Origin: an uncultured delta proteobacterium | Lineage (GTDB): Bacteria > Desulfobacterota > Syntrophia > Syntrophales > UBA2192 | NCBI GenBank assembly: GCA_963705165.1 | Contig: CAVPJD010000009.1 | Location: 69,666-133,665 of the forward strand | DNA length: 64,000 nt | Direction: 5' to 3' | In this document: positions 1-64,000 of the stretch, piece after piece | Layout of the letters: each line of letters starts with the position of its first letter | Numbering within the stretch: the first letter of the stretch is position 1 | Notes under the pieces: generated by a model | What the model was told of the DNA's origin: nothing | Databases searched by the model: none | What the model saw: only the letters and a program-made list of their open reading frames with translations | Program-made: the position numbers and the translations under genes

Positions 1-1083
1 TGCTACGGGGCGCTTGCGCGACGCATCCCCGAGTCCGGAGGCGAGTACCTCTTTCTTTCCCGCACCCTGCACCCGGCGGCGGGATACGTCGCGGGGTGGC
101 TTTCGCTCCTGGTCGGGTTCTCGGCCCCGCTTGCTGCCGCGGCCTTCGCCTTCGGCGCCTACGCAAAACCATGGCTCGGGGGCATCCCGTCCGCCCTGGC
201 CGGTTCAACCCTGATTCTTGCCTTTGCGGCCGTTCATGCCGTCGAGGTCCGACGAGGCGCATTGGTGCAGAATTGGGCGGTCCTCGTCAAGGTCGCCCTG
301 ATCGTCGCCTTTGTCGCATTTGCCGCCTGCAGGATCGGACTGCCGGCGGCACCTCCCGATCCCCCCTTCCCCGTTGCCGCCTTCGGGGTCTCGCTCATCT
401 GGATCTCCTTCAGCTATTCCGGCTGGAACGCCGCGGTCTACGTCGCAGGCGAGGTGCGCAACCCGGGGAAGACAATCCCCCGGGCGCTGATCCTCGGCAC
501 GGCACTGGTCACGCTTCTTTACCTGGGGCTCAATGCCGTGTTCGTCTTTTCCGCCCCCATTGCCGAGCTGGCCGGGAAGCTCGAGATTGGCCGGATCGCG
601 GCCCGGGCAGTGGGCGGGGCCTTCCTTGAGGAGGCCGTGGCGGGGCTGATCGCCCTTGCGCTGATCAGCAGCGTCTCGTCGCTCGTGATGGCGGGGCCCC
701 GCGTCTATGCACAGATGGCAACCGACGGCTATCTGCCCCGATGGCTTGCTGCAACTTCGGGCCCCCCGAGGGCGGCCATCGCCTTGCAGGCGGGGCTTGC
801 CCTTTTCTTTCTCTGGAGCGCCACCTTTGATGCGCTTCTCACCTGGATCGGGTTCACCCTCGGCATCAGCACGGCGGCAACCGTGGCGGCCCTGATCGTT
901 TTGCGAAAACGGGAAGGAAAAACACTGGCGGTGCCTGGCTACCCCGTTGTCCCCGGGCTCTTTCTGGCCGGCGTTGCTGCCATGACGGCCTTCACCGTGA
1001 TGCAAAGGCCGATGGAGAGCCTCGTGGGGTTCGCCACGATCGCAGCGGGACTCGTGGCGTGGGGAATCCAGAAGAAGAAGTGA
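1..1083 (+). CDS. Amino acid permease, APC superfamily (5'-partial; open from window start)
   Basis: Frame 1 is open from nt 1 (CYGALARRIPESGGEYLFLSRTLHPAAGYVAGW...). It runs into track ORF 262..1083. It contains many hydrophobic TM stretches and ends at TGA 1081-1083. The family call is from recalled APC permease motifs. Confidence 0.8.
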   Translation, partial: CYGALARRIPESGGEYLFLSRTLHPAAGYVAGWLSLLVGFSAPLAAAAFAFGAYAKPWLGGIPSALAGSTLILAFAAVHAVEVRRGALVQNWAVLVKVALIVAFVAFAACRIGLPAAPPDPPFPVAAFGVSLIWISFSYSGWNAAVYVAGEVRNPGKTIPRALILGTALVTLLYLGLNAVFVFSAPIAELAGKLEIGRIAARAVGGAFLEEAVAGLIALALISSVSSLVMAGPRVYAQMATDGYLPRWLAATSGPPRAAIALQAGLALFFLWSATFDALLTWIGFTLGISTAATVAALIVLRKREGKTLAVPGYPVVPGLFLAGVAAMTAFTVMQRPMESLVGFATIAAGLVAWGIQKKK

Positions 1084-1093
1084 ATGAAGTGTT

Positions 1094-1167
1094 TGAGTGA
1101 ATAAGTGTATGAGTGAAGAAAATGAGAAGAAATCATTCATTCCATCACTCAGACACTTAGACACTCA
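1094..1167. repeat. Imperfect inverted repeat built from TGAGTGA/TCACTCA heptamers (25-nt arms, 24-nt loop); probable terminator-like hairpin after the permease
   Basis: Left arm is TGAGTGAATAAGTGTATGAGTGAAG (1094-1118). Right arm is CATCACTCAGACACTTAGACACTCA (1143-1167). The reverse complement matches at 21 of 25 positions by hand alignment. Confidence 0.55.
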
Positions 1168-1212
1168 GTCACTCAGGCACTATTTATCTCAGCTCATGCA
1201 GGAGGCACTGGC

Positions 1213-1917
1213 ATGAAAACCGGTCAAAAACTGGACAGGCGAGAATTCCTTGAACGGGCTGGCGGTTTGGCTGGACTGTTGGCGTTGGGAGCACTCGCAT
1301 CGCCTGCCCTGGTTCAGGCGGGCGATACCGGCCGTCAGCCGGTCAAGGGGGACCCGGCCCGTACCCGGAAGATTCTGGACGAGATGGAATCGAAGATCGG
1401 CCGTTACTGGAGCACCCCCCGTAAGGATGCCGAATTTCTCAATCTCATGGTGAAGGCAACCCGTGCAGTCAATGTCCTCGAAGTGGGTACGTCCCAGGGT
1501 TACTCGGCGATCTGGATGGGGCTTGCCCTGGAAGAAACGGGTGGCCGGCTGACGACGATCGAAATCGACACGGGACGCCACGCACTGGCGCAAAAAAATG
1601 TCAGGGAGGCAGGGCTTGCCGGGCGGGTCACGCTGATCCGGGGAGATGCCCACCGGGAGATTGCGGGGCTCAAGGGTCCTTTCGATTTCGTGTTCCTCGA
1701 TGCCGACAAGGAAGGGCAGATGGATTATTTCAAAAAGATCTACCCGGAGAATCTTACCCGGGGCGGGATGATCGCCTTACACAACGCCATCTCCGAGGCC
1801 GCCGACATGACAGATTATACAGACATGATCCGCAGGCACCCCGATTTCGACACGGTCGTCGTCAGCGCCACGATGGGGGACGGCATCTGTCTGAGTTATC
1901 GCCATCGGGCTGCGTGA
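1213..1917 (+). CDS. Class I SAM-dependent O-methyltransferase (family 3, caffeoyl-CoA OMT-like) with an N-terminal twin-arginine signal
   Basis: N-terminus is MKTGQKLDRREFLERAGGLAGLLALGALASPALVQAG, with an RREFL Tat motif followed by an h-region and AxA-like site. SAM motif I is VLEVGTSQGYSAIWMG, and FDFVFLDADKEG is present. A GGAGG RBS lies upstream of ATG 1213. Confidence 0.75.
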   Translation: MKTGQKLDRREFLERAGGLAGLLALGALASPALVQAGDTGRQPVKGDPARTRKILDEMESKIGRYWSTPRKDAEFLNLMVKATRAVNVLEVGTSQGYSAIWMGLALEETGGRLTTIEIDTGRHALAQKNVREAGLAGRVTLIRGDAHREIAGLKGPFDFVFLDADKEGQMDYFKKIYPENLTRGGMIALHNAISEAADMTDYTDMIRRHPDFDTVVVSATMGDGICLSYRHRAA

Positions 1918-1932
1918 CTGAAAGACTTGCAT

Positions 1933-1965
1933 AAAAAGCCCCTCGCTCCGGAGAGGCTTTTTATT
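1933..1965. terminator. Bidirectional rho-independent terminator between convergent genes
   Basis: The sequence AAAAAGCCCCTC-GCTCCG-GAGAGGCTTTTTATTT forms an 8-bp stem with one mismatch. It is flanked by an A-run and a T-run. Confidence 0.6.
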
Positions 1966-1981
1966 TCATGTCCGGATCAGA

Positions 1982-3475
1982 TCAGAACTTCATGATGTTC
2001 GGGGCGTCGCCCCCGGGGCTCACACGCCCTTTCTTCCCCACGAATTCCTCCTTCTCCATGGCCCGGAACAAATCGGGGTCCTTCCCGGTCATGGCCCAGC
2101 AACGCTCGCCATTCTCCAGGCGGGCGACGAGGACCGCGTAGTCGGGCTCGCCCTTGCGGTCGTGCATGACCGTGTAGGCCTCCACCGTGGCCGTGCCCTT
2201 CGGGGCCATGTTCAGCGTCGGTGCCTGCCGGGCTTCGAGTTTCTTTTGAAGTCCCGCCTGGCCCTTGCGGTCCCAGGGCCGGCCAGGCTCCTGCCCGCTG
2301 TAAATACCAGCCGAAAACTTGGTGAAGTACCAACCCAGGGCGGAGATGAAGGCGAACGCTTCGGGACGATTCCTCAATCTTTCCACGGCCTCTACAATGG
2401 CGTGCAGGGTGTAGCTGTTCCCGGGGCCGCCGAAGTAGGCAAGCCCCCCCGTAATGGTCAGAGGCGGGAGCTTTTCGAGGTCCAGGCCAAGCTCGCGGGC
2501 CTGCAGCAGGGTGGCGCTGGGGAAGCAGCTGTAGAGATCGAAGAGAGCCATCTCGCCGATTTCCCTGCCCGCCATCGAGAGACATGCGGAGGACACCTCG
2601 CGCACCACCGGGCTCGAGTTGAAATCGCTGCGCTCCGAGAGAAACCACTTGTCCGTGCCATCGGCCCCGCCGTGGAGGTAGACCCACTTGTCTTTAGGGA
2701 TTCCGAGCTTTCTGGCCGTGTCGGTTCCCATCATGACGGCGGCGGCGGCCTGGTTGACGTTCATGATGGGGTTCATGTACTTCGTGTAGGGAAAGTTCAC
2801 CATCCGGTTTCGCTGCGTCACGGTCCCGATCTCGTCTCCCGTCCGGGCCTTCCGGAACCACGCGCGGGGGTTTTCCGAGGCGATCTTCGAGAACCCCGCG
2901 CAGTACTCGGCAAGAAAGGCCCGGTTTTCATCGATGCTCATCCCCCGGGCAGCCCGTAATGCATTCTCGTAGAGGGGGTAGATCTCGAGGGGATAGCGGG
3001 CGTGGTGCAGCATCTCGTGCGGCGTGGAGCCCCACCGCGTATCGCCCACCATCTCGAGGCCTCCCGAGGCGGCCAGATCCTGCAGCCAGTTGTCGCGCGT
3101 CTCGGGCGGGGCGTTGTGCATGGCCTCGGCCCCCACGAGAACCGCAACGGAGATCTCGCCCCGGGCGATCCGGTCTGCCGTCCGGTTGACGAGCCACTGG
3201 GGCGTGTTGCCGCCGATCGCCGTGTATTCGCGGACGCGCGGCTGAATCCCCAGCATCTCGCAGAAAAGCCCCGCCGGGTCCGCATAGCCGTGCGAGAACA
3301 TGTTGATGACGGTCACCGTGTCGGCATGGCCGAGGACAGCGGGACAGCGGCAGTCCTCCACGGCGGATTCCACGGCGATCTTCCCCAGCTGCAGGGGATG
3401 CAGGAAATCGGAATGCTCTTCGGGATGGTAGGTGATCTGTCCGATGCCGACGATCACCGGATGGACGACAGGCAT
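1982..3475 (-). CDS. Thiolase-like protein (acetyl-CoA acetyltransferase family) with a C-terminal OB-fold-like extension
   Basis: Track ORF 1982..3520. An internal ATG at 3475 (MPVVHPVIVGIGQ...) is preceded by an AGGGGGGAG RBS. Thiolase-like blocks are VIVGIGQ, LVGAEAM, DLYSCFP and GGLAYFGGPGNSYTLH. Confidence 0.7.
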   Translation of the reverse strand: MPVVHPVIVGIGQITYHPEEHSDFLHPLQLGKIAVESAVEDCRCPAVLGHADTVTVINMFSHGYADPAGLFCEMLGIQPRVREYTAIGGNTPQWLVNRTADRIARGEISVAVLVGAEAMHNAPPETRDNWLQDLAASGGLEMVGDTRWGSTPHEMLHHARYPLEIYPLYENALRAARGMSIDENRAFLAEYCAGFSKIASENPRAWFRKARTGDEIGTVTQRNRMVNFPYTKYMNPIMNVNQAAAAVMMGTDTARKLGIPKDKWVYLHGGADGTDKWFLSERSDFNSSPVVREVSSACLSMAGREIGEMALFDLYSCFPSATLLQARELGLDLEKLPPLTITGGLAYFGGPGNSYTLHAIVEAVERLRNRPEAFAFISALGWYFTKFSAGIYSGQEPGRPWDRKGQAGLQKKLEARQAPTLNMAPKGTATVEAYTVMHDRKGEPDYAVLVARLENGERCWAMTGKDPDLFRAMEKEEFVGKKGRVSPGGDAPNIMKF

Positions 3476-3569
3476 GAGCGACTCCCCCCTTTCAGACCCT
3501 GACCGGAACCTCTCTACCACGTGCAGGCGGCTCGATCAAGACCGCAACGGAAAAAATGCACGGGGCGGC

Positions 3570-3914
3570 TCAGCGGGCGAGGGGGCCGTTGGCAAGCAGG
3601 TGCAGCTGCCAGGAGATGACGCCCACGAAGAGCAGGGCCGTGCCGGCAAGGATCATCCGGAAGATCCTTAACCGGCTGTAGAGACAGATCAGGACGAGCA
3701 GGGAGGAGACGGCAGTCACTTTCCAGATCCAGAAACGGTCGCCGTAGGCGTCGATGGCCGCCCGGACCACCGGGTTGCACTCGGTGCCCCCCGTGGCGAG
3801 GATCACCTGCGTGAAGATGACATCGAGGATGTTCAGCCCGGCCACCAGGACGACAAGCGAAACGAGCCCGACGCCGTATTCAAACTGATGCAGGTCTTCC
3901 CTGGATGCCTTCAT
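3570..3914 (-). CDS. Small integral membrane protein (DUF5658-like, recalled from the E-x-NP motif)
   Basis: Track ORF 3570..3923, with ATG at 3914 preceded by AGGGTG. There are three hydrophobic helices and the motif GGTECNPVV. Confidence 0.5.
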   Translation of the reverse strand: MKASREDLHQFEYGVGLVSLVVLVAGLNILDVIFTQVILATGGTECNPVVRAAIDAYGDRFWIWKVTAVSSLLVLICLYSRLRIFRMILAGTALLFVGVISWQLHLLANGPLAR

Positions 3915-4081
3915 CGGTTTCACCCTGTTTATTTAATCGGGTAATCCGGTCAAGACCTTGAGATCTTCTTTCCGTATAAATCTCTTAACATCCGAGCGGA
4001 TAGAATTTCCAAAAATATTTTGCGGGTTATATTCCATCGGATATCAAACGGCAGGCCGTCATGTTGTCCCGGAAATTCTCA

Positions 4082-4127
4082 TTGACAGGAAGACTTTATT
4101 TTCATATCTCAACAATTGATATATCAA
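4082..4127 (+). promoter_or_regulatory. Candidate marR promoter (TTGACA at 4082-4087) plus a 12-bp perfect palindrome TTGATATATCAA (4116-4127), a possible MarR operator
   Basis: The palindrome was read directly from the sequence. It lies 34 nt upstream of the MarR ATG at 4161. No binding data are available. Confidence 0.35.
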
Positions 4128-4160
4128 ATATTATACTATCAACCAAACGGGCAGGATCTC

Positions 4161-4586
4161 ATGCAGGATGACAGGCTGATATACATGCTCGCCATGGCTC
4201 ATCTGGCCGTGAGGGCTCACATCGGCAGCGAGTTCCTGAAAGAGGGGGTCAAGGTCACCTTGCCCCAGGCGACAGTTCTCTTTCTTCTGCAGGAAAAGGA
4301 CGGGCGGATGCTGTCCGAAATCGGCCAGGTGATCGGTGTGGACAACTCTGCCGTCACGGGTCTTGCCGATCGGATGGAGAAGGCGGGTTACGTCACCCGG
4401 GAAACCAAACCAGGGGACCGCAGGGTCTGGCACCTCCACCTCACGCCGAAAGGCAGGGGCGAGGCTCAAAAGGCATCCGGTGTCGTCGGTCGGGTGAATG
4501 CGGAGGCCAGAGCAGGTTTCTCCGCGAAGGATATCGACGCATTCAAGCGTGTGCTGAAAGGTTTCTCCGAAAAATTCAGGAAATAA
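4161..4586 (+). CDS. MarR family transcriptional regulator
   Basis: Winged-HTH block: LSEIGQVIGVDNSAVTGLADRMEKAGYVTRETKPGDRRVWHLHLTPKG. ATG 4161 lies within track ORF 4116..4586. Confidence 0.85.
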   Translation: MQDDRLIYMLAMAHLAVRAHIGSEFLKEGVKVTLPQATVLFLLQEKDGRMLSEIGQVIGVDNSAVTGLADRMEKAGYVTRETKPGDRRVWHLHLTPKGRGEAQKASGVVGRVNAEARAGFSAKDIDAFKRVLKGFSEKFRK

Positions 4587-4605
4587 CCCATGCCGGGAGG
4601 TGAAT

Positions 4606-5379
4606 ATGGAAAAGGAGCAGATCCGAAAATACGGCCAGGACCTCGGGGTGGATGCCGTCGGCTTTGTCGCCCTCGAGGACTACAAATCCCCCAAGTCGCC
4701 GGACCCGAAAAGCTATCTGCCGAAGGCACGAACCATCATCGTGCTCGCCCACCGTATGATCGACGGGGCCCTCGACAGCAAGAATCCGCGGTTCAACATC
4801 GCGGGCCGCATGGCGGTGATGGACACCTCGAAGAGCCACCTCTACCTCATGGCCCGTCTCATCGAGGGGCGGACGGGAAAGAAGGCCTCGCCGATCCTCT
4901 CCTCGTACCCCCTCGACATGGAGGCCCCGACGCTGGGCCTTGTGGGCGACATCTCACTGAGGCACGCGGCTGTTGCATCGGGCCTCGGCGTCTTCGGCCG
5001 GCACAACCTCACGATCCACCCTCGCTTCGGGTCCCGGCTGAGCTTCACGGGGCTCCTCACGGAGCTTCCTCTCGCCTCGGATGAGCCCCTCAAGGAAGAG
5101 CTGTGCAACGACTGCGGCCTCTGCGTCGATGCCTGCCCGGGGAAGGCGCTCGAAACGGAGGGGCAGAACGGAAGACTGAAGTGCCTGAAGGCGTCCCAGC
5201 CCTTCGGGATCCCGGGCCTGTACGGCTATCTCCGGAAGTTCATCGGGAAAACGCCGGAGGAACAGCAGGCGCTCCTCAAGGACCCGATGCTCATGAGCCT
5301 CTATCAGGCATCCTTCATCGGCTTCCAGTACACCTGCTTCAACTGCATCGCCGTCTGCCCCATCGGCGAGATGTGCTGA
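4606..5379 (+). CDS. 4Fe-4S dicluster protein, epoxyqueuosine-reductase/reductive-dehalogenase-like
   Basis: Two ferredoxin-type motifs are present: CNDCGLCVDACP and CFNCIAVCPIG. A GGGAGG RBS sits 5 nt before ATG 4606. The gene starts 20 nt after marR, so it is probably co-transcribed. Confidence 0.6.
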   Translation: MEKEQIRKYGQDLGVDAVGFVALEDYKSPKSPDPKSYLPKARTIIVLAHRMIDGALDSKNPRFNIAGRMAVMDTSKSHLYLMARLIEGRTGKKASPILSSYPLDMEAPTLGLVGDISLRHAAVASGLGVFGRHNLTIHPRFGSRLSFTGLLTELPLASDEPLKEELCNDCGLCVDACPGKALETEGQNGRLKCLKASQPFGIPGLYGYLRKFIGKTPEEQQALLKDPMLMSLYQASFIGFQYTCFNCIAVCPIGEMC

Positions 5380-5421
5380 AAATCTGAACGGTTTGCAGCG
5401 GGGCAAAATACGCCAAAAATG

Positions 5422-5450
5422 AAAGCCCCTCTCGCCGGAGGGGCTTTTTG
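5422..5450. terminator. Bidirectional rho-independent terminator
   Basis: AAAGCCCCTC-TCGCCG-GAGGGGCTTTTT forms a perfect 10-bp stem. It has an A-run upstream and a T-run downstream, and sits between convergent genes. Confidence 0.7.
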
Positions 5451-5476
5451 CGTTCAGATCGGTGGGGGCTTTGCGA

Positions 5477-5995
5477 TCAGTGAGCTCTCGTCTGCTTGCC
5501 TGCCTTTCGCCTGCGCATCCTTCTCAGCAATCGGACCCAGGGGCTCCATCGGGACTGTTTCACACACCCGCCGTGGAGCGCCCGTTCGACCCGGTCAAAG
5601 GCATCCTCGATCAGGGCGTCATGCATAGGTCCGATCAGGACGCGCCACTTCGCCCACATCCGGAGATCGCAGTCGGCATCGACGACATGTCTGATAACGG
5701 CACAGTCCCGCCGGGGAACCACTTCAAAAAAATGCCGGCCGTCGAGGCCGCCGGTGAGACCGTCGCCGTCAAACTGGAACACGACCCTGCGGCCCGGCAT
5801 ATACTCCGTCACGCGGTATCGCACGGGGCCGTGGCCGCCTCTGGCCCCTTCCCGGAGCGCGGTGTCGAACTGCATCGGGGGCCAGTTGTCCCCGGGCCAC
5901 AGTTGATCGGCGGGTCCGGAAAGTGTGTCGAGGGTTGCCCCGACATCGGTAACGGATGCCTGAATTTTCCTTTCGTGCCTGTTGTATATCTTCAT
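5477..5995 (-). CDS. SRPBCC (START/polyketide-cyclase-like) family protein
   Basis: Track ORF of 172 aa. Its start overlaps the TetR stop (ATGA at 5992-5995). The family assignment is from overall sequence character only. Confidence 0.5.
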   Translation of the reverse strand: MKIYNRHERKIQASVTDVGATLDTLSGPADQLWPGDNWPPMQFDTALREGARGGHGPVRYRVTEYMPGRRVVFQFDGDGLTGGLDGRHFFEVVPRRDCAVIRHVVDADCDLRMWAKWRVLIGPMHDALIEDAFDRVERALHGGCVKQSRWSPWVRLLRRMRRRKAGKQTRAH

Positions 5996-6579
5996 GTGTC
6001 TCCTCTTATGATGGCCAGATAGGTTTCACGAATGAGATCATCGACGATGCCGGGTGGCGGTTGCCCTTCCTGAAGGTGCTGCCTGACGGCCGCGAGCGGC
6101 ACATCGACGAGGGCAAAGGTGGCTCGGCGCAGCGTTTCTTTCGTGAGGCTCCCGAAACGCTTTTCCACAAAGGACCGGATTCCTGAATCCAGCTCCCGGG
6201 ACAGGTTTACAATTTGATCCCTCAGGTGCTCCGGCCAATCCCCGGAGAGCAGATCTTCACGCCGGTACAGGAGCAACAAGCGGCCCTCGTTCGGGTGCTC
6301 GCGAACCCAGTTCACGGTGTGAAGCGATGCAAGAAGCCCGTTGCACGCCAGGGCCGCGAGAAATCCCTGCTGAAAGGACTCCACAACCCTGATCCACATC
6401 TCCGCAAGAAGCACATCACGGGATGGAAAACGGTGATAGACGGAGCCAATCGGGGCCTTCATGCCGCTTGCCAGTGCCGCAACCGTGAGGGCGCCAGGCC
6501 CTCTTTCGACGACCACCCTCAAGGCCGCATCCATGAATTCGTCGCGTTTGAAATGTGCTTTCCTTCCCATGATGAACAT
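5992..6579 (-). CDS. TetR/AcrR family transcriptional regulator
   Basis: The N-terminal HTH reads FMDAALRVVVERGPGALTVAALASGMKAPIGSVYHRFPSRDVLL. Candidate ATG starts are at 6579 and 6570. The gene is translationally coupled to the SRPBCC gene. Confidence 0.85.
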   Translation of the reverse strand: MFIMGRKAHFKRDEFMDAALRVVVERGPGALTVAALASGMKAPIGSVYHRFPSRDVLLAEMWIRVVESFQQGFLAALACNGLLASLHTVNWVREHPNEGRLLLLYRREDLLSGDWPEHLRDQIVNLSRELDSGIRSFVEKRFGSLTKETLRRATFALVDVPLAAVRQHLQEGQPPPGIVDDLIRETYLAIIRGDT

Positions 6580-6585
6580 CAATAC

Positions 6586-6601
6586 TAGAACATATATTCT
6601 A
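6586..6601. promoter_or_regulatory. Near-perfect 16-bp palindrome TAGAACATATATTCTA immediately upstream of the TetR start; candidate operator
   Basis: Read directly from the sequence. The 7-nt arms match at 6 of 7 positions. Confidence 0.35.
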
Positions 6602-6743
6602 ATTGCAAGAAAAATTTCATGTGAACTTTAACAGTTTAATTTAGATGGTTTACTGAGGTGGAAGCTCCATGATCGGCCCAGGCTATTGCAGATGAGCTCC
6701 GCGTCATGGAAAATGGAACGTGGACAGAGGGGGCAAGGAAAAA

Positions 6744-7670
6744 CTAAGTCGTGGCTTTCTTGGCCTGCCAGCGGGATTTGAAGAAGAAGTAGCCTACGAT
6801 GACAAACGTAGCCAGGGGCGTGAGCCACTCGGGCACGTGGTACCGGAAGCCGTGGGCGAGCATCACGCAGCCCAGGACGAAGACGGAGTACATGGCGCCG
6901 TTTTTGAGGTAGACGTATTTCTTGATCCTGTCCACGCCGTAGACCGTGAGCTGCCGGACTACGATGGCGCCGATCCCGTTTCCCAGCAGGATCAGGGGCA
7001 CCGACAGGGTGAAGGCGAAAGCCCCCACGACGCCGTCGATGGAAAAGGTCAGGTCGATCACCTCCAGGTAGAGGATCTTGCCGATGTCGGACATGTGCGC
7101 TTCGCCGGAAAGCATGCGCGCCTCCTGCTCCTCGGCGTAGCGCTTGAAGCCGTGGGTGATGAAGAAGGCCGACGAGCCCACGACGGCCCCGAAGGCCAGC
7201 ATCGGGCTGTCGTCCAGGGCATGCCAGACGATGACAGCAAGCGCAATCGAGACGACGGCGTAGAACCAGGCCCCCTGGCGGGCGATGAAGCGCTCGCCGG
7301 GGAGCCCGTATTTTTTCGGCTCGAGAAAAATCCAGTGAAAGAAAAGAAAAACGAAAAAGACCCCGCCCCCCATGAGCAGGACGGGAGAGCTGTCCTGGAT
7401 GGCCTTGAGGGCTGCCGGGTCGCCGGTGAGACTCGCCGTAAAGGCATCCCAGGGCCCCAGACCCGGAGTCATGACCCAGACGATGAGCCAGGGCAGAACC
7501 CCGCGGACGAGGAAGACGGCAATAAAAATCCCCCAGGTGAGAAACCACCTTCTCGCACGGGCCTGCATGGTCTGCAGGACCTCGGCGTTGATGATTGCGT
7601 TATCGATGCTGGTGATCGACTCGAAGAGGGCCAAGCCAAGAACGATGAAGACGGCGGAGGTGATATCCAT
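6744..7670 (-). CDS. Integral membrane protein, DUF475/TerC-like
   Basis: A 308-aa polytopic membrane ORF. The motif FESITSIDNAIINAEVL and a second half with LTFSIDGVVGAFAFT resemble the TerC-superfamily duplication. Confidence 0.65.
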   Translation of the reverse strand: MDITSAVFIVLGLALFESITSIDNAIINAEVLQTMQARARRWFLTWGIFIAVFLVRGVLPWLIVWVMTPGLGPWDAFTASLTGDPAALKAIQDSSPVLLMGGGVFFVFLFFHWIFLEPKKYGLPGERFIARQGAWFYAVVSIALAVIVWHALDDSPMLAFGAVVGSSAFFITHGFKRYAEEQEARMLSGEAHMSDIGKILYLEVIDLTFSIDGVVGAFAFTLSVPLILLGNGIGAIVVRQLTVYGVDRIKKYVYLKNGAMYSVFVLGCVMLAHGFRYHVPEWLTPLATFVIVGYFFFKSRWQAKKATT

Positions 7671-7739
7671 TTTTGTTTTCCAGGTGTTGTTCAGAACAGT
7701 AACGGCACATGGAAAGGATAAGGGGCAACGCGTCGATCG

Positions 7740-8063
7740 TCAAGCCAAAAGACCTTTTCTCGCCGCCTTGAACCGGCTCACCATCCGCCGGAGAGCCGGC
7801 AAGAAGGACCATTCAGAGCCGAGGAGATCGCCCTTTCCCCCCGATATTGCACAAGAGGATTCCTCGAGGGCGCTGATCAGGACCATGCCGGGCTGGTCGA
7901 TAGAAAAGTCCTCGCCCGCCTGGATCAGATGATCCCCCGGAGTGCCCGTCTGGGTCAGCCACAAAACCCCTTTCCTGCACGAGACGACCCTGCCCGCAAC
8001 ATCCCTGTCCAGCCGGATCATCTCCTCGCGGCACAGCCTGTGTGTTTCCTCTGATTTCAGCAT
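7740..8063 (-). CDS. Small cytoplasmic protein, DUF2917-like
   Basis: Internal ATG 8063 (MLKSEETHRL...) lies within track ORF 7740..8147. The block VSCRKGVLWLTQTGTPGDHLIQAGEDF is recalled from the DUF2917 family. The gene is divergent from the MocR regulator. Confidence 0.45.
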   Translation of the reverse strand: MLKSEETHRLCREEMIRLDRDVAGRVVSCRKGVLWLTQTGTPGDHLIQAGEDFSIDQPGMVLISALEESSCAISGGKGDLLGSEWSFLPALRRMVSRFKAARKGLLA

Positions 8064-8295
8064 TGACCCCTCTACGTTTTGAGATGTGGTTGGACCGGCG
8101 GGCTTCTCTGCAAGTTCCACCGTTGACGGAATCGAGTATAGGCCCAACGAGGAAAGGACAACAGATTCAGCAATTGAATTTGTTTGGCAAACAGATGTGG
8201 ATTTTTACAACTGTTATGGTAATAAAACATTTCAACTGTGTCTTCCCGGTTTCTGCGGGGAACCCTATGATTCATTGCAAGAAAGGGATTTGGGC

Positions 8296-9723
8296 ATGAA
8301 AATAAAAGCGAATGCTCTCTACGAGGAAGTGGCCGGAAAGTTGGATCATCTCATCCGGCACGGCACTTACCGGACGGGCGACAGGATCCCGTCGATCCGG
8401 GACATCAGCCGCTCCATGAAGGTGAGCATCTCGACGGCGCTCGAGGCCTATCGCCTCCTGGAGGTGAGGGGGCTCATCGAGGCTCGCCCCCAGTCGGGCT
8501 ATTACGTCTCGCCGCCGCTGCTGAAACCGGTCTCGGAGCCGCAGCTCTCCAGGGCGGAGATGAAGCCCGCCGAAGCGAGCATAGGCGAGATCGCACGAGT
8601 CATCGTGAAGGACGCCGCCAACCCGGCTTATTTCAACCTCGGCATGGCGACACCCAACGTGGCTCTGCTGCCCGCGAAAAAGCTCAACCGGATCCTTGCC
8701 TCCGTCGTGCGGATGAAGGACGCAACGAGCGTCTCCTACATCTTCTCGAACGGCTACGAGCCACTGCGCATACAGATCGCCCAGCGGGCGATCCAGGCCG
8801 GCTGCCCGCTGACCCCCGACGAGGTCATCGTCACCACGGGCTGCCACGAGGCGATCGCCATAACGCTTCGGGCCCTGTGCCGGCCCGGGGACGCCGTGGC
8901 CATCGAGTCGCCCTTCTTCTTCAACCACCTGCAGGCCATGGCTGCCATGGGGTTGAAAATCGTGGAGATTCCCTCGAGCCCGAAAGAGGGGATCAGCCTG
9001 GAGGCCCTGGGCTACGCCCTTGAGCAGACGCCCGTGAAGGCCTGCCTGGTGAGCGCAAACTACAGCAACCCGACGGGAAGCTGCATGCCCGATCACCGCA
9101 AGAAGGCCCTGGTGAAGATGCTTGCCGAAAAGCAGATCCCTCTTATCGAGGACGATATCTACGGCGATCTGTCCTTTTCCGATACGCGCCCCCGGGCGGC
9201 GAAATCTTTCGATCAAGAGGGGCTCGTCGTCCTCTGCTCGTCCTTCTCGAAGACTCTTGCACCGGGGTACCGGGTTGGCTGGGTCGCCCCCGGCCGCTAT
9301 CAAAGGGAGATCGAGCACCAGCGAATGATCAACACGCTTGCCCCAGCCTCGCCCACACAGATGGCCGTTGCCGAATTCCTGGCCAGCGGGGGCTACGAGC
9401 GCCACCTGCGCAAGGTGAGGCGGATCTACGAAAAGCAGCTGGGGCGGATGCTCGAGGCCGTCCGCCGGCTCTTCCCCGAGGGGACGAAAACGACCCGTCC
9501 CGACGGCAGCTTCATCTTCTGGGTGGAGCTTCCCGCGAGCGTGAATTCTCTGGAGATGTTCCAAAAGGCGAGAGAAAAAGGGATTTCGATTGCGCCCGGC
9601 CCGATCTTCTCGAATTCGGGCAAGTACCTGAATTTCCTGAGGCTTAACGCCGCCCACTTCTCGCCGAAAGTCGAGGGGGCCCTCGAGACGGTGGGCAGCC
9701 TGGCACTGGAACAGGTACCCTGA
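8296..9723 (+). CDS. MocR-type regulator (GntR HTH fused to a PLP-dependent aminotransferase-fold domain)
   Basis: ATG 8296 lies within track ORF 8086..9723. The GntR HTH is GDRIPSIRDISRSMKVSISTALEAYRLLEVRGLIEARPQSGYYV. The aminotransferase fold-type I region includes SFSKTLAPGYRVGW, which contains the PLP lysine. Confidence 0.85.
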   Translation: MKIKANALYEEVAGKLDHLIRHGTYRTGDRIPSIRDISRSMKVSISTALEAYRLLEVRGLIEARPQSGYYVSPPLLKPVSEPQLSRAEMKPAEASIGEIARVIVKDAANPAYFNLGMATPNVALLPAKKLNRILASVVRMKDATSVSYIFSNGYEPLRIQIAQRAIQAGCPLTPDEVIVTTGCHEAIAITLRALCRPGDAVAIESPFFFNHLQAMAAMGLKIVEIPSSPKEGISLEALGYALEQTPVKACLVSANYSNPTGSCMPDHRKKALVKMLAEKQIPLIEDDIYGDLSFSDTRPRAAKSFDQEGLVVLCSSFSKTLAPGYRVGWVAPGRYQREIEHQRMINTLAPASPTQMAVAEFLASGGYERHLRKVRRIYEKQLGRMLEAVRRLFPEGTKTTRPDGSFIFWVELPASVNSLEMFQKAREKGISIAPGPIFSNSGKYLNFLRLNAAHFSPKVEGALETVGSLALEQVP

Positions 9724-9732
9724 ACGGAAAAA

Positions 9733-9759
9733 AGGAAAAGGGGACTGTCCCCTTTTCCT
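9733..9759. terminator. Perfect 12-bp stem hairpin after the MocR gene
   Basis: AGGAAAAGGGGA-CTG-TCCCCTTTTCCT. The U-rich tract lies partly inside the stem, so terminator function is uncertain. Confidence 0.4.
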
Positions 9760-9888
9760 GGGCCGGACGGTTTCGGATTTCCGGGGTTTTGTGTTATAAA
9801 AACGAGAATTGACAGGACGTGATCTTCCCCATATGCTCACAACCCTGGCGTGAGCCTCATCAAACGATTTAGTGAACGGGGGGCATCG

Positions 9889-11137
9889 ATGAAAATAGAG
9901 ATTCCTTATGGTGACGGGATCGACACGGTGGAGCTGGCTGACGGCAACGTCGAGCAGGTCATTATTCCCAATACGGTCAAGACCGCCGATGAGATGGAAA
10001 CGCTCCGGGGCGCCATATTCCACCCGCTCAAGTCGCCGGGCATCGAAGCCTTCCTGAAGGACAGCGCAAACATTCTCCTCGTCGTCAACGACGCAACCCG
10101 CCCGACGCCGACAGGAAGGGTCCTCGAGATCATCTACCCGTTGCTGAAAGGCAAAAATTTCAAGGTGATCATCGCGACGGGAAGCCACCGGGCGCCGACG
10201 GAGGAGGAGTACGATTTTATCTTCGGGAAGCTCTACGGGAAACTGAAGGACCGCATCCATGTCCACGATGCCAAAAAGAGCGAGTGCTTCTCCCTCGGGA
10301 AAACGAGACACGGCAACGAGATGATGCTGAACACGCTCGTCAGGGAGGCCGATGCCATCATCCCGATCGGGAGCATCGAGCCGCACTACTTTGCCGGATA
10401 CACCGGAGGCCGCAAGTGCTTCATGCCCGGGGTAGCCAGCTACGACTTCATCACGGCCAATCACAGGCTGGCCATTTCCCAGGCCGCCCAGGCCATGGTC
10501 CTGAAGGGCAACCCCGTTGCGGAGGAGTTCGACGACGCCGAAAAACTCCTTGAAAAACTCAAGATCTTCGCGATCATGACCGTCCTGGACGGCGAGCACC
10601 GGGTTTACGCCGCGGCAGCCGGGGACCTGAAGGAATCCTTCTACTCGCTTGCTTGCGAAGGCCGATGAGGTCTTCGTCGTCCCGATCACGCGGCTGGCCG
10701 AGATCGTCGTGACCGTTGCCCAGGAGCCCAACGACATCGACCTCTACCAGTCGCAGAAGGCCCTGGACAACGGGAAGACCGCTTTGAAGGACGGCGGGAT
10801 CATCATCCTGGTTTCCGCGTGCCGCAGCGGGATCGGGTCGCAGGCGTTCATGGACTTGCTCAGCTCCGAGACGAGCTGCAAGGCCGTCATCGACAAGCTG
10901 GACCGGGAATACAAGCTGGGCTACCACAAGGCAGGCAAGATGGCCGAGATCGGCGTGAAGGCCCAGATGTGGGCCGTCACCCCCCTGGACAAAAACCTGA
11001 TCAGCAAGGCCCACATGCGACCCTTTGAAAGCGTCTCCGAGGCCCTGAAAGAGGCCCTCAAGGAAAAAGGCCCCGGCGCGAAGGTCACCTTCATCATGGA
11101 CGGGGGGATGACGATCCCGAGACTGACCGCGCCGTAG
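9889..11137 (+). pseudogene. larA: LarA-family (DUF2088, nickel-pincer lactate racemase-like) gene split by a +4 frameshift
   Basis: Track ORFs 9850..10668 and 10649..11137 are the N- and C-terminal parts of one LarA-like protein (NDATRPTP, ATGSHR, IEPHYFAGYTGGRK). A tandem GCTTGCTT lies at 10647-10654. Deleting one GCTT restores ...ESFYSLAKADEVFVVPI... as one ~414-aa frame. Confidence 0.75.
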
Positions 11138-11267
11138 GGGCGGACAAGTTCCGTTGACAGAAAAGTCCGGTTCCCTTACAATGCACAGTCTCAAAAAGGC
11201 AATCCTGTCGAATGCGCTGCTATCAGGATAAGACCGTCAGATAAGATCCTCACGGGAGGCAAGCAGT

Positions 11268-12656
11268 ATGATCACAGAAGACATCAAGAAAAAAATCCGC
11301 GAAATCGTGGGGGCCGAAAACGCCCTGGATTCCGACCTGGACCGTTTCGGATATTCCTACGACGCATCCTTTGTGCCGCTGCTGCCGGCAAAAAAGCCGG
11401 AGCTCGTCGTGCGGCCCGCAACCACGGAGGAAGTGTCGAAGATCATGGCCGTCGCATACGAGCACGCAATTCCTGTTACGGCACGAGGTGCCGCAACAGG
11501 CCGCACCGGCGGAAGCATCCCCGTGCAGGGAGGCATTTCCATGTCCCTCGAACGCATGATGAAGATCATCGAACTGGACGTGAACAACATGATGGTCTGG
11601 GCCGAGGCGGGGGTCCGCACGATCGATCTGTACAACCACTGTGCCGCCAAGGGCCTCTTTTACCCGCCCGACCCGGCAAGCTGGAAATTCTCCACGATCG
11701 GCGGCAACGTGGCCGAAAATGCCGGCGGCATGCGGGCCGTCAAGTACGGGGTCACGTCCAACTACGTCATGGGCCTCGAGGTAGTGCTCTCCGACGGCAC
11801 GGTGCTGCAGACGGGCGGCAAGGCCATCAAGAACGTCACGGGCTACAACCTGACGAGTCTCTTCACGGGATCCGAGGGGACGCTGGGCATCATCACCAAG
11901 GTGCTTTTCCGGGTCATTCCCATGCCGAAGAAGCGCGGCACGCTGCAGCTCATGTTCCGCACCCTCGACGACGGCTGCACGACAATTCACCAGATGCTGC
12001 AGTCGGGCCTTGTGCCGGCGGCCGCCGAGATCATGGACCGGTTCTGCCTCGAGGCCGTGGCGAAGCACCGCAAGACGGAGCTCGACCCGGCCATCGGCGC
12101 CTGCATCATCATCGAAATCGACGGCGACGACGACGAGGCCCTCGAAACTCAGACCAAGCGGATGGAAGCCGTGGCCCAGAAGTGCGGTGTCTACCAGTTC
12201 CGCGTTGCCCAGTCTCAGCAGGAGTCCGACGATCTGTGGGCCATCCGGCGGGGTCTCAGTTCCGCCATCGCCAGCCTCGTGCCGAACCGGCTAGGTGAGG
12301 ACATCTCGGTCCCGCGTGATGCTTTCCCCGAGGTGGTGCGCCGCATCGCGGACATCGCCGAGAAACACAACATCACCATCGCCGTCTACGGCCACGCCGG
12401 CGACGGCAACATCCACCCCTCCGTCCTCTGCGATTTGAGCAAGCCCGGAGAGGAGGAGCGGGTTCATCGGGCCGTCAACGAGATATTCGATGCGACCCTG
12501 GCTGTCGGGGGAACCTTGTCCGGGGAGCATGGCATCGGGATCACCAAGAAGCCTTACATCACCAAGGCCCTCGGCGAGGCAGGCGTGAAGGCCATGAAGG
12601 CCGTCAAGCTGGCCCTCGACCCGAAAGGCATCCTGAACCCCGGCAAGATCTGGTGA
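11268..12656 (+). CDS. FAD-binding oxidoreductase, GlcD/D-lactate dehydrogenase family
   Basis: A 462-aa ORF with an FAD-binding PCMH-type N-terminal half (ARGAATGRTGGSIP) and the C-terminal motif GGTLSGEHGIGITK. Confidence 0.85.
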   Translation: MITEDIKKKIREIVGAENALDSDLDRFGYSYDASFVPLLPAKKPELVVRPATTEEVSKIMAVAYEHAIPVTARGAATGRTGGSIPVQGGISMSLERMMKIIELDVNNMMVWAEAGVRTIDLYNHCAAKGLFYPPDPASWKFSTIGGNVAENAGGMRAVKYGVTSNYVMGLEVVLSDGTVLQTGGKAIKNVTGYNLTSLFTGSEGTLGIITKVLFRVIPMPKKRGTLQLMFRTLDDGCTTIHQMLQSGLVPAAAEIMDRFCLEAVAKHRKTELDPAIGACIIIEIDGDDDEALETQTKRMEAVAQKCGVYQFRVAQSQQESDDLWAIRRGLSSAIASLVPNRLGEDISVPRDAFPEVVRRIADIAEKHNITIAVYGHAGDGNIHPSVLCDLSKPGEEERVHRAVNEIFDATLAVGGTLSGEHGIGITKKPYITKALGEAGVKAMKAVKLALDPKGILNPGKIW

Positions 12657-12681
12657 GCATTGAAGAGGAAACGAGAACGAA

Positions 12682-13908
12682 ATGCCTAAAAATACAAACG
12701 AATCATTGCTTCAGGAAGCCAAAAAGATCGTCAGCCAGTGTGACCGCTGCGGCACCTGCCTTCCGGCCTGCCCCCTTTTCGAGGCGAAAAATGTTGAAGC
12801 CTCCAGCGCGCGGGGCAAGAACGTCCTCGCACGGGCCCTGACCGAGGGGGGTCTCGAGCCCACACCGGAGATGCTGGCCAAGGTCAACTTCTGCCTGCTT
12901 TGCCGGGCCTGCGTCGATATCTGCCCGAGCAAGATCGCAACCGACGAGGCGATGATCAACATCCGCCAGTACCTCGTGAACGAGACGGGGGCTGCGAATA
13001 CCCAGTACAAGGCCATGGGCGGCATCCTGAAGAGCCGCGCCATGGTGAAGCTCACGGCGAAAAGCCTGGCGCTTCTTCGCAAACTCGGCCTCAACAGCGT
13101 CTTCCCTCACGGAATGGTGCCGGAAGAGTATACGCGGGCACATTTCCTCGCTGCCTTTTCGGGGCCGGCCGCCCTGGGGCAAAAGGCGGCCCCTTCGGAT
13201 GTGGCCGTCACGTCGGCAACGAAAGTGGCTTATTTCGAAGGATGCGGCATGAGGATGATGTTTCCCGAGGCCGCGGCGGAGACGCTCGAGATCTTGAAGA
13301 CCTCCACGAAACCCCTGGTGAAGGACAACGTCTGCTGCGGACTGCCGCACCTGGCCCATGGGCTTCGCGACGAGTTTCTGGAACTCGCCAAAAAGAATAT
13401 CCGGATCTACGAGGACGCCGATGCCGTCGTGTGCGACTGTGCAAGCTGCGGCGGCACCCTCAAGCACCTCGCATCCTACTTCGCCGACGATCCGCAGTGG
13501 AAGGACCGGGCGGCCGCCTTCAGCCGCAAGGTGATGGACCTGACGGAATACCTGGCCAAGGTCGGCTACACACCGCGGCAGAAGGTAGAGACGACCTTCA
13601 CCTATCACGACCCCTGCCATCTCGGTCGAGGCCAGGGAATCAAGAAACAGCCTCGCGATCTTCTCCGGGCGGCAGGCAAGTTCGTCGAGATGAAAGAAGC
13701 CGACGTGTGCTGCGGCGGGGCAGGTTCCTTTCACATGGACTTCCCCGACATCGCATCGACGATCCTCGACAAGAAGCGGGCAAACATCGAGAAGACCGGC
13801 GCGGCCATCGTGGTGACGGGCTGCCCCGGGTGCCTGATCCAGCTCGCCAAGGCGGCGAAGGCCAGCGGCGGCAAGTTCAAGGCCATGCACATCAGCCAGG
13901 TAATCTGA
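12682..13908 (+). CDS. Fe-S oxidoreductase, GlcF/heterodisulfide-reductase-D-like (2x[4Fe-4S] plus two CCG domains)
   Basis: Cluster motifs are CDRCGTCLPACP and CLLCRACVDICP. CCG motifs are NVCCGLP and DVCCGGAG. The gene starts 25 nt after the GlcD-like gene. Confidence 0.8.
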   Translation: MPKNTNESLLQEAKKIVSQCDRCGTCLPACPLFEAKNVEASSARGKNVLARALTEGGLEPTPEMLAKVNFCLLCRACVDICPSKIATDEAMINIRQYLVNETGAANTQYKAMGGILKSRAMVKLTAKSLALLRKLGLNSVFPHGMVPEEYTRAHFLAAFSGPAALGQKAAPSDVAVTSATKVAYFEGCGMRMMFPEAAAETLEILKTSTKPLVKDNVCCGLPHLAHGLRDEFLELAKKNIRIYEDADAVVCDCASCGGTLKHLASYFADDPQWKDRAAAFSRKVMDLTEYLAKVGYTPRQKVETTFTYHDPCHLGRGQGIKKQPRDLLRAAGKFVEMKEADVCCGGAGSFHMDFPDIASTILDKKRANIEKTGAAIVVTGCPGCLIQLAKAAKASGGKFKAMHISQVI

Positions 13909-13969
13909 GGCCGGGAGCCGGGACCAGTCCCGTTTCCGCATCTCCTGCGCGATTGCCTGTGAATCCTTA

Positions 13970-14008
13970 AAAAGGGGTGCGAGTCTTTTCGCAGCCCCTT
14001 TCTTTTTT
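13970..14008 (+). terminator. Rho-independent terminator after the larA-glcD-glcF-like cluster
   Basis: AAAAGGGGTGCGAG-TCTTT-TCGCAGCCCCTTTCTTTTTT: an imperfect stem followed by a T-run. Confidence 0.55.
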
Positions 14009-14105
14009 CCGTATTCACGGGGCAGATTCCCGGCAGAACTTATTCGTCACACCTTTTCTTCTGCGCCCAGTCCACGCCATAAAAAGATTTCAGCACCATT
14101 TACCG

Positions 14106-14117
14106 ATCAATATTGAT
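14106..14117. promoter_or_regulatory. 12-bp perfect palindrome ATCAATATTGAT upstream of the carboxyltransferase gene
   Basis: Read directly from the sequence, 54 nt upstream of ATG 14171. Function unknown. Confidence 0.3.
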
Positions 14118-14170
14118 ATACTGAAGGGAGGAAGAGGTAGCATCATCGGACGAATGCAGGACAAGCACCC

Positions 14171-15574
14171 ATGAATCCTCTCAAGATCCAGGACAACACC
14201 TTTCGGGATGGCCACCAGTCCATCTATGCAACCCGGATGACGACGGAGGACATGATCCCCATCGCCGAGGCAATGGACGAGATCGGATTCTGGGCCATGG
14301 AGGTGTGGGGCGGGGCGACCTTTGACACGATGCATCGATTCCTGGGCGAGGACCCCTGGGAAAGGCCCCGCATCCTGAAGCGCTACATCAAAAAGACCCC
14401 TTTTTCGATGCTTTTGCGCGGTCAGAACCTCGTGGGGTATCGCCACTACGCCGACGACGTTGTCCGGGCCTTCGTGGACAAGGCCTGCAAGGTCGGAATC
14501 GACATCTTCCGCGTTTTCGACGCACTGAACGACCTTCGGAACATTGAGACCTGCGCCGCTTGCATAAAGGCAAACGGGAAGCATTTCGAAGGGGCCGTCG
14601 TGTACTCTCTGACGGAGAGGCATCTCGGCGGCGAAGTATTCAACCTGTCGTATTACGTCTCGAAAGCCAAGGGCCTTGAGGAGATGGGGGCCGACTCGAT
14701 CTGCATCAAGGACATGGCCGGCATCATGGCCCCCTATGATGCCTACGATCTCTTCACCGAGTTGAAGAAGGCCGTCAAGGTCCCCCTTCATCTCCACACC
14801 CATTACACAAGCGGCATGGGATCGATGACTTGCCTGAAGGCCGTCGAGGCGGGGGTGGACATCGTGGACACCTGTGTCGCCCCTTACGCCATGCGGACAT
14901 CGATGCCGCCGGTAGAGCCTCTCCTGCTTGCCCTGGAAGGAACCGGGCGCGACCCGGGGTTGCAGATGAGCCGCCTGCTGGAGATCGGAAAATACCTGGA
15001 ATCCATCGCCCCCCGGTATCAAAAGCACCTGGCCGCAAACACCCTGTCGCTCATCGATGATAACGTGATCGCACACCAGATCCCCGGCGGGATGATCTCC
15101 AACCTCGTCAGCCAGCTCAAGGAGATGAATGCACTCGATCGTCTTCCCGAGGTCCAGCAGGAAATCCAGGTGGTTCGAAAAGAAGCGGGGACGCCGCCGC
15201 TTGTCACCCCGACTTCACAGATCATCGGCTCACAGGCCGTCATGAATGTGCTTGCGGGGAGATACCGGACCGTCAGCAACCAGTTTCGCGACCTGTTGTT
15301 CGGGCTCTACGGGAAAACGCCCGCAAGCATCGATCCGAAGGTCCGCGAAATGGCGTTGCGCGGCTCCGGGCAGGGAATCTGGATCACGGACCGGCCCGCG
15401 AACCATCTCAAACCGGAGATGGAAGCTGCCCGGCGCAAGCTCGGCGATCTGGCAAAAACGGAGGAGGACGTGTTGACGTACGTGCTCTATCAAACGTCAG
15501 GCGAGCAGTTCCTGAAGTGGAAGTACGGTGTGGAACCGATGCCAGAGGGCGTCGGGCCGGGGAATTCTCGATAG
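14171..15574 (+). CDS. Carboxyltransferase, oxaloacetate decarboxylase alpha / transcarboxylase 5S-type (no biotinyl domain)
   Basis: N-terminus is MNPLKIQDNTFRDGHQS. Other blocks are ICIKDMAGIMAP and HLHTHYTSGMG (the HxH metal site). The protein ends at 467 aa without a C-terminal biotin-carrier MKM motif. Confidence 0.85.
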   Translation: MNPLKIQDNTFRDGHQSIYATRMTTEDMIPIAEAMDEIGFWAMEVWGGATFDTMHRFLGEDPWERPRILKRYIKKTPFSMLLRGQNLVGYRHYADDVVRAFVDKACKVGIDIFRVFDALNDLRNIETCAACIKANGKHFEGAVVYSLTERHLGGEVFNLSYYVSKAKGLEEMGADSICIKDMAGIMAPYDAYDLFTELKKAVKVPLHLHTHYTSGMGSMTCLKAVEAGVDIVDTCVAPYAMRTSMPPVEPLLLALEGTGRDPGLQMSRLLEIGKYLESIAPRYQKHLAANTLSLIDDNVIAHQIPGGMISNLVSQLKEMNALDRLPEVQQEIQVVRKEAGTPPLVTPTSQIIGSQAVMNVLAGRYRTVSNQFRDLLFGLYGKTPASIDPKVREMALRGSGQGIWITDRPANHLKPEMEAARRKLGDLAKTEEDVLTYVLYQTSGEQFLKWKYGVEPMPEGVGPGNSR

Positions 15575-15590
15575 TAGCTCGGGGGAGCGC

Positions 15591-16298
15591 CTACTCCGGC
15601 CGCTTCGGCTCGAACCGAAAGCGGTAACCGATGCCCGGCTCGTTGATCAGGAATCGAGGTCGGGCCGGATCCTTCTCCAGCTTGTGCCTCAGCTGGGTCA
15701 TATAAACCCGCAGATACTGGGTGTGCTCGACATAAGACGGCCCCCAGACTTCCTTGAGCAGCTGGCGATGGGTGACCACCTTTCCCGCATTCCGCACGAG
15801 GACGAGCAGCAGCTTGTATTCCAGGGGGGTCAGGTGGACCTCTGCGACCCCGAGGAAAACCTGCCTTTTCGCAAAATCGATTCGAAGCTCATCGGCTGAA
15901 AATACGGATACCTGCTGCCCGCTTTTCTGCATCTCTGCGTGTCGGACGGCCACACGGATCCTGGCCAGAAGCTCGCCGACACCAAAGGGTTTCGTGAGGT
16001 AGTCGTCGGCGCCCGCATCGAGAGCGCGGACCTTATCGTTCTCCTGCTCCCGGGCGGAAAGGATGATGATGGGCACCTTGGACCATTCCCGGAGCCTGCC
16101 GATGACCTCGAGGCCGTCCATGTCGGGAAGGCCGAGATCGAGAAGCACAGCATCGGGATTCCGTGTAGCCGCCTGCGAGAGACCATCTTTGGCCGTTTCC
16201 GCTTCAACCAGGCGATAGCCTTCGCTCTCCAGGGCAACCCGGAGGAAGCGCCTCATTTGAATATCATCTTCAACCAGCAGGACGAGTCCCTTCTCCAC
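15591..16298 (-). CDS. kdpE: Response regulator KdpE (OmpR family)
   Basis: The receiver domain reads LLVEDD...LLDLGLPDMDG...TKPF. A winged-helix output domain follows. The gene lies directly downstream of kdpD. Confidence 0.9.
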   Translation of the reverse strand: MEKGLVLLVEDDIQMRRFLRVALESEGYRLVEAETAKDGLSQAATRNPDAVLLDLGLPDMDGLEVIGRLREWSKVPIIILSAREQENDKVRALDAGADDYLTKPFGVGELLARIRVAVRHAEMQKSGQQVSVFSADELRIDFAKRQVFLGVAEVHLTPLEYKLLLVLVRNAGKVVTHRQLLKEVWGPSYVEHTQYLRVYMTQLRHKLEKDPARPRFLINEPGIGYRFRFEPKRPE

Positions 16299-16338
16299 AG
16301 ACCTGAACCTTTCCGCTCTTTATATAATCATCCAAACC

Positions 16339-19028
16339 TCAGGATTCCTTCTCCACCAAAGGCAACGCGGCCTCCCCCTCTATCGGCAGCGTGAATCGGA
16401 ACACCGCGCCGCCCCCGGGCCGGTTTTCAGCCCATATGCGGCCGCCGTGCGCTTCCACGATGACCCGGCAGATGGACAGGCCGAGACCGACCCCGCCACC
16501 CGGTGATTTACCGCGGGTAAATTTTTCAAAGATCCGCTCCTCAAGGCCCGCCGGGATGCCTGGCCCCCCGTCTGCGATTTCAATGAGGACGCCTGCCTTC
16601 TGCATCCGGGCGACAAGCTCAACGGGGGTCCCCGCAGGGGTGTGCTGGAGGGCATTTTCCAGGAGATTCGTGAGGACCTGCTCCATCAGGAGCGGATCGA
16701 AGGGAATCAAAGGCAGATGATCCGGTATCGTGAGGCTGAGCGGGTGATCCTTCAACCGCTCGGAGAGCCGTTCGATGGCGACACCCGTAATCTCCTCCAG
16801 GGATTGCCAGTCCTTATTGACCTGGATCGCACCCGATTCGAGTCGCGTCATGTTGAGCACATTGCGTACGATGTGGTTGAGGCGCTCCGCCTCCCCGTGA
16901 ATGGTCCTGACCAGTTCCTCCCTTTTTCCCTCAGCCAGGTGTTCGCCCTTCCGGAGCAGGGTATCGGCCGCGCCGCTGATGGTCGCAAGCGGCGTCCTCA
17001 GGTCATGGGATACCGAGCTCAGAAAGACGTTTCGCAGGCTCTGCTTCTCGGCACTGAGGCGCTCCCTTTGGGCCTCCTGGGCCAGAATGACCCGCTCCAA
17101 GGCCATGGCTGTCTGGTTCGCAAAGGTTTCGAGAAGATGAATCTGCTCGGTTTCGAAGGGTTCGTTCGGATTCTCCGGGAGGATGCCTACAACGCCGACT
17201 GGACCGGACGAGGCGATCATGGGCAGGTAGAGGGCCTTGGCCCCCGGGAGGGTATCGGTGCCGACACCCGCCGCCTGCCTGTTCTCCAGGACCCATTGCG
17301 CCACACCCATCTCTTTTTCATCCAGAGCGAAGGTGCCCGCCCCCGTCGAGGGGACAACAAGGTGGCCCCGTTCATCGGAGACAAGAATGACAACCTGGCT
17401 TCGGAAGACCTCGCCGATGTGTCTCACGGCTATATCGCTGAGCTTCTCTTTTTTCGCTCCCGGGCCAGATCCCGGCTCAGGCCATAAAGCGCTGCGGTTT
17501 TTCTCTCCCGCAGCCGCGCCGCTTCAGCCTGCTCACGAACCCGCAAGGTGAGCCCGCTGATGACCAGGGCCACGGCGAACATGACCCCGAAGGTCACGAA
17601 GTACCGGACATCGGATACTGCGAAAGTGAAGTAGGGGGGGACAAAGAAAAAGTCGAAGGCAGCAATGCTCAGGAGGGTGGCCAGCAGCGCCGGCCAGCGC
17701 CTGGTGCGGATTGCCGTCACCACAACGCCAAGCAGATACACCATGACAAGATCAAGGAGCTCGAAATAGGGGAACATGATGGCTGAGATGCCCGTGGCTG
17801 CAGCCACCGTCGAAACGGACCAGACCCACTCGGAGGGCTTCCAGGACAAACGGGGGTTTTTTTCAATGCGCCGCGGCACACTCTCGGGGGCATCGCCTGT
17901 GATGACATAGACATCGATATCGCCGCTTCCGCGGACGATTTCATCCAATGGCGAGCCCAAGAGCTTGTCCTTCCAGCGTGGATGGGTCGGCTTGCCGACG
18001 ATGATCTTGCCAACGTTGCGCAGCCTGGCGTAGCTGAGAATCTCCTCGCTCACACGGTGCCCCGTCAGCGTCACCGTCTCGGCGCCCAGGCCTTCGGCCA
18101 GGCGCATGTGCTCTGCCAGTAGCCGATTGTCCTCCTCGGAGGCGCGAACATGGGAGGGCGCCTCGATGTTGACGGCGATCCACTCGGCGCGCAGTCCCGC
18201 GGCCATTCGACGGGCCGCCCGGATCAGGCGGACCGAGCGCGGATTGGGCCCCACGCAGACGAGAATCCTCTCCGTGGCGGGCCAGATCGCCCGCACCCCC
18301 TGATCCCGTCGATAGCTCTCCATCTGCTCATCGACACGCTCGGCCGTGCGTCGAAGTGCCAGTTCACGCAGAGCGATGAGGTTTCCCTTCCGGAAGAAAT
18401 TCCCCATCGCCTTTTTCGCCTGATCGGGGATGTATACTTTCCCCTCCTTCAGGCGCTGCAGAAGGTCATCGGGCGGCAGATCGACAAGCTCGATCTCATC
18501 GGCTCGCTCCAGAAACGAATCCGGCAGGGTTTCCCTTACGCGGACACCTGTGATCTGATAAACCACGTCATTGAGGCTCTCCAGATGCTGGACATTGACA
18601 GTGGTGTAGACGGAGATTCCTGCACAGAGAAGCTCCCTCACGTCCTGCCAGCGTTTTTTGTGGCGGGCGCCGGGGACATTGGTGTGAGCCAGTTCGTCCA
18701 CGAGGACAATGGAAGGATTGCGTGCCAGGGCGCCGTCCAGGTCGAATTCCTGGAGGGTTTTCCCTTTGTAGTAAATGGAGCGACGGGGCAGGGTCTCCTG
18801 CCCCTCCAGGAGCACTTCCGTCTCCCTGCGGCCGTGGGTTTCGACGAGGCCGGCGACGATATCGATGCCCTCCCGCCGTCTCGCCTGCGCTGCTTCCAGC
18901 ATGGCATAGGTTTTCCCCACACCGGGGGCGGCGCCGAAGAATACCTTCAACTTCCCCTGCCGTTGCCGCTCCTCTTTCTGTTTGACCAGCTCGAGAAGGG
19001 CTTCTGGGTCGGGTCTTTTTTCATCCAT
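16339..19028 (-). pseudogene. kdpD: Sensor kinase KdpD, split into two abutting ORFs by a 1-nt frameshift in a homopolymer
   Basis: ORF 17430..19028 holds the KdpD N-terminal domain with a P-loop (GAAPGVGKT), a USP-like region and TM helices. ORF 16339..17427 holds GAF, HisKA (SHDLRTPL) and HATPase (GGGVGLGLSI) domains. One extra A in the A6 run (T6 at 17449-17454 on the plus strand) restores ...LSRDLARERKKEKLSDIAVRHIGEVF... as one ~890-aa protein. Confidence 0.85.
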
Positions 19029-19088
19029 ACCGGAACAACCTGTGGAGGATTGCCGAGGATCGCAACCGCTTTTTGAAGTCTAACAGAA

Positions 19089-19661
19089 TCACCGCAGCGT
19101 CTCCAGCGCCATGTTCAACTCGAGGACCGGGACGACGGTCTCCCCGAAGATGCCGAAATCCCGATCCCGCAAATGGGCCATGACATGACCCTGCACAACC
19201 TCCTCCTCGAGCCCCCGGGCCTTCGCAACACGCCGGACCTGGTAGAGGGCGGCAGCCGGGCTGATGTGGGGATCGAGGCCGCTGCCGGAAGCCGTGACCA
19301 GATCCACGGGGATCGGCCGGGGATTGTCCGGGTCGGCTGCGTGCAGTGCGGCGATCCGCGACCGGACTGCCTTTGTCAGTTCCGGGTTCGCCGGTCCCAG
19401 GTTGGAACCCGCTGAGGCGGCGCTGTTGTACGGAAAGGGTTTTGTCGCCGAAGGCCGCCCCCAGAAAAAGCGGGTATCCTCGAAGGGTTGCCCGATGAGA
19501 GCCGACCTCGCAGGATGGCCTTCCATGACGATCAGGCTTCCATTGGCCTCGTGGGGAAAAAAGATCTGGGCAAGCCCCGTGATGCACAGCGGGTAGATGA
19601 TGCCGGTCAGCACCGTCAGCAGCAACAGCGAAAAGACAGCGGGACGGATAAAGTGTTTCAT
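19089..19661 (-). CDS. kdpC: K+-transporting ATPase subunit C
   Basis: A 190-aa ORF with an N-terminal TM helix. Motifs: PSATKPFPYNSAASAGSNLGP, TASGSGLDPHISP. Confidence 0.9.
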   Translation of the reverse strand: MKHFIRPAVFSLLLLTVLTGIIYPLCITGLAQIFFPHEANGSLIVMEGHPARSALIGQPFEDTRFFWGRPSATKPFPYNSAASAGSNLGPANPELTKAVRSRIAALHAADPDNPRPIPVDLVTASGSGLDPHISPAAALYQVRRVAKARGLEEEVVQGHVMAHLRDRDFGIFGETVVPVLELNMALETLR

Positions 19662-19672
19662 GGATCATCTCC

Positions 19673-21745
19673 TTAAACCAGGTGCAGGGCCGCAAGGATC
19701 AGGTCGATCAGCTTGATGCCGATGAAGGGGACCACCAGGCCGCCGGCACCGTAGACGAGCAGGTTGCGGCGGAGAACGATTGCGGCACCCATCGGGCGAT
19801 ACCGGACCCCTTTCAAGGCAAGGGGGATCAGGGCTACGATGATCAGGGCATTGAAGATGACCGCCGAGAGAACCGCACTTTGCGGGGTTGCAAGCCCCAT
19901 GATGTTGAGCGCGGACAGGGAGGGGTAAATGCCTGCAAACGCCGCCGGGAGGATGGCAAAGTACTTGGCCACATCGTTGGCAATGCTGAAAGTGGTGAGC
20001 GTCCCCCGGGTCATCAGGAGCTGCTTGCCGATCCCGACGATCTCGATGAGCTTCGTGGGATTCGAGTCGAGATCCACCAGGTTGCCCGCCTCCTTGGCGG
20101 CCTGGGTGCCCGTGTTCATCGCCACGGCCACATCGGCCTGGGCCAGGGCCGGTGCATCGTTGGTCCCGTCACCGGTCATGGCAACCAGGTGTCCCCCGGC
20201 CTGATAATCGCGGATCAATTTCAGCTTCGTCTCCGGCGTTGCCTGGGCGAGAAAATCATCCACGCCGGCCTCGGCGGCGACGGCGGCGGCCGTCAGAGGA
20301 TTATCGCCCGTGATCATCACTGTTCGAATCCCCATCCGCCTGAGTTCCGCGAACCGCTCCCGGATGCCGCCCTTCACGACGTCCGCCAGCTGAATGACCC
20401 CGAGTGCGCGTGCCCCGTCGGCCACGACCAGCGGTGTGCCGCCCCGGCGGGAGATGTCATCGACGATCGATCGGAGCTCGGAGGGAAAGGAACCGCCCAG
20501 ATCTGTCACATAGGCTTCCATGGCGTCGGCGGCCCCTTTGCGGATCTGGCGCCCGTCGAGATCGACGCCGCTCATGCGTGTCTTTGCCGTGAAGGGGATG
20601 AATCGGGCACCGAGTGCTTTGATATCCCGCTCCCTCAGACTATAATTCTTCTTGGCCAGCACGACGATGCTGCGGCCTTCGGGAGTCTCATCGGCAAGCG
20701 AGGCAAGCTGGGCTGCGTCGGCAAGAATCTGCACATCCACGCCGGCGGCGGGAAGGAACGACGTCGCCTCCCGGTTGCCGAGGGTGATGGTCCCCGTCTT
20801 GTCCAGCAGGAGGACATCCACGTCGCCTGCCGCCTCGACGGCACGACCGCTCATGGCGATGACGTTGGCCTGGATCATCCGGTCCATGCCGGCAATGCCG
20901 ATGGCCGAAAGAAGTCCCCCGATAGTCGTCGGGATCAGGCAGACGAGCAGGGCAACGAGCACTGTGATGGTGACGGGCGAGCCCTGGCCGGCGGCCCGGG
21001 CGCTGAAGATCGAGAACGGAAGCAGCGTGACCGTGGCCAGGAGGAAGATGAGGGTCAGGCCGGCCAGGAAAATGTCGAGGGCGACTTCATTGGGAGTCTT
21101 CTGCCTCCTCGCACCCTCCACCATGGCGATCATCCGGTCCAGGAAAGTCTCGCCGGGACTCGACGTAACGCGGATAACGAGCCAATCCGAAAGGACTCGT
21201 GTCCCCCCGGTCACGGCGCTGCGGTCCCCGCCGGACTCCCGGATTACGGGCGCGCTCTCTCCCGTAATCGCACTCTCGTCGACAGAGGCAACCCCGACAA
21301 CCACCTCGCCATCTCCGGGGATGAAATCGCCTGCTTCCACCAGTACGTAATCGCCTTTACCGAGTTGCGAGCCCGGGATGAGGACTCGATTCGCCCCGGC
21401 ATCGGGGCCGGAGAGGCGTTTGGCCAGCACATCCTTCCGGGTGCTGCGCAGTGCTTTCGCCTGGGCCTTTCCCCGCCCTTCCGCCATGGCTTCGGCGAAA
21501 TTGCCGAACAGTACAGTAACCCAGAGCCAGATCGACACGGTCAGGATGAATCCGGGGCTTTCCTCCCCTCGTCCGGACAGGGCAAGGAAAAAAAGCACCG
21601 AGGTCAACACGCTGCCCACCTCGACGACAAACATTACCGGCCGCCTCATCATCTGCAGGGGATTCAACTTCAGGAACGCGTCGACGACGGCCTGCCGGAG
21701 AAGAGCGCCTTCAAAAAGGCTGAGGGTTTTGGTCTTTCGATTCAT
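19673..21745 (-). CDS. kdpB: K+-transporting P-type ATPase subunit B
   Basis: P-type ATPase motifs are [17 protein letters not shown] and [16 protein letters not shown]. The ORF is 690 aa. Confidence 0.95.
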
Positions 21746-21769
21746 CGTCTTGATCTCCCGTGACCGGCC

Positions 21770-23506
21770 TCAGGATGCCATGAATTCCGCAATCGGCCCG
21801 AGGGCCAGGGCCGGAAGGAACGTCAGCGCGCCCACCAGAAGAACCACGCCTGCAAGCAGAATAACGAATAGGGGTGTATGGGTTGGAAGTGTTCCGGGAC
21901 CGGATGGAATGATCTTTTTACCCGCCAGGGATCCCGCCATGGCCAGAACCGGGATCATCACCCAGAACCGGCCAATCAGCATGGCGATCCCCAGGGAGAG
22001 ATTGTAGAAGACGCTGTCGGCGTTGAGGCCGGCAAAGGCGCTCCCGTTGTTGTTTGCCGCCGACGAAAAGGCGTAGAGAACCTCCGTAAAGCCGTGGGGT
22101 CCCGGATTGAAAATGCCGGAAAGCCCCGCCTCTGCCGCCAGGGCAATCGCCGTACCGACAAGGACCACCGAGGCGGGGATGAGGATGACGAGGGAGGCCA
22201 TTTTCATTTCGAAGGCCTCGATCTTCTTGCCCAGATACTCCGGTGTCCGGCCCACCATGAGGCCGGCCACGAAGACGGCGATGACGGCAAACACGAGCAT
22301 GCCGTAGAGCCCGGAACCAACGCCGCCGAAGACAACCTCGCCGAGTTGCATGAGCCAGAGTGGGAATAGGCCTCCGAGGGGCGTGAAAGAATCGTGCATG
22401 GCATTGACCGAGCCGTTCGAGGCGGCTGTGGTGGCTACCGCCCAGAGTACCGAGTTGACGATGCCGAAACGCGCCTCCTTCCCTTCCATGTTCCCGCCGG
22501 GTTGCAGGCTGCTCACCGCCTGGTCGACCCCGAGGGCGGACAGGGCAGGGTTTCCCGCCTGCTCGCTCCACAGGCACAGCATCATGAGCGGTATGAGGAT
22601 GACCAGCATTGCCGCGAGAATTGCCCGGCCCTGCCGCGTATCGCCCACCATTTTACCGAAGGTATAGCAGAGCGCCGCGGGAAGCAGGAGGATGGCGAGA
22701 AGCTCCAGAAAGTTTGAAATCTGGGTTGGATTCTCCAGGGGATGGGCGGCGTTGGCGTTGAAAAACCCCCCGCCGTTTGTCCCGATCTGCTTGATGGCGA
22801 TTTGTGAGGCCGCCGGACCCATGGGGATGACCTGCCCGGTAACCTCGTTGCCCTCACTGTCCAGTGTGCTCTGAAGAAGCGGAACCCGAATGGCGGCGCC
22901 GAGCGACTGAACGACCCCCTGGGAAACGAGTGCCAGAGAGAGCACGATGGCCAGGGGAAGCAGGATGTAGAGAACGGAGCGGACCATGTCCACCCAGAAA
23001 TTTCCGATGGTCTGCGAAAGGCTGCGCTTAAGCCCCCGGATGAAGGCTGCAAGGGCTGCCATCCCACTGGCCGCGGAGACGAAATTCTGGACGGTGAGCC
23101 CGATCATCTGCGTCAGGTAGCTCATGGCCGTCTCCCCGGCATAGGCCTGCCAGTTCGTATTGGTAACAAAACTCACGGCCGTGTTAAAGGCAAGGTCGGG
23201 TGCGATGGCACTGATCTGCTGGGGATTAACCGGAAGGAATGCCTGGCTGCGCTGGATCAGATAGAGCAGGAGAGCACCCGCGGCGTTGAACAGCAGCAGC
23301 GCCGTTGCGTATTCCTTCCATGTCATCTCCCCGTCGGGGCGGATCCCGCAGATTCTATAAATCCATCTTTCGAGGGGTGAGATAAGACGGTGCAGGGGCA
23401 AAGACTCTCCGCTGTAGACGCGAGCCATGTAGAAGCCCAGCGGCTTGACGAGAACCAGAAGGGCGACAAGATAGAGGAAAATCTGAATCATGCCCGGGGC
23501 GTTCAT
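21770..23506 (-). CDS. kdpA: K+-transporting ATPase subunit A
   Basis: A 578-aa polytopic ORF. Selectivity-filter-like repeats include TNTNWQAYAGE, GTNGGGFFNAN and NNGSAFAG. Its start overlaps the kdpF stop. Confidence 0.95.
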   Translation of the reverse strand: MNAPGMIQIFLYLVALLVLVKPLGFYMARVYSGESLPLHRLISPLERWIYRICGIRPDGEMTWKEYATALLLFNAAGALLLYLIQRSQAFLPVNPQQISAIAPDLAFNTAVSFVTNTNWQAYAGETAMSYLTQMIGLTVQNFVSAASGMAALAAFIRGLKRSLSQTIGNFWVDMVRSVLYILLPLAIVLSLALVSQGVVQSLGAAIRVPLLQSTLDSEGNEVTGQVIPMGPAASQIAIKQIGTNGGGFFNANAAHPLENPTQISNFLELLAILLLPAALCYTFGKMVGDTRQGRAILAAMLVILIPLMMLCLWSEQAGNPALSALGVDQAVSSLQPGGNMEGKEARFGIVNSVLWAVATTAASNGSVNAMHDSFTPLGGLFPLWLMQLGEVVFGGVGSGLYGMLVFAVIAVFVAGLMVGRTPEYLGKKIEAFEMKMASLVILIPASVVLVGTAIALAAEAGLSGIFNPGPHGFTEVLYAFSSAANNNGSAFAGLNADSVFYNLSLGIAMLIGRFWVMIPVLAMAGSLAGKKIIPSGPGTLPTHTPLFVILLAGVVLLVGALTFLPALALGPIAEFMAS

Positions 23507-23595
23507 GAAAACACCTCCGGCTTCAGAAGCGCGATAAAGAGGTAGATGAGAAGGGCCAGTGCGATGATGCCGCCAATCAAGTAGAGAAAGGACAT
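23503..23595 (-). CDS. kdpF: K+-transporting ATPase subunit F
   Basis: Internal ATG 23595 gives MSFLYLIGGIIALALLIYLFIALLKPEVFS, a 30-aa single TM peptide ending in the typical P-E-x-F. It overlaps the kdpA start by 4 nt. Confidence 0.7.
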   Translation of the reverse strand: MSFLYLIGGIIALALLIYLFIALLKPEVFS

Positions 23596-23596
23596 T

Positions 23597-23689
23597 TCAC
23601 TCACCCGCCCGAAGTCTTTCAATCCAGCTGACAGAGAGCCCGCACAGAATGAAAAACACGACAATGATGCTTGCGTAGAGGATATCCAT
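23597..23689 (-). CDS. Candidate 30-aa single-TM peptide translationally coupled to kdpF (not in the ORF track)
   Basis: Hand translation of the minus strand gives ATG(23689) GAT ATC ... GAG TGA(23597) = MDILYASIIVVFFILCGLSVSWIERLRAGE. Its stop is 1 nt before the kdpF ATG (TGAAATG). GGGAGAGTGAAGAG lies upstream. Confidence 0.35.
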   Translation of the reverse strand: MDILYASIIVVFFILCGLSVSWIERLRAGE

Positions 23690-23721
23690 AAACTCTTCAC
23701 TCTCCCGTTCGAGAAATCGCG

Positions 23722-24276
23722 TCAGGCATCCCCCACTCGCCGCTGAAGGATCTTATACTTCTCCAGGAGCTTGTTGCGCGTGGCCTCGAGCGCGCAGGTT
23801 TCCTGATCGACTTCGGCGGTTCTTTTCTGAATCGCCGGTAATTCAGCATCCCTCAAGTGATCCTTGGTTTGCCTGCTTTCCCGGGTCAGGACCTTCTTCC
23901 ATTCCAGCGGATCGTCACTTCGAAATCTGCCCTTCGTCACTTTATACTTCACGAGAAGATCCTCCAGCGCAAGAGAGCTGGAAAAATCGTCGAGTTCCGA
24001 TTCACTGACCGTCACGTAGAGGGCTTTCCCCTCAATCAACACGGGAAAGCGGTAAATCCCGGGATTCTCTGCAAGGGCCAGCAAACGAGCCTGATGGTCC
24101 CTGAGCATCCCTGAAAGCTTTTTATTATCGAGGGTCACTTTGTCCAGGTGATCAATCTCACTGCGGATCTCATTCATTTCCTTTCTCATCTCTTCGCGCG
24201 TCTGTGACCGGATCGAGATCGGCATTGCGAGAAACAGGATGACCACCGCAAATGACAGGACTCTGTATCGATTCAT
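23722..24276 (-). CDS. Hypothetical secreted coiled-coil-rich protein
   Basis: ATG 24276 gives MNRYRVLSFAVVILFLAMPISIRSQ, which reads as a signal peptide. The rest is charged and helical (EEMRKEMNEIRSEIDHL...). No family was recognised. Confidence 0.4.
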   Translation of the reverse strand: MNRYRVLSFAVVILFLAMPISIRSQTREEMRKEMNEIRSEIDHLDKVTLDNKKLSGMLRDHQARLLALAENPGIYRFPVLIEGKALYVTVSESELDDFSSSLALEDLLVKYKVTKGRFRSDDPLEWKKVLTRESRQTKDHLRDAELPAIQKRTAEVDQETCALEATRNKLLEKYKILQRRVGDA

Positions 24277-24521
24277 GTTTGCCCCCTTGAAACTTGTTGC
24301 TTTCAAGGAAATCTTCTCCAACGCTTTTGTGGTCAGGTTAACAAGGCAGGAATAAAGATGTTGTTAAAATCAGGGGCTGAGGAATAAAAAGAATATCAAT
24401 ACAACATGTGCGGGGGGGAGTTGGGGACCAAGCTTTTTTATCATTTTCATGATGACAGGATCATCAGGAAATGAGATATGATTATCCGTGAAGCGCTTAA
24501 ACCCCAGGAAAGGAGGAATAT

Positions 24522-24791
24522 ATGAACAAAGCGGAACTGATCAGTGAAGTGGCAAAGGTCGTGTGTGTGAAGAAGGAGGCAGCCGCAGCCGTCGATGCCG
24601 TATTCGGAGCCATCCAGAAGGCACTGAAGAAGGGGGACAAGGTGGCCATCGCCGGATTCGGGACGTTTTCCGTTGCGAAACGGGCTGCACGGAAGGCCCG
24701 CAACCCCCAGACAGGCGACATCATCAAGGTGAAGGCGAAGAAAGTGCCGAAGTTCTCCGCCGGCAAAGGGTTTAAGGATGCCGTGAAGTAA
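24522..24791 (+). CDS. HU family nucleoid-associated DNA-binding protein
   Basis: MNKAELISEVA...IAGFGTFSVAKRAARKARNPQTGDIIKVKAKKVPKFSAGKGFKDAVK, 89 aa. A GGAAAGGAGG RBS lies upstream. Confidence 0.9.
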   Translation: MNKAELISEVAKVVCVKKEAAAAVDAVFGAIQKALKKGDKVAIAGFGTFSVAKRAARKARNPQTGDIIKVKAKKVPKFSAGKGFKDAVK

Positions 24792-24816
24792 GCTGCAGAT
24801 AATTTTTCAGTCAACG

Positions 24817-24855
24817 AAAAAAGAAGGGATTCCGCGCGGAATCCCTTCTTTTTTC
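24817..24855 (+). terminator. Rho-independent terminator after the HU gene
   Basis: The stem is GAAGGGATTCCGC/GCGGAATCCCTTC, a perfect 13-bp stem with no spacer. It is followed by TTTTTT. Confidence 0.8.
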
Positions 24856-25198
24856 CGGCTCCCCGCCAGAGCGCGATCCGGGGGCACTCTTTACTTTCGG
24901 GCCGTTTGATTCTGCTCTCTCAGAAGAATCTTCCGCGGCGATTTACTCTTGGAACACCTTCGTTATCGGTTCAATGCTTACGGAAAATCGAAGCCCCTTC
25001 CTTCCTGGTCACGCCGGCGCCGAGAAACCCGATACCCTTCAGGATCCCTTTTTCTCTCCTGACCGAGGCGGCTGCTTCCGTTTTGCCGCCGCTCGTTTTC
25101 CCGATGGTTTCTTCGCCGGGACCCAAGCTTGCGTGCGGGAAGGGGGCGGGGCCTCTTTTCCCAGGCGCTCATCCCAGAATGCCGGGGTCCGTCGCAGA

Positions 25199-25417
25199 TC
25201 ACGGACGTCGTATTCCACACAGTGCGGCCAAATCTTTCACCCGGCCGCGGAACATGTCCTGCAGGCACTCGGGGATGTGCTGCTGCCTCGTGCGGTGCAC
25301 GCGGATGCATTCCACGCAGTTTCCGTGACGGTGGCAGCGCGTCTGCGTGCAGGGACAGTCATCCACCATGCCCGGCATGAGTTTGCGCGCAGCAGTTTCC
25401 TTCTGTTTTCGTTTCAT
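25199..25417 (-). CDS. Small cysteine-rich protein (DUF6485-like, by recollection)
   Basis: ATG 25417 gives MKRKQKETAARKLMPGMVDDCPCTQTRCHRHGNCVECIRVHRTRQQHIPECLQDMF..., with the pattern CxC-x4-C-x4-CxxC. Confidence 0.4.
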   Translation of the reverse strand: MKRKQKETAARKLMPGMVDDCPCTQTRCHRHGNCVECIRVHRTRQQHIPECLQDMFRGRVKDLAALCGIRRP

Positions 25418-25582
25418 GGAGTTCTCCGCAATTCGGTTTCTTCCCCTGCCGGAGAAGCATAACCTTTTTACAACATTAAGAGATTCCTGCCGGAAGAACA
25501 ATCTTTTTCATCCCTCGCTTTGACTTTCGACACGTCATTATATAGAATGCGCAAACCTGACGCAGATCGAGGATCGAATGCC

Positions 25583-27028
25583 ATGAACCGCTGGTTTGAG
25601 ACCCTTCATCGCACTCTGGACAGGGAGAAAATTTCGGGGAACCCGGAAAAGTCTCGGCTGGTGCCTCTCCAGCATTATGCCGAGTCCCTGGGGGAGTTCC
25701 GGGAAACCTTACTGCGCTGGTTTCAGGCAAGCCTGCCGGGGAAGCGCCGGATTCGCGTCTTTGTGGACGGCTTCCCCAAGAAGTGCTCCGAAGGCCCGAC
25801 GGCACAAATCGACAAGGAGTTCCGGGCCCTGCTGGGCGAGGCAGGCATCCCCTTTTGCTGGACGGACCTCTCCGCCGAACTTGCCATACCCCCCGGGGAA
25901 CTTCATGCCTCCCACGCATGCCTGGAGCAGATCCGCAGCGTCGTGCGGAGGGGAGAAGAAGATGCAGCGGTTGTCCTGGGCTCCGGAAGCATCACCGATC
26001 TGGTGAAACACGCCCTGCATCTGGAGGGCAGGCCCATTCCCTTTGTCTCGGTTCCCACGGCCCTCACCGTGACGGCCTTTACATCCGCTTTTGCCATCAT
26101 CGACTTCCACGGCGCTAAACGCACCCTTCAGTCCAGACCTGTTTCCGCCGCCTTCTGGGTCAGACCTTTTTTGGAATGCGCCCCCCCAAGTATGTCCCGG
26201 GCAGGATACGGGGATCTTCTGGCCCGCTTCGTTGCTTACGGGGACTGGCTTCTCGGGCACCGCCTGGGGGTCATGGAGCGATATGACGAGTCGGCCTTTC
26301 GCCTCATGGAGCCTTTTGCCGGGGGTATCCGGGCGGCAGCCGGCGGGTTTGCCCGTTATCCACTGCCGCAGGATGCCACGGCGTGTACCGCCGCAGCGCT
26401 GGCCATGGCCGGGATTTCCATGTCCACGGCCGGCGAGACGACCCCCCTTTCCGGCTTCGAGCATGTCATCAGCCACGCCCTCGATTTCCTGAGGCTTACG
26501 GCGGGCAGGGATCTCGTCTTTCACGGCGAGCAGGTCGCTCTGGGCTCCCTCGTGAGCGCCCGGACCTTCGACCGGCTCCTGGGGATGGAGAACCTCAACG
26601 GCGTCGCCTGGCGGGATGCGGACATCGGGCAGTCCTTGCGGGTCCTGGAGGAGCGAATGGCTGCGACCCCCTTTCCTCGCGGAGGGGAGCCCTATCGCGA
26701 TAAGATAGATGCTGCCCGGGCGGAGTTTTCCGTGGAATATCGAAAGAAATCAGAGCGCTGGGCGGCGGCCCGTCCCCGTATCCGGTACTTTGTGGATGCC
26801 TGGGGGGATATCCGGCTCGAACTCGCCCGATTGACCATGCGGGCCGGGGAGATGGAGCCGCTGCTGAAGAAATCGGGCCTGCCCTGCAGACCCGGGGAGA
26901 CGGATCCGCCCACCACGGAGGAGGAATTCCGGTGGGCCGTGGCGTTTTCCCCGTTTGTGCGGGTGCGCATGAACCTCTCCGATCTGCTCTTCTGGATGGA
27001 CAGGGAGGATCTCGTCGTCTTGCCTTGA
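25583..27028 (+). CDS. Iron-containing alcohol dehydrogenase superfamily protein (glycerol-1-phosphate dehydrogenase/AraM-like)
   Basis: ATG 25583 lies within track ORF 25520..27028. Blocks: VVLGSGSITDLVKHA, FVSVPTALTVTAFTS, RAGYGDLLARF, HVISHALD. Confidence 0.6.
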   Translation: MNRWFETLHRTLDREKISGNPEKSRLVPLQHYAESLGEFRETLLRWFQASLPGKRRIRVFVDGFPKKCSEGPTAQIDKEFRALLGEAGIPFCWTDLSAELAIPPGELHASHACLEQIRSVVRRGEEDAAVVLGSGSITDLVKHALHLEGRPIPFVSVPTALTVTAFTSAFAIIDFHGAKRTLQSRPVSAAFWVRPFLECAPPSMSRAGYGDLLARFVAYGDWLLGHRLGVMERYDESAFRLMEPFAGGIRAAAGGFARYPLPQDATACTAAALAMAGISMSTAGETTPLSGFEHVISHALDFLRLTAGRDLVFHGEQVALGSLVSARTFDRLLGMENLNGVAWRDADIGQSLRVLEERMAATPFPRGGEPYRDKIDAARAEFSVEYRKKSERWAAARPRIRYFVDAWGDIRLELARLTMRAGEMEPLLKKSGLPCRPGETDPPTTEEEFRWAVAFSPFVRVRMNLSDLLFWMDREDLVVLP

Positions 27029-27163
27029 CAAAGCGGCAGTATTTTTCATATAGACAGCGCGGGAAAACTAGGGTGCCGGAAGTAGAATAACCAATCCAGG
27101 CTCCGGCCCGGGTTGGACAATCACAATCACATCTCGAGGAAGAAAAATCGAGGAGGAGGGGCC

Positions 27164-28189
27164 ATGAAACGCATGCGATCGAAATGGGCGGTCCTGACAG
27201 CGGGCCTGATCCTGCTGTCGGCCGTGTCGGCAGGTTCGGCCTTCGGTGCGGAGCCGGTCAAGGGCAAGGTCATGATCTACAGCTCCATCTATCTGCACAT
27301 CATCGAGCAGCTCAAGCCGGTGTTGAAAAAAACGTTCCCCGAGCTGGACGTGCAGTGGTTCTACGGGGGCTCGGAAAAGGTGATTGCGAAGCTCGTGGCG
27401 GAGTTCGATCAGGGCAGCACCATGGCGGACCTGATCATGATCGCCGACCCGGCCTACTACAACACCCTCAAGCGCGAAGGCCGTCTCCTGCAGTACAAAT
27501 CGCCCAACGCGAAATATGTCCTGCCACTGTGGCTCGATAAGGACGGCTACTTCTCCGGCGTGCGGATCAACGTCATCGGAATCGCCTACAACAAGAATCT
27601 CGTGGCGGCCAAGGATCTCCCCAAGACCTGGTGGGACCTGGCAGACCCCAAGTGGCAGGGAAAGGTGGGAATGCCGAACCCGCTTCTGTCCGGGACGGCC
27701 TTTGCGGGGACGGCGGGCCTCGTGCGCTCGCCGAAGCACGGATGGCCCTTCTTCGAGGCCCTCCGGAAAAACCGGATCGCCTGTGAGCCCGGAAACGGCG
27801 CCGTGGAAACGAAGCTGCTCTCCGGCCAGCTCGCCGTGGCGATGCTCCTCGAGGAGAACGTTCTGAAGGCGATCAGTGAGAAAAAACCCCTGGGGTTCGT
27901 TTACCCCTCCGACGGTCCCATCGTGAACCCATCCGGTATCGCCATCATGAAGAACACGAAGAACCCTGCAGCGGCCAAGGCCGTTTATGACTTCTTCCTC
28001 TCCAGGGAAGGCCAGCAGGCGATCCTTGCGGGCTGGATGCACTCCGTCAGGCCCGACATGCCCCCGCCGGCCAATGCAGCCATGAAGATCGGGGAGATCA
28101 ACAAGTTCGCCATGCCCATGGACTGGGATGCCATCAGCCGGGAGCCCGAAAAGGTCAAGGAACGATTCGACAAGACGGTTCTCCGGTAA
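27164..28189 (+). CDS. ABC transporter periplasmic substrate-binding protein (family 1, Fe3+/FbpA-like)
   Basis: ATG 27164 gives MKRMRSKWAVLTAGLILLSAVSAGSAFGAEP, a signal peptide, preceded by a GGAGGAGG RBS. The body is typical of FbpA/AfuA-type binding proteins. Confidence 0.8.
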   Translation: MKRMRSKWAVLTAGLILLSAVSAGSAFGAEPVKGKVMIYSSIYLHIIEQLKPVLKKTFPELDVQWFYGGSEKVIAKLVAEFDQGSTMADLIMIADPAYYNTLKREGRLLQYKSPNAKYVLPLWLDKDGYFSGVRINVIGIAYNKNLVAAKDLPKTWWDLADPKWQGKVGMPNPLLSGTAFAGTAGLVRSPKHGWPFFEALRKNRIACEPGNGAVETKLLSGQLAVAMLLEENVLKAISEKKPLGFVYPSDGPIVNPSGIAIMKNTKNPAAAKAVYDFFLSREGQQAILAGWMHSVRPDMPPPANAAMKIGEINKFAMPMDWDAISREPEKVKERFDKTVLR

Positions 28190-28264
28190 ATTGACAGCTT
28201 GTTCCCCCGCCGGCCGGGCCATGCTTCGGCCGGCGGGGATTTCTCTTGCGGAGCGGTGCCCTTC

Positions 28265-29950
28265 ATGGCCTCGATCGGGAGGATCTTCAGCGCGCGCAAT
28301 CTCGTCATCGGCTTCGCCCTGCTGTTTCTTGTCGTCTTCGTCCTTTTTCCCCTGGTCCTTCTTGTCTTGAGGAGCTTTCTGGGACCGGAAGGGGAGATCA
28401 GCCTCCAGAACTACATCGCCGTCTACGGCAAGGAACATAACTGGGATGCCGTGGTGACGACCCTCTGGGTCTGCGGCCTCACCATGTTCTTCTCCATGAT
28501 CTTCGCCACGGGGCTTGCATGGCTCGTGGTGCGCAGCAATCTTCCCTGGCGGCGTCAGTTCCGCTCTCTCTTCTTCATCCCCTACGTGATCCCGCCCTAC
28601 GTGGGGGCCATCGCCTGGATCCTGCTGCTCACACCGGGTGTGGGGTATATCAACAAGATATTGATTGAGTCCTTCGGCGCCGACATGCCCGGCCCCTTCG
28701 ACATCTACACCGTCCCCGGCCTGGTGTGGGTCATGACCCTGTTCTACTATCCCCTGGCCTTTCTGAATGTGGCAAGCGCCCTCGAGCAGATGGACAACTC
28801 CCTCGAGGAGGCCGCCCGCATCAGCGGCGCCCATCCCTTGCGGGTATTCTGGGACATCACGCTGCCCCTGGTCTCCCCCAGCTTTTTCGCGGGGGGGCTT
28901 CTGGTATTTGCCGCCTCCGCCTCCGCCTTCGGGGTCCCCGCCATGATCGGCATGCCCAGCCGCATCTATGTGCTCTCCACCCAGGTCATCCAGTACGTCT
29001 ACATGGGGACGACGTCGGGGATGCGTGAGGCAACGGCCCTGTCGGTCGTTCTCATGGTCATCGCCGTTATCACCATGACCCTCGGGAACCGCCTCCTGAG
29101 CCGCAAACGCTACACCCTTGTGGGGGGAAAGAGTGCCCGCGTGCTGCCAGTCTCGCTGGGCCGCTTCAAGATTCCGGCCCTCCTCTTTTCGGGTCTGCTG
29201 GGTTTTGTCCTGGTGATCCTGCCCATCGGGGCCATTGTGGTGACCTCCTTCATCCGGGTTTTCGGGGAGCCGATCACCCTGGAGAACCTGAGCCTGGAGC
29301 ACTATGCGTACATTCTGACGTTCAAGACGGCCATGGAGGCCTTTCAGAACAGCTTCTTCCTGGGCATCGTGGCGGCAACCCTGGCTCTCTTCGTGGCAAG
29401 CCTCATCGCCTACTACCGGGTCAAGGTGAAGAGCCCCCTGGCCCGGGCGGCAGACCTCATCGCCACAATCCCCTACGCCACGCCGGGGACGGTCATCGCG
29501 CTGGCGCTGATCATCGCCTTTTCGGGGAAATACGGGCTCAACCTGTACAACACCTTCGCAATTCTGATCGTGGCCTACATCGTCAAGTATCTGGCCTTCT
29601 CCGTTCGTACGGTCTGCGCCTCCCTGGAGCAGATCGATCTTTCGCTGGAGGAGGCCGCACAGATCTCCGGGGCAAGCTGGATCCAGAGCTTCCGCGATAT
29701 CATCCTGCCGCTCGTGCGGCCGGGACTGATTGCCGCTTGGTTTCTTGTGTTCATGACAACCTTCTATGAGTTGACGATGACGATCCTTCTCTATGGACCC
29801 GAGACGCTCAATCTGGGCGTCATCCTGTTCGAGATGCAGACCTACTCCAACCAGCAGGCGGCCTCCGTGCTGTCCGTGCTGATCCTCGTGGTGGTCCTGG
29901 TGGGAAATGTGCTGGTTTCGAAAATCACGAAAGGAAAGATCACCATCTGA
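28265..29950 (+). CDS. ABC transporter permease with duplicated MetI-like domains (FbpB-like)
   Basis: ATG 28265 lies within track ORF 28199..29950. It has about 12 TM segments and two EAA-like loops: LEEAARISGAHPLRVFWDITLPL and LEEAAQISGASWIQSFRDIILPL. Confidence 0.85.
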   Translation: MASIGRIFSARNLVIGFALLFLVVFVLFPLVLLVLRSFLGPEGEISLQNYIAVYGKEHNWDAVVTTLWVCGLTMFFSMIFATGLAWLVVRSNLPWRRQFRSLFFIPYVIPPYVGAIAWILLLTPGVGYINKILIESFGADMPGPFDIYTVPGLVWVMTLFYYPLAFLNVASALEQMDNSLEEAARISGAHPLRVFWDITLPLVSPSFFAGGLLVFAASASAFGVPAMIGMPSRIYVLSTQVIQYVYMGTTSGMREATALSVVLMVIAVITMTLGNRLLSRKRYTLVGGKSARVLPVSLGRFKIPALLFSGLLGFVLVILPIGAIVVTSFIRVFGEPITLENLSLEHYAYILTFKTAMEAFQNSFFLGIVAATLALFVASLIAYYRVKVKSPLARAADLIATIPYATPGTVIALALIIAFSGKYGLNLYNTFAILIVAYIVKYLAFSVRTVCASLEQIDLSLEEAAQISGASWIQSFRDIILPLVRPGLIAAWFLVFMTTFYELTMTILLYGPETLNLGVILFEMQTYSNQQAASVLSVLILVVVLVGNVLVSKITKGKITI

Positions 29951-29980
29951 TGAACCGCAATGCAGACGCAGAGGAATATC

Positions 29981-30063
29981 AACGCGGGATGTCATTCCTG
30001 GCTTGACCAGGAATCCAGACAAGGACTGGATCCCCGCCTCCGCGGGGATGACGACGCGGGATC
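29981..30063. repeat. REP/MITE-like intergenic element: two tandem perfect hairpins flanked by a 9-nt direct repeat
   Basis: Hairpin 1 is ATTCCTGG-CTTGA-CCAGGAAT (29994-30014). Hairpin 2 is ATCCCCGC-CTCC-GCGGGGAT (30030-30049). The direct repeat ACGCGGGAT occurs at 29982-29990 and 30054-30062. Confidence 0.6.
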
Positions 30064-30088
30064 AGGAAACGGAAGGAAAAAACAATTC

Positions 30089-31168
30089 ATGGCTGATGTG
30101 AGACTGGAAGACGTATCGAAGAAGTTCGGCAACGTGGAGGCCGTGGCGGCATTCAGCGAGACCATCCGGGAAGGGGAGTTCGTGTCCCTGCTGGGGCCTT
30201 CGGGCTGCGGCAAGACCACGACGCTGAGGATCATCGCCGGGTTCGAGAGAGCCACGACGGGGCGTGTGTTCATCGGGACCGAACTGGTGAGCTGCTCGGA
30301 GACCAGGACCTACAAGCCTCCGGAAGACCGCAACATCGGGATGGTATTCCAGTCCTACGCTGTCTGGCCCCACATGAATGTCTTTGCCAACGTCGCATAC
30401 CCCCTGAAAGTCCGCGGCACATCGAAAAAGACAATCCAGGAGAATGTCGGTCGCGTTCTCGACCTGGTGCACCTGGAAGGCCTGGAGAAGCGTCTTCCCA
30501 GCCAGCTCTCCGGGGGCCAGCAGCAGCGCGTGGCCCTGGCCCGGGCGTTGGTGGCCGAACCCTCCCTTCTGCTTCTGGACGAGCCGCTCTCCAACCTGGA
30601 CGCCAAGCTGCGCGAGAGCATGCGCTTCGAGATCAAGGACGTACAGCGCCGCCTCGGGATCACCGTCATCTACGTGACCCACGACCAGGCCGAGGCCATG
30701 GTCATGTCCGACCGGATCATCGTCATGGACAAGGGCTATGTCCAGCAGACGGGCAGGCCGAAAGATATCTATGAATTGCCCGCCAACCGTTTTGTGGCCG
30801 ACTTCATCGGACTCATTAATTTCATGGACGGCACGCTGGTTTCCGTGGAAGGCGCCGAGGGGGTTGTAGCCCTGACCGATGTCCCGGGGCCCGTGCATCT
30901 GAAGGGCCGCCTCCACTCTGAAATGAAGACGGGGGAGCGGGTCGTCCTGGCGGCCCGCCCGGAATCGATCACCGTGTCGGGTCATCAGTCCCCCGGCGCG
31001 ATTCCCGGGCGCCTGGTCCGGAAGATCTATCTGGGAAACGAAATGGACTACCGGGTGGCCCTCGGCCCCCAGGAGGTTCGGGCCACGGGACCTGCCGCCG
31101 CCGATGACCTGGCGGATGGAAGCGACGTGTGGATGTCCTTCACCAAGGTCCTTGCGATGCCGTTTTAG
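30089..31168 (+). CDS. ABC transporter ATP-binding protein (FbpC/PotA-like)
   Basis: ATG 30089 gives [14 protein letters not shown]. Walker A is GPSGCGKTT, the signature is [15 protein letters not shown], and Walker B is LLLLDEP. A C-terminal TOBE-like region follows. Confidence 0.9.
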
Positions 31169-31335
31169 AACGCCCGGCAATCTCTGATCATCCAACCTCT
31201 TCGCCCGGGCCAAACAAAAAAAGGGATTTGGCAACCATGCAAAATCCCACCCCTCCCCTGCAGACACAATCTTTTACGGCTAAATAAATCGTTGACAAAC
31301 TTTCGGGAGAAGCGTAGACAATAAGCGTTATTTTT

Positions 31336-31350
31336 AAATAATCATTATCG
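31336..31350. promoter_or_regulatory. Fur/PerR-box-like sequence TAAATAATCATTATC upstream of the Fur-family gene
   Basis: It resembles the half-site of the classical Fur box GATAATGATAATCATTATC. It lies 10 nt before the ORF start and downstream of TTGACA at 31292-31297. Confidence 0.4.
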
Positions 31351-31360
31351 TCAAAGCCAG

Positions 31361-31825
31361 GTGATGGGGATGCAACAAAGGGATTTAATAGAACCCCAAA
31401 AGCGCGTCGAGGAGATGCTTTCCAAACTGAAAAGCCGCGATTTCCGCATTACGCCCCAGCGCCTGGCCATACTCAGAATTCTGGCCGAAAGCGATGGGCA
31501 TCCAAGCGTCGACACCATATATCAGGAAGTTAAGGCCGAATTCCCCACGACAAGCCTGGCCACGGTATACAAAACGGTTTCTCTTCTCAAGGAGCTGAAC
31601 GAGGTCCTGGAACTTGGCTTTCCCGATGGGAGCAATCGCTACGATGGAAACAATCCGGTGCCTCACCCTCACGCAATCTGCATGAAGTGCAAGAAAATCA
31701 TGGATCCCGAATTGATGAACATTGACGCACTCAGCGAAGAGATGAGCCGCAAGACGGGATATAAAATCTTCTATCACCGCCTGGATTTCTTCGGTCTTTG
31801 CCCGGAATGTCAGCAGAAAAACTAA
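31361..31825 (+). CDS. Fur family transcriptional regulator (PerR-like by context)
   Basis: Blocks: RITPQRLAILRILAESDGHPSVDTIYQEV...ATVYKTVSLL, HPHAICMKCKKI and GLCPECQ (two CxxC pairs). It lies immediately upstream of katG. Confidence 0.8.
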   Translation: MMGMQQRDLIEPQKRVEEMLSKLKSRDFRITPQRLAILRILAESDGHPSVDTIYQEVKAEFPTTSLATVYKTVSLLKELNEVLELGFPDGSNRYDGNNPVPHPHAICMKCKKIMDPELMNIDALSEEMSRKTGYKIFYHRLDFFGLCPECQQKN

Positions 31826-31875
31826 TCTCCTCGTGCTCTGTGGCACTATTTTATGGCTCTTTTTTTACTTGGTAA

Positions 31876-31909
31876 TAGATAATGATTCTTTATAGACATT
31901 AAGAATCAT
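31876..31909. promoter_or_regulatory. Candidate PerR/Fur operator upstream of katG: TAGATAATGATTC plus a 9-bp perfect inverted repeat
   Basis: ATGATTCTT (31882-31890) and AAGAATCAT (31901-31909) are exact reverse complements separated by 10 nt. They lie 69 nt upstream of the katG ATG. Confidence 0.45.
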
Positions 31910-31911
31910 GA

Positions 31912-34173
<2,262 letters not shown>

Positions 34174-34414
34174 TCGTCGCATAACCGTCTTCGAGGGCGA
34201 CAGGGCGGCGAAAAAGAAGTGGACCAAGGCCGATCAAGGCCTATGAAGACGTGAGATTCAAAAGGACTGTAAACGGCGGGAGTGCCTGGAGGTGACGTGA
34301 GGCAGCGACGGGAGTGACGAAGTCGTTCGGCTTTCCCTTGAGGTAAAGCCGCCCCTTAGGGTGTGCAAAACAACATCGTGTTGCAGATTTAATTTTCAGG
34401 GAGGTAGGAGTTTT

Positions 34415-35595
34415 ATGACGGAATATGATCTCTTTAAAGTTTTCCCAAGAATGCCGAAGAAGGTCATGATCGGCGACATCACGATTCGCGACGGCTTCCA
34501 GCACGAGGAGAGGTTCATCTCCACGAATGCCAAGATTTTCTACGGAAGGGGAGCATCCTGGCGGGCTGCAAGGAACTCGAGGCCACCAACCTGGGCAGTG
34601 CGGTGACGACGCCCCAGTTCAGCGATGCCGACGAAGTGATGAAGGCCATGCGCAGCGACGAGTTCAAAAAACGCTGCGAGCGCGCCAAGATCAAGTATAA
34701 CGAGCTGGTTTTCACAAACGTGACGATCCGCGAGACTGCCGTGGACCGCGCCATCGAGATGAAGAAGAAGGGCTACGGCCCGGACCGCATCCTGATGATG
34801 GTCTCGACGGACCCCGAGCACCACTTCGCCAACTCCGGCACGACGCTCTCCCAGTACTGGAGAGAGGCCGAGCGCTGCATCAAGAAGGCAACCGATGCCG
34901 GCATCAAGATGTGCGGCACGGTCTCCACGATCTGGGGCAGCCCCATCAGCGGCGCAACGAAGCTGGAAGACGCCGTTGAGTTCACGAAGCGATGGTTCTC
35001 CATCGGCGCCTACGACATCGAGCACGCCGACCACGACGGCTCCGCCAACGGCGCCGACGTGTACCGCTACTTCTCGATGTCCTCGATGCCATGCCCAACG
35101 CGAGGCCACCTTGCCGCCGGCACGAGACCAAGCGCATCGCCTCGCAGTCGATCCTGGCAGCGCTGAGGCGGGGCTTGCCCGTTTGAGGGGACGCTGGGCG
35201 GTCTGGGCGGGCAGCAGGCCAACTTCCTCGACGACTGCCCCATCCGCGGCACCGGTGAGTATTACTACAAGGATCACCGGTTCGTAGGGCTGATCTGCCT
35301 GGAGGACCTTATCGTGCAGATCGACGAGCTGGGCATCGAGCATGGCTACGACGTGGACCGTATGCTGTGGCTGGGCTAGAAGCTGGAGAAGACCTGCGGG
35401 CGCAGGCTGCGCAGCGAGGCCGTCAACAACGGCAGCACGGCGAAGGGAGGGAATCCTCAGTTTGGCCGCCCGGGCCTGAAGAAGCTCGTCGAGAAGGAAG
35501 GCGAAAAGCCCGGCGCGAGAGTTCCGGCCGAGTGGCCTGCCGAAGTGAAGCTGGGCGACAAGTGGGGACCGACGGCAGACGTGTGGAAGAAGTAG
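34415..35595 (+). pseudogene. HMG-CoA-lyase-like / pyruvate carboxyltransferase (DRE-TIM) family gene with at least 5 frameshifts and an in-frame TAG
   Basis: ATG 34415 with a GGAGGTAGGAG RBS gives MTEYDLFKVFPRMPKKVMIGDITIRDGFQHEE. Homologous reading hops frames near 34548-34551 (a G4 run), ~35080, ~35162 and ~35183. An in-frame TAG lies at 35377-35379 (..MLWLG*KLEKT..). The final stop is at 35593-35595. Confidence 0.7.
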
Positions 35596-35641
35596 AAGCA
35601 TCGGTAACGGACAAGCATCCAAAATGGATGAAATGTATTTG

Positions 35642-35676
35642 CAGGGCAGGGCTGGCAAACGGCCCTGCCCTGTTTC
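35642..35676 (+). terminator. Rho-independent-type hairpin after the HMGL-like pseudogene
   Basis: CAGGGCAGGGC-TGGCAAACG-GCCCTGCCCTG forms a perfect 11-bp stem, followed by TTTC (a short T tract). Confidence 0.55.
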
Positions 35677-35815
35677 AGGATAGCCCTGTAACTGCCTTGA
35701 TCTCCACGTCCGAAAAATCATCCAAGCCCATTCTGCGGCACCGACGGAGGGAAAACATGGTAGTGAAACGGTCGGCCATGACAATGGGATCAGGATCGAT
35801 CTCAGAGAGGTTCCG

Positions 35816-36945
35816 ATGACCGTGGAAGGAAATCTGTCATTGCTGCGCAAGTACTGGCAGTCGGAAATCGTTGCCGATCGCCTGTACGGCTTTCTTGCCG
35901 CTCGATGCAGCGATGCGGAGCACAGAGAAATTATTTTAAAAATCGGGCGTATGGAGCAGGGGCACGCAACGGTCTGGAGCCGTATCGCCGACAAGTCCCA
36001 TGGCGCCAGGTTCGAAGTTACCCTTTCCCTGAGGTTGAAAATCCTCTTGGGAAAACTGCTTTCAGTCGTCCTTCCGTTCACCATCTTCATCCATTACATG
36101 GAGCACGAGGAGCGAAACGCGATCCTCGAGTACTCCAAGCTGCTCGATGCATACAAGCACGACGAAGACACCCGCAAGATCATCACCAATATCATCCGGC
36201 AGGAAATCGCCCACGAGTGGCAGATGATGGAGCAGATTGCCGACAAAGAAGCCTATATAGAAAAGACCCGGGAAGCGATGGATGCCATGACCATCGGGAG
36301 TATCGAGACGCTGGGAGTGGTCATCGGCCTGCTCGCTGCGCACGCATCGACGCTGACGATCGGGTTGACAGGGCTTCATCGCGTGCACTCGGGGGGCTCA
36401 TCGCGATCATGTCCACATCCTATGTCACATCGAAAGCAACCTCCGATCTGCACGAGGGCTGAACCCGGGAAATCCATATAAAAAGGGACATCAATCCCGC
36501 CGTCCTGAAACGGGAGCTGGAAAAGGCCCTCATCGGGAAAGGAATCGGCAGTGAAACGGTCAAAGACATCATGGGGATCATCGGGGATGACACGTCCATC
36601 CTGTCCAACCTGGTCAAATCGATGAAATCATTGGGCGAGGTCGGCGAGCCGAAAGAGGCCATTAAAACCTCCGGCTTGTTTTTCATCTTCGGAGCCGTAC
36701 CGATCCTGATCCCCTTCTTCGTCGGGGTCATGGGGAATCTCGCTCCCTTTATCCCCGCGGTGACCGCCTTTGTCGTGGCCGTTTTCACGATATCAACGGC
36801 AGGGTTCTTTGTCGCGGTTCTGTCCGGGAAAAAGATATTCATGAAGATCGCGCACAATATCTTCGTCATCATGGGGACGTGCGCCGTCACCTATGCGGTA
36901 GGCCTTGCCGCCCGGATTCTTTTGGGAATCGATGTGGTTCATTGA
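35816..36945 (+). pseudogene. Ferritin-like domain fused to a VIT1/CCC1 iron-transporter family gene, with one frameshift and an in-frame TGA
   Basis: ORF 35816..36481 holds a ferritin/rubrerythrin-like N-domain (EQGHATVW, EHEERNAILEY, QEIAHEW). The frame changes at the G6 run 36391-36396; one extra G gives ..HSGGLIAIMSTSYVTSKATSDLHEG. An in-frame TGA lies at 36460-36462. The same frame then continues through 36571..36945, which encodes the TM C-terminus. Confidence 0.7.
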
Positions 36946-36968
36946 CACGGTTTTCGAGAAGAGGATAA

Positions 36969-37010
36969 TAAAAAACGGGGCCTCGCAATGGAGGTCCCGT
37001 TATATATTTT
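36969..37010. terminator. Bidirectional terminator between the convergent VIT1-like and ATPase genes
   Basis: ACGGGGCCTC-GCAATG-GAGGTCCCGT forms a 10-bp stem with one G-U pair. An A-run precedes it and TATATATTTT follows. Confidence 0.6.
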
Positions 37011-37034
37011 CTGGCGACGCAGGCGGAACTTTCC

Positions 37035-38258
37035 TCATAGTTGACTGTACGGCCAGGCGGTGATGCCCGATCCAAGGGGAAGCTTGACCTCGCCCGGGTG
37101 AACCACGTAGCCGGGCAATGCCCTGCCGTCAAAGTCTTTCTGAAATGTTTTGATCGATGTAGCCATCGCAGGCCGCGGTGTGGAGGAAAGCTTCACTTCA
37201 ATCGGAACGAGCTTTGCGCCGGTTTCAATGACGAAATCCACTTCCGTTCCCGTGGATGTCCGCCAGAAATAAACCTGCGGATCGATACCCCGATGGGTGA
37301 GCGACTTGACGATTTCCGACAGAACCGCCGTTTCCATGATTGCACCCGCCAGAGGGCTGGCGGCGGCGTGCTCGGGGTCTCTCAGGCCCGTGAGATAACA
37401 AAGCATTCCCACGTCCGTGAAGTAGGCCTTCGGTGTCTTGACGAGCCGCTTGTTGAGATTGGCAAAATACGGGCGGATCACCATGACCTGATAGGTGGCC
37501 TCCAGCACGGAAAGCCAGGCCTTGGCTGTGTTGACGGCCACTCCAAGGTCCCTGGCCAAGTCGGTGAGATTCAACAGCTGGGCGCTGCGGGCGGCCAGCG
37601 CCCGAAGGAAGCTCTGGAACTGAGAGAGATCGCCGACCTGGCGGATGGTCCGCACATCCCGTTCAAGGTATGTCTGGACATAGCCGGCATGCCACAGATT
37701 GACGTCGCGGCAGGGATTTGCAATCAATTCCGAGAATCCGCCTTGCAGAAACCCTTTCCAGAGATTCCGGCGTGAGACCGCTGCCGTTGGTGCATCCCGG
37801 TATTCCGGCTCCCACGGCAGGGGGGCCTGAGGCCGGCCGGCCACCTCCCGGTGCGAAAGCGGCAGAAGCCGAAGTATGGCGGCACGGCCTGCCAGCGTCT
37901 CGGTGACCTTCTCCATGAGTAGAATATTCTGGGAGCCTATCAGCAGGTACTGCCCGGGGCTGTCCCGATGGTGGTCGATCATTTCCTTGATGTACGGGAG
38001 AATTTCCGGGACGTACTGCACCTCATCGAAGATAACGGGCGGCGGGTGCATCTCCAGGAAACCTCTTGGATCTTCCATCGCAGCCGCCCTGATATCGAGC
38101 GGTTCCATGGATACATAATGGAACTTCGCGTTGAAGAGATGCTTGAGAAGCGTCGTTTTACCGGACTGGCGCGGACCGGTGAGCACCACTGCCGGGAATT
38201 CCTCGGCAGCCCTTTTCAGGACCGGTTCCAGCGATCTCTTGATGTACTTAGCGGGCAT
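37035..38258 (-). CDS. AAA+ ATPase with a DUF4143-type C-terminal domain
   Basis: Walker A is LTGPRQSGKTTLLKHL and Walker B-like is VIFDEVQ. A GAAGG RBS lies before ATG 38258 (MPAKYIKRSL...). Alternative ATG at 38270 and TTG at 38279. Confidence 0.8.
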   Translation of the reverse strand: MPAKYIKRSLEPVLKRAAEEFPAVVLTGPRQSGKTTLLKHLFNAKFHYVSMEPLDIRAAAMEDPRGFLEMHPPPVIFDEVQYVPEILPYIKEMIDHHRDSPGQYLLIGSQNILLMEKVTETLAGRAAILRLLPLSHREVAGRPQAPLPWEPEYRDAPTAAVSRRNLWKGFLQGGFSELIANPCRDVNLWHAGYVQTYLERDVRTIRQVGDLSQFQSFLRALAARSAQLLNLTDLARDLGVAVNTAKAWLSVLEATYQVMVIRPYFANLNKRLVKTPKAYFTDVGMLCYLTGLRDPEHAAASPLAGAIMETAVLSEIVKSLTHRGIDPQVYFWRTSTGTEVDFVIETGAKLVPIEVKLSSTPRPAMATSIKTFQKDFDGRALPGYVVHPGEVKLPLGSGITAWPYSQL

Positions 38259-38268
38259 GAGAGCCTTC

Positions 38269-38311
38269 ATTTCTTGCAATCATGCATTTGAAATGCATGA
38301 TTGCAAGAAAT
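38269..38311. promoter_or_regulatory. Perfect 43-bp palindrome (21-nt arms, 1-nt centre) abutting the ATPase start region
   Basis: ATTTCTTGCAATCATGCATTT-G-AAATGCATGATTGCAAGAAAT. The arms are exact reverse complements, checked base by base. Confidence 0.6.
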
Positions 38312-38351
38312 ATTTTCTCTCCGGCACAGATGTCCTCGCCGGACCGAGGCA

Positions 38352-38386
38352 GAAAATAAAAACGGGGCCTCTGGAAGAAGGCCCCT
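38352..38386 (-). terminator. Minus-strand rho-independent terminator upstream of the palindrome
   Basis: The stem is GGGGCCT/AGGCCCC (38364-38370 and 38379-38385). On the minus strand it is followed by GTTTTTATTTTC. Confidence 0.55.
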
Positions 38387-38494
38387 GGACTTTTCCGGAC
38401 ATGAATAACTTCTTGTAATGACTCGGAAATACTCTGCACAATATGGCAGGTGACCGATTAGGTGGCGCCACATATCAAACTAGCTAATGAATTT

Positions 38495-38622
38495 AAATAG
38501 ACCGAACAGACGGAATAGACTGAATAGACCAGAGAGCCGCTCCGCGGCATTGCCTTGTGGCTTGCGGCTTGTGGCTCTTACCCTAGTATGTCAATATGAA
38601 AGTCTAACCCCGATCCTCACAC
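38495..38622 (+). repeat. Modular intergenic repeat, copy A
   Basis: Module 1 is an AGAC-octamer array, AAATAGACCGAACAGACGGAATAGACTGAATAGACCAGAGAG. A CCGCTCCGCGG hairpin follows. Module 2 is TTGCCTTGTGGCTTGCGGCTTGTGGC. Module 3 is TCAATATGAAAGTCTAACCCCGATCCTCACAC. Confidence 0.8.
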
Positions 38623-38852
38623 AGATAGCCCACGTCGGTTCTGCACGCGGGATCTTTGCCTGAAATGCCGTTCACCTACAAGGTCCCTGCAGTTGGCCGA
38701 GTGAAATCGAGCAACATCTTGACGATGGTTGTCTTGCCAGCACCGTTGGGACCCAGCAGGGCGAAATATTCGCCTTTCGCGACGGAGAAGGAAATCTGGT
38801 CAACAGCCGTAAGAGAACCGTATCGCTTAGTAACTGCTTGTAATTCAATCAT
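38604..38852 (-). pseudogene. N-terminal stub (~82 codons) of an ABC transporter ATP-binding protein, with an in-frame TAG, truncated at repeat copy A
   Basis: Hand translation from ATG 38852 gives MIELQAVTKRYGSLTAVDQISFSVAKGEYFALLGPNGAGKTTIVKMLLDFTRPTAGTL*VNGISGKDPACRTDVGYLCEDRG*. Walker A is present. The in-frame TAG is at 38676-38678. Recognisable ABC sequence stops at 38604, inside repeat module 3. Confidence 0.7.
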
Positions 38853-39264
38853 GGCTCTCCGTCTCTCGTCTCATTTGAGACTGTTTTTCCTTTATCGTTT
38901 TTTGTAGGCGAGCCGTATCAAAATATACCTCATTACGTATGATTTTATCATTCGATATTTCAACAATATCCAAGCCATAATCAACAATTATGTCGTTATT
39001 AATAGGAAGGGACACCTTCCATTTCAATGTGAATCCATTTTCTGTTGGGAATATTTCAACACACTCATATTTCCAGTTGGGATAAAAACTTATAAAATTG
39101 CTAAAATATGTTAATATTTGCTTTTTCCCTTTTAGACCTTGAGGAATGAAAGGATCTGAATAGAAAGCATCATCTGAATAAAATGATATCAGCAATTCAG
39201 GTTTGTTACCCGTCCAAGCAGGCAACCATCGATTACAAAAATCTTTTGCTTTTTCCAATTCCAT
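38845..39264 (-). CDS. NTF2-like / SnoaL-like small protein (intact; ~35% GC)
   Basis: A 139-aa track ORF. The N-terminus FCNRWLPAWTGNKPELLISFYSDDAFYSDP is typical of SnoaL-like folds. A spot count gives 21/60 GC at 38881-38940. Its stop is 2 nt before the ABC stub ATG. Confidence 0.5.
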   Translation of the reverse strand: MELEKAKDFCNRWLPAWTGNKPELLISFYSDDAFYSDPFIPQGLKGKKQILTYFSNFISFYPNWKYECVEIFPTENGFTLKWKVSLPINNDIIVDYGLDIVEISNDKIIRNEVYFDTARLQKTIKEKQSQMRRETESHD

Positions 39265-39433
39265 AATCTTCTCCTTACATAAGTACGCGAAAGTAATTCA
39301 TGCTGCCGCTAACAATTACGTTGGAATATTGCATAACCTCAACGAATCTAAAAAACACACTTTCAGTGCGCCTCTTATCTTCCTGAAGCCTGATTCCCGA
39401 CTCCCGAAGCCCTCTTTTCGTCACTCCGCGACT

Positions 39434-39574
39434 GGATAGACCGAACAGACGGAATAGACTGAATAGACCAGATGCGGCCTTGCCACTTTGCCACCCTGCC
39501 ACTTCTTTACTGGTCACTGTGGCGTCAATCCTGTTCACTTTTGTCACGGATAAAGATCTGACCCCTATTTCCCC
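39434..39574 (+). repeat. Modular intergenic repeat, copy B
   Basis: It shares an identical 37-nt block, ATAGACCGAACAGACGGAATAGACTGAATAGACCAGA, with copy A. This is followed by GCGGCCTTGCCACTTTGCCACCCTGCCAC and a GGATAAAGATCTGACCCC tail. Confidence 0.8.
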
Positions 39575-39764
39575 TCTGATGATTGACGATTGTAATCGAC
39601 TATGCGAGGTTAAATCCCTTCTCTGCGCATTTCAGGAAGGAAGTTGCTACCCGACCGAAAATGACCTCGAAAAATTCCGTTCTGCGCACGACAAGGCCGC
39701 AACATTCAGTTGGGAATTGAACTGAGGTTTACCGCTTGAACTGTAGACACCAATAACGCTGTCT

Positions 39765-40688
39765 TTATCTTTTCTCATTCAAGAAACTCATGTAGGCCTT
39801 TGCGGTTTCTTCGGGCTTCTCAATCATGGGGCAATGGCCCGTGTCCTCATGATAACCGTCCTGAAATTCTTCAGATTCTTTTCCAGGAACACAACGCTCC
39901 CTACGTCCAGCATCTTGTCCTGATCCCCCCACAGGATCCGGACAGGCGCCTGAATCTGGGGCAGGACGGACGCCAGGGAAAACTGGAACAGGTTGGTATC
40001 GTTCCATATTTTCCTGTTGAACTCCATGTGGGCGATCCAATCCGCGACCAGGATTTTCTTGAAGGCTGGAGGGAAGGGGGGCATCTTCTCGTAAACCAGG
40101 GCCAGCAGCTTATCGACATCTTCGGGGTTGCCGGCCAGCAGCAGATTGTTGCCCTTCTCCAGTTGCAGGACGAACTCGCTTTTGTTTTCAACGGCGCTCC
40201 GGCCATATCCAACAGGGCAAGAGTCAGGACCTTCCCGGGGTGTTTTGCCCCGTAGGTGGCCGCGTATGCGCCGCCCATTGAATTGCCTGCCATGTGGAAT
40301 TTGTCGAGCTTGAGCACCTCCACAAACCGGTCGATGCGCCCAACCTGGCTCTCGACACCGTAATGTTCCGTCGGCACCTGCGAGCTTTCACCGAAGCCGG
40401 GCACATCGGGGATAACAAGGTGGTATCCCTTCAAGTACCTGGCGAAGGCGGTCCATTGGTCCTTGTAGCCGCCGAATCCATGAAGGAGCACGACGGTTTC
40501 CCCTGTTCCTCCTTCCAGGTAAACGATCCGGTGATTGTCGACCATGATGCATTCTTGACCAGATCGGCGGAGCGTCTCTGGGCATCGATCGCCAGTTTGA
40601 ACACCGTTTCCGGGAAAAGGAAGTAAAATGCCACACAGACAACAATGGCAACAACGACGATCAGTCCGTACTTTACGATTTTTTTCAT
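39765..40688 (-). pseudogene. Alpha/beta hydrolase with an N-terminal membrane anchor, broken by at least 3 frameshifts
   Basis: Four overlapping track ORFs tile one protein. They read MKKIVKYGLIVVVAIVV... (40431..40706), VLLHGFGG...HMAGNSMGG nucleophile elbow (39901..40545), ILWGDQDKMLD (39824..40084) and GHCPMIEKPEETAKAYMSFLNEKR (39765..40040). Confidence 0.7.
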
Positions 40689-40953
40689 TTTATTCCCTCC
40701 GGACATCGGACTTTTGGGCTTTCCGAAGGTTAGAGGTGGGTGTTTTGATTAACTGGGCTACAGAAGTGACATTTACAGAATGTTGATTTAGAAATACTCC
40801 TAAACTCATGGGTGGTCAAGAAGATAAAGGGTAATGGAGTATGGACTCCTCTCCAAATCATATAGGAGATTTGCATTTGTAATCAGGCATTCCTCGTGAA
40901 TATCCAAAAAACAAGACTCAGGAAGAAAGCGATACCACTGCAAAGCAGCCCGA

Positions 40954-41087
40954 CGGAACAGACCGAATAGTTCTTCTCCCACGACCAAATAGACAAAATA
41001 GACTAGATAGACGGAATAGACTAGAGAGTTGCCCCGCGGCCCGCTTGTTGCTTGTTGCTTCGCAAAATGCAAGTGTTCCGACCCGTC
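40954..41087 (+). repeat. Modular intergenic repeat, copy C
   Basis: The AGAC array is AAATAGACAAAATAGACTAGATAGACGGAATAGACTAGAGAG. It is followed by the hairpin CCCCGCGGCCCGC, then TTGTTGCTTGTTGCTTCGC, then AAAATGCAAGTGTTCCGACCC. Confidence 0.75.
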
Positions 41088-41146
41088 TTATACACGGCTC
41101 ACGAAAGTAAAAATGTAAAGTACGTCCCCAATCTCCCAATCTCCGC

Positions 41147-41213
41147 CGACCAAATAGACAAAATAGACTAGATGACGAAACAGACCAGAGAACTGCGAAG
41201 CGGCCTCAAGACC
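41147..41213 (+). repeat. Modular intergenic repeat, copy D (partial)
   Basis: It shares an identical 27-nt block, CGACCAAATAGACAAAATAGACTAGAT, with copy C (40982-41008). It ends in ...AACAGACCAGAGAACTGCGAAGCGGC. Confidence 0.75.
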
Positions 41214-41247
41214 TGATTCCATCTCTCTCCCATATCAGAAGGATGGT

Positions 41248-41921
41248 TTAGAATCCCAGCCAGCGAGTATTCTTGTCGAGAGATTCACGACCGTTCACCA
41301 GGGCATTCGCGGGAAAGTCCCAGTCCGGATATCCGATGGCAATGGCAATGATGATCTTCTTGTTATCCGGTATTTGTGCGATTTCCCGTACGGCTTCGGG
41401 ATACAACACCCCCTGGTCTTCAATGCAGGTGCCAAGCCCAAAGTGGAGTGCCGCCAGGCAAATATTCTGCATGGCCGCCCCGAGATCGAGCAGAGGCCCG
41501 CAATCGCTCAGGGATTTATCTGTCAGAAGAAGGATTGCGACCGGAGCGTCAAAGAAACGGAAACCCCGTTCCAGCCAGGCTGCTCTTTTCTTTTTGTCGT
41601 CCCTGGGGATATTCATAAGCTCAAAGAGTTCTTTGGCCAGTTCGATCTGTCGATTCCGGTATATGCTCTCGTTCGACCAGCTGACCGCTTCGTGCTCAGG
41701 ATGCGCCGCCTCTTTCTTGTTTAATTTCTCAACGATGGCAGTCCGCAGCCTGTTCAGAACATCACCCGTCAAGACAAGAAATTCCCATGGTTGCGTATTC
41801 ATTGCCGATGGGCGCCCTGCAGGCCGATTCCAGAATTTTGGTCAACATGTCCTTTGAAACAGGGTCGGATTTGAATCCTCTGATGCTTTTTTCTTTTGTT
41901 TATCGCATCAATAATGTTCAT
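41248..41921 (-). pseudogene. Nitroreductase family gene with two N-terminal frameshifts
   Basis: Track ORF 41248..41802 starts at ..MNTQPWEF. Upstream, ATG 41921 with an AAAGGAG RBS encodes MNIIDAINKRK. The protein continues as SIRGFKSDPVSKDMLTKILESACRAP only if the A6 run (T6 at 41887-41892 on the plus strand) is read as A5. A second shift is needed near 41800-41815. Confidence 0.75.
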
Positions 41922-42056
41922 ACTGTTTCTCCTTTAGCTATGCGGCTTGCGGCCAATGATAACCCTTTCCTTAATCTCTCCTTCGCCCGCCGAGGAAGGC
42001 GGTGTCGTGAGCAGCCATGGCGAGCTGCCATGGTTGAGCCGTGTCGAAAAACCCAC

Positions 42057-42208
<152 letters not shown>

Positions 42209-42234
<26 letters not shown>

Positions 42235-42935
42235 TACTTACCGTAACATTGACGGTGAGCGTTTGGCCGGAAGCCTCGACGATTTTAATTGCTGCACTTC
42301 CTGTTTGCTGGGCGCTAACCGCATATTGCTTGGCGCCGGTGGGTGAAATTCCCTGATATTGAACTTTGACGCAGTTATTGGATGCTGTAATCGTGAACGG
42401 CTCCTTCCCCCCATACAGACAGAATGCGTATTTTCCCCTTTATGTCGCTTAATATCAAATTGCTGTCCGTTATCACCGCCTGAAGTTTTGCGACTGCAGG
42501 CACGGGCCTTTCTTTGACGCGGATATAGGTAAATGTGGCCGTATTGCGGCTGTCCCGCACAGTAATATTGGCCAGACCGGGTTTATTGGCCGTGATGCGG
42601 CAGTTATTCTTGTCAACCTTGGTAATCGTTACGGCATTCTTGTTATGTTCCGTCACGGTATACGGCGGCGCACCGGCTGTCATATTCAGGGTGGCTGTTC
42701 CGCCGACATAAATTTCGCTAGCGGACAGCTTCAATTGCGGGCGTTGGTTCTCATTCGGTATGACCGTCACCTGCGCATTACCGCCCTTGCCCTGGCCGTT
42801 TTTACTTGCACCATAACCTTGCTGCCGAGACTGGACGAGACGCCTTTGAAGACAAAGGTATCCGCAGCGCCGGTACCGGTGACGGCAAGATTGGTGGAAA
42901 CTTGGGGTCAAATCTTTATCCTTGAATATTAAAAG
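42209..42935 (-). pseudogene. Remnant of a secreted protein with two Ig-like (Big-type) domains; at least 2 frameshifts and no identifiable start
   Basis: Track ORF 42375..42911 contains LKLSASEIYVGGTATLNMTAGAPPYTVTEHNKNAVTITKVDKNNCRITANKPGLANITVRD. After the C6 run at 42407-42412 the next frame reads YGGKEPFTITASNNCVKVQYQGISPTGAKQYAVSAQQTGSAAIKIVEASGQTLTVNVTV. Its stop at 42209-42211 lies inside repeat F. Upstream, a third frame reads NLAVTGTGAADTFVFKGVSSSLGSKV. Confidence 0.45.
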
Positions 42936-42963
42936 TACACGATGTTGAAGTTATTCAAACAAA

Positions 42964-43003
42964 AAAGCCCGACCAGAAGCTTACATCTCCCGAGTCGGGC
43001 TTT
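42964..43003 (-). terminator. Minus-strand terminator-like hairpin
   Basis: The stem is AAAGCCCGAC/GTCGGGCTTT with a 20-nt loop. On the minus strand it is followed by TTTTTTG. Confidence 0.45.
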
Positions 43004-43027
43004 ATGATCCCGCAAAAATTTCATTGT

Positions 43028-43119
43028 CCCCTCTGGTCTTTCTAGTCTGTCTAGTCTATTCGGTCTATCCAGTCTGTCTGGTCTATTTAGTTTGTTCGTT
43101 GATTTCGTTTGTTTCGTCG
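43028..43119 (-). repeat. Modular intergenic repeat, copy E (AGAC array in inverted orientation)
   Basis: The plus strand reads CCCCTCTGGTCTTTCTAGTCTGTCTAGTCTATTCGGTCTATCCAGTCTGTCTGGTCTATTT. Its reverse complement is ...AAATAGACCAGACAGACTGGATAGACCGAATAGACTAGACAGACTAGAAAGACCAGAGGGG. A GTTTGTTCGTT/GATTTCGTTTGTTTCGT tract follows. Confidence 0.75.
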
Positions 43120-43245
43120 AGAGAAGGCAAGTATTGTCTGTGTAAATAAGCTTGCCCGTACGGGCGGTTAGATGAATGTCTTGACAGGCGCGAGCTGTAA
43201 ATGCTAAATGCTGCCTCCTGGTATTGTAGAAACATGAGAATGGAT

Positions 43246-43360
43246 ATGCGCAAACACCTGGTCATCATATCGGCTGTTTTATTTTTCTTCGTGTCGCTGG
43301 CTCTTGCCCTGCATCACGACGATGCCCCCTTTCAGACAGTCACTTGTTCCATCTGCAAGG
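43246..43360 (+). CDS. 5' part of a small membrane protein ORF that is cut off at the composition junction
   Basis: MRKHLVIISAVLFFFVSLALALHHDDAPFQTVTCSICKVK, at ~45% GC. Candidate ATG starts are at 43234, 43240 and 43246. A weak TTGACA lies at 43181-43186. In the track the ORF runs straight into epimerase-like sequence (ORF 43201..43785). Confidence 0.3.
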
Positions 43361-44253
43361 TGAAGAACTCGTCTTCGCGCGAACAGGACTGGCCGGGCGA
43401 GGTCGAGCAACTGACGGGCGACCGCAACACCGGCACGCTCGACGCGTTGAAGAACCGCGCGTGGGACGTCTGCATCGACAACCCGACCACGCTGCCGTTC
43501 TGGGTGCGCGACGCCGGCCAGGTGCTCAAGGGCAAGGTCGGCCAGTACGTCTTCATCTCCACGCTGTCGGTCTATGCCGAGGAGAAAGAGGTGGGGGCCG
43601 ACGAGACGGCGCCGGTGGCCCAGTACCAAGGGGGCCGACCCGATGAAGGAGTCCCAGGAGACGCTGCGCGGCGACGTCGGCAACCTGTACGGCCCGCTGA
43701 AGGCCCTGTCGGAGAAGGAAGCCGAGCGGTGGTTCCCGGGCATCACGACCGTCATCCGCCCCACGCTCATCGTCGGACCCGGTGACGATTCGGACAGGTT
43801 CACCTACTGGCCCGTTCGCCTCAACCGCGGGGGCGACGTGCTCGCGCCGGGGGACGGCAGCGATCCGGTTCAGTACATCGACGCGCGCGACCTCGCCCAG
43901 TGGACCATCCGCATGGTCGAGTCCAGGACGCTGGGCACCTTCAACGCCGCGGGCCCCGACTTCGAGCTGACGATGATGGAGATGCTCTACGGCATCCGCG
44001 CGGCGACGACCGTGGCGTCGAAGCTCCACTGGGTGCCGACCAGTTTCCTGCGCGAGCAGAAGGTGCAGGCCTGGTCGGACATGCCCGGCGTGGGTGCCGT
44101 CGGAGCCCGACACGCGCGGGTTCAGTACGCGGAGCGTCAAGCGCGCCGTGGCGGCCGGGCTCACGTATCGGCCGCTCGCCCAGACGGCACTGGACACGCT
44201 GGCCTGGTGGAAGACGCTGCCCGCCGAGCGGCAGGCCGCCTTGCGCGCGGGCA

Positions 44254-45693
<1,440 letters not shown>

Positions 45694-45733
45694 GGCGGGT
45701 ACTCATCCCACACGTGAATGGGCCAACGACCAA

Positions 45734-47364
45734 TCAGCGGGTGGCGCCGAGACCGGCCATCAACGCCACGAGTGCCGGGGAAGGGTCGGGCCCCGTGCCC
45801 AGCGCGTGGTGCTCGCACGCCTCGTGAACCTTCATCAACTCCGCGTAGCGCGCCACGTTGGCCGCGTCTGGCACGACGCGACTGAGCGCTCGCCGGACGA
45901 CGAAGCCGTCGACGACCCCGGCCCAGTCCGCCGGCTCGCTGCGGTCCACGAGGTCCGCGTGATACGCCCGCAGCGCCGCCCCGAGCGACGCGGAATCGCC
46001 CACCTCGAGCTGGTGGACGTCCGCGCCGAAGACGTCGGCCATCACGCTGCAGCATGCCTCGATTCACCGCGGCGCCGCCGGTGGCGTGGATGGTGTCCAC
46101 GCGCACGCCCATCCAGCGGCAGTGCCGAGCCATCGCCATCATCTGCGCCTCGACGAGGGCGCGCACGTTGGCCGGGCCGTCGGTGTCGTGGAGGCCGTAG
46201 CGGCGGACGCCGGCGCGAGCACGCTCGGCGTGATCTCCGGCTTCGAACCACGGCAGCATGATGCGCCGCCGTTCCGGCGCGGGTTGCGTGCCGCAGCGCC
46301 CGGAGAATCCCGCCCAGTCGAGCCCGAATGCCTGCCGGACACGCTCGCGGGCCAGCGAGCCGTTCTTGAAGCAGATGAGGCCCATGTAGTCGCCGGTCGG
46401 CGAGCCGAACACGTGCCCCGTTCCGGACGGGTCCATGCGGGCCTCGGGCATGAAGCCGAAGACCGTGTCGCTCGTGCCGAGCGAGACGGCGATGCGCCCT
46501 CGCGAAGGAGACCGACGCCGACGAGGCTGCACGGGTTGTCGCCGGACCACGCGATCACCTTGGCCGGAGGAAGCCCGTATCGCGCGTCCAGTAGGGCGCG
46601 AGCGTGCCGACCACCGCCCGAGGGCGCCCGAATCGGCGGCAGCCTGCCGGCAAGGTCCGGGCCGTCGCTCGCAGCGCCGCCGGCGCCCACTGCCTCGCCG
46701 ATGTCCATCAGGTTCATGCCCGAGCCGTCGCCCGGCTCGATCGGCGCGTGGCCCCCGGCAAGCAGCGAGGCAAGAAACGAACTCACGAGGTGGATGCGCT
46801 CGGTGCGCGCGTAGCCGTCCGGGTCGGTGCGTGCGAACTTGCGGATCTGCGGCCCGGTGAAGCGCTCGAACGCCCGCGATCCGGTGAGCCGCGCGAGCGC
46901 GGCGTCGCCGCCCACGGCCGCGCTCGATGGCCCGGCAGTCCGCGGTGGTGCTGGAGTCCATCCAGATGGGCGAGCACCTCGCGCGAGAACAGGCCACGGA
47001 GCTGGACGGCCAGCGGTCGTGCGGGATCGAGGCGCGCGAGGGCGTCGCCGGCACCACGCGCCAGGTAGACGCTGCCGTGCTGCTGCGCCGGAGCCCGAGA
47101 TCGCCTGAAGGCCGGACAGGTCGATGCCGCTGTCCTTCAGCCCGGCATCATGGCATCCAGCGCGTCGGCCCACATGGCCGGCGGCGCCACGGCCACGAGG
47201 GGATCGGCACCCGGCGACACGCCGTGCCGCGTACCGTAAGCGGGCAGGGCGTCGTCGAAGCGCAGTGAGTGCCGGAAGACGACCTGGCGGCGGGGCCCAT
47301 CAATCTCGATGAGCGTGGCCGTCAGGCTCTGCGTGCTGGAGTCGAAGCCGAGATAGGTGGGCAT
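45734..47364 (-). pseudogene. FGGY-family carbohydrate kinase (xylulokinase-like), with several frameshifts
   Basis: ATG 47364 gives MPTYLGFDSSTQSLTATLIEID (the tail of ORF 47137..47886). Middle blocks such as [36 protein letters not shown] and [18 protein letters not shown] lie in ORF 46139..47173. The C-terminus lies in ORF 45734..46045. Confidence 0.65.
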
Positions 47365-47426
47365 GGGGGGTCGTTCGCGGAGCGCGGTGGGGGTCACGCG
47401 TGGCGGGGGATCACCCAGCGTGCGGG

Positions 47427-48950
47427 TCACGGCGCGGGCCGGCCACCCAGCCGCGACACCAGCGGCAGCAACACGAGGCCTGCTGCCGCCGCCAGCGTCC
47501 GGTACGGCCACAGCATCGCCCCGCCCGCGTCGTACCAGACGGCGGGATCGACCGCAACGAACCGCGCGGTCATCTCGGGGTAGGGGATGAAGGGTGCCGG
47601 CCCGAGCAGCGGCTCGCCCCCGCCCAGCCGAAGTACCAGCGACACGCCGAAGGCGACCATCGACGCCCTTCGCGTGGCGCGCGGGTCGTAGAGTGCGGCG
47701 ACCAGCTGCGGGAAGAGCAGCACGAACACGAGGTCCGACGTGAAGTCCCACAGCGCCTGCACGCTCTGCGCGCGCAGCGCGAGCACCGCCGCGACCGCAC
47801 CGACGACCAGCACGGCGAGCCGCACGGCGCGTGTCGTGCCCGCGGCGCCGAGCTCGCGTCCTCGCAGCGCCCGCAGGCCGTTCCAAATCGCCATCGACGC
47901 GGCCGAGAGCACCGACGCACTGAAGCTCGAGGTGACGGCGCCGACAATGGCGCTCAGGCCGAGCAGCGCGACCAGGGGCGGCGTGGCCTCACGCAACAAC
48001 AGGGGCAAGGCCTGGGCCGGGGTCGCGGCGAGTTGCGTGAGCGCCGGCTCGGTCCACGGGTACACCGCCGCGGCCACTCCCAGGATCAGCGGCGGCACGA
48101 CCAGGGCCATCGTCGCGAACCCGGCGACGATCGAGGTCCGCCGCGCATGCGCGGGAGACGAGCACGCCAGCACCCGTTGGAAATAGCAGTTCCATGGCAC
48201 GCCGCCCAGCAACAGCATCACGCTGAGGTCCCACCACGCCGTCACAGCTGGCAGCGTCCAATGCGCGCCGCCGAGGGTGACGGGCGGACCGAGTCCGCCA
48301 CGCTCGGCGAAGGTGGCGCGGTAGGCGCTCCACGTCGCGTCGAGCCCACCCGTGGCCGCGAGCACGAATGGCACGGCGAGGCACATCCCCACGCCGACCA
48401 GTGCGAGTTGCAGCACGTCGGCGTAGGTCACCGACCACAGTCCGCCCGCCATCGTGTAGGCGAGCACCGTCGCCGCCGCGACGAGCACCGCGACCTCGAA
48501 CGGGACGCCGAGCAGCGCCGCAGAGCTGGCGCCGATGGCAACCAGCAGCTCGGCGCTCCAGAACAGCTCGCCCATCACCGCCGGCACCGCGAGCACGGCG
48601 GCCCACGATCCGCCAAAGCGTTCCGCCAGGGGATCGATGAGGGTCGTGTAGCCCCGCGCGCGCATCCGGCCGGCGAAGCACGCGCCGCCGATCACCAGGC
48701 TGAGGCCGAAGCACACGCCGCCCTGCCAGCCCGAGGCGGGGCTCGACCGGAACGCGCCTTCCGCCGTGCCGAGCAGGTAGCCGCCATCCACCCACGTCGC
48801 CGTCATGGTGAGGACGGCCAGCCAGACCGGCAGCGCGCGACCGCCCAGGATGAGGTCCGACCGCCGGGCGCGCTTGGCGCCCTGCCACCCGAGCAGCAGG
48901 AAGGCGGCGAGCATGGCGGCGATGATGGCGGGCGCGGCGGCGGAGATCAC
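47427..48950 (-). CDS. Sodium:solute symporter (SSS) family transporter, intact
   Basis: A 507-aa uninterrupted polytopic ORF (LGGRALPVWLAVLTMTATWVDGGYLLGTAEGAF...). It lies directly upstream of the FGGY kinase on the same strand. Confidence 0.75.
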   Translation of the reverse strand: MISAAAPAIIAAMLAAFLLLGWQGAKRARRSDLILGGRALPVWLAVLTMTATWVDGGYLLGTAEGAFRSSPASGWQGGVCFGLSLVIGGACFAGRMRARGYTTLIDPLAERFGGSWAAVLAVPAVMGELFWSAELLVAIGASSAALLGVPFEVAVLVAAATVLAYTMAGGLWSVTYADVLQLALVGVGMCLAVPFVLAATGGLDATWSAYRATFAERGGLGPPVTLGGAHWTLPAVTAWWDLSVMLLLGGVPWNCYFQRVLACSSPAHARRTSIVAGFATMALVVPPLILGVAAAVYPWTEPALTQLAATPAQALPLLLREATPPLVALLGLSAIVGAVTSSFSASVLSAASMAIWNGLRALRGRELGAAGTTRAVRLAVLVVGAVAAVLALRAQSVQALWDFTSDLVFVLLFPQLVAALYDPRATRRASMVAFGVSLVLRLGGGEPLLGPAPFIPYPEMTARFVAVDPAVWYDAGGAMLWPYRTLAAAAGLVLLPLVSRLGGRPAP

Positions 48951-49107
48951 GGGGGAGGCCGGGATGGTGACCGGCGCAGCGTATCACCGTGCGGGCTGCG
49001 TATCCGTGCCGGTGCCGTGTCGTCGCGGCGCAGCGGGCTGGTCGGTCCAGCGTGCTGCTCGCTGGCCAGCCAAGGCGTGATAGCCTCCTGCCGCGAAGGA
49101 GCCGCGC

Positions 49108-50967
49108 ATGCCGACCAATGCGACGACCGCCACCGCCCGCGCCGAGGCATTCCTGCGCGATGCGGTCGAGTTTCGCCTTGGACCACTCGTGACCGAGGCC
49201 CCACACCCCCGGTCAACCGACCTGAGCCAGACCGCCAGGCAGGACGCGGCTGCTGGCCTCGGCGTCCTCTTCGACGTGGACCGTGACGTCTTCGAGACCT
49301 ACGACCGCTGGTCGCGCAGCGGCGAGCCCGAAGCCCTCCGCGACCTGGTGCTCGCATCGCTGGGCAAGGGCGGCCGCCTCTTCTTCACCGGGTGCGGCGC
49401 GACGGGTCGACTCAGCATCCAGCTGGCCTCGACCTGGCGAGCGTTCTGGCAGGATCGACGCCGCAGTGGCCGGGCGACGCCATCGCCCGACGTCTGGGAG
49501 CACCGCGCCTTCAGTGTGATGGCGGGCGGCGACTACGCGCTGATCAAGTCGGTCGAGGGGTTTGAGGACTTCGCCCCCTTTGGCCGCAAGCAGCTGGCGG
49601 AACTCGGGGTGGCGGCCGACGACGTGGTGTTTGCGATCACCGAGGGCGGCGAGACGTCCTTCGTGATTGGGACCGCCTGGCAGGGTCTCAGCGTGGGCGC
49701 GCGGGTGATCTTCGTCTACAACAACCCGGATGCCGTGCTCCGCGCCCACGTCACGCGGAGCCGCGAGGTGATCGACGAGCCGCGGATCCGCAAGGTCAAC
49801 CTCACCACCGGGCCGATGGCCGTGACGGGCTCCACGCGCATGCAGGCCACCAGCATCCAGTTGCTGGCCATGCTCACGGTGCTCGAGATGGTGCTCCGCG
49901 AGGTGTTGGTGCAGGCGGGGGTGGACGAGCCGGGGCCGTCCTCGGGCGAAGTACCCGAAGCGATGCGCGCGCGTTCGCGGCGCTGCACGAGACGTTGACG
50001 AGCGTTGCGGTGCGCGACGTGCTCGCTCGTCTGGTGCGGCGCCGAGGAGCACGTCTATCGCGCGGGTGCCGAACCTCGTACTTCGCGGACGCCCTGGCGT
50101 GGATGTCCTGACCGATACCACCGAGCGCAGCCCCACGTTCTGCACACCGTCCTTCCGCAAGTGGGACGATGACGAGGCGTCGGAGTCCTGGGCGTTCCTG
50201 TTCACGCCGGCGCCGACGACGCCCGAGGCCTGGACGCGTCTGCTCAGGCGGGCGCCCCAGACCATCCAGTGGAGCCGGAGGACCTGCGAGAACTGCTTGA
50301 CGAGGAGGCCGCCGAACGTCAGGGTGCGATTCTCGGCGAGATCGGCCTGCGTGAACTGCTGCGCTTCCGAATCGGCGTGGACGGCCTGCCGTATCGGCCG
50401 GTGCGCGCGGGCGACGGCATGACGGCGGTTGTGTGTGGAGAGGATCTAGCGCTGGTGGGAGACGGCGGCGTCTTCGCCCAGCAGCACGCTCGCGCGCGGG
50501 CCGGCGGCGCGCTGACGTCGATGATTGCCATCGGGCGCCCGGCTGCGCTCGCGCCTCTGGTCGCCACATCCGCTGCGCGTGCCAACGACGGCAGGACCCT
50601 CGCCGTCGCGGTGGCCGAGACGGCGTTGCTGCTCGACCCGCTCGTGCGAGTCGGCGCCAAGATGATCCTCAACGCGCTCTCGACCTGCACGATGGTCCGC
50701 CTCGGGCGCGTGCTGGGCAACCGCATGATCTGGGTGGTGCCGAGCAACCTCAAGCTGATCGATCGCTCGACGCGCTACATCCGCGACCTCGCATCGGTGT
50801 CCTACGAGGAGGCCTGCCGGTCCCTGTTCGAGGTCATCGACTACGTCGAGCCGAGACGCCGTGCGGGCCGGACCTATCCCGCTCCGGTGGGCGTGGCGAC
50901 GATGCGCCTGCGCCACGGGTTGAGCCTGGCGGAGGCGGAGGCGCGGCTGATTCAGGAACTCGGCTGA
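49108..50967 (+). pseudogene. SIS-domain sugar-phosphate isomerase/etherase-like protein (MurQ/GCKR superfamily), tiled over at least 3 frames
   Basis: ORF 49108..49998 reads GGRLFFTGCGATGRLSIQLAS...VVFAITEGGETSFVIG...VTGSTRMQATSIQLL. ORF 50066..50422 reads VDVLTDTTERSPTFCTPSFRKW. ORF 50269..50967 reads MILNALSTCTMVRLGRVLGNRMIWVVPSNLKLIDRSTRYIRDL. Confidence 0.5.
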
Positions 50968-52340
50968 GTGCCCGGTGCCCTCTCGACCGCCAGTTGACGC
51001 CCTGGCGATCTGAGGCTGCGGGACGCGCCGGAAGGCTCGCACGAGTTCTCTTCCACCGCGGCCCGCTGCGGATCGCCCTCCGACGCCCAGCCGGCTGGAC
51101 GTTCACTTCGAAGGCGGTGGGGGGCGATCCGGTGCCACCCCTCGATGCCGGCCAGCAGGAGCAGGATGCCGGTCAGGAGGGCTCCGTACCTGGGCATGAA
51201 GACGACGACGTAGTAGACGAGGGGAAACGTTACGAGTGGAATGACCAGGGCCGCCCGCTGGGGCACTGCCAGGGCAGGCCAGGCGCGCCGCAAACCCAGC
51301 GCCGCCAGGATCGTCAGCATCGCCGACGCCGCGGCCATCGGGCCCTGCGACGCCGACCCGAACCAGAAGTGGAACGCGCGCCGCGCCGTCAGGCTGAGGA
51401 ATCGCCCAGGATGCGCGCCAATCCACGCGAGGGCTTCCTGCCGGGAGCGGCGCATGTACTCGACCTCGCCAATCTGCTGCAGCAACTTCGCCTCGGCCAC
51501 GTTGGTTCGCGGGTGCCGGAGCGCCAGGCCTTCCGTCGCATCCATGACGTCGATGTCGGCCACGGCCCCCTCGTGGTTGCCCATGCGCAACTCGAGGCCG
51601 AGGTTGCTGCGGATGAAGAACACTTCTCCAAAGACGGCGTAGTTGCGCAAGCCCCAGGGGACGCAGGCCAGCGCCACGCCCACCAGCGTCAACGCCGTCG
51701 GCGCCCACCTGCGCCGGTCTCGGCTCCACCACAGATCGAACAGGAGGCAACCGAGCAGGACCGGAACCAGTGACGGTGTCAGGTGAAACGCGGCCCCCCA
51801 CGCAGCGCCCAGAACCAGGGCGCCGCGTGGCGACGGCGTTGCCCTTCGCCAGCGGCTCACATGCCACGCGAGCAACAGGCCGAGCGCGACCGCGGCGAAG
51901 TACTCGACCTGGTGCGGCCACCTCGGTACCAGGGCTCCGGCAAGTCCGCCGACGATGCCCGCCTCGCGGCCGACACCTAGACGGTGCGCCAGCCAGGGCA
52001 ACATGGCGACCATCGCTGCACTGGCCGCGACCTGCACGAACCATGTGGCGTACCCGGCCGCCATCGTCAGGCCGAAGAGCGTGTACAGCAGGCCGAGCAG
52101 GGCCGGGAATGCCGGCGGCACGTGCGCGGTCGGGCCGGTGGGCACCGCGTAGGGGTCGGCGAAACGTCCGGTGGTTGCAAGCGAGACGGCGACGGCGTTG
52201 GCTTCCCACCGCGCGTGCGGCTCAATCCACTCGCGCGGGACCAATGGCAGCAACGCGGTGCCCTCGGCGAAGGCGACGAGGAAGATGACCAGCAACGCGC
52301 GCGCGGGAGCCTGGGCCAGCCAGCGCACCGCCGATGCCAT
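50952..52340 (-). CDS. Polytopic membrane protein, GT-C (ArnT/PMT family 39)-like glycosyltransferase fold; hypothetical
   Basis: ATG 52340 (MASAVRWLAQ...) lies within track ORF 50952..52391. It has about 10 TM segments and a large loop (FIRSNLGLELRMGNHEG...). The family call is weak. Confidence 0.4.
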   Translation of the reverse strand: MASAVRWLAQAPARALLVIFLVAFAEGTALLPLVPREWIEPHARWEANAVAVSLATTGRFADPYAVPTGPTAHVPPAFPALLGLLYTLFGLTMAAGYATWFVQVAASAAMVAMLPWLAHRLGVGREAGIVGGLAGALVPRWPHQVEYFAAVALGLLLAWHVSRWRRATPSPRGALVLGAAWGAAFHLTPSLVPVLLGCLLFDLWWSRDRRRWAPTALTLVGVALACVPWGLRNYAVFGEVFFIRSNLGLELRMGNHEGAVADIDVMDATEGLALRHPRTNVAEAKLLQQIGEVEYMRRSRQEALAWIGAHPGRFLSLTARRAFHFWFGSASQGPMAAASAMLTILAALGLRRAWPALAVPQRAALVIPLVTFPLVYYVVVFMPRYGALLTGILLLLAGIEGWHRIAPHRLRSERPAGWASEGDPQRAAVEENSCEPSGASRSLRSPGRQLAVERAPGTQPSS

Positions 52341-52363
52341 GCCCGTGACCTCGCCGGCTCGAG

Positions 52364-52777
52364 TCAGGCGCCGAGCAGGGCGCCGACGCAATCCACGTCC
52401 TCCCGGTGGACGTAGAGGAGATAGGCGTAGCCGCCGCGCCCGTCAGCAATGCCACTCGAGGAGGCGATGTTGATCCCGTGCTCGTAGAGCTGCCGGTGAC
52501 ACTCCACGAGCGCGCCCAGGTGGTCGTCGCCCTGCATGAGGAATGCGTGCTGCGGCGAGCTCAGCCCCCAGCCCTGCTTCTCGGCAACGGCGGCGAGGTC
52601 CTCGAGGTCGGCAGGGAACATCACCAGCTGGGTCTTGTTCATCCCGAGCGGAATGGCGTGGAAGGCCAGCAGGTTCACGCCTCCGGCGGCCATTTGCGCG
52701 AGGAAGGGAAAGGCCTCCCCCGGGCGATCCTCGATGATGACGGAGCAATACGCGACGCGGCGGATGGTGGCGGCCAT
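52364..52777 (-). CDS. Small ACT-domain-like protein (hypothetical)
   Basis: ATG 52777 gives MAATIRRVAYCSVIIEDRPGEAFPFLAQMAAGGVNLLAFHAIP... (137 aa). Two similar halves suggest tandem ACT-like folds. Confidence 0.4.
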   Translation of the reverse strand: MAATIRRVAYCSVIIEDRPGEAFPFLAQMAAGGVNLLAFHAIPLGMNKTQLVMFPADLEDLAAVAEKQGWGLSSPQHAFLMQGDDHLGALVECHRQLYEHGINIASSSGIADGRGGYAYLLYVHREDVDCVGALLGA

Positions 52778-53126
52778 GGGTGGCCTCCTTGTCCCGGGGG
52801 GCGGGTACGCGAAGCGGCACCAGCCTACCACCGCTGGGCGTTGGCGGGGCGGCGGCCGCAGCCGGCCGACCCAACCTGGTGTCAGCACGTTGCAGGTCGC
52901 CTTCGGCTGGCCTGCTTGGATGCACATTTCTGGATCAGGGCGGCTCGGATCCAACGCGATGCATATCCCGGACAGTACGTGCCTCACGCAGACGAGGTAA
53001 GTGACGCTTCGCCATGGCTTTCCGGCTTGGTCTTGGAATTCCCTGTTTGGAACGACGATTGCCATCATTATGGGGTCAATCCAGCCGCGGTGACGTGCGG
53101 GTCACGTTGCCGGAAGGAGTGCACAA

Positions 53127-56100
53127 ATGCGACGAGCGACGTTCGCGCTACTCGGCCTTCTACTGTTCGTGGCGGTCGATGCGGCCGCGCAGTCCACGAC
53201 GGGCACCATCAGCGGCACGGTCCGCGACGCCCAACAGGCCGTGCTGCCCGGGGTGTCCGTGACGGTCCGCAACGTGGACACCGGGCTCTCGCGCACCATC
53301 ATCACCGACGCGAGCGGCGTCTACCGCTTCTCCGCCCTGCCGCTGGGGCGCTACGAGCTCGAGGCGGATCTGGCCGGGTTCGCGAAGTACTCGCGGAGCG
53401 GGCTGACCCTCGCCTTGAACCAGGAAGCGGTGATCGACATCGTGATGGGCCTGGCGACCCTGGAGGAGACCATCCAGGTGACCGCCGACTCGCCGATCCT
53501 CAACACGACCAATGCCGAGGTGGGCGTGCGGTTCGACAGCACGAAGGTCGCCGAGTTGCCGGTCGGCAACACGCGCGACATCTTCAGCCTGGCGCTGCAG
53601 GCCGCGGGGGTCAGCCAGGTCAACTCCGGCCAGTCGAACTTCGCCAGCGGCACCAACTTCTCGGTCAACGGCATGCGGACCCGTTCGAACAACTTCATGA
53701 TCGACGGGCAGGACAGCAACGATCCGAGCGTCACCGGCCGCCAGCAGCCGCTGAACAACACCGACCTGATCCAGGAGGTCCGGCTGATCACCAACCAGTT
53801 CGCCGCCGAGTTCGGGCGCGCCGCCGGGTCGGTGATGAGCGTGGTGACCAAGAGCGGCACCAACAACTTCCGCGGCAGCGCGTTCATCTTCCGCAACGAG
53901 GATGCCCTGAATGCGCGCACGAACCTGGACAAGGCCGCCGGCCGCACCAAGGCGCCGTTCCTCGAGGAGAACCAGTACGGCGGCACGCTGGGCGGCCCGA
54001 TCATCCGCCAGCGGACCGTTCTTCTTCGGGTCGTACCAGCGCTGGACGCAGGACCAGCTCGGGGCGGGCACGACGCTCAACGGCGCGCCCACCGAGGCCG
54101 GCCGCCAAATCCTGCAGAGCGCCGTCGGAAGCCTGCCGCAGATCCAGGCACTGCTGAAGTTCCTCCCCGCGGCGCAGACCCCACTCAACCGCAACGTCGC
54201 CTTCTCCTACGGCGGCAACACCTACTCCGTCCCGATCGGCTCGCTGACAGGGTCCTCGACGATCGAGTACAGGAACCACCAGGCATCCGGCCGCGTGGAT
54301 CACCAACTGGGCGGCGCCGGCCGCACATCCTCTCCGCGCGCTACCTGTTCAACGACACGACGCAGTCCGGTGCCGGCCAGGTGACGCCTCCCGGCGTGAC
54401 GACCGTGGCCCCGTCGCGATCGCAGTCCTTCGCGACCTGGTGGACCGGCATCCTCAGCAACACGCTGGTGAACGAGTTCCGCGTCGCCTACTCACGCGCC
54501 ACCAGGAGACCACCGCCGCGGACACTGTCGTCGCAGGAGATTCCGTCCATCGAGATCAACGAGCTCGGGCTGCTTGGGTTCAACGCCGCCGCCACCCGCA
54601 CGGCCATCGGCCTGGCGCTGAACCTGCCGCAGTGGCGCAAGAACGGCCTGCGGCAGATCCAGAACAACCTCTCCTGGACGGCCGGCAACCACTCGACGAA
54701 GTTCGGCGTGGACTACCGGTCGACCGACATCGACAGCTTCTTCAACCCGACCCTGCGCGGCCGGCTGCAGTACACGACCCTCCAGCGCTACGTGGACGAC
54801 GTGGCGAACGTCGCGCAGATCAACAAGCCGCTGCCCGGCGGGTCGCGAGGTGGTCAACTACAACTGGGGCGACGTCTACTTCTTCGGGCAGGACGAGTGG
54901 CGCATGTCGCCGGGCTTCACCCTCAGCTACGGCCTGCGCTACGAGCTGCCCGGCAACTTCACCGACTCGCTCGTCGAGCTGAACGATCGGATCGTCGCGA
55001 CGGCAGGCGGCGACGAACGCTTCCGGCTGAAGCCCGTGCCCCCGCGCGACACCAACAACTGTGCAGCCGCGGCTCGGCTTCAACTGGAACCCGAAGACGC
55101 GACACCGGCGGCATCATGGGGACGCTGACCGGCGGGGACAAGCTGGTGGTGCGCGGCGGCTACGCCATGACGCACGACTACGCGTTCCTCAACATCGCGC
55201 TGAACATCGCCAGCGCGTTCCCGCAGGTCGCCGTCCTCGAGGTGCCGACGGTGCAGACGCCCCCGGCGGGCCCGGCCGGCCCAACGGCCTTCGTCCGCTC
55301 CCAACCTGACGCTGACCGGCGACCCCGACCTCGTCACGCGGACCGTCGTGGCCGACGACTTCCGGTCGCCGTCGGCGCACCAGTTCAGCTTCGAGGTGCA
55401 GCGGCGATGGCGGCCAACCTCGCGCTGCGCATCGGCTACGTGGGCACGCTGGGACGCGGCCTGTTCCAGACGCTCGACGGCAACCCGCGGCAGCCCTACT
55501 CGGCCACGCCGCGTCGACCCGACGCGTGGCGTGATCCGCCTGCGCGCCAACGCCGCCAGTCCTGGTACAACTCGTTGCAGACCAGCCTCGAGCGGCGGTT
55601 CAGCAACGGGTTCAGCGCCGGCGTCGCACTACACGTGGAGCCAGTACCTCGACACGGCCTCGGAGATCTTCAACGTCTCCAGCGGCGAGGTCGCCGTGGC
55701 GCAGGACTCCTTCGACATCGCGGCGGACAAGGGCCTCTCTTCCTACGACCGGCCGCACCGGTTCACCGGCAACGTCGTCTGGGAGCTGCCGTTCTATCGC
55801 GACCAGGCGGGGTTCGCCGGGAAGGTCCTCGGCGGCTGGCAGCTGAGCACGAACTTCACCCTGCAGAGCGGATCGCCGTTCACCGTGCTGAACGGCGCCG
55901 ACCCGACGGGAGCACTGACCGGCATCGACGGCCTGGTGGGCAACGCCATCCGGCCCAACATCAACACCGACCGAGGACCTCTCGAAGATGACGGTTGCCG
56001 AAATCCTCGCGGCCGGGCGGCGCCACGCTCTTCACGCCGCTGTGCGGGTTCCAGAGCGCGACGTGCGCCGGAGAGCGCGTCGGCAACGTGGGCCGCAACA

Positions 56101-56345
56101 CGCTGCGCGCCGACGGCTACGGCAACATCGACCTCGGGTTCATCAAGAACACGCGGTTCTTCGGTCGGCAGAACATCCAGTTCCGCCTCGAGGCGTTCAA
56201 CCTGACCAACACGCGGAACTTCGGCGTGCCCAACAGCCAGATCAACTCGGTCAACTTCCTCAACCAGTGGGGCACCGACGGCGGCGGGCGCAAGATCTGG
56301 GTAGCGATTCGGTACACCTTCGATGCCGAACGCGTGAGCCGATGA
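53127..56345 (+). pseudogene. TonB-dependent receptor with an N-terminal CarboxypepD_reg-like domain (Acidobacteria-type), with about a dozen frame changes
   Basis: The signal peptide is MRRATFALLGLLLFVAVDAAAQ. Then come TGTISGTVRDAQQAVLPGVSVTVRNVDTGLSRTIITDASGVYRFSALPLGRYEL and a plug region (NGMRTRSNNFMIDG). The C-terminus is RLEAFNLTNTRNFG...IRYTF. Coherent sequence hops frames near 54010, 54315, 54848, 55060, 55095, 55300, 55405, 55510, 55555, 55625, 55980 and 56015. Confidence 0.8.
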
Positions 56346-56730
56346 CGACGGGGCCTGGGCGACTCCCAGGCCCCGGACGTTGTGCCGGTCGAGCGCGAGG
56401 CGGCCGTCCAACCAGCCCTGGGACGGTCACGACCTCCACATCGGCCGGCGAGAAGACTACCAGGGCGGCCAACGTCGACCCCGCGCCTTCAACGGCAAGG
56501 CCGCGGTCGTGAGAACCTCGCAGGGGCGCGCGCCCGTGAGCGGGATTCCGGCAATCCTGTGACGGCTTTCCTGCCGCGGTGGGGGGCCAACCTCCGCAGG
56601 ACATCCAAAAGCGATGCAATCGGTCCGCCTCGCGGCTGGCATGTGACGTGCGTCTTCGTGGGCGTCCGTCGGTGCCGCCGCGGATGAAGCGTGCCGCAAG
56701 GCGGTCCAGACGGCTTGCCCGGGAGCCCCC

Positions 56731-59700
56731 ATGGGATCCAGCACTGGCCGGTGGCGTGTGCCCCTGCGGCACGCGGCGTCATTGCTCGTCACCTTCCTCG
56801 TTCTTGTCGGCACAGCCCGCCCCTCCGCGGCATTCGATTGGTGCACGATCGAGGTCGACTACCAAGGCATCAGCACGGTGCATGTCAGCTACCAGACGAT
56901 CGGCGGGCTGCCGGTCGGCGCCCGTCTCGAGGTGCGGCGCGGCGACTCTACCACCAAGCTCAAGGACCTGGCCGGCGCGGCCAGCACCTTCCAGGACCGC
57001 CTGGCGCTGCCGCTCACGGCGCAGCGCTACATGGTTGTCGCCGACCGCCTGGTCAACGGGACGCTCACCCGCGACGAAGGCTGCGCCGTGGAGATCACGC
57101 TCACCAACGAGGTCTCGGGCATCCCCACCGGAGACGATGCGATCGAGGGTGAGAAGCACGGCTCTCGCTCGTACGACTCGGCCAACTCATCCTGAACCCC
57201 GGCATCACCATCGCCATCACCCAGTCGACGGTCGAGAGCCTCATTGTCCACGGCCCTGGTGCGACGGGCATCCTGGTGGGCGGGATGACCTGGACCCGCA
57301 GGCCAGCCTCACCGTGTCGGACTCGGTAGTGGAATACGCGAGCGTCTCCTACGCCGCCCCCGTGTTCAACCGGGTGCGCTTCCGCGGCAGGGTCGACATC
57401 GCCGCAGGAGCGCCGATCTTCAGGAAGTGCCAGTTCCCGGGCATCGCCGTGGCGTTGGATGGCCGGACGGGCGCCGTGTTCACCGAGAACGTCTTCGGCG
57501 CCGGTATCTACGTGAGCGGTTCGACGTGGCCTGGCTTCCCCGCGGACCTCGCCAGCAGTTGGTGGCAGATGAGCGCCCCGAACCCCGTGATCGAGGGCAA
57601 CAGCTTCGTCGGCAAGGCGGCGCTGGGGTACCCGGTACGGCGACCCGCCGCCACCAATGCCGATCGTCGTTGGCGCGAACTACTACGGCGACATCGGCGG
57701 GCCCGTAACCGGCGGCTCGGCCTTTCTCGAAGGGCGCGGCGCTGTCGTCACGCTCGACGCCGACTGCGGCGGCGGCTGTCAGCCGAAGCGGGTGTTCGAC
57801 CTCACCACACCGATGACGTCGGGCTTGCCGCGTGACGACCCGGGCATCTTCCCCTGGTTCTGGTTCCGCTCCGTGGTCGGACAGAACGCGATGGACCTCG
57901 TCGCCGGCCATGGCCCGATGATGCAGGGTCGCGAAACGCTCTACAGCGCCGACATCCGTACCGCCGACACCGAGGTCACGGGCGTGGACGTCTACGTCAA
58001 GCTCGACGGCAAGGTGATCAAGCCGACCAACGAGAAGTTGGCGATTCGCCGAGACAGCGCGGCCTTCGGCGACGCGGCGTTCCGCCGGGCCACCATCACG
58101 CACAACTTCATCCTGCCGCCCGTGACCGCCGACACGGCGACGCTCGAGCTCTGGCTCGACGCGTCGAAGGTCACGGGGTTCACCGCACCCACGCCGCCGC
58201 CTCAACTGTTCGAGCAACGGACGCTGACCTTCAGCAAGCCCCTCGCCCGCCCCTACCGGATCTGCATCCGCCCTGCCCGCGTCGTCACGTGGTGGAGCAA
58301 GGGCACGTGGCCGGACATCTCGAGGACCATCCAGGCCGTCAGGCGCCTGATGCCGGCGATGCTTCCCGTCAGGTCGGAGGATCTCGTCCTGATCAGTTGC
58401 CCGGTCATCGACTTCGATCCCGGCCTGCTCGATCAGAAGCTGTTGGTCACGACGTTGCTGGGTCGCCTGGCCGACGAGACCTACGTCGACAACGCGCTGG
58501 ATTGGCTGATGGGGCGCAACAGCGTCGACCTGACGGTGGTCGTGGTCGAGGACGGGCTGCTGGGAGCGGGCACCGACGCGGCGAGCATGCCCCTGCGACG
58601 CCAGACGGTCATTGTCGATGAGGCCAGGCCCGACGCGCTGATCCACGAACTGGGCCACGCGGCAGGACTGAACACGGGATTCGGGCAGGAGCAGTACGAC
58701 CTGTTTCCAGATTTCGGATCACCGCTGGAGGGCATCACCATCTTCTCGCCCGACGGCCTGCCTGCCCCGAATCCCTTCAGCAGCGGCGACGCGGGCCGTA
58801 TCCAGCACCACGTCAACCGGTACAACCGCACCTACGACGAGGACGATCTGGCCTACGACGTGATGGGCGACGGGACCAACGCGTCGTGGCCGCTGCCGGC
58901 CACAGCCAGAGCCATCGGCGGACTCATCGCCTCGACGACCGGGACCGTCGGCGCCCCGGTGCAGGAGGCCTCGATAGCCTCGGCGGCGCTGACGCCAGGC
59001 ATGAAGCGCGTTCTCGTCACGTCGACGACCGAGAAGGTCATCGGCCAGGGCCCGTTCGGTACAACCTCCGACTTCAGGCTCCTGCCGGGCACGACGCGGG
59101 CGTTCGAACTCGGGCCCGACGTGGTGCGCGCGCTGCCGCCGGTGCCGCTGAACGTCAGCCACCCGACACAGAACGTCGGCGACCCGACCGACTTCGACGC
59201 CCTCGACGCCAACGCCTCGGTGGTGGCATCCGTGCACTTCGGGGTCGTGAACCGCGTGCAGGAACAGGGCCATCAGGACCGCGGCTTCTGGGCGGCGACC
59301 TTCGATGTCCCCGAGAGCGCGGTGTTCTACCGCCTGAGGCGTCAAGCCGATGGCGTGTTCCCGATTGCGGTCTACGACGCGTCGCTTGCGACACGCCTCA
59401 CGGCACCACTCGGCGGCGACACGATTGGCGCGTCGCTGCGCGTGGCGTGGGTCGATACGTGGGACTACCGCGGCCTCACCCCTGCGCCTTCGTTCGTGCA
59501 ACCGCTCCAGCACCGCCTCCACTACAGCATCGACGGCGTCGCGTGGGTGCCGCTCACGGCGAGCGTCACTGGCACGGAGACGACCTTCGGCACCTCGATG
59601 CTGCCCGGAGGCGCCACCATCAGCCTTCGACTCACGGTGAGCGACGGACTCCGCAGCGCGACCGCGCGCGTCGACAACCTAGTCGTCCAACGTCGCCCTC

Positions 59701-61862
59701 CCGGGGTTTCGATTGTCCTTCCCCACGCGGGTGCACAGGGCACGCCGGATTCCCTCTGGCGGCTCGACGCGCTCGTCTGGGATGACGATGGCACTGCCGT
59801 CACGACGACCTGGTCTTCGGATCGCGATGGCGAGCTGGGGACGTCGCCAGTCCTGATTGGCATCGCCCTCACGGCCGGAGCCCACAAGCTGACCTGCCGC
59901 GCGACCGACGGCAACGGCCAGGTCACCGAGGCGGGGGTGGACGTGACTGTGGGAACCCTCCCGTCGCTCGACGTAGCCGTGACCGCTGACGCACTCACGG
60001 TGAAGCACGCCGCGTCGGGGCCGGTGACCTCACCGGCATCACGCGACCTCTCGCGCAACCACGACTACCTCGCGGCAGTGCGCATCCCGGTTCCGGGCGC
60101 CTCCACGACAGCGACCGTGCGGTTGTTCCTCACCTCGCCCGGGGCCGCGGAGCAGCTCCTCGTCGAGCAGACGCGCACCGCCGATGCCTTTCAGGATCTC
60201 GTCGTGTCCCACCGCTTCACAACCGCGGGCGACGGCGAGTACGTGTTCCGCGCCGTCCTAAGTGGCGCCACGCCGAACGCCGATCCATCCAACGACCAAC
60301 GCACGTGGCGCTTCTCGGTGGCGACGTTCACGCCGTCGGCCGGCGACGGCGATGGCGACACCCTGCCCGACGCGTGGGAGACCCGGTTCGGTCTCGATGC
60401 GGTAGCGCCGTACGGAGACAGCGGCGCGTACGGCGATCCCGACAAGGACGGGATCACCAACAGCGAGGAGTCCCAGCGCGGCACGCACCCGCGCGGCTTC
60501 TACACGCGCTATTTCGCTGAAGGCGCCACCTCCGACTTCTTCGACACGGAATTGGCTCTCGTCAATCCCAATGACGACACCGCGCTGGTGAATCTGCGGT
60601 TCCAGCAACCCGGAGGCGCTACCACGGCCCATGCGGTGAGCCTGCCTCCACGCTCGCGTCGCACGGTGGACCCAAAGGTGGACGCCGGGCTGAGGGATGC
60701 CGAGTTCTCCACGGTGGTCGAGTCGGATCAGGCCGTCATCGTCGACCGCACGATGACCTGGAGCAGCGCGCAGCGTTACGGAAGTCACTCGGAAACCAGC
60801 GTCGCGTCCGCGTCACTCACTTGGTACCTGGCCGAAGGCGCCACCCACTCCGGCTTCGACCTGTTCTACCTCCTGCAGAACCCGGGAGCGGAGGCCGCAC
60901 ACGTTCGGGTGCGCTACTTGCTGCCCGCCGGGGCGCCGCTCACGAAGGACTACGTGGTGCCGCCCGGCAGCCGCTTCAACATCTGGGTGAACCATGAGGA
61001 GTTCCCCGAGGGGTCGGGGCACGGCTGCTCCTGTCCACCGACGTCTCGGCGGTCGTTGAGGTGACCAACGGGATTCCGGTCATCGTCGAGCGTGCGATGT
61101 ACCTGAGCCGGACCAACCGCCTCTTCAGCGCGGGCCACGAGAGCGCCGGGATCACGGCGCCGTCCACCTCGTGGTTCCTTGCCGAGGGAGCCACCGGGAG
61201 CTTTTTCGATTTCTTCATCCTGCTGGCGAACCCGTCGGAGCGCGAAGCCGAGGTGGAAGCGCGCTACTTGCTCGAGGATGGCTCGACGGTCGTGCGTCCG
61301 TACACGGTCGCGCCCAACAGCCGGTTCAACATCTGGGTGGACTACGAGGATCAGCGACTGGCGGCGGTGTCGGCATCGACCGTGCTCAGGGTCACCAACG
61401 GCGTGCCGATCATCGTCGAACGCGCCATGTGGTGGCCGTTGGACGCGGGGCACTGGTACGAAGCCCACAACTCTGCCGGGGTCACCAGCGCCGGGGTGGC
61501 GTGGGGGATCGCCGGCGGCGCCGTCGGCGGTTCCGAGTCTGCGGCCACCTACGTGCTCGTCGCGAACACGGGCGATCTCGGACGGACTCGTCAAGGTGTC
61601 GGTGCTCGGGGAGGCGGGCGAACTCGCCCACCTGGTGTTGCCCGTGGCGAGCCACTCGCGGACGACGATCGACATCGGGGGAACGCCGGCGTTGGCCGCC
61701 GCCCTTGAGCCGACTCGCGCCTCTCAGGCGCGCTTCGGCGTCATCGTCGAGAGCCTCGGAGCCAATCCCGCGCCCATCGTCGTCGAGCGTGCGACGTATT
61801 CCGACAGTGCAGGGGTGAGGTGGGCGGCCGGCACGGACGCGCTGGCCACGAAGATCCGCTGA
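56731..61862 (+). pseudogene. Giant (~1,700 aa) secreted multidomain protein, tiled over 5 frame changes
   Basis: A GGGAG RBS precedes ATG 56731, which encodes the signal peptide MGSSTGRWRVPLRHAASLLVTFLVLVGTARPSAA. Domains in order are a beta-helix-like region, an HExxH motif, Ig-like regions, TSP3-like Ca-binding motifs and four tandem ~110-aa 'AEGAT' modules. Frames change at ~57180, ~57285, ~57635, ~61020 and ~61575. HELGH lies at 58644-58658. The TSP3-like motifs are DGDGDTLPDAWE and DPDKDGITNSEE (60340-60471). The modules start near 60498, 60815, 61166 and 61496 (YFAEGATSDFF, WYLAEGATHSGF, WFLAEGATGSFF, WGIAGGAVGG). Confidence 0.6.
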
Positions 61863-62021
61863 GCCGCAGGCCCCGAGCGGCCGACCCGGGGAACCCCGAG
61901 AGCGCCGGGCACCACCCTGCCTGGACGACTGTCTCGCAGCGACGGCGCAGCACTACCTGGATCGCTTCGGGCAGCGGATGCTGTAAGGTAGAGCGAGCGG
62001 CGACTCAATGGAGGTTCTTCA

Positions 62022-63308
62022 GTGACGGCCTGTCGAGCCGGCAGCCACGCCCTGGCTCGCCGGCGCCACCGCGCACCACGGCTGGGTGGCACCGCGTGTG
62101 CCCTCGCGGTGGCCCTCTGCCTGGCGGGCGCGGCCGGCCTCGCAGCCTCGGCGCCCCCGTCGCGTTCCTCCAGTTCCTCGCGCTTTCGCACCGCGGTTGA
62201 CGCGGCCAACGACGTGCCCCCGGCGCTGCTGGCCAGGATGCGCGCGACGCCGCATGCGTACTTCCGCTTCGTCAACAAGGAGTGGACGCAGGCCGTCTGC
62301 GACGAGTACCGCGCCGACATCGAGCGCCTGCCAACGGTCCGGCTGCACGGCGACGCTCACGTCGAGCAGTACGCGGTGACGGCCGACTCGCGTGGCCTGG
62401 ACGACTTCGACGACTCGGCGATGGGACCGGCGGTCGTCGACATCGTCCGCTTTCTGGGCTCGCTGCAGCTGGTGGCACGGCAGGAGGGATGGCAGCGCGA
62501 GAACCACGCGTTTGTCGACGCGTTCTTCCGCGGCTACGAGCGTGCCCTCGACGATTCGTCCTACACCCCGAAGGAACCCGCGGTGGCGACACGCCTGCGC
62601 GAGCGCCCGGTGCGGAGTCCCTCTCGAGTTCCTCGCCTGGGCGGAGTCGCTGATGCGCGAGGCCTCGCCGGAGGTCATGCGCGCGTTGGAAGACGGCCTC
62701 GCGGCGTTTCGTCGGCACTCCGTCGAGCAGATGCCCGAGGTCACGGAGGGCTACGTCGCGGTCAAGAAATTCGGCGTGCTGCACATGGGCATCGGCAGCG
62801 CCCTCTCCTTGAAGGTGCTGATGCGCGTCGAGGGGCCGTCGGCCGCCCCCGACGACGACGTGATCGTCGAGGCCAAGGAACTGGTCCGCCTCGACAGCGC
62901 ATCGTGCGTGAGCGTGCCGCCGCCAATCGAGGCGTTCCGCGTCGTCACCGCGGCCTCGCAACTCGGGCGTCTGCATCACCGGTTCCTCTGGTGGTCCCGG
63001 TCCCGCACGCGATCAACGACCGTCCCGACTCGCCGGGCTGGTGGGTGCGGTCGTGGGACGCCACCTACCGCGAATTGGAGATCGCCGACCTCGCCTCGCC
63101 GACGGACCTGCTCCAGGTGGCCGAGGACGCCGGTGCGCAACTGGGCGCCGCCAACACGCGCGAAGGGCCCGAAACGGATCGCGCGGCCGCCAGGCGGCGC
63201 GAGCGGGCCACCGTCGCCAGGCTCGAGCCCCGCATTCGCCGAACCGCGGCCAGGCTGACGGCTGAGGTCGTCGACGCGTGGGAGGTCCTCAAGGCCGCCC
63301 GACCCTGA
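62022..63308 (+). pseudogene. DUF2252-like protein with a signal peptide; two frameshifts
   Basis: A GGAGG RBS lies 7 nt before GTG 62022. The block YFRFVNKEWTQAVCDEYRADIERLPTVRLHGDAHVEQY is recalled from DUF2252. The middle third reads coherently only in the frame of ORF 62392..63258 (EFLAWAESLMREASPEVMRALEDGLAAF...). The reading returns to the first frame near 62975. Confidence 0.55.
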
Positions 63309-63357
63309 TCCCGGACATGCGAGGGGCCGCTGCGCGCCTTGACTGGCACGCCCCGGC

Positions 63358-64000
63358 ATGGTGTCATCCCTCGTGCTTCACACCACGTTACCTCGTGTAC
63401 GAACGCGGGCCGGCCAGGTCCTGGTGGCCCTGGTCGTCGCCGGTGCCTGCGCCATGGCTCCCCGGGCGCTCGCCCAGGTTGCGGGCGTCGCCAAGACAGC
63501 GACCCCGGCCCCGACTCCGCCTGCGCCAGTCGTCGAGGCCGAGGCCGAGGCGCCGGATTCCCCTCGTGCCTCGATGCGGACCTTCCTTCACCTCGTCACT
63601 GTGAAGGGCGACTTCACGGCCGCCGCGAAGTACCTCGCGCTCCAGCCGGAACAGGTGTCGCGCGGCCCCGAACTCGCGCGGCGCCTGCGCGCCGTGCTCG
63701 AGCAACTGGACCGCATCGACACCGACGCGCTGTCGCCCTCCTCGGACGGCAACCGCGAGGACGGGTTGCCCGCCGGCGTGGACCAGATTGCGTCGGTGCC
63801 GGACGCGCAGGGGGGGTCCGATCCCGTCGTCCTGGTCCGGCGTCGGGACGAGCTCGGTACCCGGTGGGCGTTCTCGCCGCAGACCGTCGCCCGGATCGAC
63901 GGCTGGTACCGACAACCTGCCCGACCATTGGGTGCGGGACCGGCTGCCCGAGCCGCTGCTGCGCTACGGGCCGCACAATCTGATGTGGTGGCAGTGGCTG
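63358..64000 (+). pseudogene. Mechanosensitive channel (MscS family) N-terminal periplasmic region, 3'-partial, with one frameshift near 63905
   Basis: Hand translation from ATG 63358 gives MVSSLVLHTTLPRVRTRAGQVLVALVVAGACAMAPRALAQ...SPRASMRTFLHLVTVKGDFTAAAKYLALQPEQVSRGPELARRLRAVLEQLDRIDTDALSPSSDGNREDGLPAGVDQIASV...RWAFSPQTVARIDGWY. After a 1-nt shift it reads DNLPDHWVRDRLPEPLLRYGPHNLMWWQWL to the window end. The pattern is recalled from large MscS/MscK-type channels. Confidence 0.55.

Follow-up and report, generated by a model that had tools for sequence, protein, structure and literature searches.

A probable artificial join between Syntrophales-type and Vicinamibacteria-like DNA in a public contig

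The window analyzed in this study, i.e., the whole stretch of 64,000 nucleotides, changes its base composition and its gene content abruptly near 43.4 kb, within a single open reading frame. This raises the question whether the boundary marks the uptake of foreign DNA by a living cell or an artificial connection of two sequences. A preliminary description of this DNA had named a chimeric contig as the leading explanation and a very recent illegitimate recombination as the alternative. The present analysis of the sequence supports the first reading: at 43377|43378, DNA of two unrelated bacteria was very probably connected artificially, in long-read sequencing or assembly. The evidence comes from the taxonomy and the composition of the two sides, the blunt truncation of two genes, the lack of a recombination signature and the position of the junction in an error-rich stretch.

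The junction and the two truncated genes

The GC counts reported before were exact on recount, with 26/60 and 29/60 for positions 43201–43320 and 42/60 for positions 43381–43440. A two-segment likelihood fit over 41–46 kb placed the change point at base 43376, with a support interval of 43365–43394 and a log-likelihood gain of 120. The GC content is 0.505 in 41000–43377 and 0.717 in 43378–46000. Over the window it is about 0.60 in 1–38 kb, 0.44–0.53 in 38–43 kb and 0.66–0.73 from 43.4 kb to the window end, in line with the value of about 70% described for the right side. The local 200-nt step in GC content at the junction is 0.185. This is not the maximum of the window, where steps as large as 0.26 occur at ordinary gene boundaries. 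The unusual property of the junction is the persistence of the GC shift for more than 20 kb (20.6 kb to the window end).

The exact position was obtained by aligning both parents. DNA similarity to the left parent (contigs L090 and L091) spans 43171–43377 and ends there, and similarity to the right parent (contig L001) begins with CGCGAA at base 43378. Base 43377 is therefore the last base of the left parent and base 43378 the first one of the right parent. The join is blunt, with a microhomology of at most 1 nt. By the GC fit and the homology to both parents, the abrupt switch that had been located to about 20 nt is sharpened to 43377|43378.

The open reading frame crossing the junction (43201..43785, plus strand) encodes 194 aa, and its translation reads MRMDMRKHLVIISAV...TCSICKVKNSSS, followed by REQDWPGEVEQLTGDR.... 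From the ATG at 43234 onward it is identical to the public protein P0361 (183 aa), which was found as a singleton in a collection of ~15 billion proteins and is located on one NCBI/ENA contig. This contig is evidently the window's own, and P0361 therefore gives no independent support for the junction. In addition, a degenerate pattern spanning the junction gave 0 matches in 241 million JGI metagenome records. That the junction is absent from independent data carries little weight, as a real but rare event would be a singleton too. Neither genome_contigs nor metagenome_contigs contained the exact 33-mer immediately to the left of the junction. As the junction is probably artificial, the reading frame would be an artifact and the 183-aa fusion in the public databases would not be a real protein.

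The left part of the fusion is the 5′ fragment of a small membrane-protein gene (43234..43377, plus strand), comprising 48 codons. To find its family, 1.84 billion representative proteins were scanned without a profile, using the 44-residue N-terminal peptide as query. The relatives (P0362 and P0364–P0369) have lengths of 81–117 aa (family length 103–117 aa) and have a membrane anchor, an HHDD motif and TCSICKVKNSSS in common. Across the position of the cut they read '...KVKNSSS(A/G)TPHK...NKAPP'. The closest one, P0362, consists of 117 aa in all, is 93% identical over query residues 1–44 and is carried by one contig each from JGI and Logan (L090, L091). Past the equivalent of base 43377 these two contigs continue with GCTACA..., i.e., with the remainder of the 117-aa gene. 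About 60 C-terminal codons of the left gene are lost at the junction. Since the relatives continue with KVKNSSS and then (A/G)TPHK, NSSS is part of the left gene. The fusion of a small membrane peptide to an SDR epimerase had been recognized correctly, but the assignment of NSSS to the epimerase has to be revised.

The right part is a fragment of a Tat-signal SDR/NAD-dependent epimerase (43378..44306, plus strand; Pfam PF01370), which covers residues ~85–396 of 396 and starts at residue ~83–85. Homologs of this enzyme have ~381–405 aa, and one named homolog is annotated with a twin-arginine signal. The best match, P0001, is 84% identical, and the named relatives are from Vicinamibacterales, Vicinamibacteria and Thermoanaerobaculia MAGs. 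A tblastn search with P0001 recovered the epimerase in three pieces in three frames with 84–86% identity, and the DNA alignment to L001 revealed two single-base C insertions at ~43625 and ~44084. At the junction about 84 codons plus the promoter are lost. The missing ~84 N-terminal residues include the Tat signal and the GxxGxxG motif, the lack of which had been noted before. The truncation at the N-terminus described before holds, but the protein is cut at about residue 85 of its 396 and not in the middle. Independent assemblies contain both parent genes in full, with a different continuation of each beyond the breakpoint.

The junction lies within a perfect 10-bp palindrome (TTCGCGCGAA), whose center is one base right of the breakpoint. 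Palindromes of this type have a background frequency of ~0.0015 per position, and its presence, a point against the artificial join, is probably due to chance. An origin from a restriction site was rejected, since the two parents share no matching site of a blunt cutter. Furthermore, adapter sequences (ONT ligation and rapid, SMRTbell, Nextera and TruSeq) were aligned to the junction, to the 38.3-kb and 34.2-kb boundaries and to a poly-G tract, and nothing above background was found.

Origin of the DNA on both sides

The DNA right of the junction, segment R (43378..64000), comprises at least 20.6 kb with a GC content of 70%. It is Vicinamibacteria-like (Acidobacteriota) and contains about 26 single-base frameshifts. 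Its genes encode the epimerase, NhaA, an FGGY kinase, an SSF symporter, an SIS protein, a TonB-dependent receptor of the CarboxypepD_reg type and a large repeat protein. P0001 is located on five JGI contigs (L001–L005), where the genes follow each other in the order PfkB, epimerase (P0001), FGGY kinase, amidohydrolase, SSF symporter and 619-aa SIS protein. On these contigs the N-terminus of the epimerase and the PfkB gene stand before the equivalent of base 43378. The order in the window is epimerase, NhaA, FGGY kinase, SSF symporter and SIS protein, with protein identities of 68–86% to L001–L005, and it agrees with these Vicinamibacteria chromosomal contigs over at least 7.6 kb. Synteny and identity thus identify segment R as ordinary chromosomal DNA of a Vicinamibacteria-like lineage, which is entered inside the epimerase gene.

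Tetranucleotide usage divides the window into three compartments, namely L (1–38.3 kb), M (38.3–43.38 kb) and R (43.38–64 kb). The distance is 5.56 between L and R and 8.85 between M and R, compared to 1.3–2.9 within segments. Segment R has a distance of only 1.09 to L001 (z-score correlation r = 0.87), and segment L has one of 1.39 to the Syntrophales-type contig L006 (correlation 0.83). The low distance between R and L001 indicates that R has not drifted toward the composition of the left flank; its GC3 of 0.9 and its donor-type tetranucleotide usage are intact. Base and oligonucleotide composition therefore change abruptly and persistently at one point, and the gene-level taxonomy changes at the same point. 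The preliminary description had proposed to compare composition and taxonomy of the flanks separately. The tetranucleotides separate the two flanks, each of which agrees with independent contigs of its own lineage, i.e., of Syntrophales/'delta proteobacterium' type on the left and of Vicinamibacteria type on the right. The Acidobacteria-like character suggested for the right flank is borne out by the Vicinamibacteria-type relatives of the epimerase as well as by synteny and composition shared with L001-type contigs.

A mobile element (transposon, integrative element or prophage) with its machinery beyond the right end of the window could in principle produce such a block, and the 70% GC DNA does run past base 64000, so that its far end lies outside the window. 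However, neither a terminal inverted repeat nor an att-like repeat nor a tRNA is present at the near end. Scanning revealed no tRNA or tmRNA in the whole 64 kb, no Rfam family around the junction, no integrase or transposase domain among the ORFs scanned, and no significant direct or inverted repeat flanking the junction apart from the 10-bp palindrome. This agrees with the preliminary description, in which neither a tRNA, an integrase, a terminal inverted repeat nor a target-site duplication had been seen. A site-specific island would be expected with an integrase, a tRNA or att site and direct repeats, and a transposon or IS element with a transposase and boundary inverted repeats. The incoming epimerase gene is itself cut at codon ~85, which is abnormal for the end of a defined element, and the gene order behind it is that of an ordinary Vicinamibacteria chromosome. 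An inserted mobile element is therefore considered extremely improbable.

The left flank consists of three segments. Segment L (1..34198) has a GC content of 60%, is of Syntrophales/'delta proteobacterium' type and contains the kdp operon, Fur and KatG; no frameshifts were detected in it. Its KatG is identical to the public protein P0121, known from one contig of 147,087 bp, which is also the length of the contig with P0361; P0122 is a 99% KatG relative. KatG and its upstream operon share 89–95% DNA identity with 'delta proteobacterium'/Syntrophales-type contigs, and the 290-kb ENA contig L006 has 89–90% DNA identity across 25069–34198. The closest KatG among species representatives (88%) belongs to an 'uncultured delta proteobacterium' MAG labeled MFD00032. 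The KatG genome scan gave no relative above this value, and hence no close genome to compare across the junction.

Segment Lq (34199..38299) resembles L in composition but is error-rich. It contains an HMGL-like gene, a VIT1-like gene and an intact gene for a DUF4143 ATPase. The synteny with the relatives stops at its left edge, at 34198 for L006 and at 34183 for L007 (blastn), and the end of this similarity coincides with the start of the errors at ~34.3 kb.

Segment M (38300..43377) adjoins the junction. It has a GC content of 49%, is of Syntrophales type and contains about 6 frameshifts. All of its genes are located on the minus strand and encode an ABC ATPase fragment, a SnoaL protein, an alpha/beta hydrolase, a nitroreductase and an Ig-like protein. 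The best match of the nitroreductase is a JGI protein with 95% identity, and the named matches are from Syntrophales and Syntrophaceae. Five arrays of the 9-bp unit ATAGACNNA were found in this segment. They are present nowhere else in the window (L, R) and in none of the relatives of L; the JGI contigs L088 and L089, which carry the nitroreductase gene at 92% DNA identity, have the same 9-bp arrays. Segment M may come from a third genome. The deltaproteobacterial nature described for the left side, with about 60% GC in the part containing kdp, was thus recognized correctly, except that the DNA next to the junction (38.3–43.38 kb) is a separate segment of 49% GC.

An integron-like cassette array was rejected for segment M, since the 9-bp arrays are short and not attC-like and an integrase is missing. 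A 21-nt perfect palindrome at 38269–38311 was considered as a fold-back read artifact and rejected as well, because its symmetry extends for at most ~30 nt per arm and it is located at a gene start. In a pattern scan of viral contigs, the 9-bp array pattern occurred in 118 stretches, many of them on contigs named GVMAG.

The junction could also reflect a real, very recent acquisition, in which a Syntrophales-type strain of low abundance took up at least 20 kb of chromosomal DNA from Vicinamibacteria and inserted it through homology-independent end-joining. The small membrane-protein gene and the incoming epimerase gene would both have been cut, and the frameshifts in this part of the window would still be sequencing errors, caused by the low coverage of the strain. 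A blunt join with at most 1 nt of microhomology inside two truncated genes is compatible with this, as end-joining in the cell also leaves blunt, homology-free joins, so that this feature does not separate an event in vivo from an artifact. The missing adapter remnant likewise speaks against a chimera, and the left flank is mosaic, repeat-rich and unlike its relatives. In being (nearly) blunt, within genes and free of repeats or an integrase, the junction resembles illegitimate recombination in bacteria. Such recombination usually imports short stretches, often with a homologous anchor on one side. Here, in contrast, at least 20.6 kb of the core chromosome of another phylum would have been taken up; an anchor is missing, and the window shows no second junction that returns to host DNA. 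This DNA is ordinary and syntenic, it does not differ from the donor lineage in composition, and the ORFs tested included no gene of a mobile element. Furthermore, no independent copy of the junction was found, and the additional composition breaks at ~34.2 and 38.3 kb are not explained by a single insertion. Taken together, a real acquisition seems unlikely.

Frameshifts and the error-rich tail

The two sides of the 34.3-kb position differ strongly in the integrity of their reading frames. No frameshift was found in the 34.2 kb from 1 to 34.2 kb, compared to ~36 frameshifts and 3 in-frame stops in the 29.6 kb from 34.4 to 64 kb (binomial p ~1e-12). In the clean part, the codon-phase segments agree with the ORF boundaries. 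The comparison of 25.07–34.2 kb with L006 (90% identity over 9 kb) gave 0 frame-breaking indels inside annotated genes. The sole non-triplet gap has 2 nt and is located at ~30082; with the start placed according to the shorter gene of L006 (359 aa), it lies in front of the coding sequence.

Within the tail, frameshifts affect genes of all three segments. In segment R, there are 2 in the epimerase gene and at least 4 in the NhaA gene, whose product is matched by the E. coli NhaA structures in two frames. The FGGY kinase gene has at least 3 net frameshifts, with ~12 single-base indels in 1.6 kb compared to L001, and the SIS protein gene has 5 indels within 300 nt. The gene of the TonB-dependent receptor carries 8 frameshifts, that of the large repeat protein (56758–61856) about 5, and a further gene at 62102–63342 carries 2. 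In segment M, the genes for the alpha/beta hydrolase, the nitroreductase and the Ig-like protein contain 3, 2 and at least 1, respectively, and the truncated ABC ATPase fragment (38620–38870) contains 1 in-frame stop. In segment Lq, the HMGL-like gene has 3 frameshifts and 1 stop, and the VIT1-like gene has 1 frameshift and 1 stop. Clean stretches are found in between, namely the 1.5-kb SSF gene, the DUF4143 ATPase gene and 57.6–61.0 kb.

Where close references exist, nearly all indels are of 1 nt and occur in both directions; one of them is a T5 run read as T6. Correction of the frames raised the Pfam match of the TonB-dependent receptor from 165 bits, in fragments, to 437 bits, covering positions 1–824 of the 838 of the profile. 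The profile coverage was extended from 2–102 to 2–245 of 245 for the alpha/beta hydrolase, from 59–178 to 2–253 of 260 for the HMGL-like protein and from 135–213 to 11–213 of 214 for the VIT1-like protein. The corrected nitroreductase has 223 aa, which is the exact length of its family. Because the corrected genes regain full-length family matches, the frameshifts are attributed to sequencing errors of the long-read type and not to gene decay.

Gene decay would be the signature of an old genomic island, in which 34.4–64 kb would be non-functional foreign DNA in the left genome and the frameshifts and stops would be real pseudogene lesions. The number of frameshifts, the three in-frame stops in segments of different origin and the truncated ABC ATPase fragment agree with such an island. 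On the other hand, the lesions relative to close references are almost all single-base indels without any larger deletion, and every corrected gene returned to a full-length family match. Clean stretches alternate with error clusters, as would result from patchy depth and not from uniform decay, and the GC3 of 0.9 and the donor-type tetranucleotide usage are unimpaired. Free-living bacteria rapidly delete dead DNA. A decaying island is thus very improbable.

The patchy distribution of the errors points to a low and uneven read depth. If the error-rich tail is taken as a proxy for thin coverage, the junction is located inside a thinly covered tail. The step in error density is at ~34.3 kb and not at the junction, and the density is similar on either side of 43377. 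This uniformity over 34.4–64 kb argues against a chimera to some degree, as it is also expected if one real molecule from a rare strain holds both sides, i.e., in the case of a recent acquisition. A confinement of the frameshifts to a bridge of ~9 kb (38.3–47.4 kb), e.g., from a single bad read, was considered and dropped, since homology and codon phase show errors from 34.4 kb to the window end.

Comparison with documented chimeras and consequences

Chimeric contigs that combine several phyla, sometimes from more than two sources, with single-read stretches and frame-breaking indels, have been described for metaFlye and other long-read assemblers (Trigodet et al., 10.1101/2025.04.22.649783). 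According to these authors, sudden shifts in GC content, coverage and taxonomy are the tell-tale signs (10.1101/2025.04.22.649783). The window resembles these contigs in its sudden shift of GC content and gene taxonomy, its more than two apparent sources, its stretches that seem to rest on very few reads and its broken frames. It differs in that its coverage is only inferred from the error density, whereas Trigodet et al. demonstrated chimeras from read clipping and coverage. That contigs of like appearance are documented for this class of assemblers counts against a real acquisition (10.1101/2025.04.22.649783).

Chimeras can also arise before assembly. Cross-species chimeric Nanopore reads, joined at random positions, have been seen in microbial standards (PMC13141652). 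Like these 'cross' reads of ligation libraries, the window would combine two unrelated molecules at an arbitrary point, where neither homology nor a biological signature is seen. Compared to them, the join could derive from a single read or from the assembly graph, and it carries no adapter remnant.

An artificial join could have formed as follows. The source contig would be a Nanopore-only metaFlye assembly, judging from its close relatives, which have Flye-style names (contig_22114, contig_44872) and MFD labels. In the MFD project, Nanopore-only data were assembled with Flye --meta --nano-hq and polished in one Medaka round (PMC12313526). The first 34 kb of the contig would be of Syntrophales type and assembled at good read depth, and the remainder would be a thinly covered tail from a few reads of low-abundance organisms. 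The tail comprises three compositionally distinct pieces in a row (Lq, M and R), which may have been linked through at least one chimeric read or through a wrong path in the assembly graph. At 43377|43378, such a read or path would join Syntrophales-type to Vicinamibacteria DNA.

With an artificial join, the junction is a data-quality problem and probably without biological importance. The public NCBI/ENA contig of 147,087 bp, which was presumably binned into a MAG, very likely holds at least 20 kb from another phylum, and taken at face value it could be misread as evidence for gene transfer between phyla. If the junction were real, it would be an unusually clean case of large-scale, homology-free DNA uptake between phyla. 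It would then offer, as is rather doubtful here, a snapshot of cross-phylum illegitimate recombination before decay or compositional drift and without the machinery of a mobile element.

Joins of this kind can be flagged without reads, by tracing each flank to its own parent in independent assemblies, which yields a base-exact breakpoint. The density of single-base frameshifts is usable as a stand-in for read depth. The fusion protein P0361, which very probably does not exist, is already present in protein collections.

Reading-frame breaks and the left edge of the error-rich stretch

About 36 single-base frameshifts and three in-frame stops were found between positions 34400 and 64000, whereas none was detected in the first 34.2 kb. 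Public gene calls for this part of the contig will be fragmented or wrong; the gene of the TonB receptor (53127-56410), for instance, is split eight times across two frames. The stretch starts where the similarity at the DNA level to L006 (89-90%) and L007 (95%), the two closest relatives available, stops (34183-34198), 10-25 nt past the stop codon of katG. A further assembly breakpoint may lie here, or this may be the edge of a strain-specific region.

At 44298-44310 the window reads GGGTGG, whereas the Vicinamibacteria-like contig L001 has GGGTAG, which contains the stop codon of the epimerase, and past this site the epimerase frame stays open for about 55 further codons. The difference may be real, or it may be another base error. 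On the minus strand (16339-19028), an ORF of 532 aa and one of 362 aa abut within 3 nt, between the kdp structural genes and a putative response-regulator ORF. They could represent a KdpD that is split by nature, or a gene interrupted by a single break.

Repeats in the 49% GC segment

Five intergenic sites, all inside 4.7 kb, hold arrays of a 9-bp unit with the consensus ATAGACNNA, each consisting of 4-6 tandem copies. Four of the arrays are located on the plus strand (38488-38542, 39427-39481, 40980-41034, and 41136-41172) and one on the minus strand (43015-43096), and the array pattern gave 11 matches, with 0 expected. Such arrays were found neither elsewhere in the window nor in the relatives of the 60% GC part, and they are also present on independent JGI contigs which have the nitroreductase in common with this segment (L088, 565-636 and 2545-2660, as well as L089). 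The arrays appear to be a lineage-specific interspersed repeat.

Where the 58% GC segment meets the 49% GC segment, a perfect inverted repeat (38269-38311; 21-nt arms, 1-nt spacer) overlaps the start codon of a DUF4143/AAA_14 ATPase gene (37035-38279, minus strand). Nearby, an N-terminal part, about 85 residues long, of an ABC transporter ATPase (38620-38870, minus strand), with an in-frame stop inside, ends beside a 9-bp array and is therefore a gene fragment rather than a frameshifted whole gene.

At 42138-42172, 28 consecutive G and then 7 C stand just behind an element of about 43 nt (42068-42110), of which L088 has two copies, both without poly-G. This stretch may have arisen as an artefact of basecalling or assembly, or it may be a hypervariable tract that really exists.

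The palindrome and the small membrane-anchored protein at the join

A perfect 10-bp palindrome, TTCGCGCGAA (43374-43383), is centred one base right of the breakpoint. The last bases of the left parent and the first bases of the right one together make it up. Perfect palindromes of this length have a background of about 0.0015 per position.

The gene fragment at 43234-43377 belongs to a family of small membrane-anchored proteins of 81-117 aa (P0362, P0364-P0369; L090, 1374-1727) with the conserved motifs HHDD and TCSICK(V/I)K; most of its members also have NKAPP at the C-terminus. For the copies on the left-parent contigs L090 and L091 no Pfam domain is on record; their neighbours encode a Zn-ribbon protein, a cation-efflux (CDF) protein, and TerC. 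As a guess, the family might have a metal-related role. In P0363, a relative of 613 aa, eight stretches match the 44-residue N-terminal query peptide.

What the first reader, a model, noticed from the sequence alone, without database searches (positions are those of the whole stretch)
56731..61862. ~1,700-aa secreted HExxH protein ending in four tandem copies of an uncharacterised 'AEGAT...NP' module
Stitching the frames gives the following order:
- a signal peptide
- a repetitive beta-helix-like stretch (..VSDSVVEYASVSYAAPVFNRVRFRGRVDIAAGAPIFRKCQF..)
- a single HELGHAAGLNTGFGQEQY zinc-protease-like motif at 58644-58658
- Ig-like segments
- thrombospondin-type-3-like calcium motifs (DGDGDTLPDAWETRFGLD, DPDKDGITNSEE)
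- four ~110-aa repeats

Each repeat opens with [YW][FYL][FL]AEGAT..[FG]F[DF]..[LI].[LI].NP, degenerate in the fourth copy (WGIAGGAVGG). The middle two repeats share SRFNIWV...V.NG[IV]P[IV]IVERAM; repeats 1 and 4 keep only a weaker [AP].IV[DE]R.(M/T) ending.

I recall seeing the AEG-x-T/NP module in hypothetical surface proteins, but I know of no assigned function or structure. The gene sits directly downstream of a TonB-dependent receptor, which suggests an extracellular substrate-processing role.

Its 3.4-kb centre is a single intact ORF (57657..61064), while both ends are frameshifted.
Basis: partly seen in the sequence, partly recalled or inferred. Interest (0 to 1): 0.6.

Follow-up and report, generated by a model that had tools for sequence, protein, structure and literature searches.

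The report
Secreted protease-like protein with ASRT-fold tail
This is a real gene for a 1,700-residue exported protein from a soil acidobacterium; its four 'mystery' end-repeats have a known sugar-binding-type fold (ASRT/TM1070) and form a tail that this bacterial order attaches to thousands of unrelated exported proteins, probably to hold them at the cell surface.

Summary
One + strand gene (56731..61862) encodes about 1,709 aa once five single-base frame changes are bridged. It is collinear with an intact 1,696-aa ortholog (56% identity over the 1,137-aa central ORF). Neighbouring genes switch frame too, so assembly indels are more likely than gene decay.

The 'AEGAT...NP' module is not an unknown fold. 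Each copy matches TM1070 (1NC7; TM-score 0.84, rmsd 1.6 A) and the Anabaena sensory rhodopsin transducer. It keeps the two hallmark residues of the ASRAH superfamily described in 2009, which is predicted to bind sugars and occurs as dyads or tetrads.

What looks new is the context. The four-module tail has more than 3,000 homologs. All named or located ones are Vicinamibacterales. About 95% sit at the extreme C-terminus. They follow unrelated passengers, with up to 19 or more copies in one MAG and no conserved neighbours.

The HExxH region belongs to an unannotated multi-phylum family (118 clusters). Its invariant residues are HExxH, E-x-Y, H and D-x-M. Its only family matches are sub-threshold zincin hits. 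Relatives end in PEP-CTERM-like tails or dockerins instead of the tetrad.

My best reading is a surface-retained metalloprotease with a glycan-binding anchor. The TonB-receptor link is not conserved.

The parts
56731..61862 (+). Whole gene, about 1,709 codons after bridging five frame changes
   Evidence: Stitched. It is collinear with the intact 1,696-aa ortholog P0122 in tblastn.
56731..56832 (+). Sec-type signal peptide (MGSSTGRWRVPLRHAASLLVTFLVLVGTARPSAA|FD)
   Evidence: It has a basic n-region, an 11-aa hydrophobic core (Kyte-Doolittle 2.8) and an A-x-A-like site. P0122 shows the same pattern. This is a heuristic; SignalP was not run.
57150..57160 (+). Frame change 1 (frame 1 to 3)
   Evidence: The frame-3 piece 57156-57296 (GQLILNPGITIAITQSTVESLIVHGPGATGILVGG) resembles P0122 residues about 155-190.
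57287..57296 (+). Frame change 2 (frame 3 to 2)
57637..57648 (+). Frame change 3 (frame 2 to 3)
57287..57700 (+). It is conserved across the HExxH family (C.F...V.V.GG.P.F..CEF, NSF.G, IG.NYYGD..GP).
   Evidence: Family consensus. No Pfam hit. The fold was not modelled.
58224..58976 (+). Putative zinc metallopeptidase domain of an unannotated family
   Evidence: 118 cluster representatives found by full HMMER. AF2 gives an alpha/beta fold with HExxH in helix 327-335. Invariant residues. Only sub-threshold zincin hits.
58644..58658 (+). HELGH zinc-binding/catalytic motif
   Evidence: Invariant H, E and H in 46 sequences. Coordinates.
58689..58697 (+). E-Q-Y: invariant Glu and Tyr, candidate third zinc ligand
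   Evidence: E345 and Y347 are invariant.
58806..58865 (+). Invariant His384 and the D401-x-M403 motif (YDVMG). These are alternative ligand candidates or a Met-turn-like element.
59001..59591 (+). Beta-sandwich (Ig-like) domains after the catalytic domain
   Evidence: AF2 secondary structure, residues 449-645. Foldseek hits here are only Ig-like.
59724..59927 (+). PKD-like domain
   Evidence: Pfam PKD, E = 0.005, 17.3 bits, below the 23.5-bit cutoff. PKD or PKD_4 is significant in relatives.
60345..60470 (+). Two TSP3-like calcium-binding repeats (DGDGDTLPDAWETRFGLD, DPDKDGITNSEE) acting as a linker
   Evidence: Weak NCBIfam MtsD TSP3 match. A strict TSP3-like motif lies upstream of the tetrad in 41 of 80 paralogs. 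TSP3_bac is among the Pfam families precomputed for homologs.
60495..60818 (+). ASRAH (ASRT/TM1070-fold) module 1
   Evidence: AF2 pLDDT 95.6. Foldseek to 1nc7 and 2ii7. Tyr replaces the hallmark Trp; the Asn (NP) is kept.
60819..61168 (+). ASRAH module 2 (contains frame change 4 at about 61019-61025, next to a G-run)
61169..61498 (+). ASRAH module 3
61499..61859 (+). ASRAH module 4, degenerate AEG (WGIAGG), with a helix insertion (contains frame change 5 at about 61575)

Best explanation
The gene encodes a Sec-exported multidomain protein of about 1,700 aa, from a Vicinamibacterales-like acidobacterium. The taxon is inferred from the best hits.

The passenger part is a member of an unannotated, multi-phylum family of large surface proteins. 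That family is built around a zincin-type HExxH domain, which most likely acts as a zinc metalloprotease on extracellular or surface protein substrates.

The C-terminal tail is two calcium-binding TSP3 repeats followed by four ASRAH (ASRT/TM1070-fold) beta-sandwich modules. The four modules pack into one rigid unit. This may be an intramolecular copy of the homotetramer that free ASRT and TM1070 form.

I propose that this tetrad is a lectin-like module that binds a glycan of the cell's own envelope. By doing so it would hold the passenger at the cell surface. On this view it serves as the order's generic anchor for exported proteins, in the way SLH or CWB2 repeats serve other bacteria.

Shown here: the gene structure, the fold and superfamily of the modules, the distribution and architecture of the tail, and the conservation of the HExxH signature.

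Inferred: sugar binding, the self-envelope ligand, the pseudo-tetramer geometry, protease activity, and that the frame changes are assembly errors.
For: Gene structure:
- The gene is collinear with the intact ortholog P0122.
- Family HMM positions are contiguous across the frame breaks.
- Frame switching is also seen in the neighbouring TonB receptor and DUF2252 genes and at 39-47 kb.
- One junction sits next to a G-run.

Module identity:
- AF2 of the 454-aa tail gives pLDDT 95.6 and pTM 0.93.
- Foldseek matches 1nc7 at E = 6e-8, TM-score 0.84, rmsd 1.6 A, and 2ii7 with TM-scores of about 0.64-0.80 across its chains.
- The tail profile, searched against all PDB sequences, hits only TM1070 (E = 0.006) and ASRT (E = 0.025).
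- The hallmark Trp at the start of strand 1 and Asn at the end of strand 2 are kept (PMC2739507; sequence).
- ASRAH domains were already noted to occur as dyads or tetrads and predicted to bind sugars.

Anchor role:
- More than 3,000 homologs at 50-59% identity.
- 115 of 120 listed homologs end within 24 aa of the C-terminus, and 79 of 83 tetrad ORFs in genomic loci end within 4 aa of the stop codon.
- Passengers are unrelated: TIG, FN3, CarboxypepD_reg, DUF11, M64 peptidase, P-domain, CAP, HAF, FG-GAP, purple acid phosphatase N-domain, PD40 and others.
- All 78 best genome loci are Vicinamibacterales, Luteitalea, or less finely classified acidobacterial or bacterial MAGs. One MAG contributes 19 of them.
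- Paralogs within a MAG are as diverged as those between MAGs (about 56% identity), so the tail is old and under purifying selection.
- No conserved neighbour gene was found.
- 22 full-length tetrad proteins have Sec signal peptides.
- Relatives of the same HExxH passenger in other lineages end in PEP-CTERM-like tails, dockerins or other C-terminal domains, and 15 of 32 carry choice-of-anchor D domains. The tetrad therefore occupies the slot used elsewhere for anchoring or sorting.

Protease:
- HExxH, E+11, Y, H and D-x-M are invariant.
- The motif lies in a helix preceded by three strands and followed by a C-terminal helix.
- Weak hits are enriched in zincin families: M66 in 7 of 32 members, plus Reprolysin, M6 and M10. 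EcxA and an astacin are the top PDB sequence hits.
Against: - No ligand, localisation or activity has been measured for any member of either family.
- The tail itself scores nothing on Pfam ASRT or DUF5719. Its closest relatives score just below threshold (24-25 bits against 26.2).
- Sequence-level E-values to TM1070 and ASRT are only borderline.
- The ligand residues of the ASRT-like family (His and Cys of the SHEshChhN signature) are not kept, so the ligand cannot be transferred.
- I could not read model coordinates, so the pseudo-tetramer geometry is untested.
- How such proteins would cross the outer membrane of a diderm is unknown. The tetrad could instead bind peptidoglycan and retain the protein in the periplasm, as was suggested for the amidase-linked tetrads.
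- Foldseek of the 648-aa HExxH model found no solved zincin at E < 1e-3.
- The third zinc ligand is not identified.
- The five frame changes could be real, which would make this copy a pseudogene.
Confidence: 0.5

Rival explanations
1. The tetrad is a substrate-targeting carbohydrate-binding module. It would bind an environmental polysaccharide, such as plant, fungal or microbial EPS, to bring the passenger enzyme to its substrate, rather than anchoring it to the producer cell.
For: The ASRAH superfamily is predicted to bind sugars. Beta-sandwich CBMs are commonly C-terminal. Four of 83 tetrads are internal, which shows the module tolerates other positions. Some passengers are CAZyme-associated, such as BACON and the Fn3-like domain of GH3.
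Against: CBMs usually accompany enzymes acting on the bound polymer. Here the passengers include proteases, phosphatase-like domains, a dehydrogenase-like domain, CAP, and many purely structural repeats. A single, highly conserved tail on dozens of unrelated proteins per genome fits a shared localisation function better.
Confidence: 0.25
2. The tetrad is a C-terminal sorting or secretion signal. A dedicated, still unknown export or attachment machinery would recognise it, as with the T9SS C-terminal domain or PEP-CTERM/exosortase, and it might be removed on export.
For: It is at the extreme C-terminus in about 95% of cases. It is lineage-restricted, highly paralogous and joined to interchangeable passengers. 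Relatives of the passenger use PEP-CTERM-like tails.
Against: At about 450 aa it is several times larger than known sorting domains. Four of 83 ORFs carry further domains after it. No conserved neighbouring machinery gene was found in 78 loci. The fold belongs to a ligand-binding superfamily.
Confidence: 0.1
3. This particular copy is a decaying pseudogene. The five frame changes are real and no full-length protein is made.
For: There are five frame changes in 5.1 kb. The fourth module's AEG motif has degenerated relative to the family consensus.
Against: No residues are lost at the junctions. The third-position GC signal stays strong in every segment, and neighbouring genes switch frame in the same way. 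There are no in-frame stops within segments. One junction lies next to a G-run, which is typical of long-read indels.
Confidence: 0.15
4. The HExxH domain is not a peptidase. It could be a metal-dependent binding domain, an inactive zincin-like module, or an enzyme acting on a non-protein substrate.
For: No Pfam, NCBIfam or PDB match reaches significance. The canonical third ligand of metzincins (His or Asp at +6) is absent. Inactive zincin-like proteins are known partners of actinobacterial ASRAH proteins.
Against: The catalytic Glu and both His residues are invariant across 46 diverged sequences, together with E-x-Y, H and D-x-M. An inactive domain would not be expected to keep them. Weak hits are concentrated in zincin peptidase families.
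Confidence: 0.25

Closest known systems
ASRAH superfamily (ASRT / TM1070; De Souza, Iyer & Aravind 2009, PMC2739507), especially the four-copy version fused to secreted N-acetylmuramoyl-L-alanine amidases of Chloroflexi
   Same: It shares the eight-stranded beta-sandwich fold. The Trp at the start of strand 1 and the Asn at the end of strand 2 are kept, and ASRT itself reads W-A-I-A-E-G. Four tandem copies occur on a secreted enzyme, and a sugar or envelope-glycan binding role is predicted.
   Different: This is a separate sequence family, below the Pfam ASRT and DUF5719 thresholds. It lacks the His and Cys ligand residues of the ASRT-like family. It is joined not to one enzyme type but to thousands of unrelated passengers. 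It is nearly always terminal, often follows a TSP3 linker, and was found only in Vicinamibacterales-type Acidobacteriota.
Pfam DUF5719 (PF18986). I infer from memory that this is the actinobacterial ASRAH dyad lipoprotein family.
   Same: Closest homologs of the tail give sub-threshold matches of 24-25 bits. Both are extracytoplasmic tandem beta-sandwich proteins.
   Different: The window protein has no match at E <= 10. It has four rather than two modules, no lipobox, and none of the WhiB/glycosyltransferase gene context described for the actinobacterial family.
Repeat-based non-covalent cell-surface anchors (SLH triplets, CWB2 triplets of Clostridioides). This comparison is from general knowledge.
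   Same: Tandem repeats form one compact unit, sit on many unrelated exported proteins of one lineage, and are proposed to bind an envelope glycan.
   Different: The fold is unrelated, the organism is a diderm acidobacterium, and there are four modules. The ligand and localisation are untested.
Zincin metallopeptidases with HExxHxxG (metzincin-like; the weakest-but-best matches are M66 StcE-like, M12B reprolysin-like, and EcxA 4L63)
   Same: It has HExxHxxG in a helix after a beta-sheet, a downstream invariant D-x-M that could be a Met-turn, and a C-terminal helix. Zincin families recur among weak hits.
   Different: There is no His or Asp at the +6 third-ligand position. Instead an invariant E-Q-Y follows after a variable loop. 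No significant sequence or fold match to any solved or curated peptidase family was found.

Membership tests
ASRAH superfamily (ASRT/TM1070 fold) | Eight-stranded beta-sandwich with TM1070 topology | tested here: met
   Foldseek of the AF2 model matches 1nc7_A at E = 5.6e-8, probability 1.00, TM-score 0.84 (target-normalised), rmsd 1.6 A over 116 residues. It also matches the 2ii7 chains with TM-scores of about 0.64-0.80.
ASRAH superfamily (ASRT/TM1070 fold) | Conserved Trp after a polar residue at the start of strand 1 | tested here: met
   TW, SW and AW in modules 2-4, with Tyr (RYF) in module 1. W110, W225 and W335 are invariant or nearly invariant in 111 sequences. The criterion comes from PMC2739507.
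ASRAH superfamily (ASRT/TM1070 fold) | Near-invariant Asn at the end of strand 2 | tested here: met
   LVNP, LQNP, LANP and VANT. N24, N129, N244 and N356 are invariant or nearly invariant.
ASRAH superfamily (ASRT/TM1070 fold) | Significant sequence-profile relationship to ASRT or TM1070 | tested here: inconclusive
   The tail profile, searched against 177,635 PDB sequences, hits only TM1070 (E = 0.006) and ASRT (E = 0.025-0.028). Pfam ASRT gives only E = 0.007-0.03 in homologs and nothing in this protein.
ASRAH superfamily (ASRT/TM1070 fold) | Occurs as a dyad or tetrad able to form a tetramer-like assembly | tested here: inconclusive
   Four tandem copies are present and pTM is 0.93 for the four-module chain.
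ASRT-like family proper (stand-alone intracellular sensors) | SHEshChhN signature with ligand-contacting His and Cys; single-domain cytoplasmic protein | tested here: not met
   Strand 2 reads FFDTELALVNP, GFDLFYLLQNP and FFDFFILLANP, with no His or Cys. The protein is exported and multidomain.
Pfam DUF5719 (PF18986) | Score at or above the 26.2-bit gathering threshold | tested here: not met
   No hit at E <= 10 for the tail. Homologs P0001, P0037 and P0112 score 24.0-24.9 bits.
Zincin metallopeptidase (clan MA) | HExxH on an active-site helix following a beta-sheet with an edge strand | tested here: met
   HELGH at residues 330-334 lies in helix 327-335, preceded by strands 292-297, 308-310 and 317-321. 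H, E and H are invariant.
Zincin metallopeptidase (clan MA) | Identifiable third zinc ligand | tested here: inconclusive
   There are three invariant candidates, E345 (EQY), H384 and D401. None could be placed at the metal site without coordinates.
Zincin metallopeptidase (clan MA) | Significant sequence or fold similarity to a curated or solved peptidase | tested here: not met
   No Pfam or NCBIfam family matches the catalytic region. Foldseek against PDB gives nothing at E < 1e-3. The best PDB sequence hit is EcxA at E = 0.041. The best Pfam hits among members are Reprolysin_3 at E = 0.002 (2 of 32) and M66 at E = 0.0067 (7 of 32).
Metzincins | HExxHxxGxx(H/D) and a Met-turn | tested here: not met
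   HELGHAAGLNT has the Gly, but Thr stands at the third-ligand position (family consensus HExGHxxGLYT). The invariant D-x-M could be a Met-turn, but this is unverified.
Peptidase M64 (recalled resemblance HExGHxxxxLxDEY) | Pfam PF09471 match | tested here: not met
   No hit in the protein or in 32 relatives. hhalign against P0004, which carries a truncated M64 domain, gave probability 0.3.
Bacterial TSP3 calcium-binding repeat | D-x-D-x-D-G-x-x-[ND]-x-x-E motif | tested here: met
   Motif instances lie at 60345-60398 and 60435-60470. There is a weak NCBIfam MtsD match. TSP3_bac is among the Pfam families precomputed for some homologs, and the strict motif lies upstream of the tetrad in 41 of 80 paralogs.
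Known C-terminal sorting signals (PEP-CTERM, T9SS CTD, LPXTG) | Corresponding motif or domain at the C-terminus | tested here: not met
   The protein ends ...GTDALATKIR with no transmembrane or basic tail. No Pfam or NCBIfam sorting-domain hit.

The most novel reading that the evidence does not exclude
The (TSP3)-ASRAH-tetrad tail is a previously unrecognised surface-anchoring cassette specific to the order Vicinamibacterales. On this reading it is a lectin-like pseudo-tetramer that marks and retains most of the exported or surface proteome of these bacteria by binding an envelope glycan. It would be a functional counterpart of SLH, CWB2 or T9SS-CTD systems, built from the fold of a cyanobacterial 'rhodopsin transducer'. 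The passenger would also define a new zincin peptidase family with an HExxHxxG...EQY signature.
Probability: 0.35. Interest if true: 0.65.

Novelty: new variant of a known kind. Interest (0 to 1): 0.45.

Why it matters
Vicinamibacterales are abundant soil bacteria that are hard to grow, and little is known about how they display or release proteins. If this tail is their generic surface anchor, three things follow.

- It gives a simple sequence tag for listing their surface proteome from metagenomes.
- It points to a testable envelope-glycan ligand.
- It extends the ASRT/TM1070 fold from a debated cytoplasmic 'transducer' to a mass-deployed extracellular lectin.

The HExxH passenger also flags a multi-phylum family of large surface proteins, 118 clusters at 50% identity, that no curated peptidase or domain library currently covers.

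For annotation, thousands of 'hypothetical proteins' could be labelled as carrying ASRAH tetrads.

Tried and rejected
- Word-indexed homolog search with the HExxH region and with its family alignment found nothing. Only the exhaustive HMMER search found the family.
- An exact look-up of the 1,135-aa central ORF found no contig, although an identical representative (P0121) exists.
- Foldseek with the whole 648-aa HExxH model was dominated by Ig-like hits and gave no zincin.
- The M64 relationship I recalled from the HExGH..L..EY pattern was not supported.
- TonB-receptor association was tested and rejected.
- Conserved-neighbour clustering in 78 loci found only common acidobacterial genes, such as Ser/Thr kinases in 14 loci, histidine kinases and FtsX-type permeases. 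I treat these as background.
- Apparent stand-alone tetrad proteins of 378-452 aa turned out to be truncated gene calls that start inside module 1.
- Concerted evolution of paralogs within a genome was tested and not seen.
- Literature searches for DUF5719, ASRAH, and Vicinamibacter or Luteitalea with sorting or C-terminal domain found no description of this tail. An early alignment of 77 long sequences failed.

Full report

The region 56731..61862 on the + strand carries one long coding signal, split over three reading frames. I stitched six pieces into a 1,709-aa product:

| Piece | Frame |
|---|---|
| 56731-57156 | 1 |
| 57156-57296 | 3 |
| 57287-57637 | 2 |
| 57648-61019 | 3 |
| 61025-61576 | 2 |
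| 61575-61859 | 3 |

An intact 1,696-aa ortholog, P0122 (56% identity over the 1,137-aa central ORF), was found later. It aligns collinearly through the frames.

A profile of the C-terminal tail matches the three frame pieces at contiguous profile positions: 1-172, 174-358 and 359-444. No residues are lost at the junctions. This is the signature of single-base indels.

Third-position GC tracks show the same kind of frame switching in the upstream TonB receptor, in the downstream DUF2252 gene, and across 39-47 kb. One junction lies next to a G-run. I therefore think the breaks are assembly errors, at about 0.8, rather than decay of this gene. Only re-sequencing can settle that.

HELGH is at 58644-58658, the TSP3-like motifs at 60345-60398 and 60435-60470, and the four modules start at 60495, 60819, 61169 and 61499.

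**2. What is the 'AEGAT...NP' module?**

Pfam and NCBIfam give nothing for the tail. The 454-aa tail nevertheless has more than 3,000 homologs at E <= 1e-3, the best at 50-59% identity.

With 110 of them as an alignment, AlphaFold2 gives a very confident all-beta model (pLDDT 95.6). The pTM of 0.93 implies that the four modules are fixed relative to one another.

Foldseek against the PDB matches single modules to two structures:
- Thermotoga TM1070 (1NC7): E = 6e-8, TM-score 0.84, rmsd 1.6 A.

Independently, the tail profile searched against all PDB sequences returns only TM1070 (E = 0.006) and ASRT (E = 0.025). ASRT itself begins W-A-I-A-E-G.

De Souza, Iyer and Aravind (2009, PMC2739507) defined this ASRAH superfamily. 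Its hallmarks are:
- a Trp after a polar residue at the start of strand 1;
- an Asn at the end of strand 2;
- occurrence as stand-alone tetramers, as dyads (actinobacterial lipoproteins), or as tetrads (Chloroflexi secreted amidases);
- predicted binding of sugars in a cleft formed partly by the dimer interface.

The window's modules keep both hallmark residues: TW, SW and AW (Tyr in module 1), and NP, NP, NP and NT. They come as a tetrad. They lack the His and Cys ligand residues of the ASRT-like family.

Closest homologs score just under the threshold of Pfam DUF5719 and weakly on Pfam ASRT.

So the module is a divergent ASRAH domain. Its fold is solved and a function has been predicted, but no function has been demonstrated for extracellular versions.

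**3. What is new about the tail?**

Position:
- In 115 of the 120 best homologs the match ends within 24 residues of the C-terminus.
- In 78 genomic loci, 79 of 83 full tetrads end within 4 residues of the stop codon.
- Four ORFs continue with other domains after the tetrad.

Passengers: the parts in front are unrelated. They include TIG, FN3, CarboxypepD_reg, DUF11, InlB-B-like repeats, PATR, HAF, FG-GAP, RCC1, PD40, CAP, M64 peptidase, the proprotein-convertase P domain, the purple-acid-phosphatase N domain and BACON.

Linker: about half of the paralogs have the same TSP3-type linker just upstream.

Export: full-length members have ordinary Sec signal peptides and no lipobox.

Distribution:
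- A scan of one genome per species found at least 493 encoded relatives.
- The best 78 loci are all from Vicinamibacterales, Vicinamibacteraceae or Luteitalea MAGs, or from less finely classified acidobacterial or bacterial MAGs.
- 19 of the 78 come from a single MAG, and nine loci carry two tetrad genes.
- Tetrads within one MAG are as diverged as tetrads between MAGs (about 56% identity). The paralogs are therefore old and the tail has been held under selection in each.

Context: no neighbouring gene is conserved. A TonB-receptor homolog is near only one of the 78 loci.

**4. The HExxH passenger.**

The word-indexed search found no relatives. The exhaustive HMMER search found 118 cluster representatives, 60 of them at E <= 1e-30. 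Most are proteins of 1,200-2,500 aa in which the 640-aa query region starts around residue 300-500. Those with names are 'hypothetical', for example from Chloroflexia.

Across 46 sequences at 25-55% identity, the invariant residues are H330, E331, H334, E345, Y347, G354, F363, H384, D401, M403 and T416. This gives the family signature HExGHxxGL[YN]T-x(1-6)-EQY ... H ... D-x-M.

AlphaFold2 (pLDDT 85, pTM 0.85) puts HExxH in helix 327-335. Three strands and two earlier helices precede it, and helix 414-428 follows it. That order resembles the zincin/metzincin layout; this is my reading of the secondary-structure string, not a superposition.

Evidence from curated and solved families:
- No curated family covers the region.
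- Foldseek with the whole multidomain model found no zincin.
- The best PDB sequence hits are the metzincin toxin subunit EcxA (E = 0.04) and an astacin (E = 0.6), both aligned over the HExxH helix.
- Among weak Pfam hits of 32 members, zincin families dominate: M66 in seven members, then Reprolysin_3/4/5, M6, M10, M41 and M54.

That condition is not met, but the ligand is also not identified.

Only this protein and its ortholog P0122 combine this passenger with the tetrad. Other members end differently:
- PEP-CTERM-like tails, for example ...VPEPAAVVLAVLAALVRRRAS;
- dockerin-like repeats;
- compact C-terminal domains ending F-Y-R-V-x-V;
- a short [FY][LV]P[LM][IVL]xR tail.

In addition, 15 of 32 members carry choice-of-anchor D domains.

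**5. How it most likely works.**

Shown here:
- an exported multidomain protein;
- a conserved zincin-like site;
- Ig-like, PKD-like and TSP3 spacers;
- a rigid C-terminal ASRAH tetrad, which in this order is a promiscuous and strongly conserved appendage of exported proteins.

Inferred:
- The tetrad reproduces within one chain the tetramer of free ASRT and TM1070.
- It binds a carbohydrate.
- Because one conserved tail serves many unrelated passengers, and sits in the slot where relatives carry anchoring or sorting signals, that carbohydrate is most likely a component of the cell's own envelope. The protein would then be a surface-tethered protease.

The internal tetrads and the lack of linked machinery favour a binding module over an obligate terminal secretion signal. 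The breadth of passenger types argues against a substrate-matched CBM, although I cannot exclude that.

A peptidoglycan ligand with periplasmic retention, as proposed for the amidase-linked tetrads, also remains possible.

**6. Comparison, novelty, verdict.**

The module belongs to a known superfamily.

Two things appear to be new:
- the Vicinamibacterales-specific, massively paralogous, mostly terminal tail family with its TSP3 linker;
- the unannotated HExxH...EQY family.

Searches of the held literature for DUF5719, ASRAH, and Vicinamibacter or Luteitalea with sorting or C-terminal domain found no description of either.

I rate this as a new variant of a known kind, with interest 0.45. It is useful for annotation and gives a concrete, testable hypothesis about the acidobacterial cell surface, but it is not a new class of system. 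The TonB-receptor context should be disregarded.

Noticed in passing
window 39500-47500 and 52300-63400: The codon phase with the highest GC switches every few hundred bases within what look like single genes. This suggests many single-base indels in this part of the assembly. Other stretches, such as 25600-31900 and 47400-50100, keep one phase.
   Followed up: partly
window 53127-56345 (+): A TonB-dependent receptor (CarboxypepD_reg, Plug and OMP beta-barrel, ending ...IRYTF) lies directly upstream. It is itself broken by several frame changes. Its adjacency to the HExxH gene is not conserved in related loci.
   Followed up: yes
window 62022-63308 (+): The downstream gene is a DUF2252/APH-like protein. 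It also shows frame switching near 62550 and 62970.
   Followed up: partly
proteins P0124, P0137, P0139, P0141, P0142, P0151, P0157, P0161, P0189 (relatives of the HExxH passenger): Their extreme C-termini share a short motif, [FY][LVM]P[LMA][IVL]xR, followed by a few further residues in some. Examples are IYLPLILRGR, YVPMIRRSNPYP and FVPLMLR. At least one cluster is from Chloroflexia. It looks like a C-terminal sorting-type tail that no Pfam or NCBIfam model reported.
   Followed up: no
proteins P0140, P0147, P0152, P0155, P0156, P0164, P0168, P0174, P0176, P0177, P0186: Another group of relatives ends in a compact domain finishing ...[FY][FY]R[VIL]x[VI]xx, for example FYRVRVEVP and YYRVELK. 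No library matched it, and it may be a different lineage-specific C-terminal domain.
   Followed up: no
L066:4478-11629, L033:5524-8313, L077:451-3936, L062:3535-7647: These are rare ORFs in which the ASRAH tetrad is not terminal. It is followed by TSP3 repeats and long further regions, or by repeats whose sequence recalls Calx-beta domains (not tested).
   Followed up: partly
L021, L048, L018, L004, L011, L071, L057, L063, L065: Nine loci carry two tetrad-bearing genes within about 13 kb. In L021 the two stop-to-stop ORFs are adjacent on the same strand, and several of these ORFs are very long, at more than 1,500 codons.
   Followed up: no
L079:13093-14406 and 15367-20154: The ortholog's locus has an alpha-L-fucosidase gene convergent with it. 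Just beyond lies an integrase/SprT-like/AAA_25 cluster that looks like an integrated mobile element.
   Followed up: no
window 50952-52391 (-): This is a 479-aa ORF with multiple hydrophobic segments and no Pfam hit. Its appearance recalls a membrane glycosyltransferase, but this was not tested.
   Followed up: no
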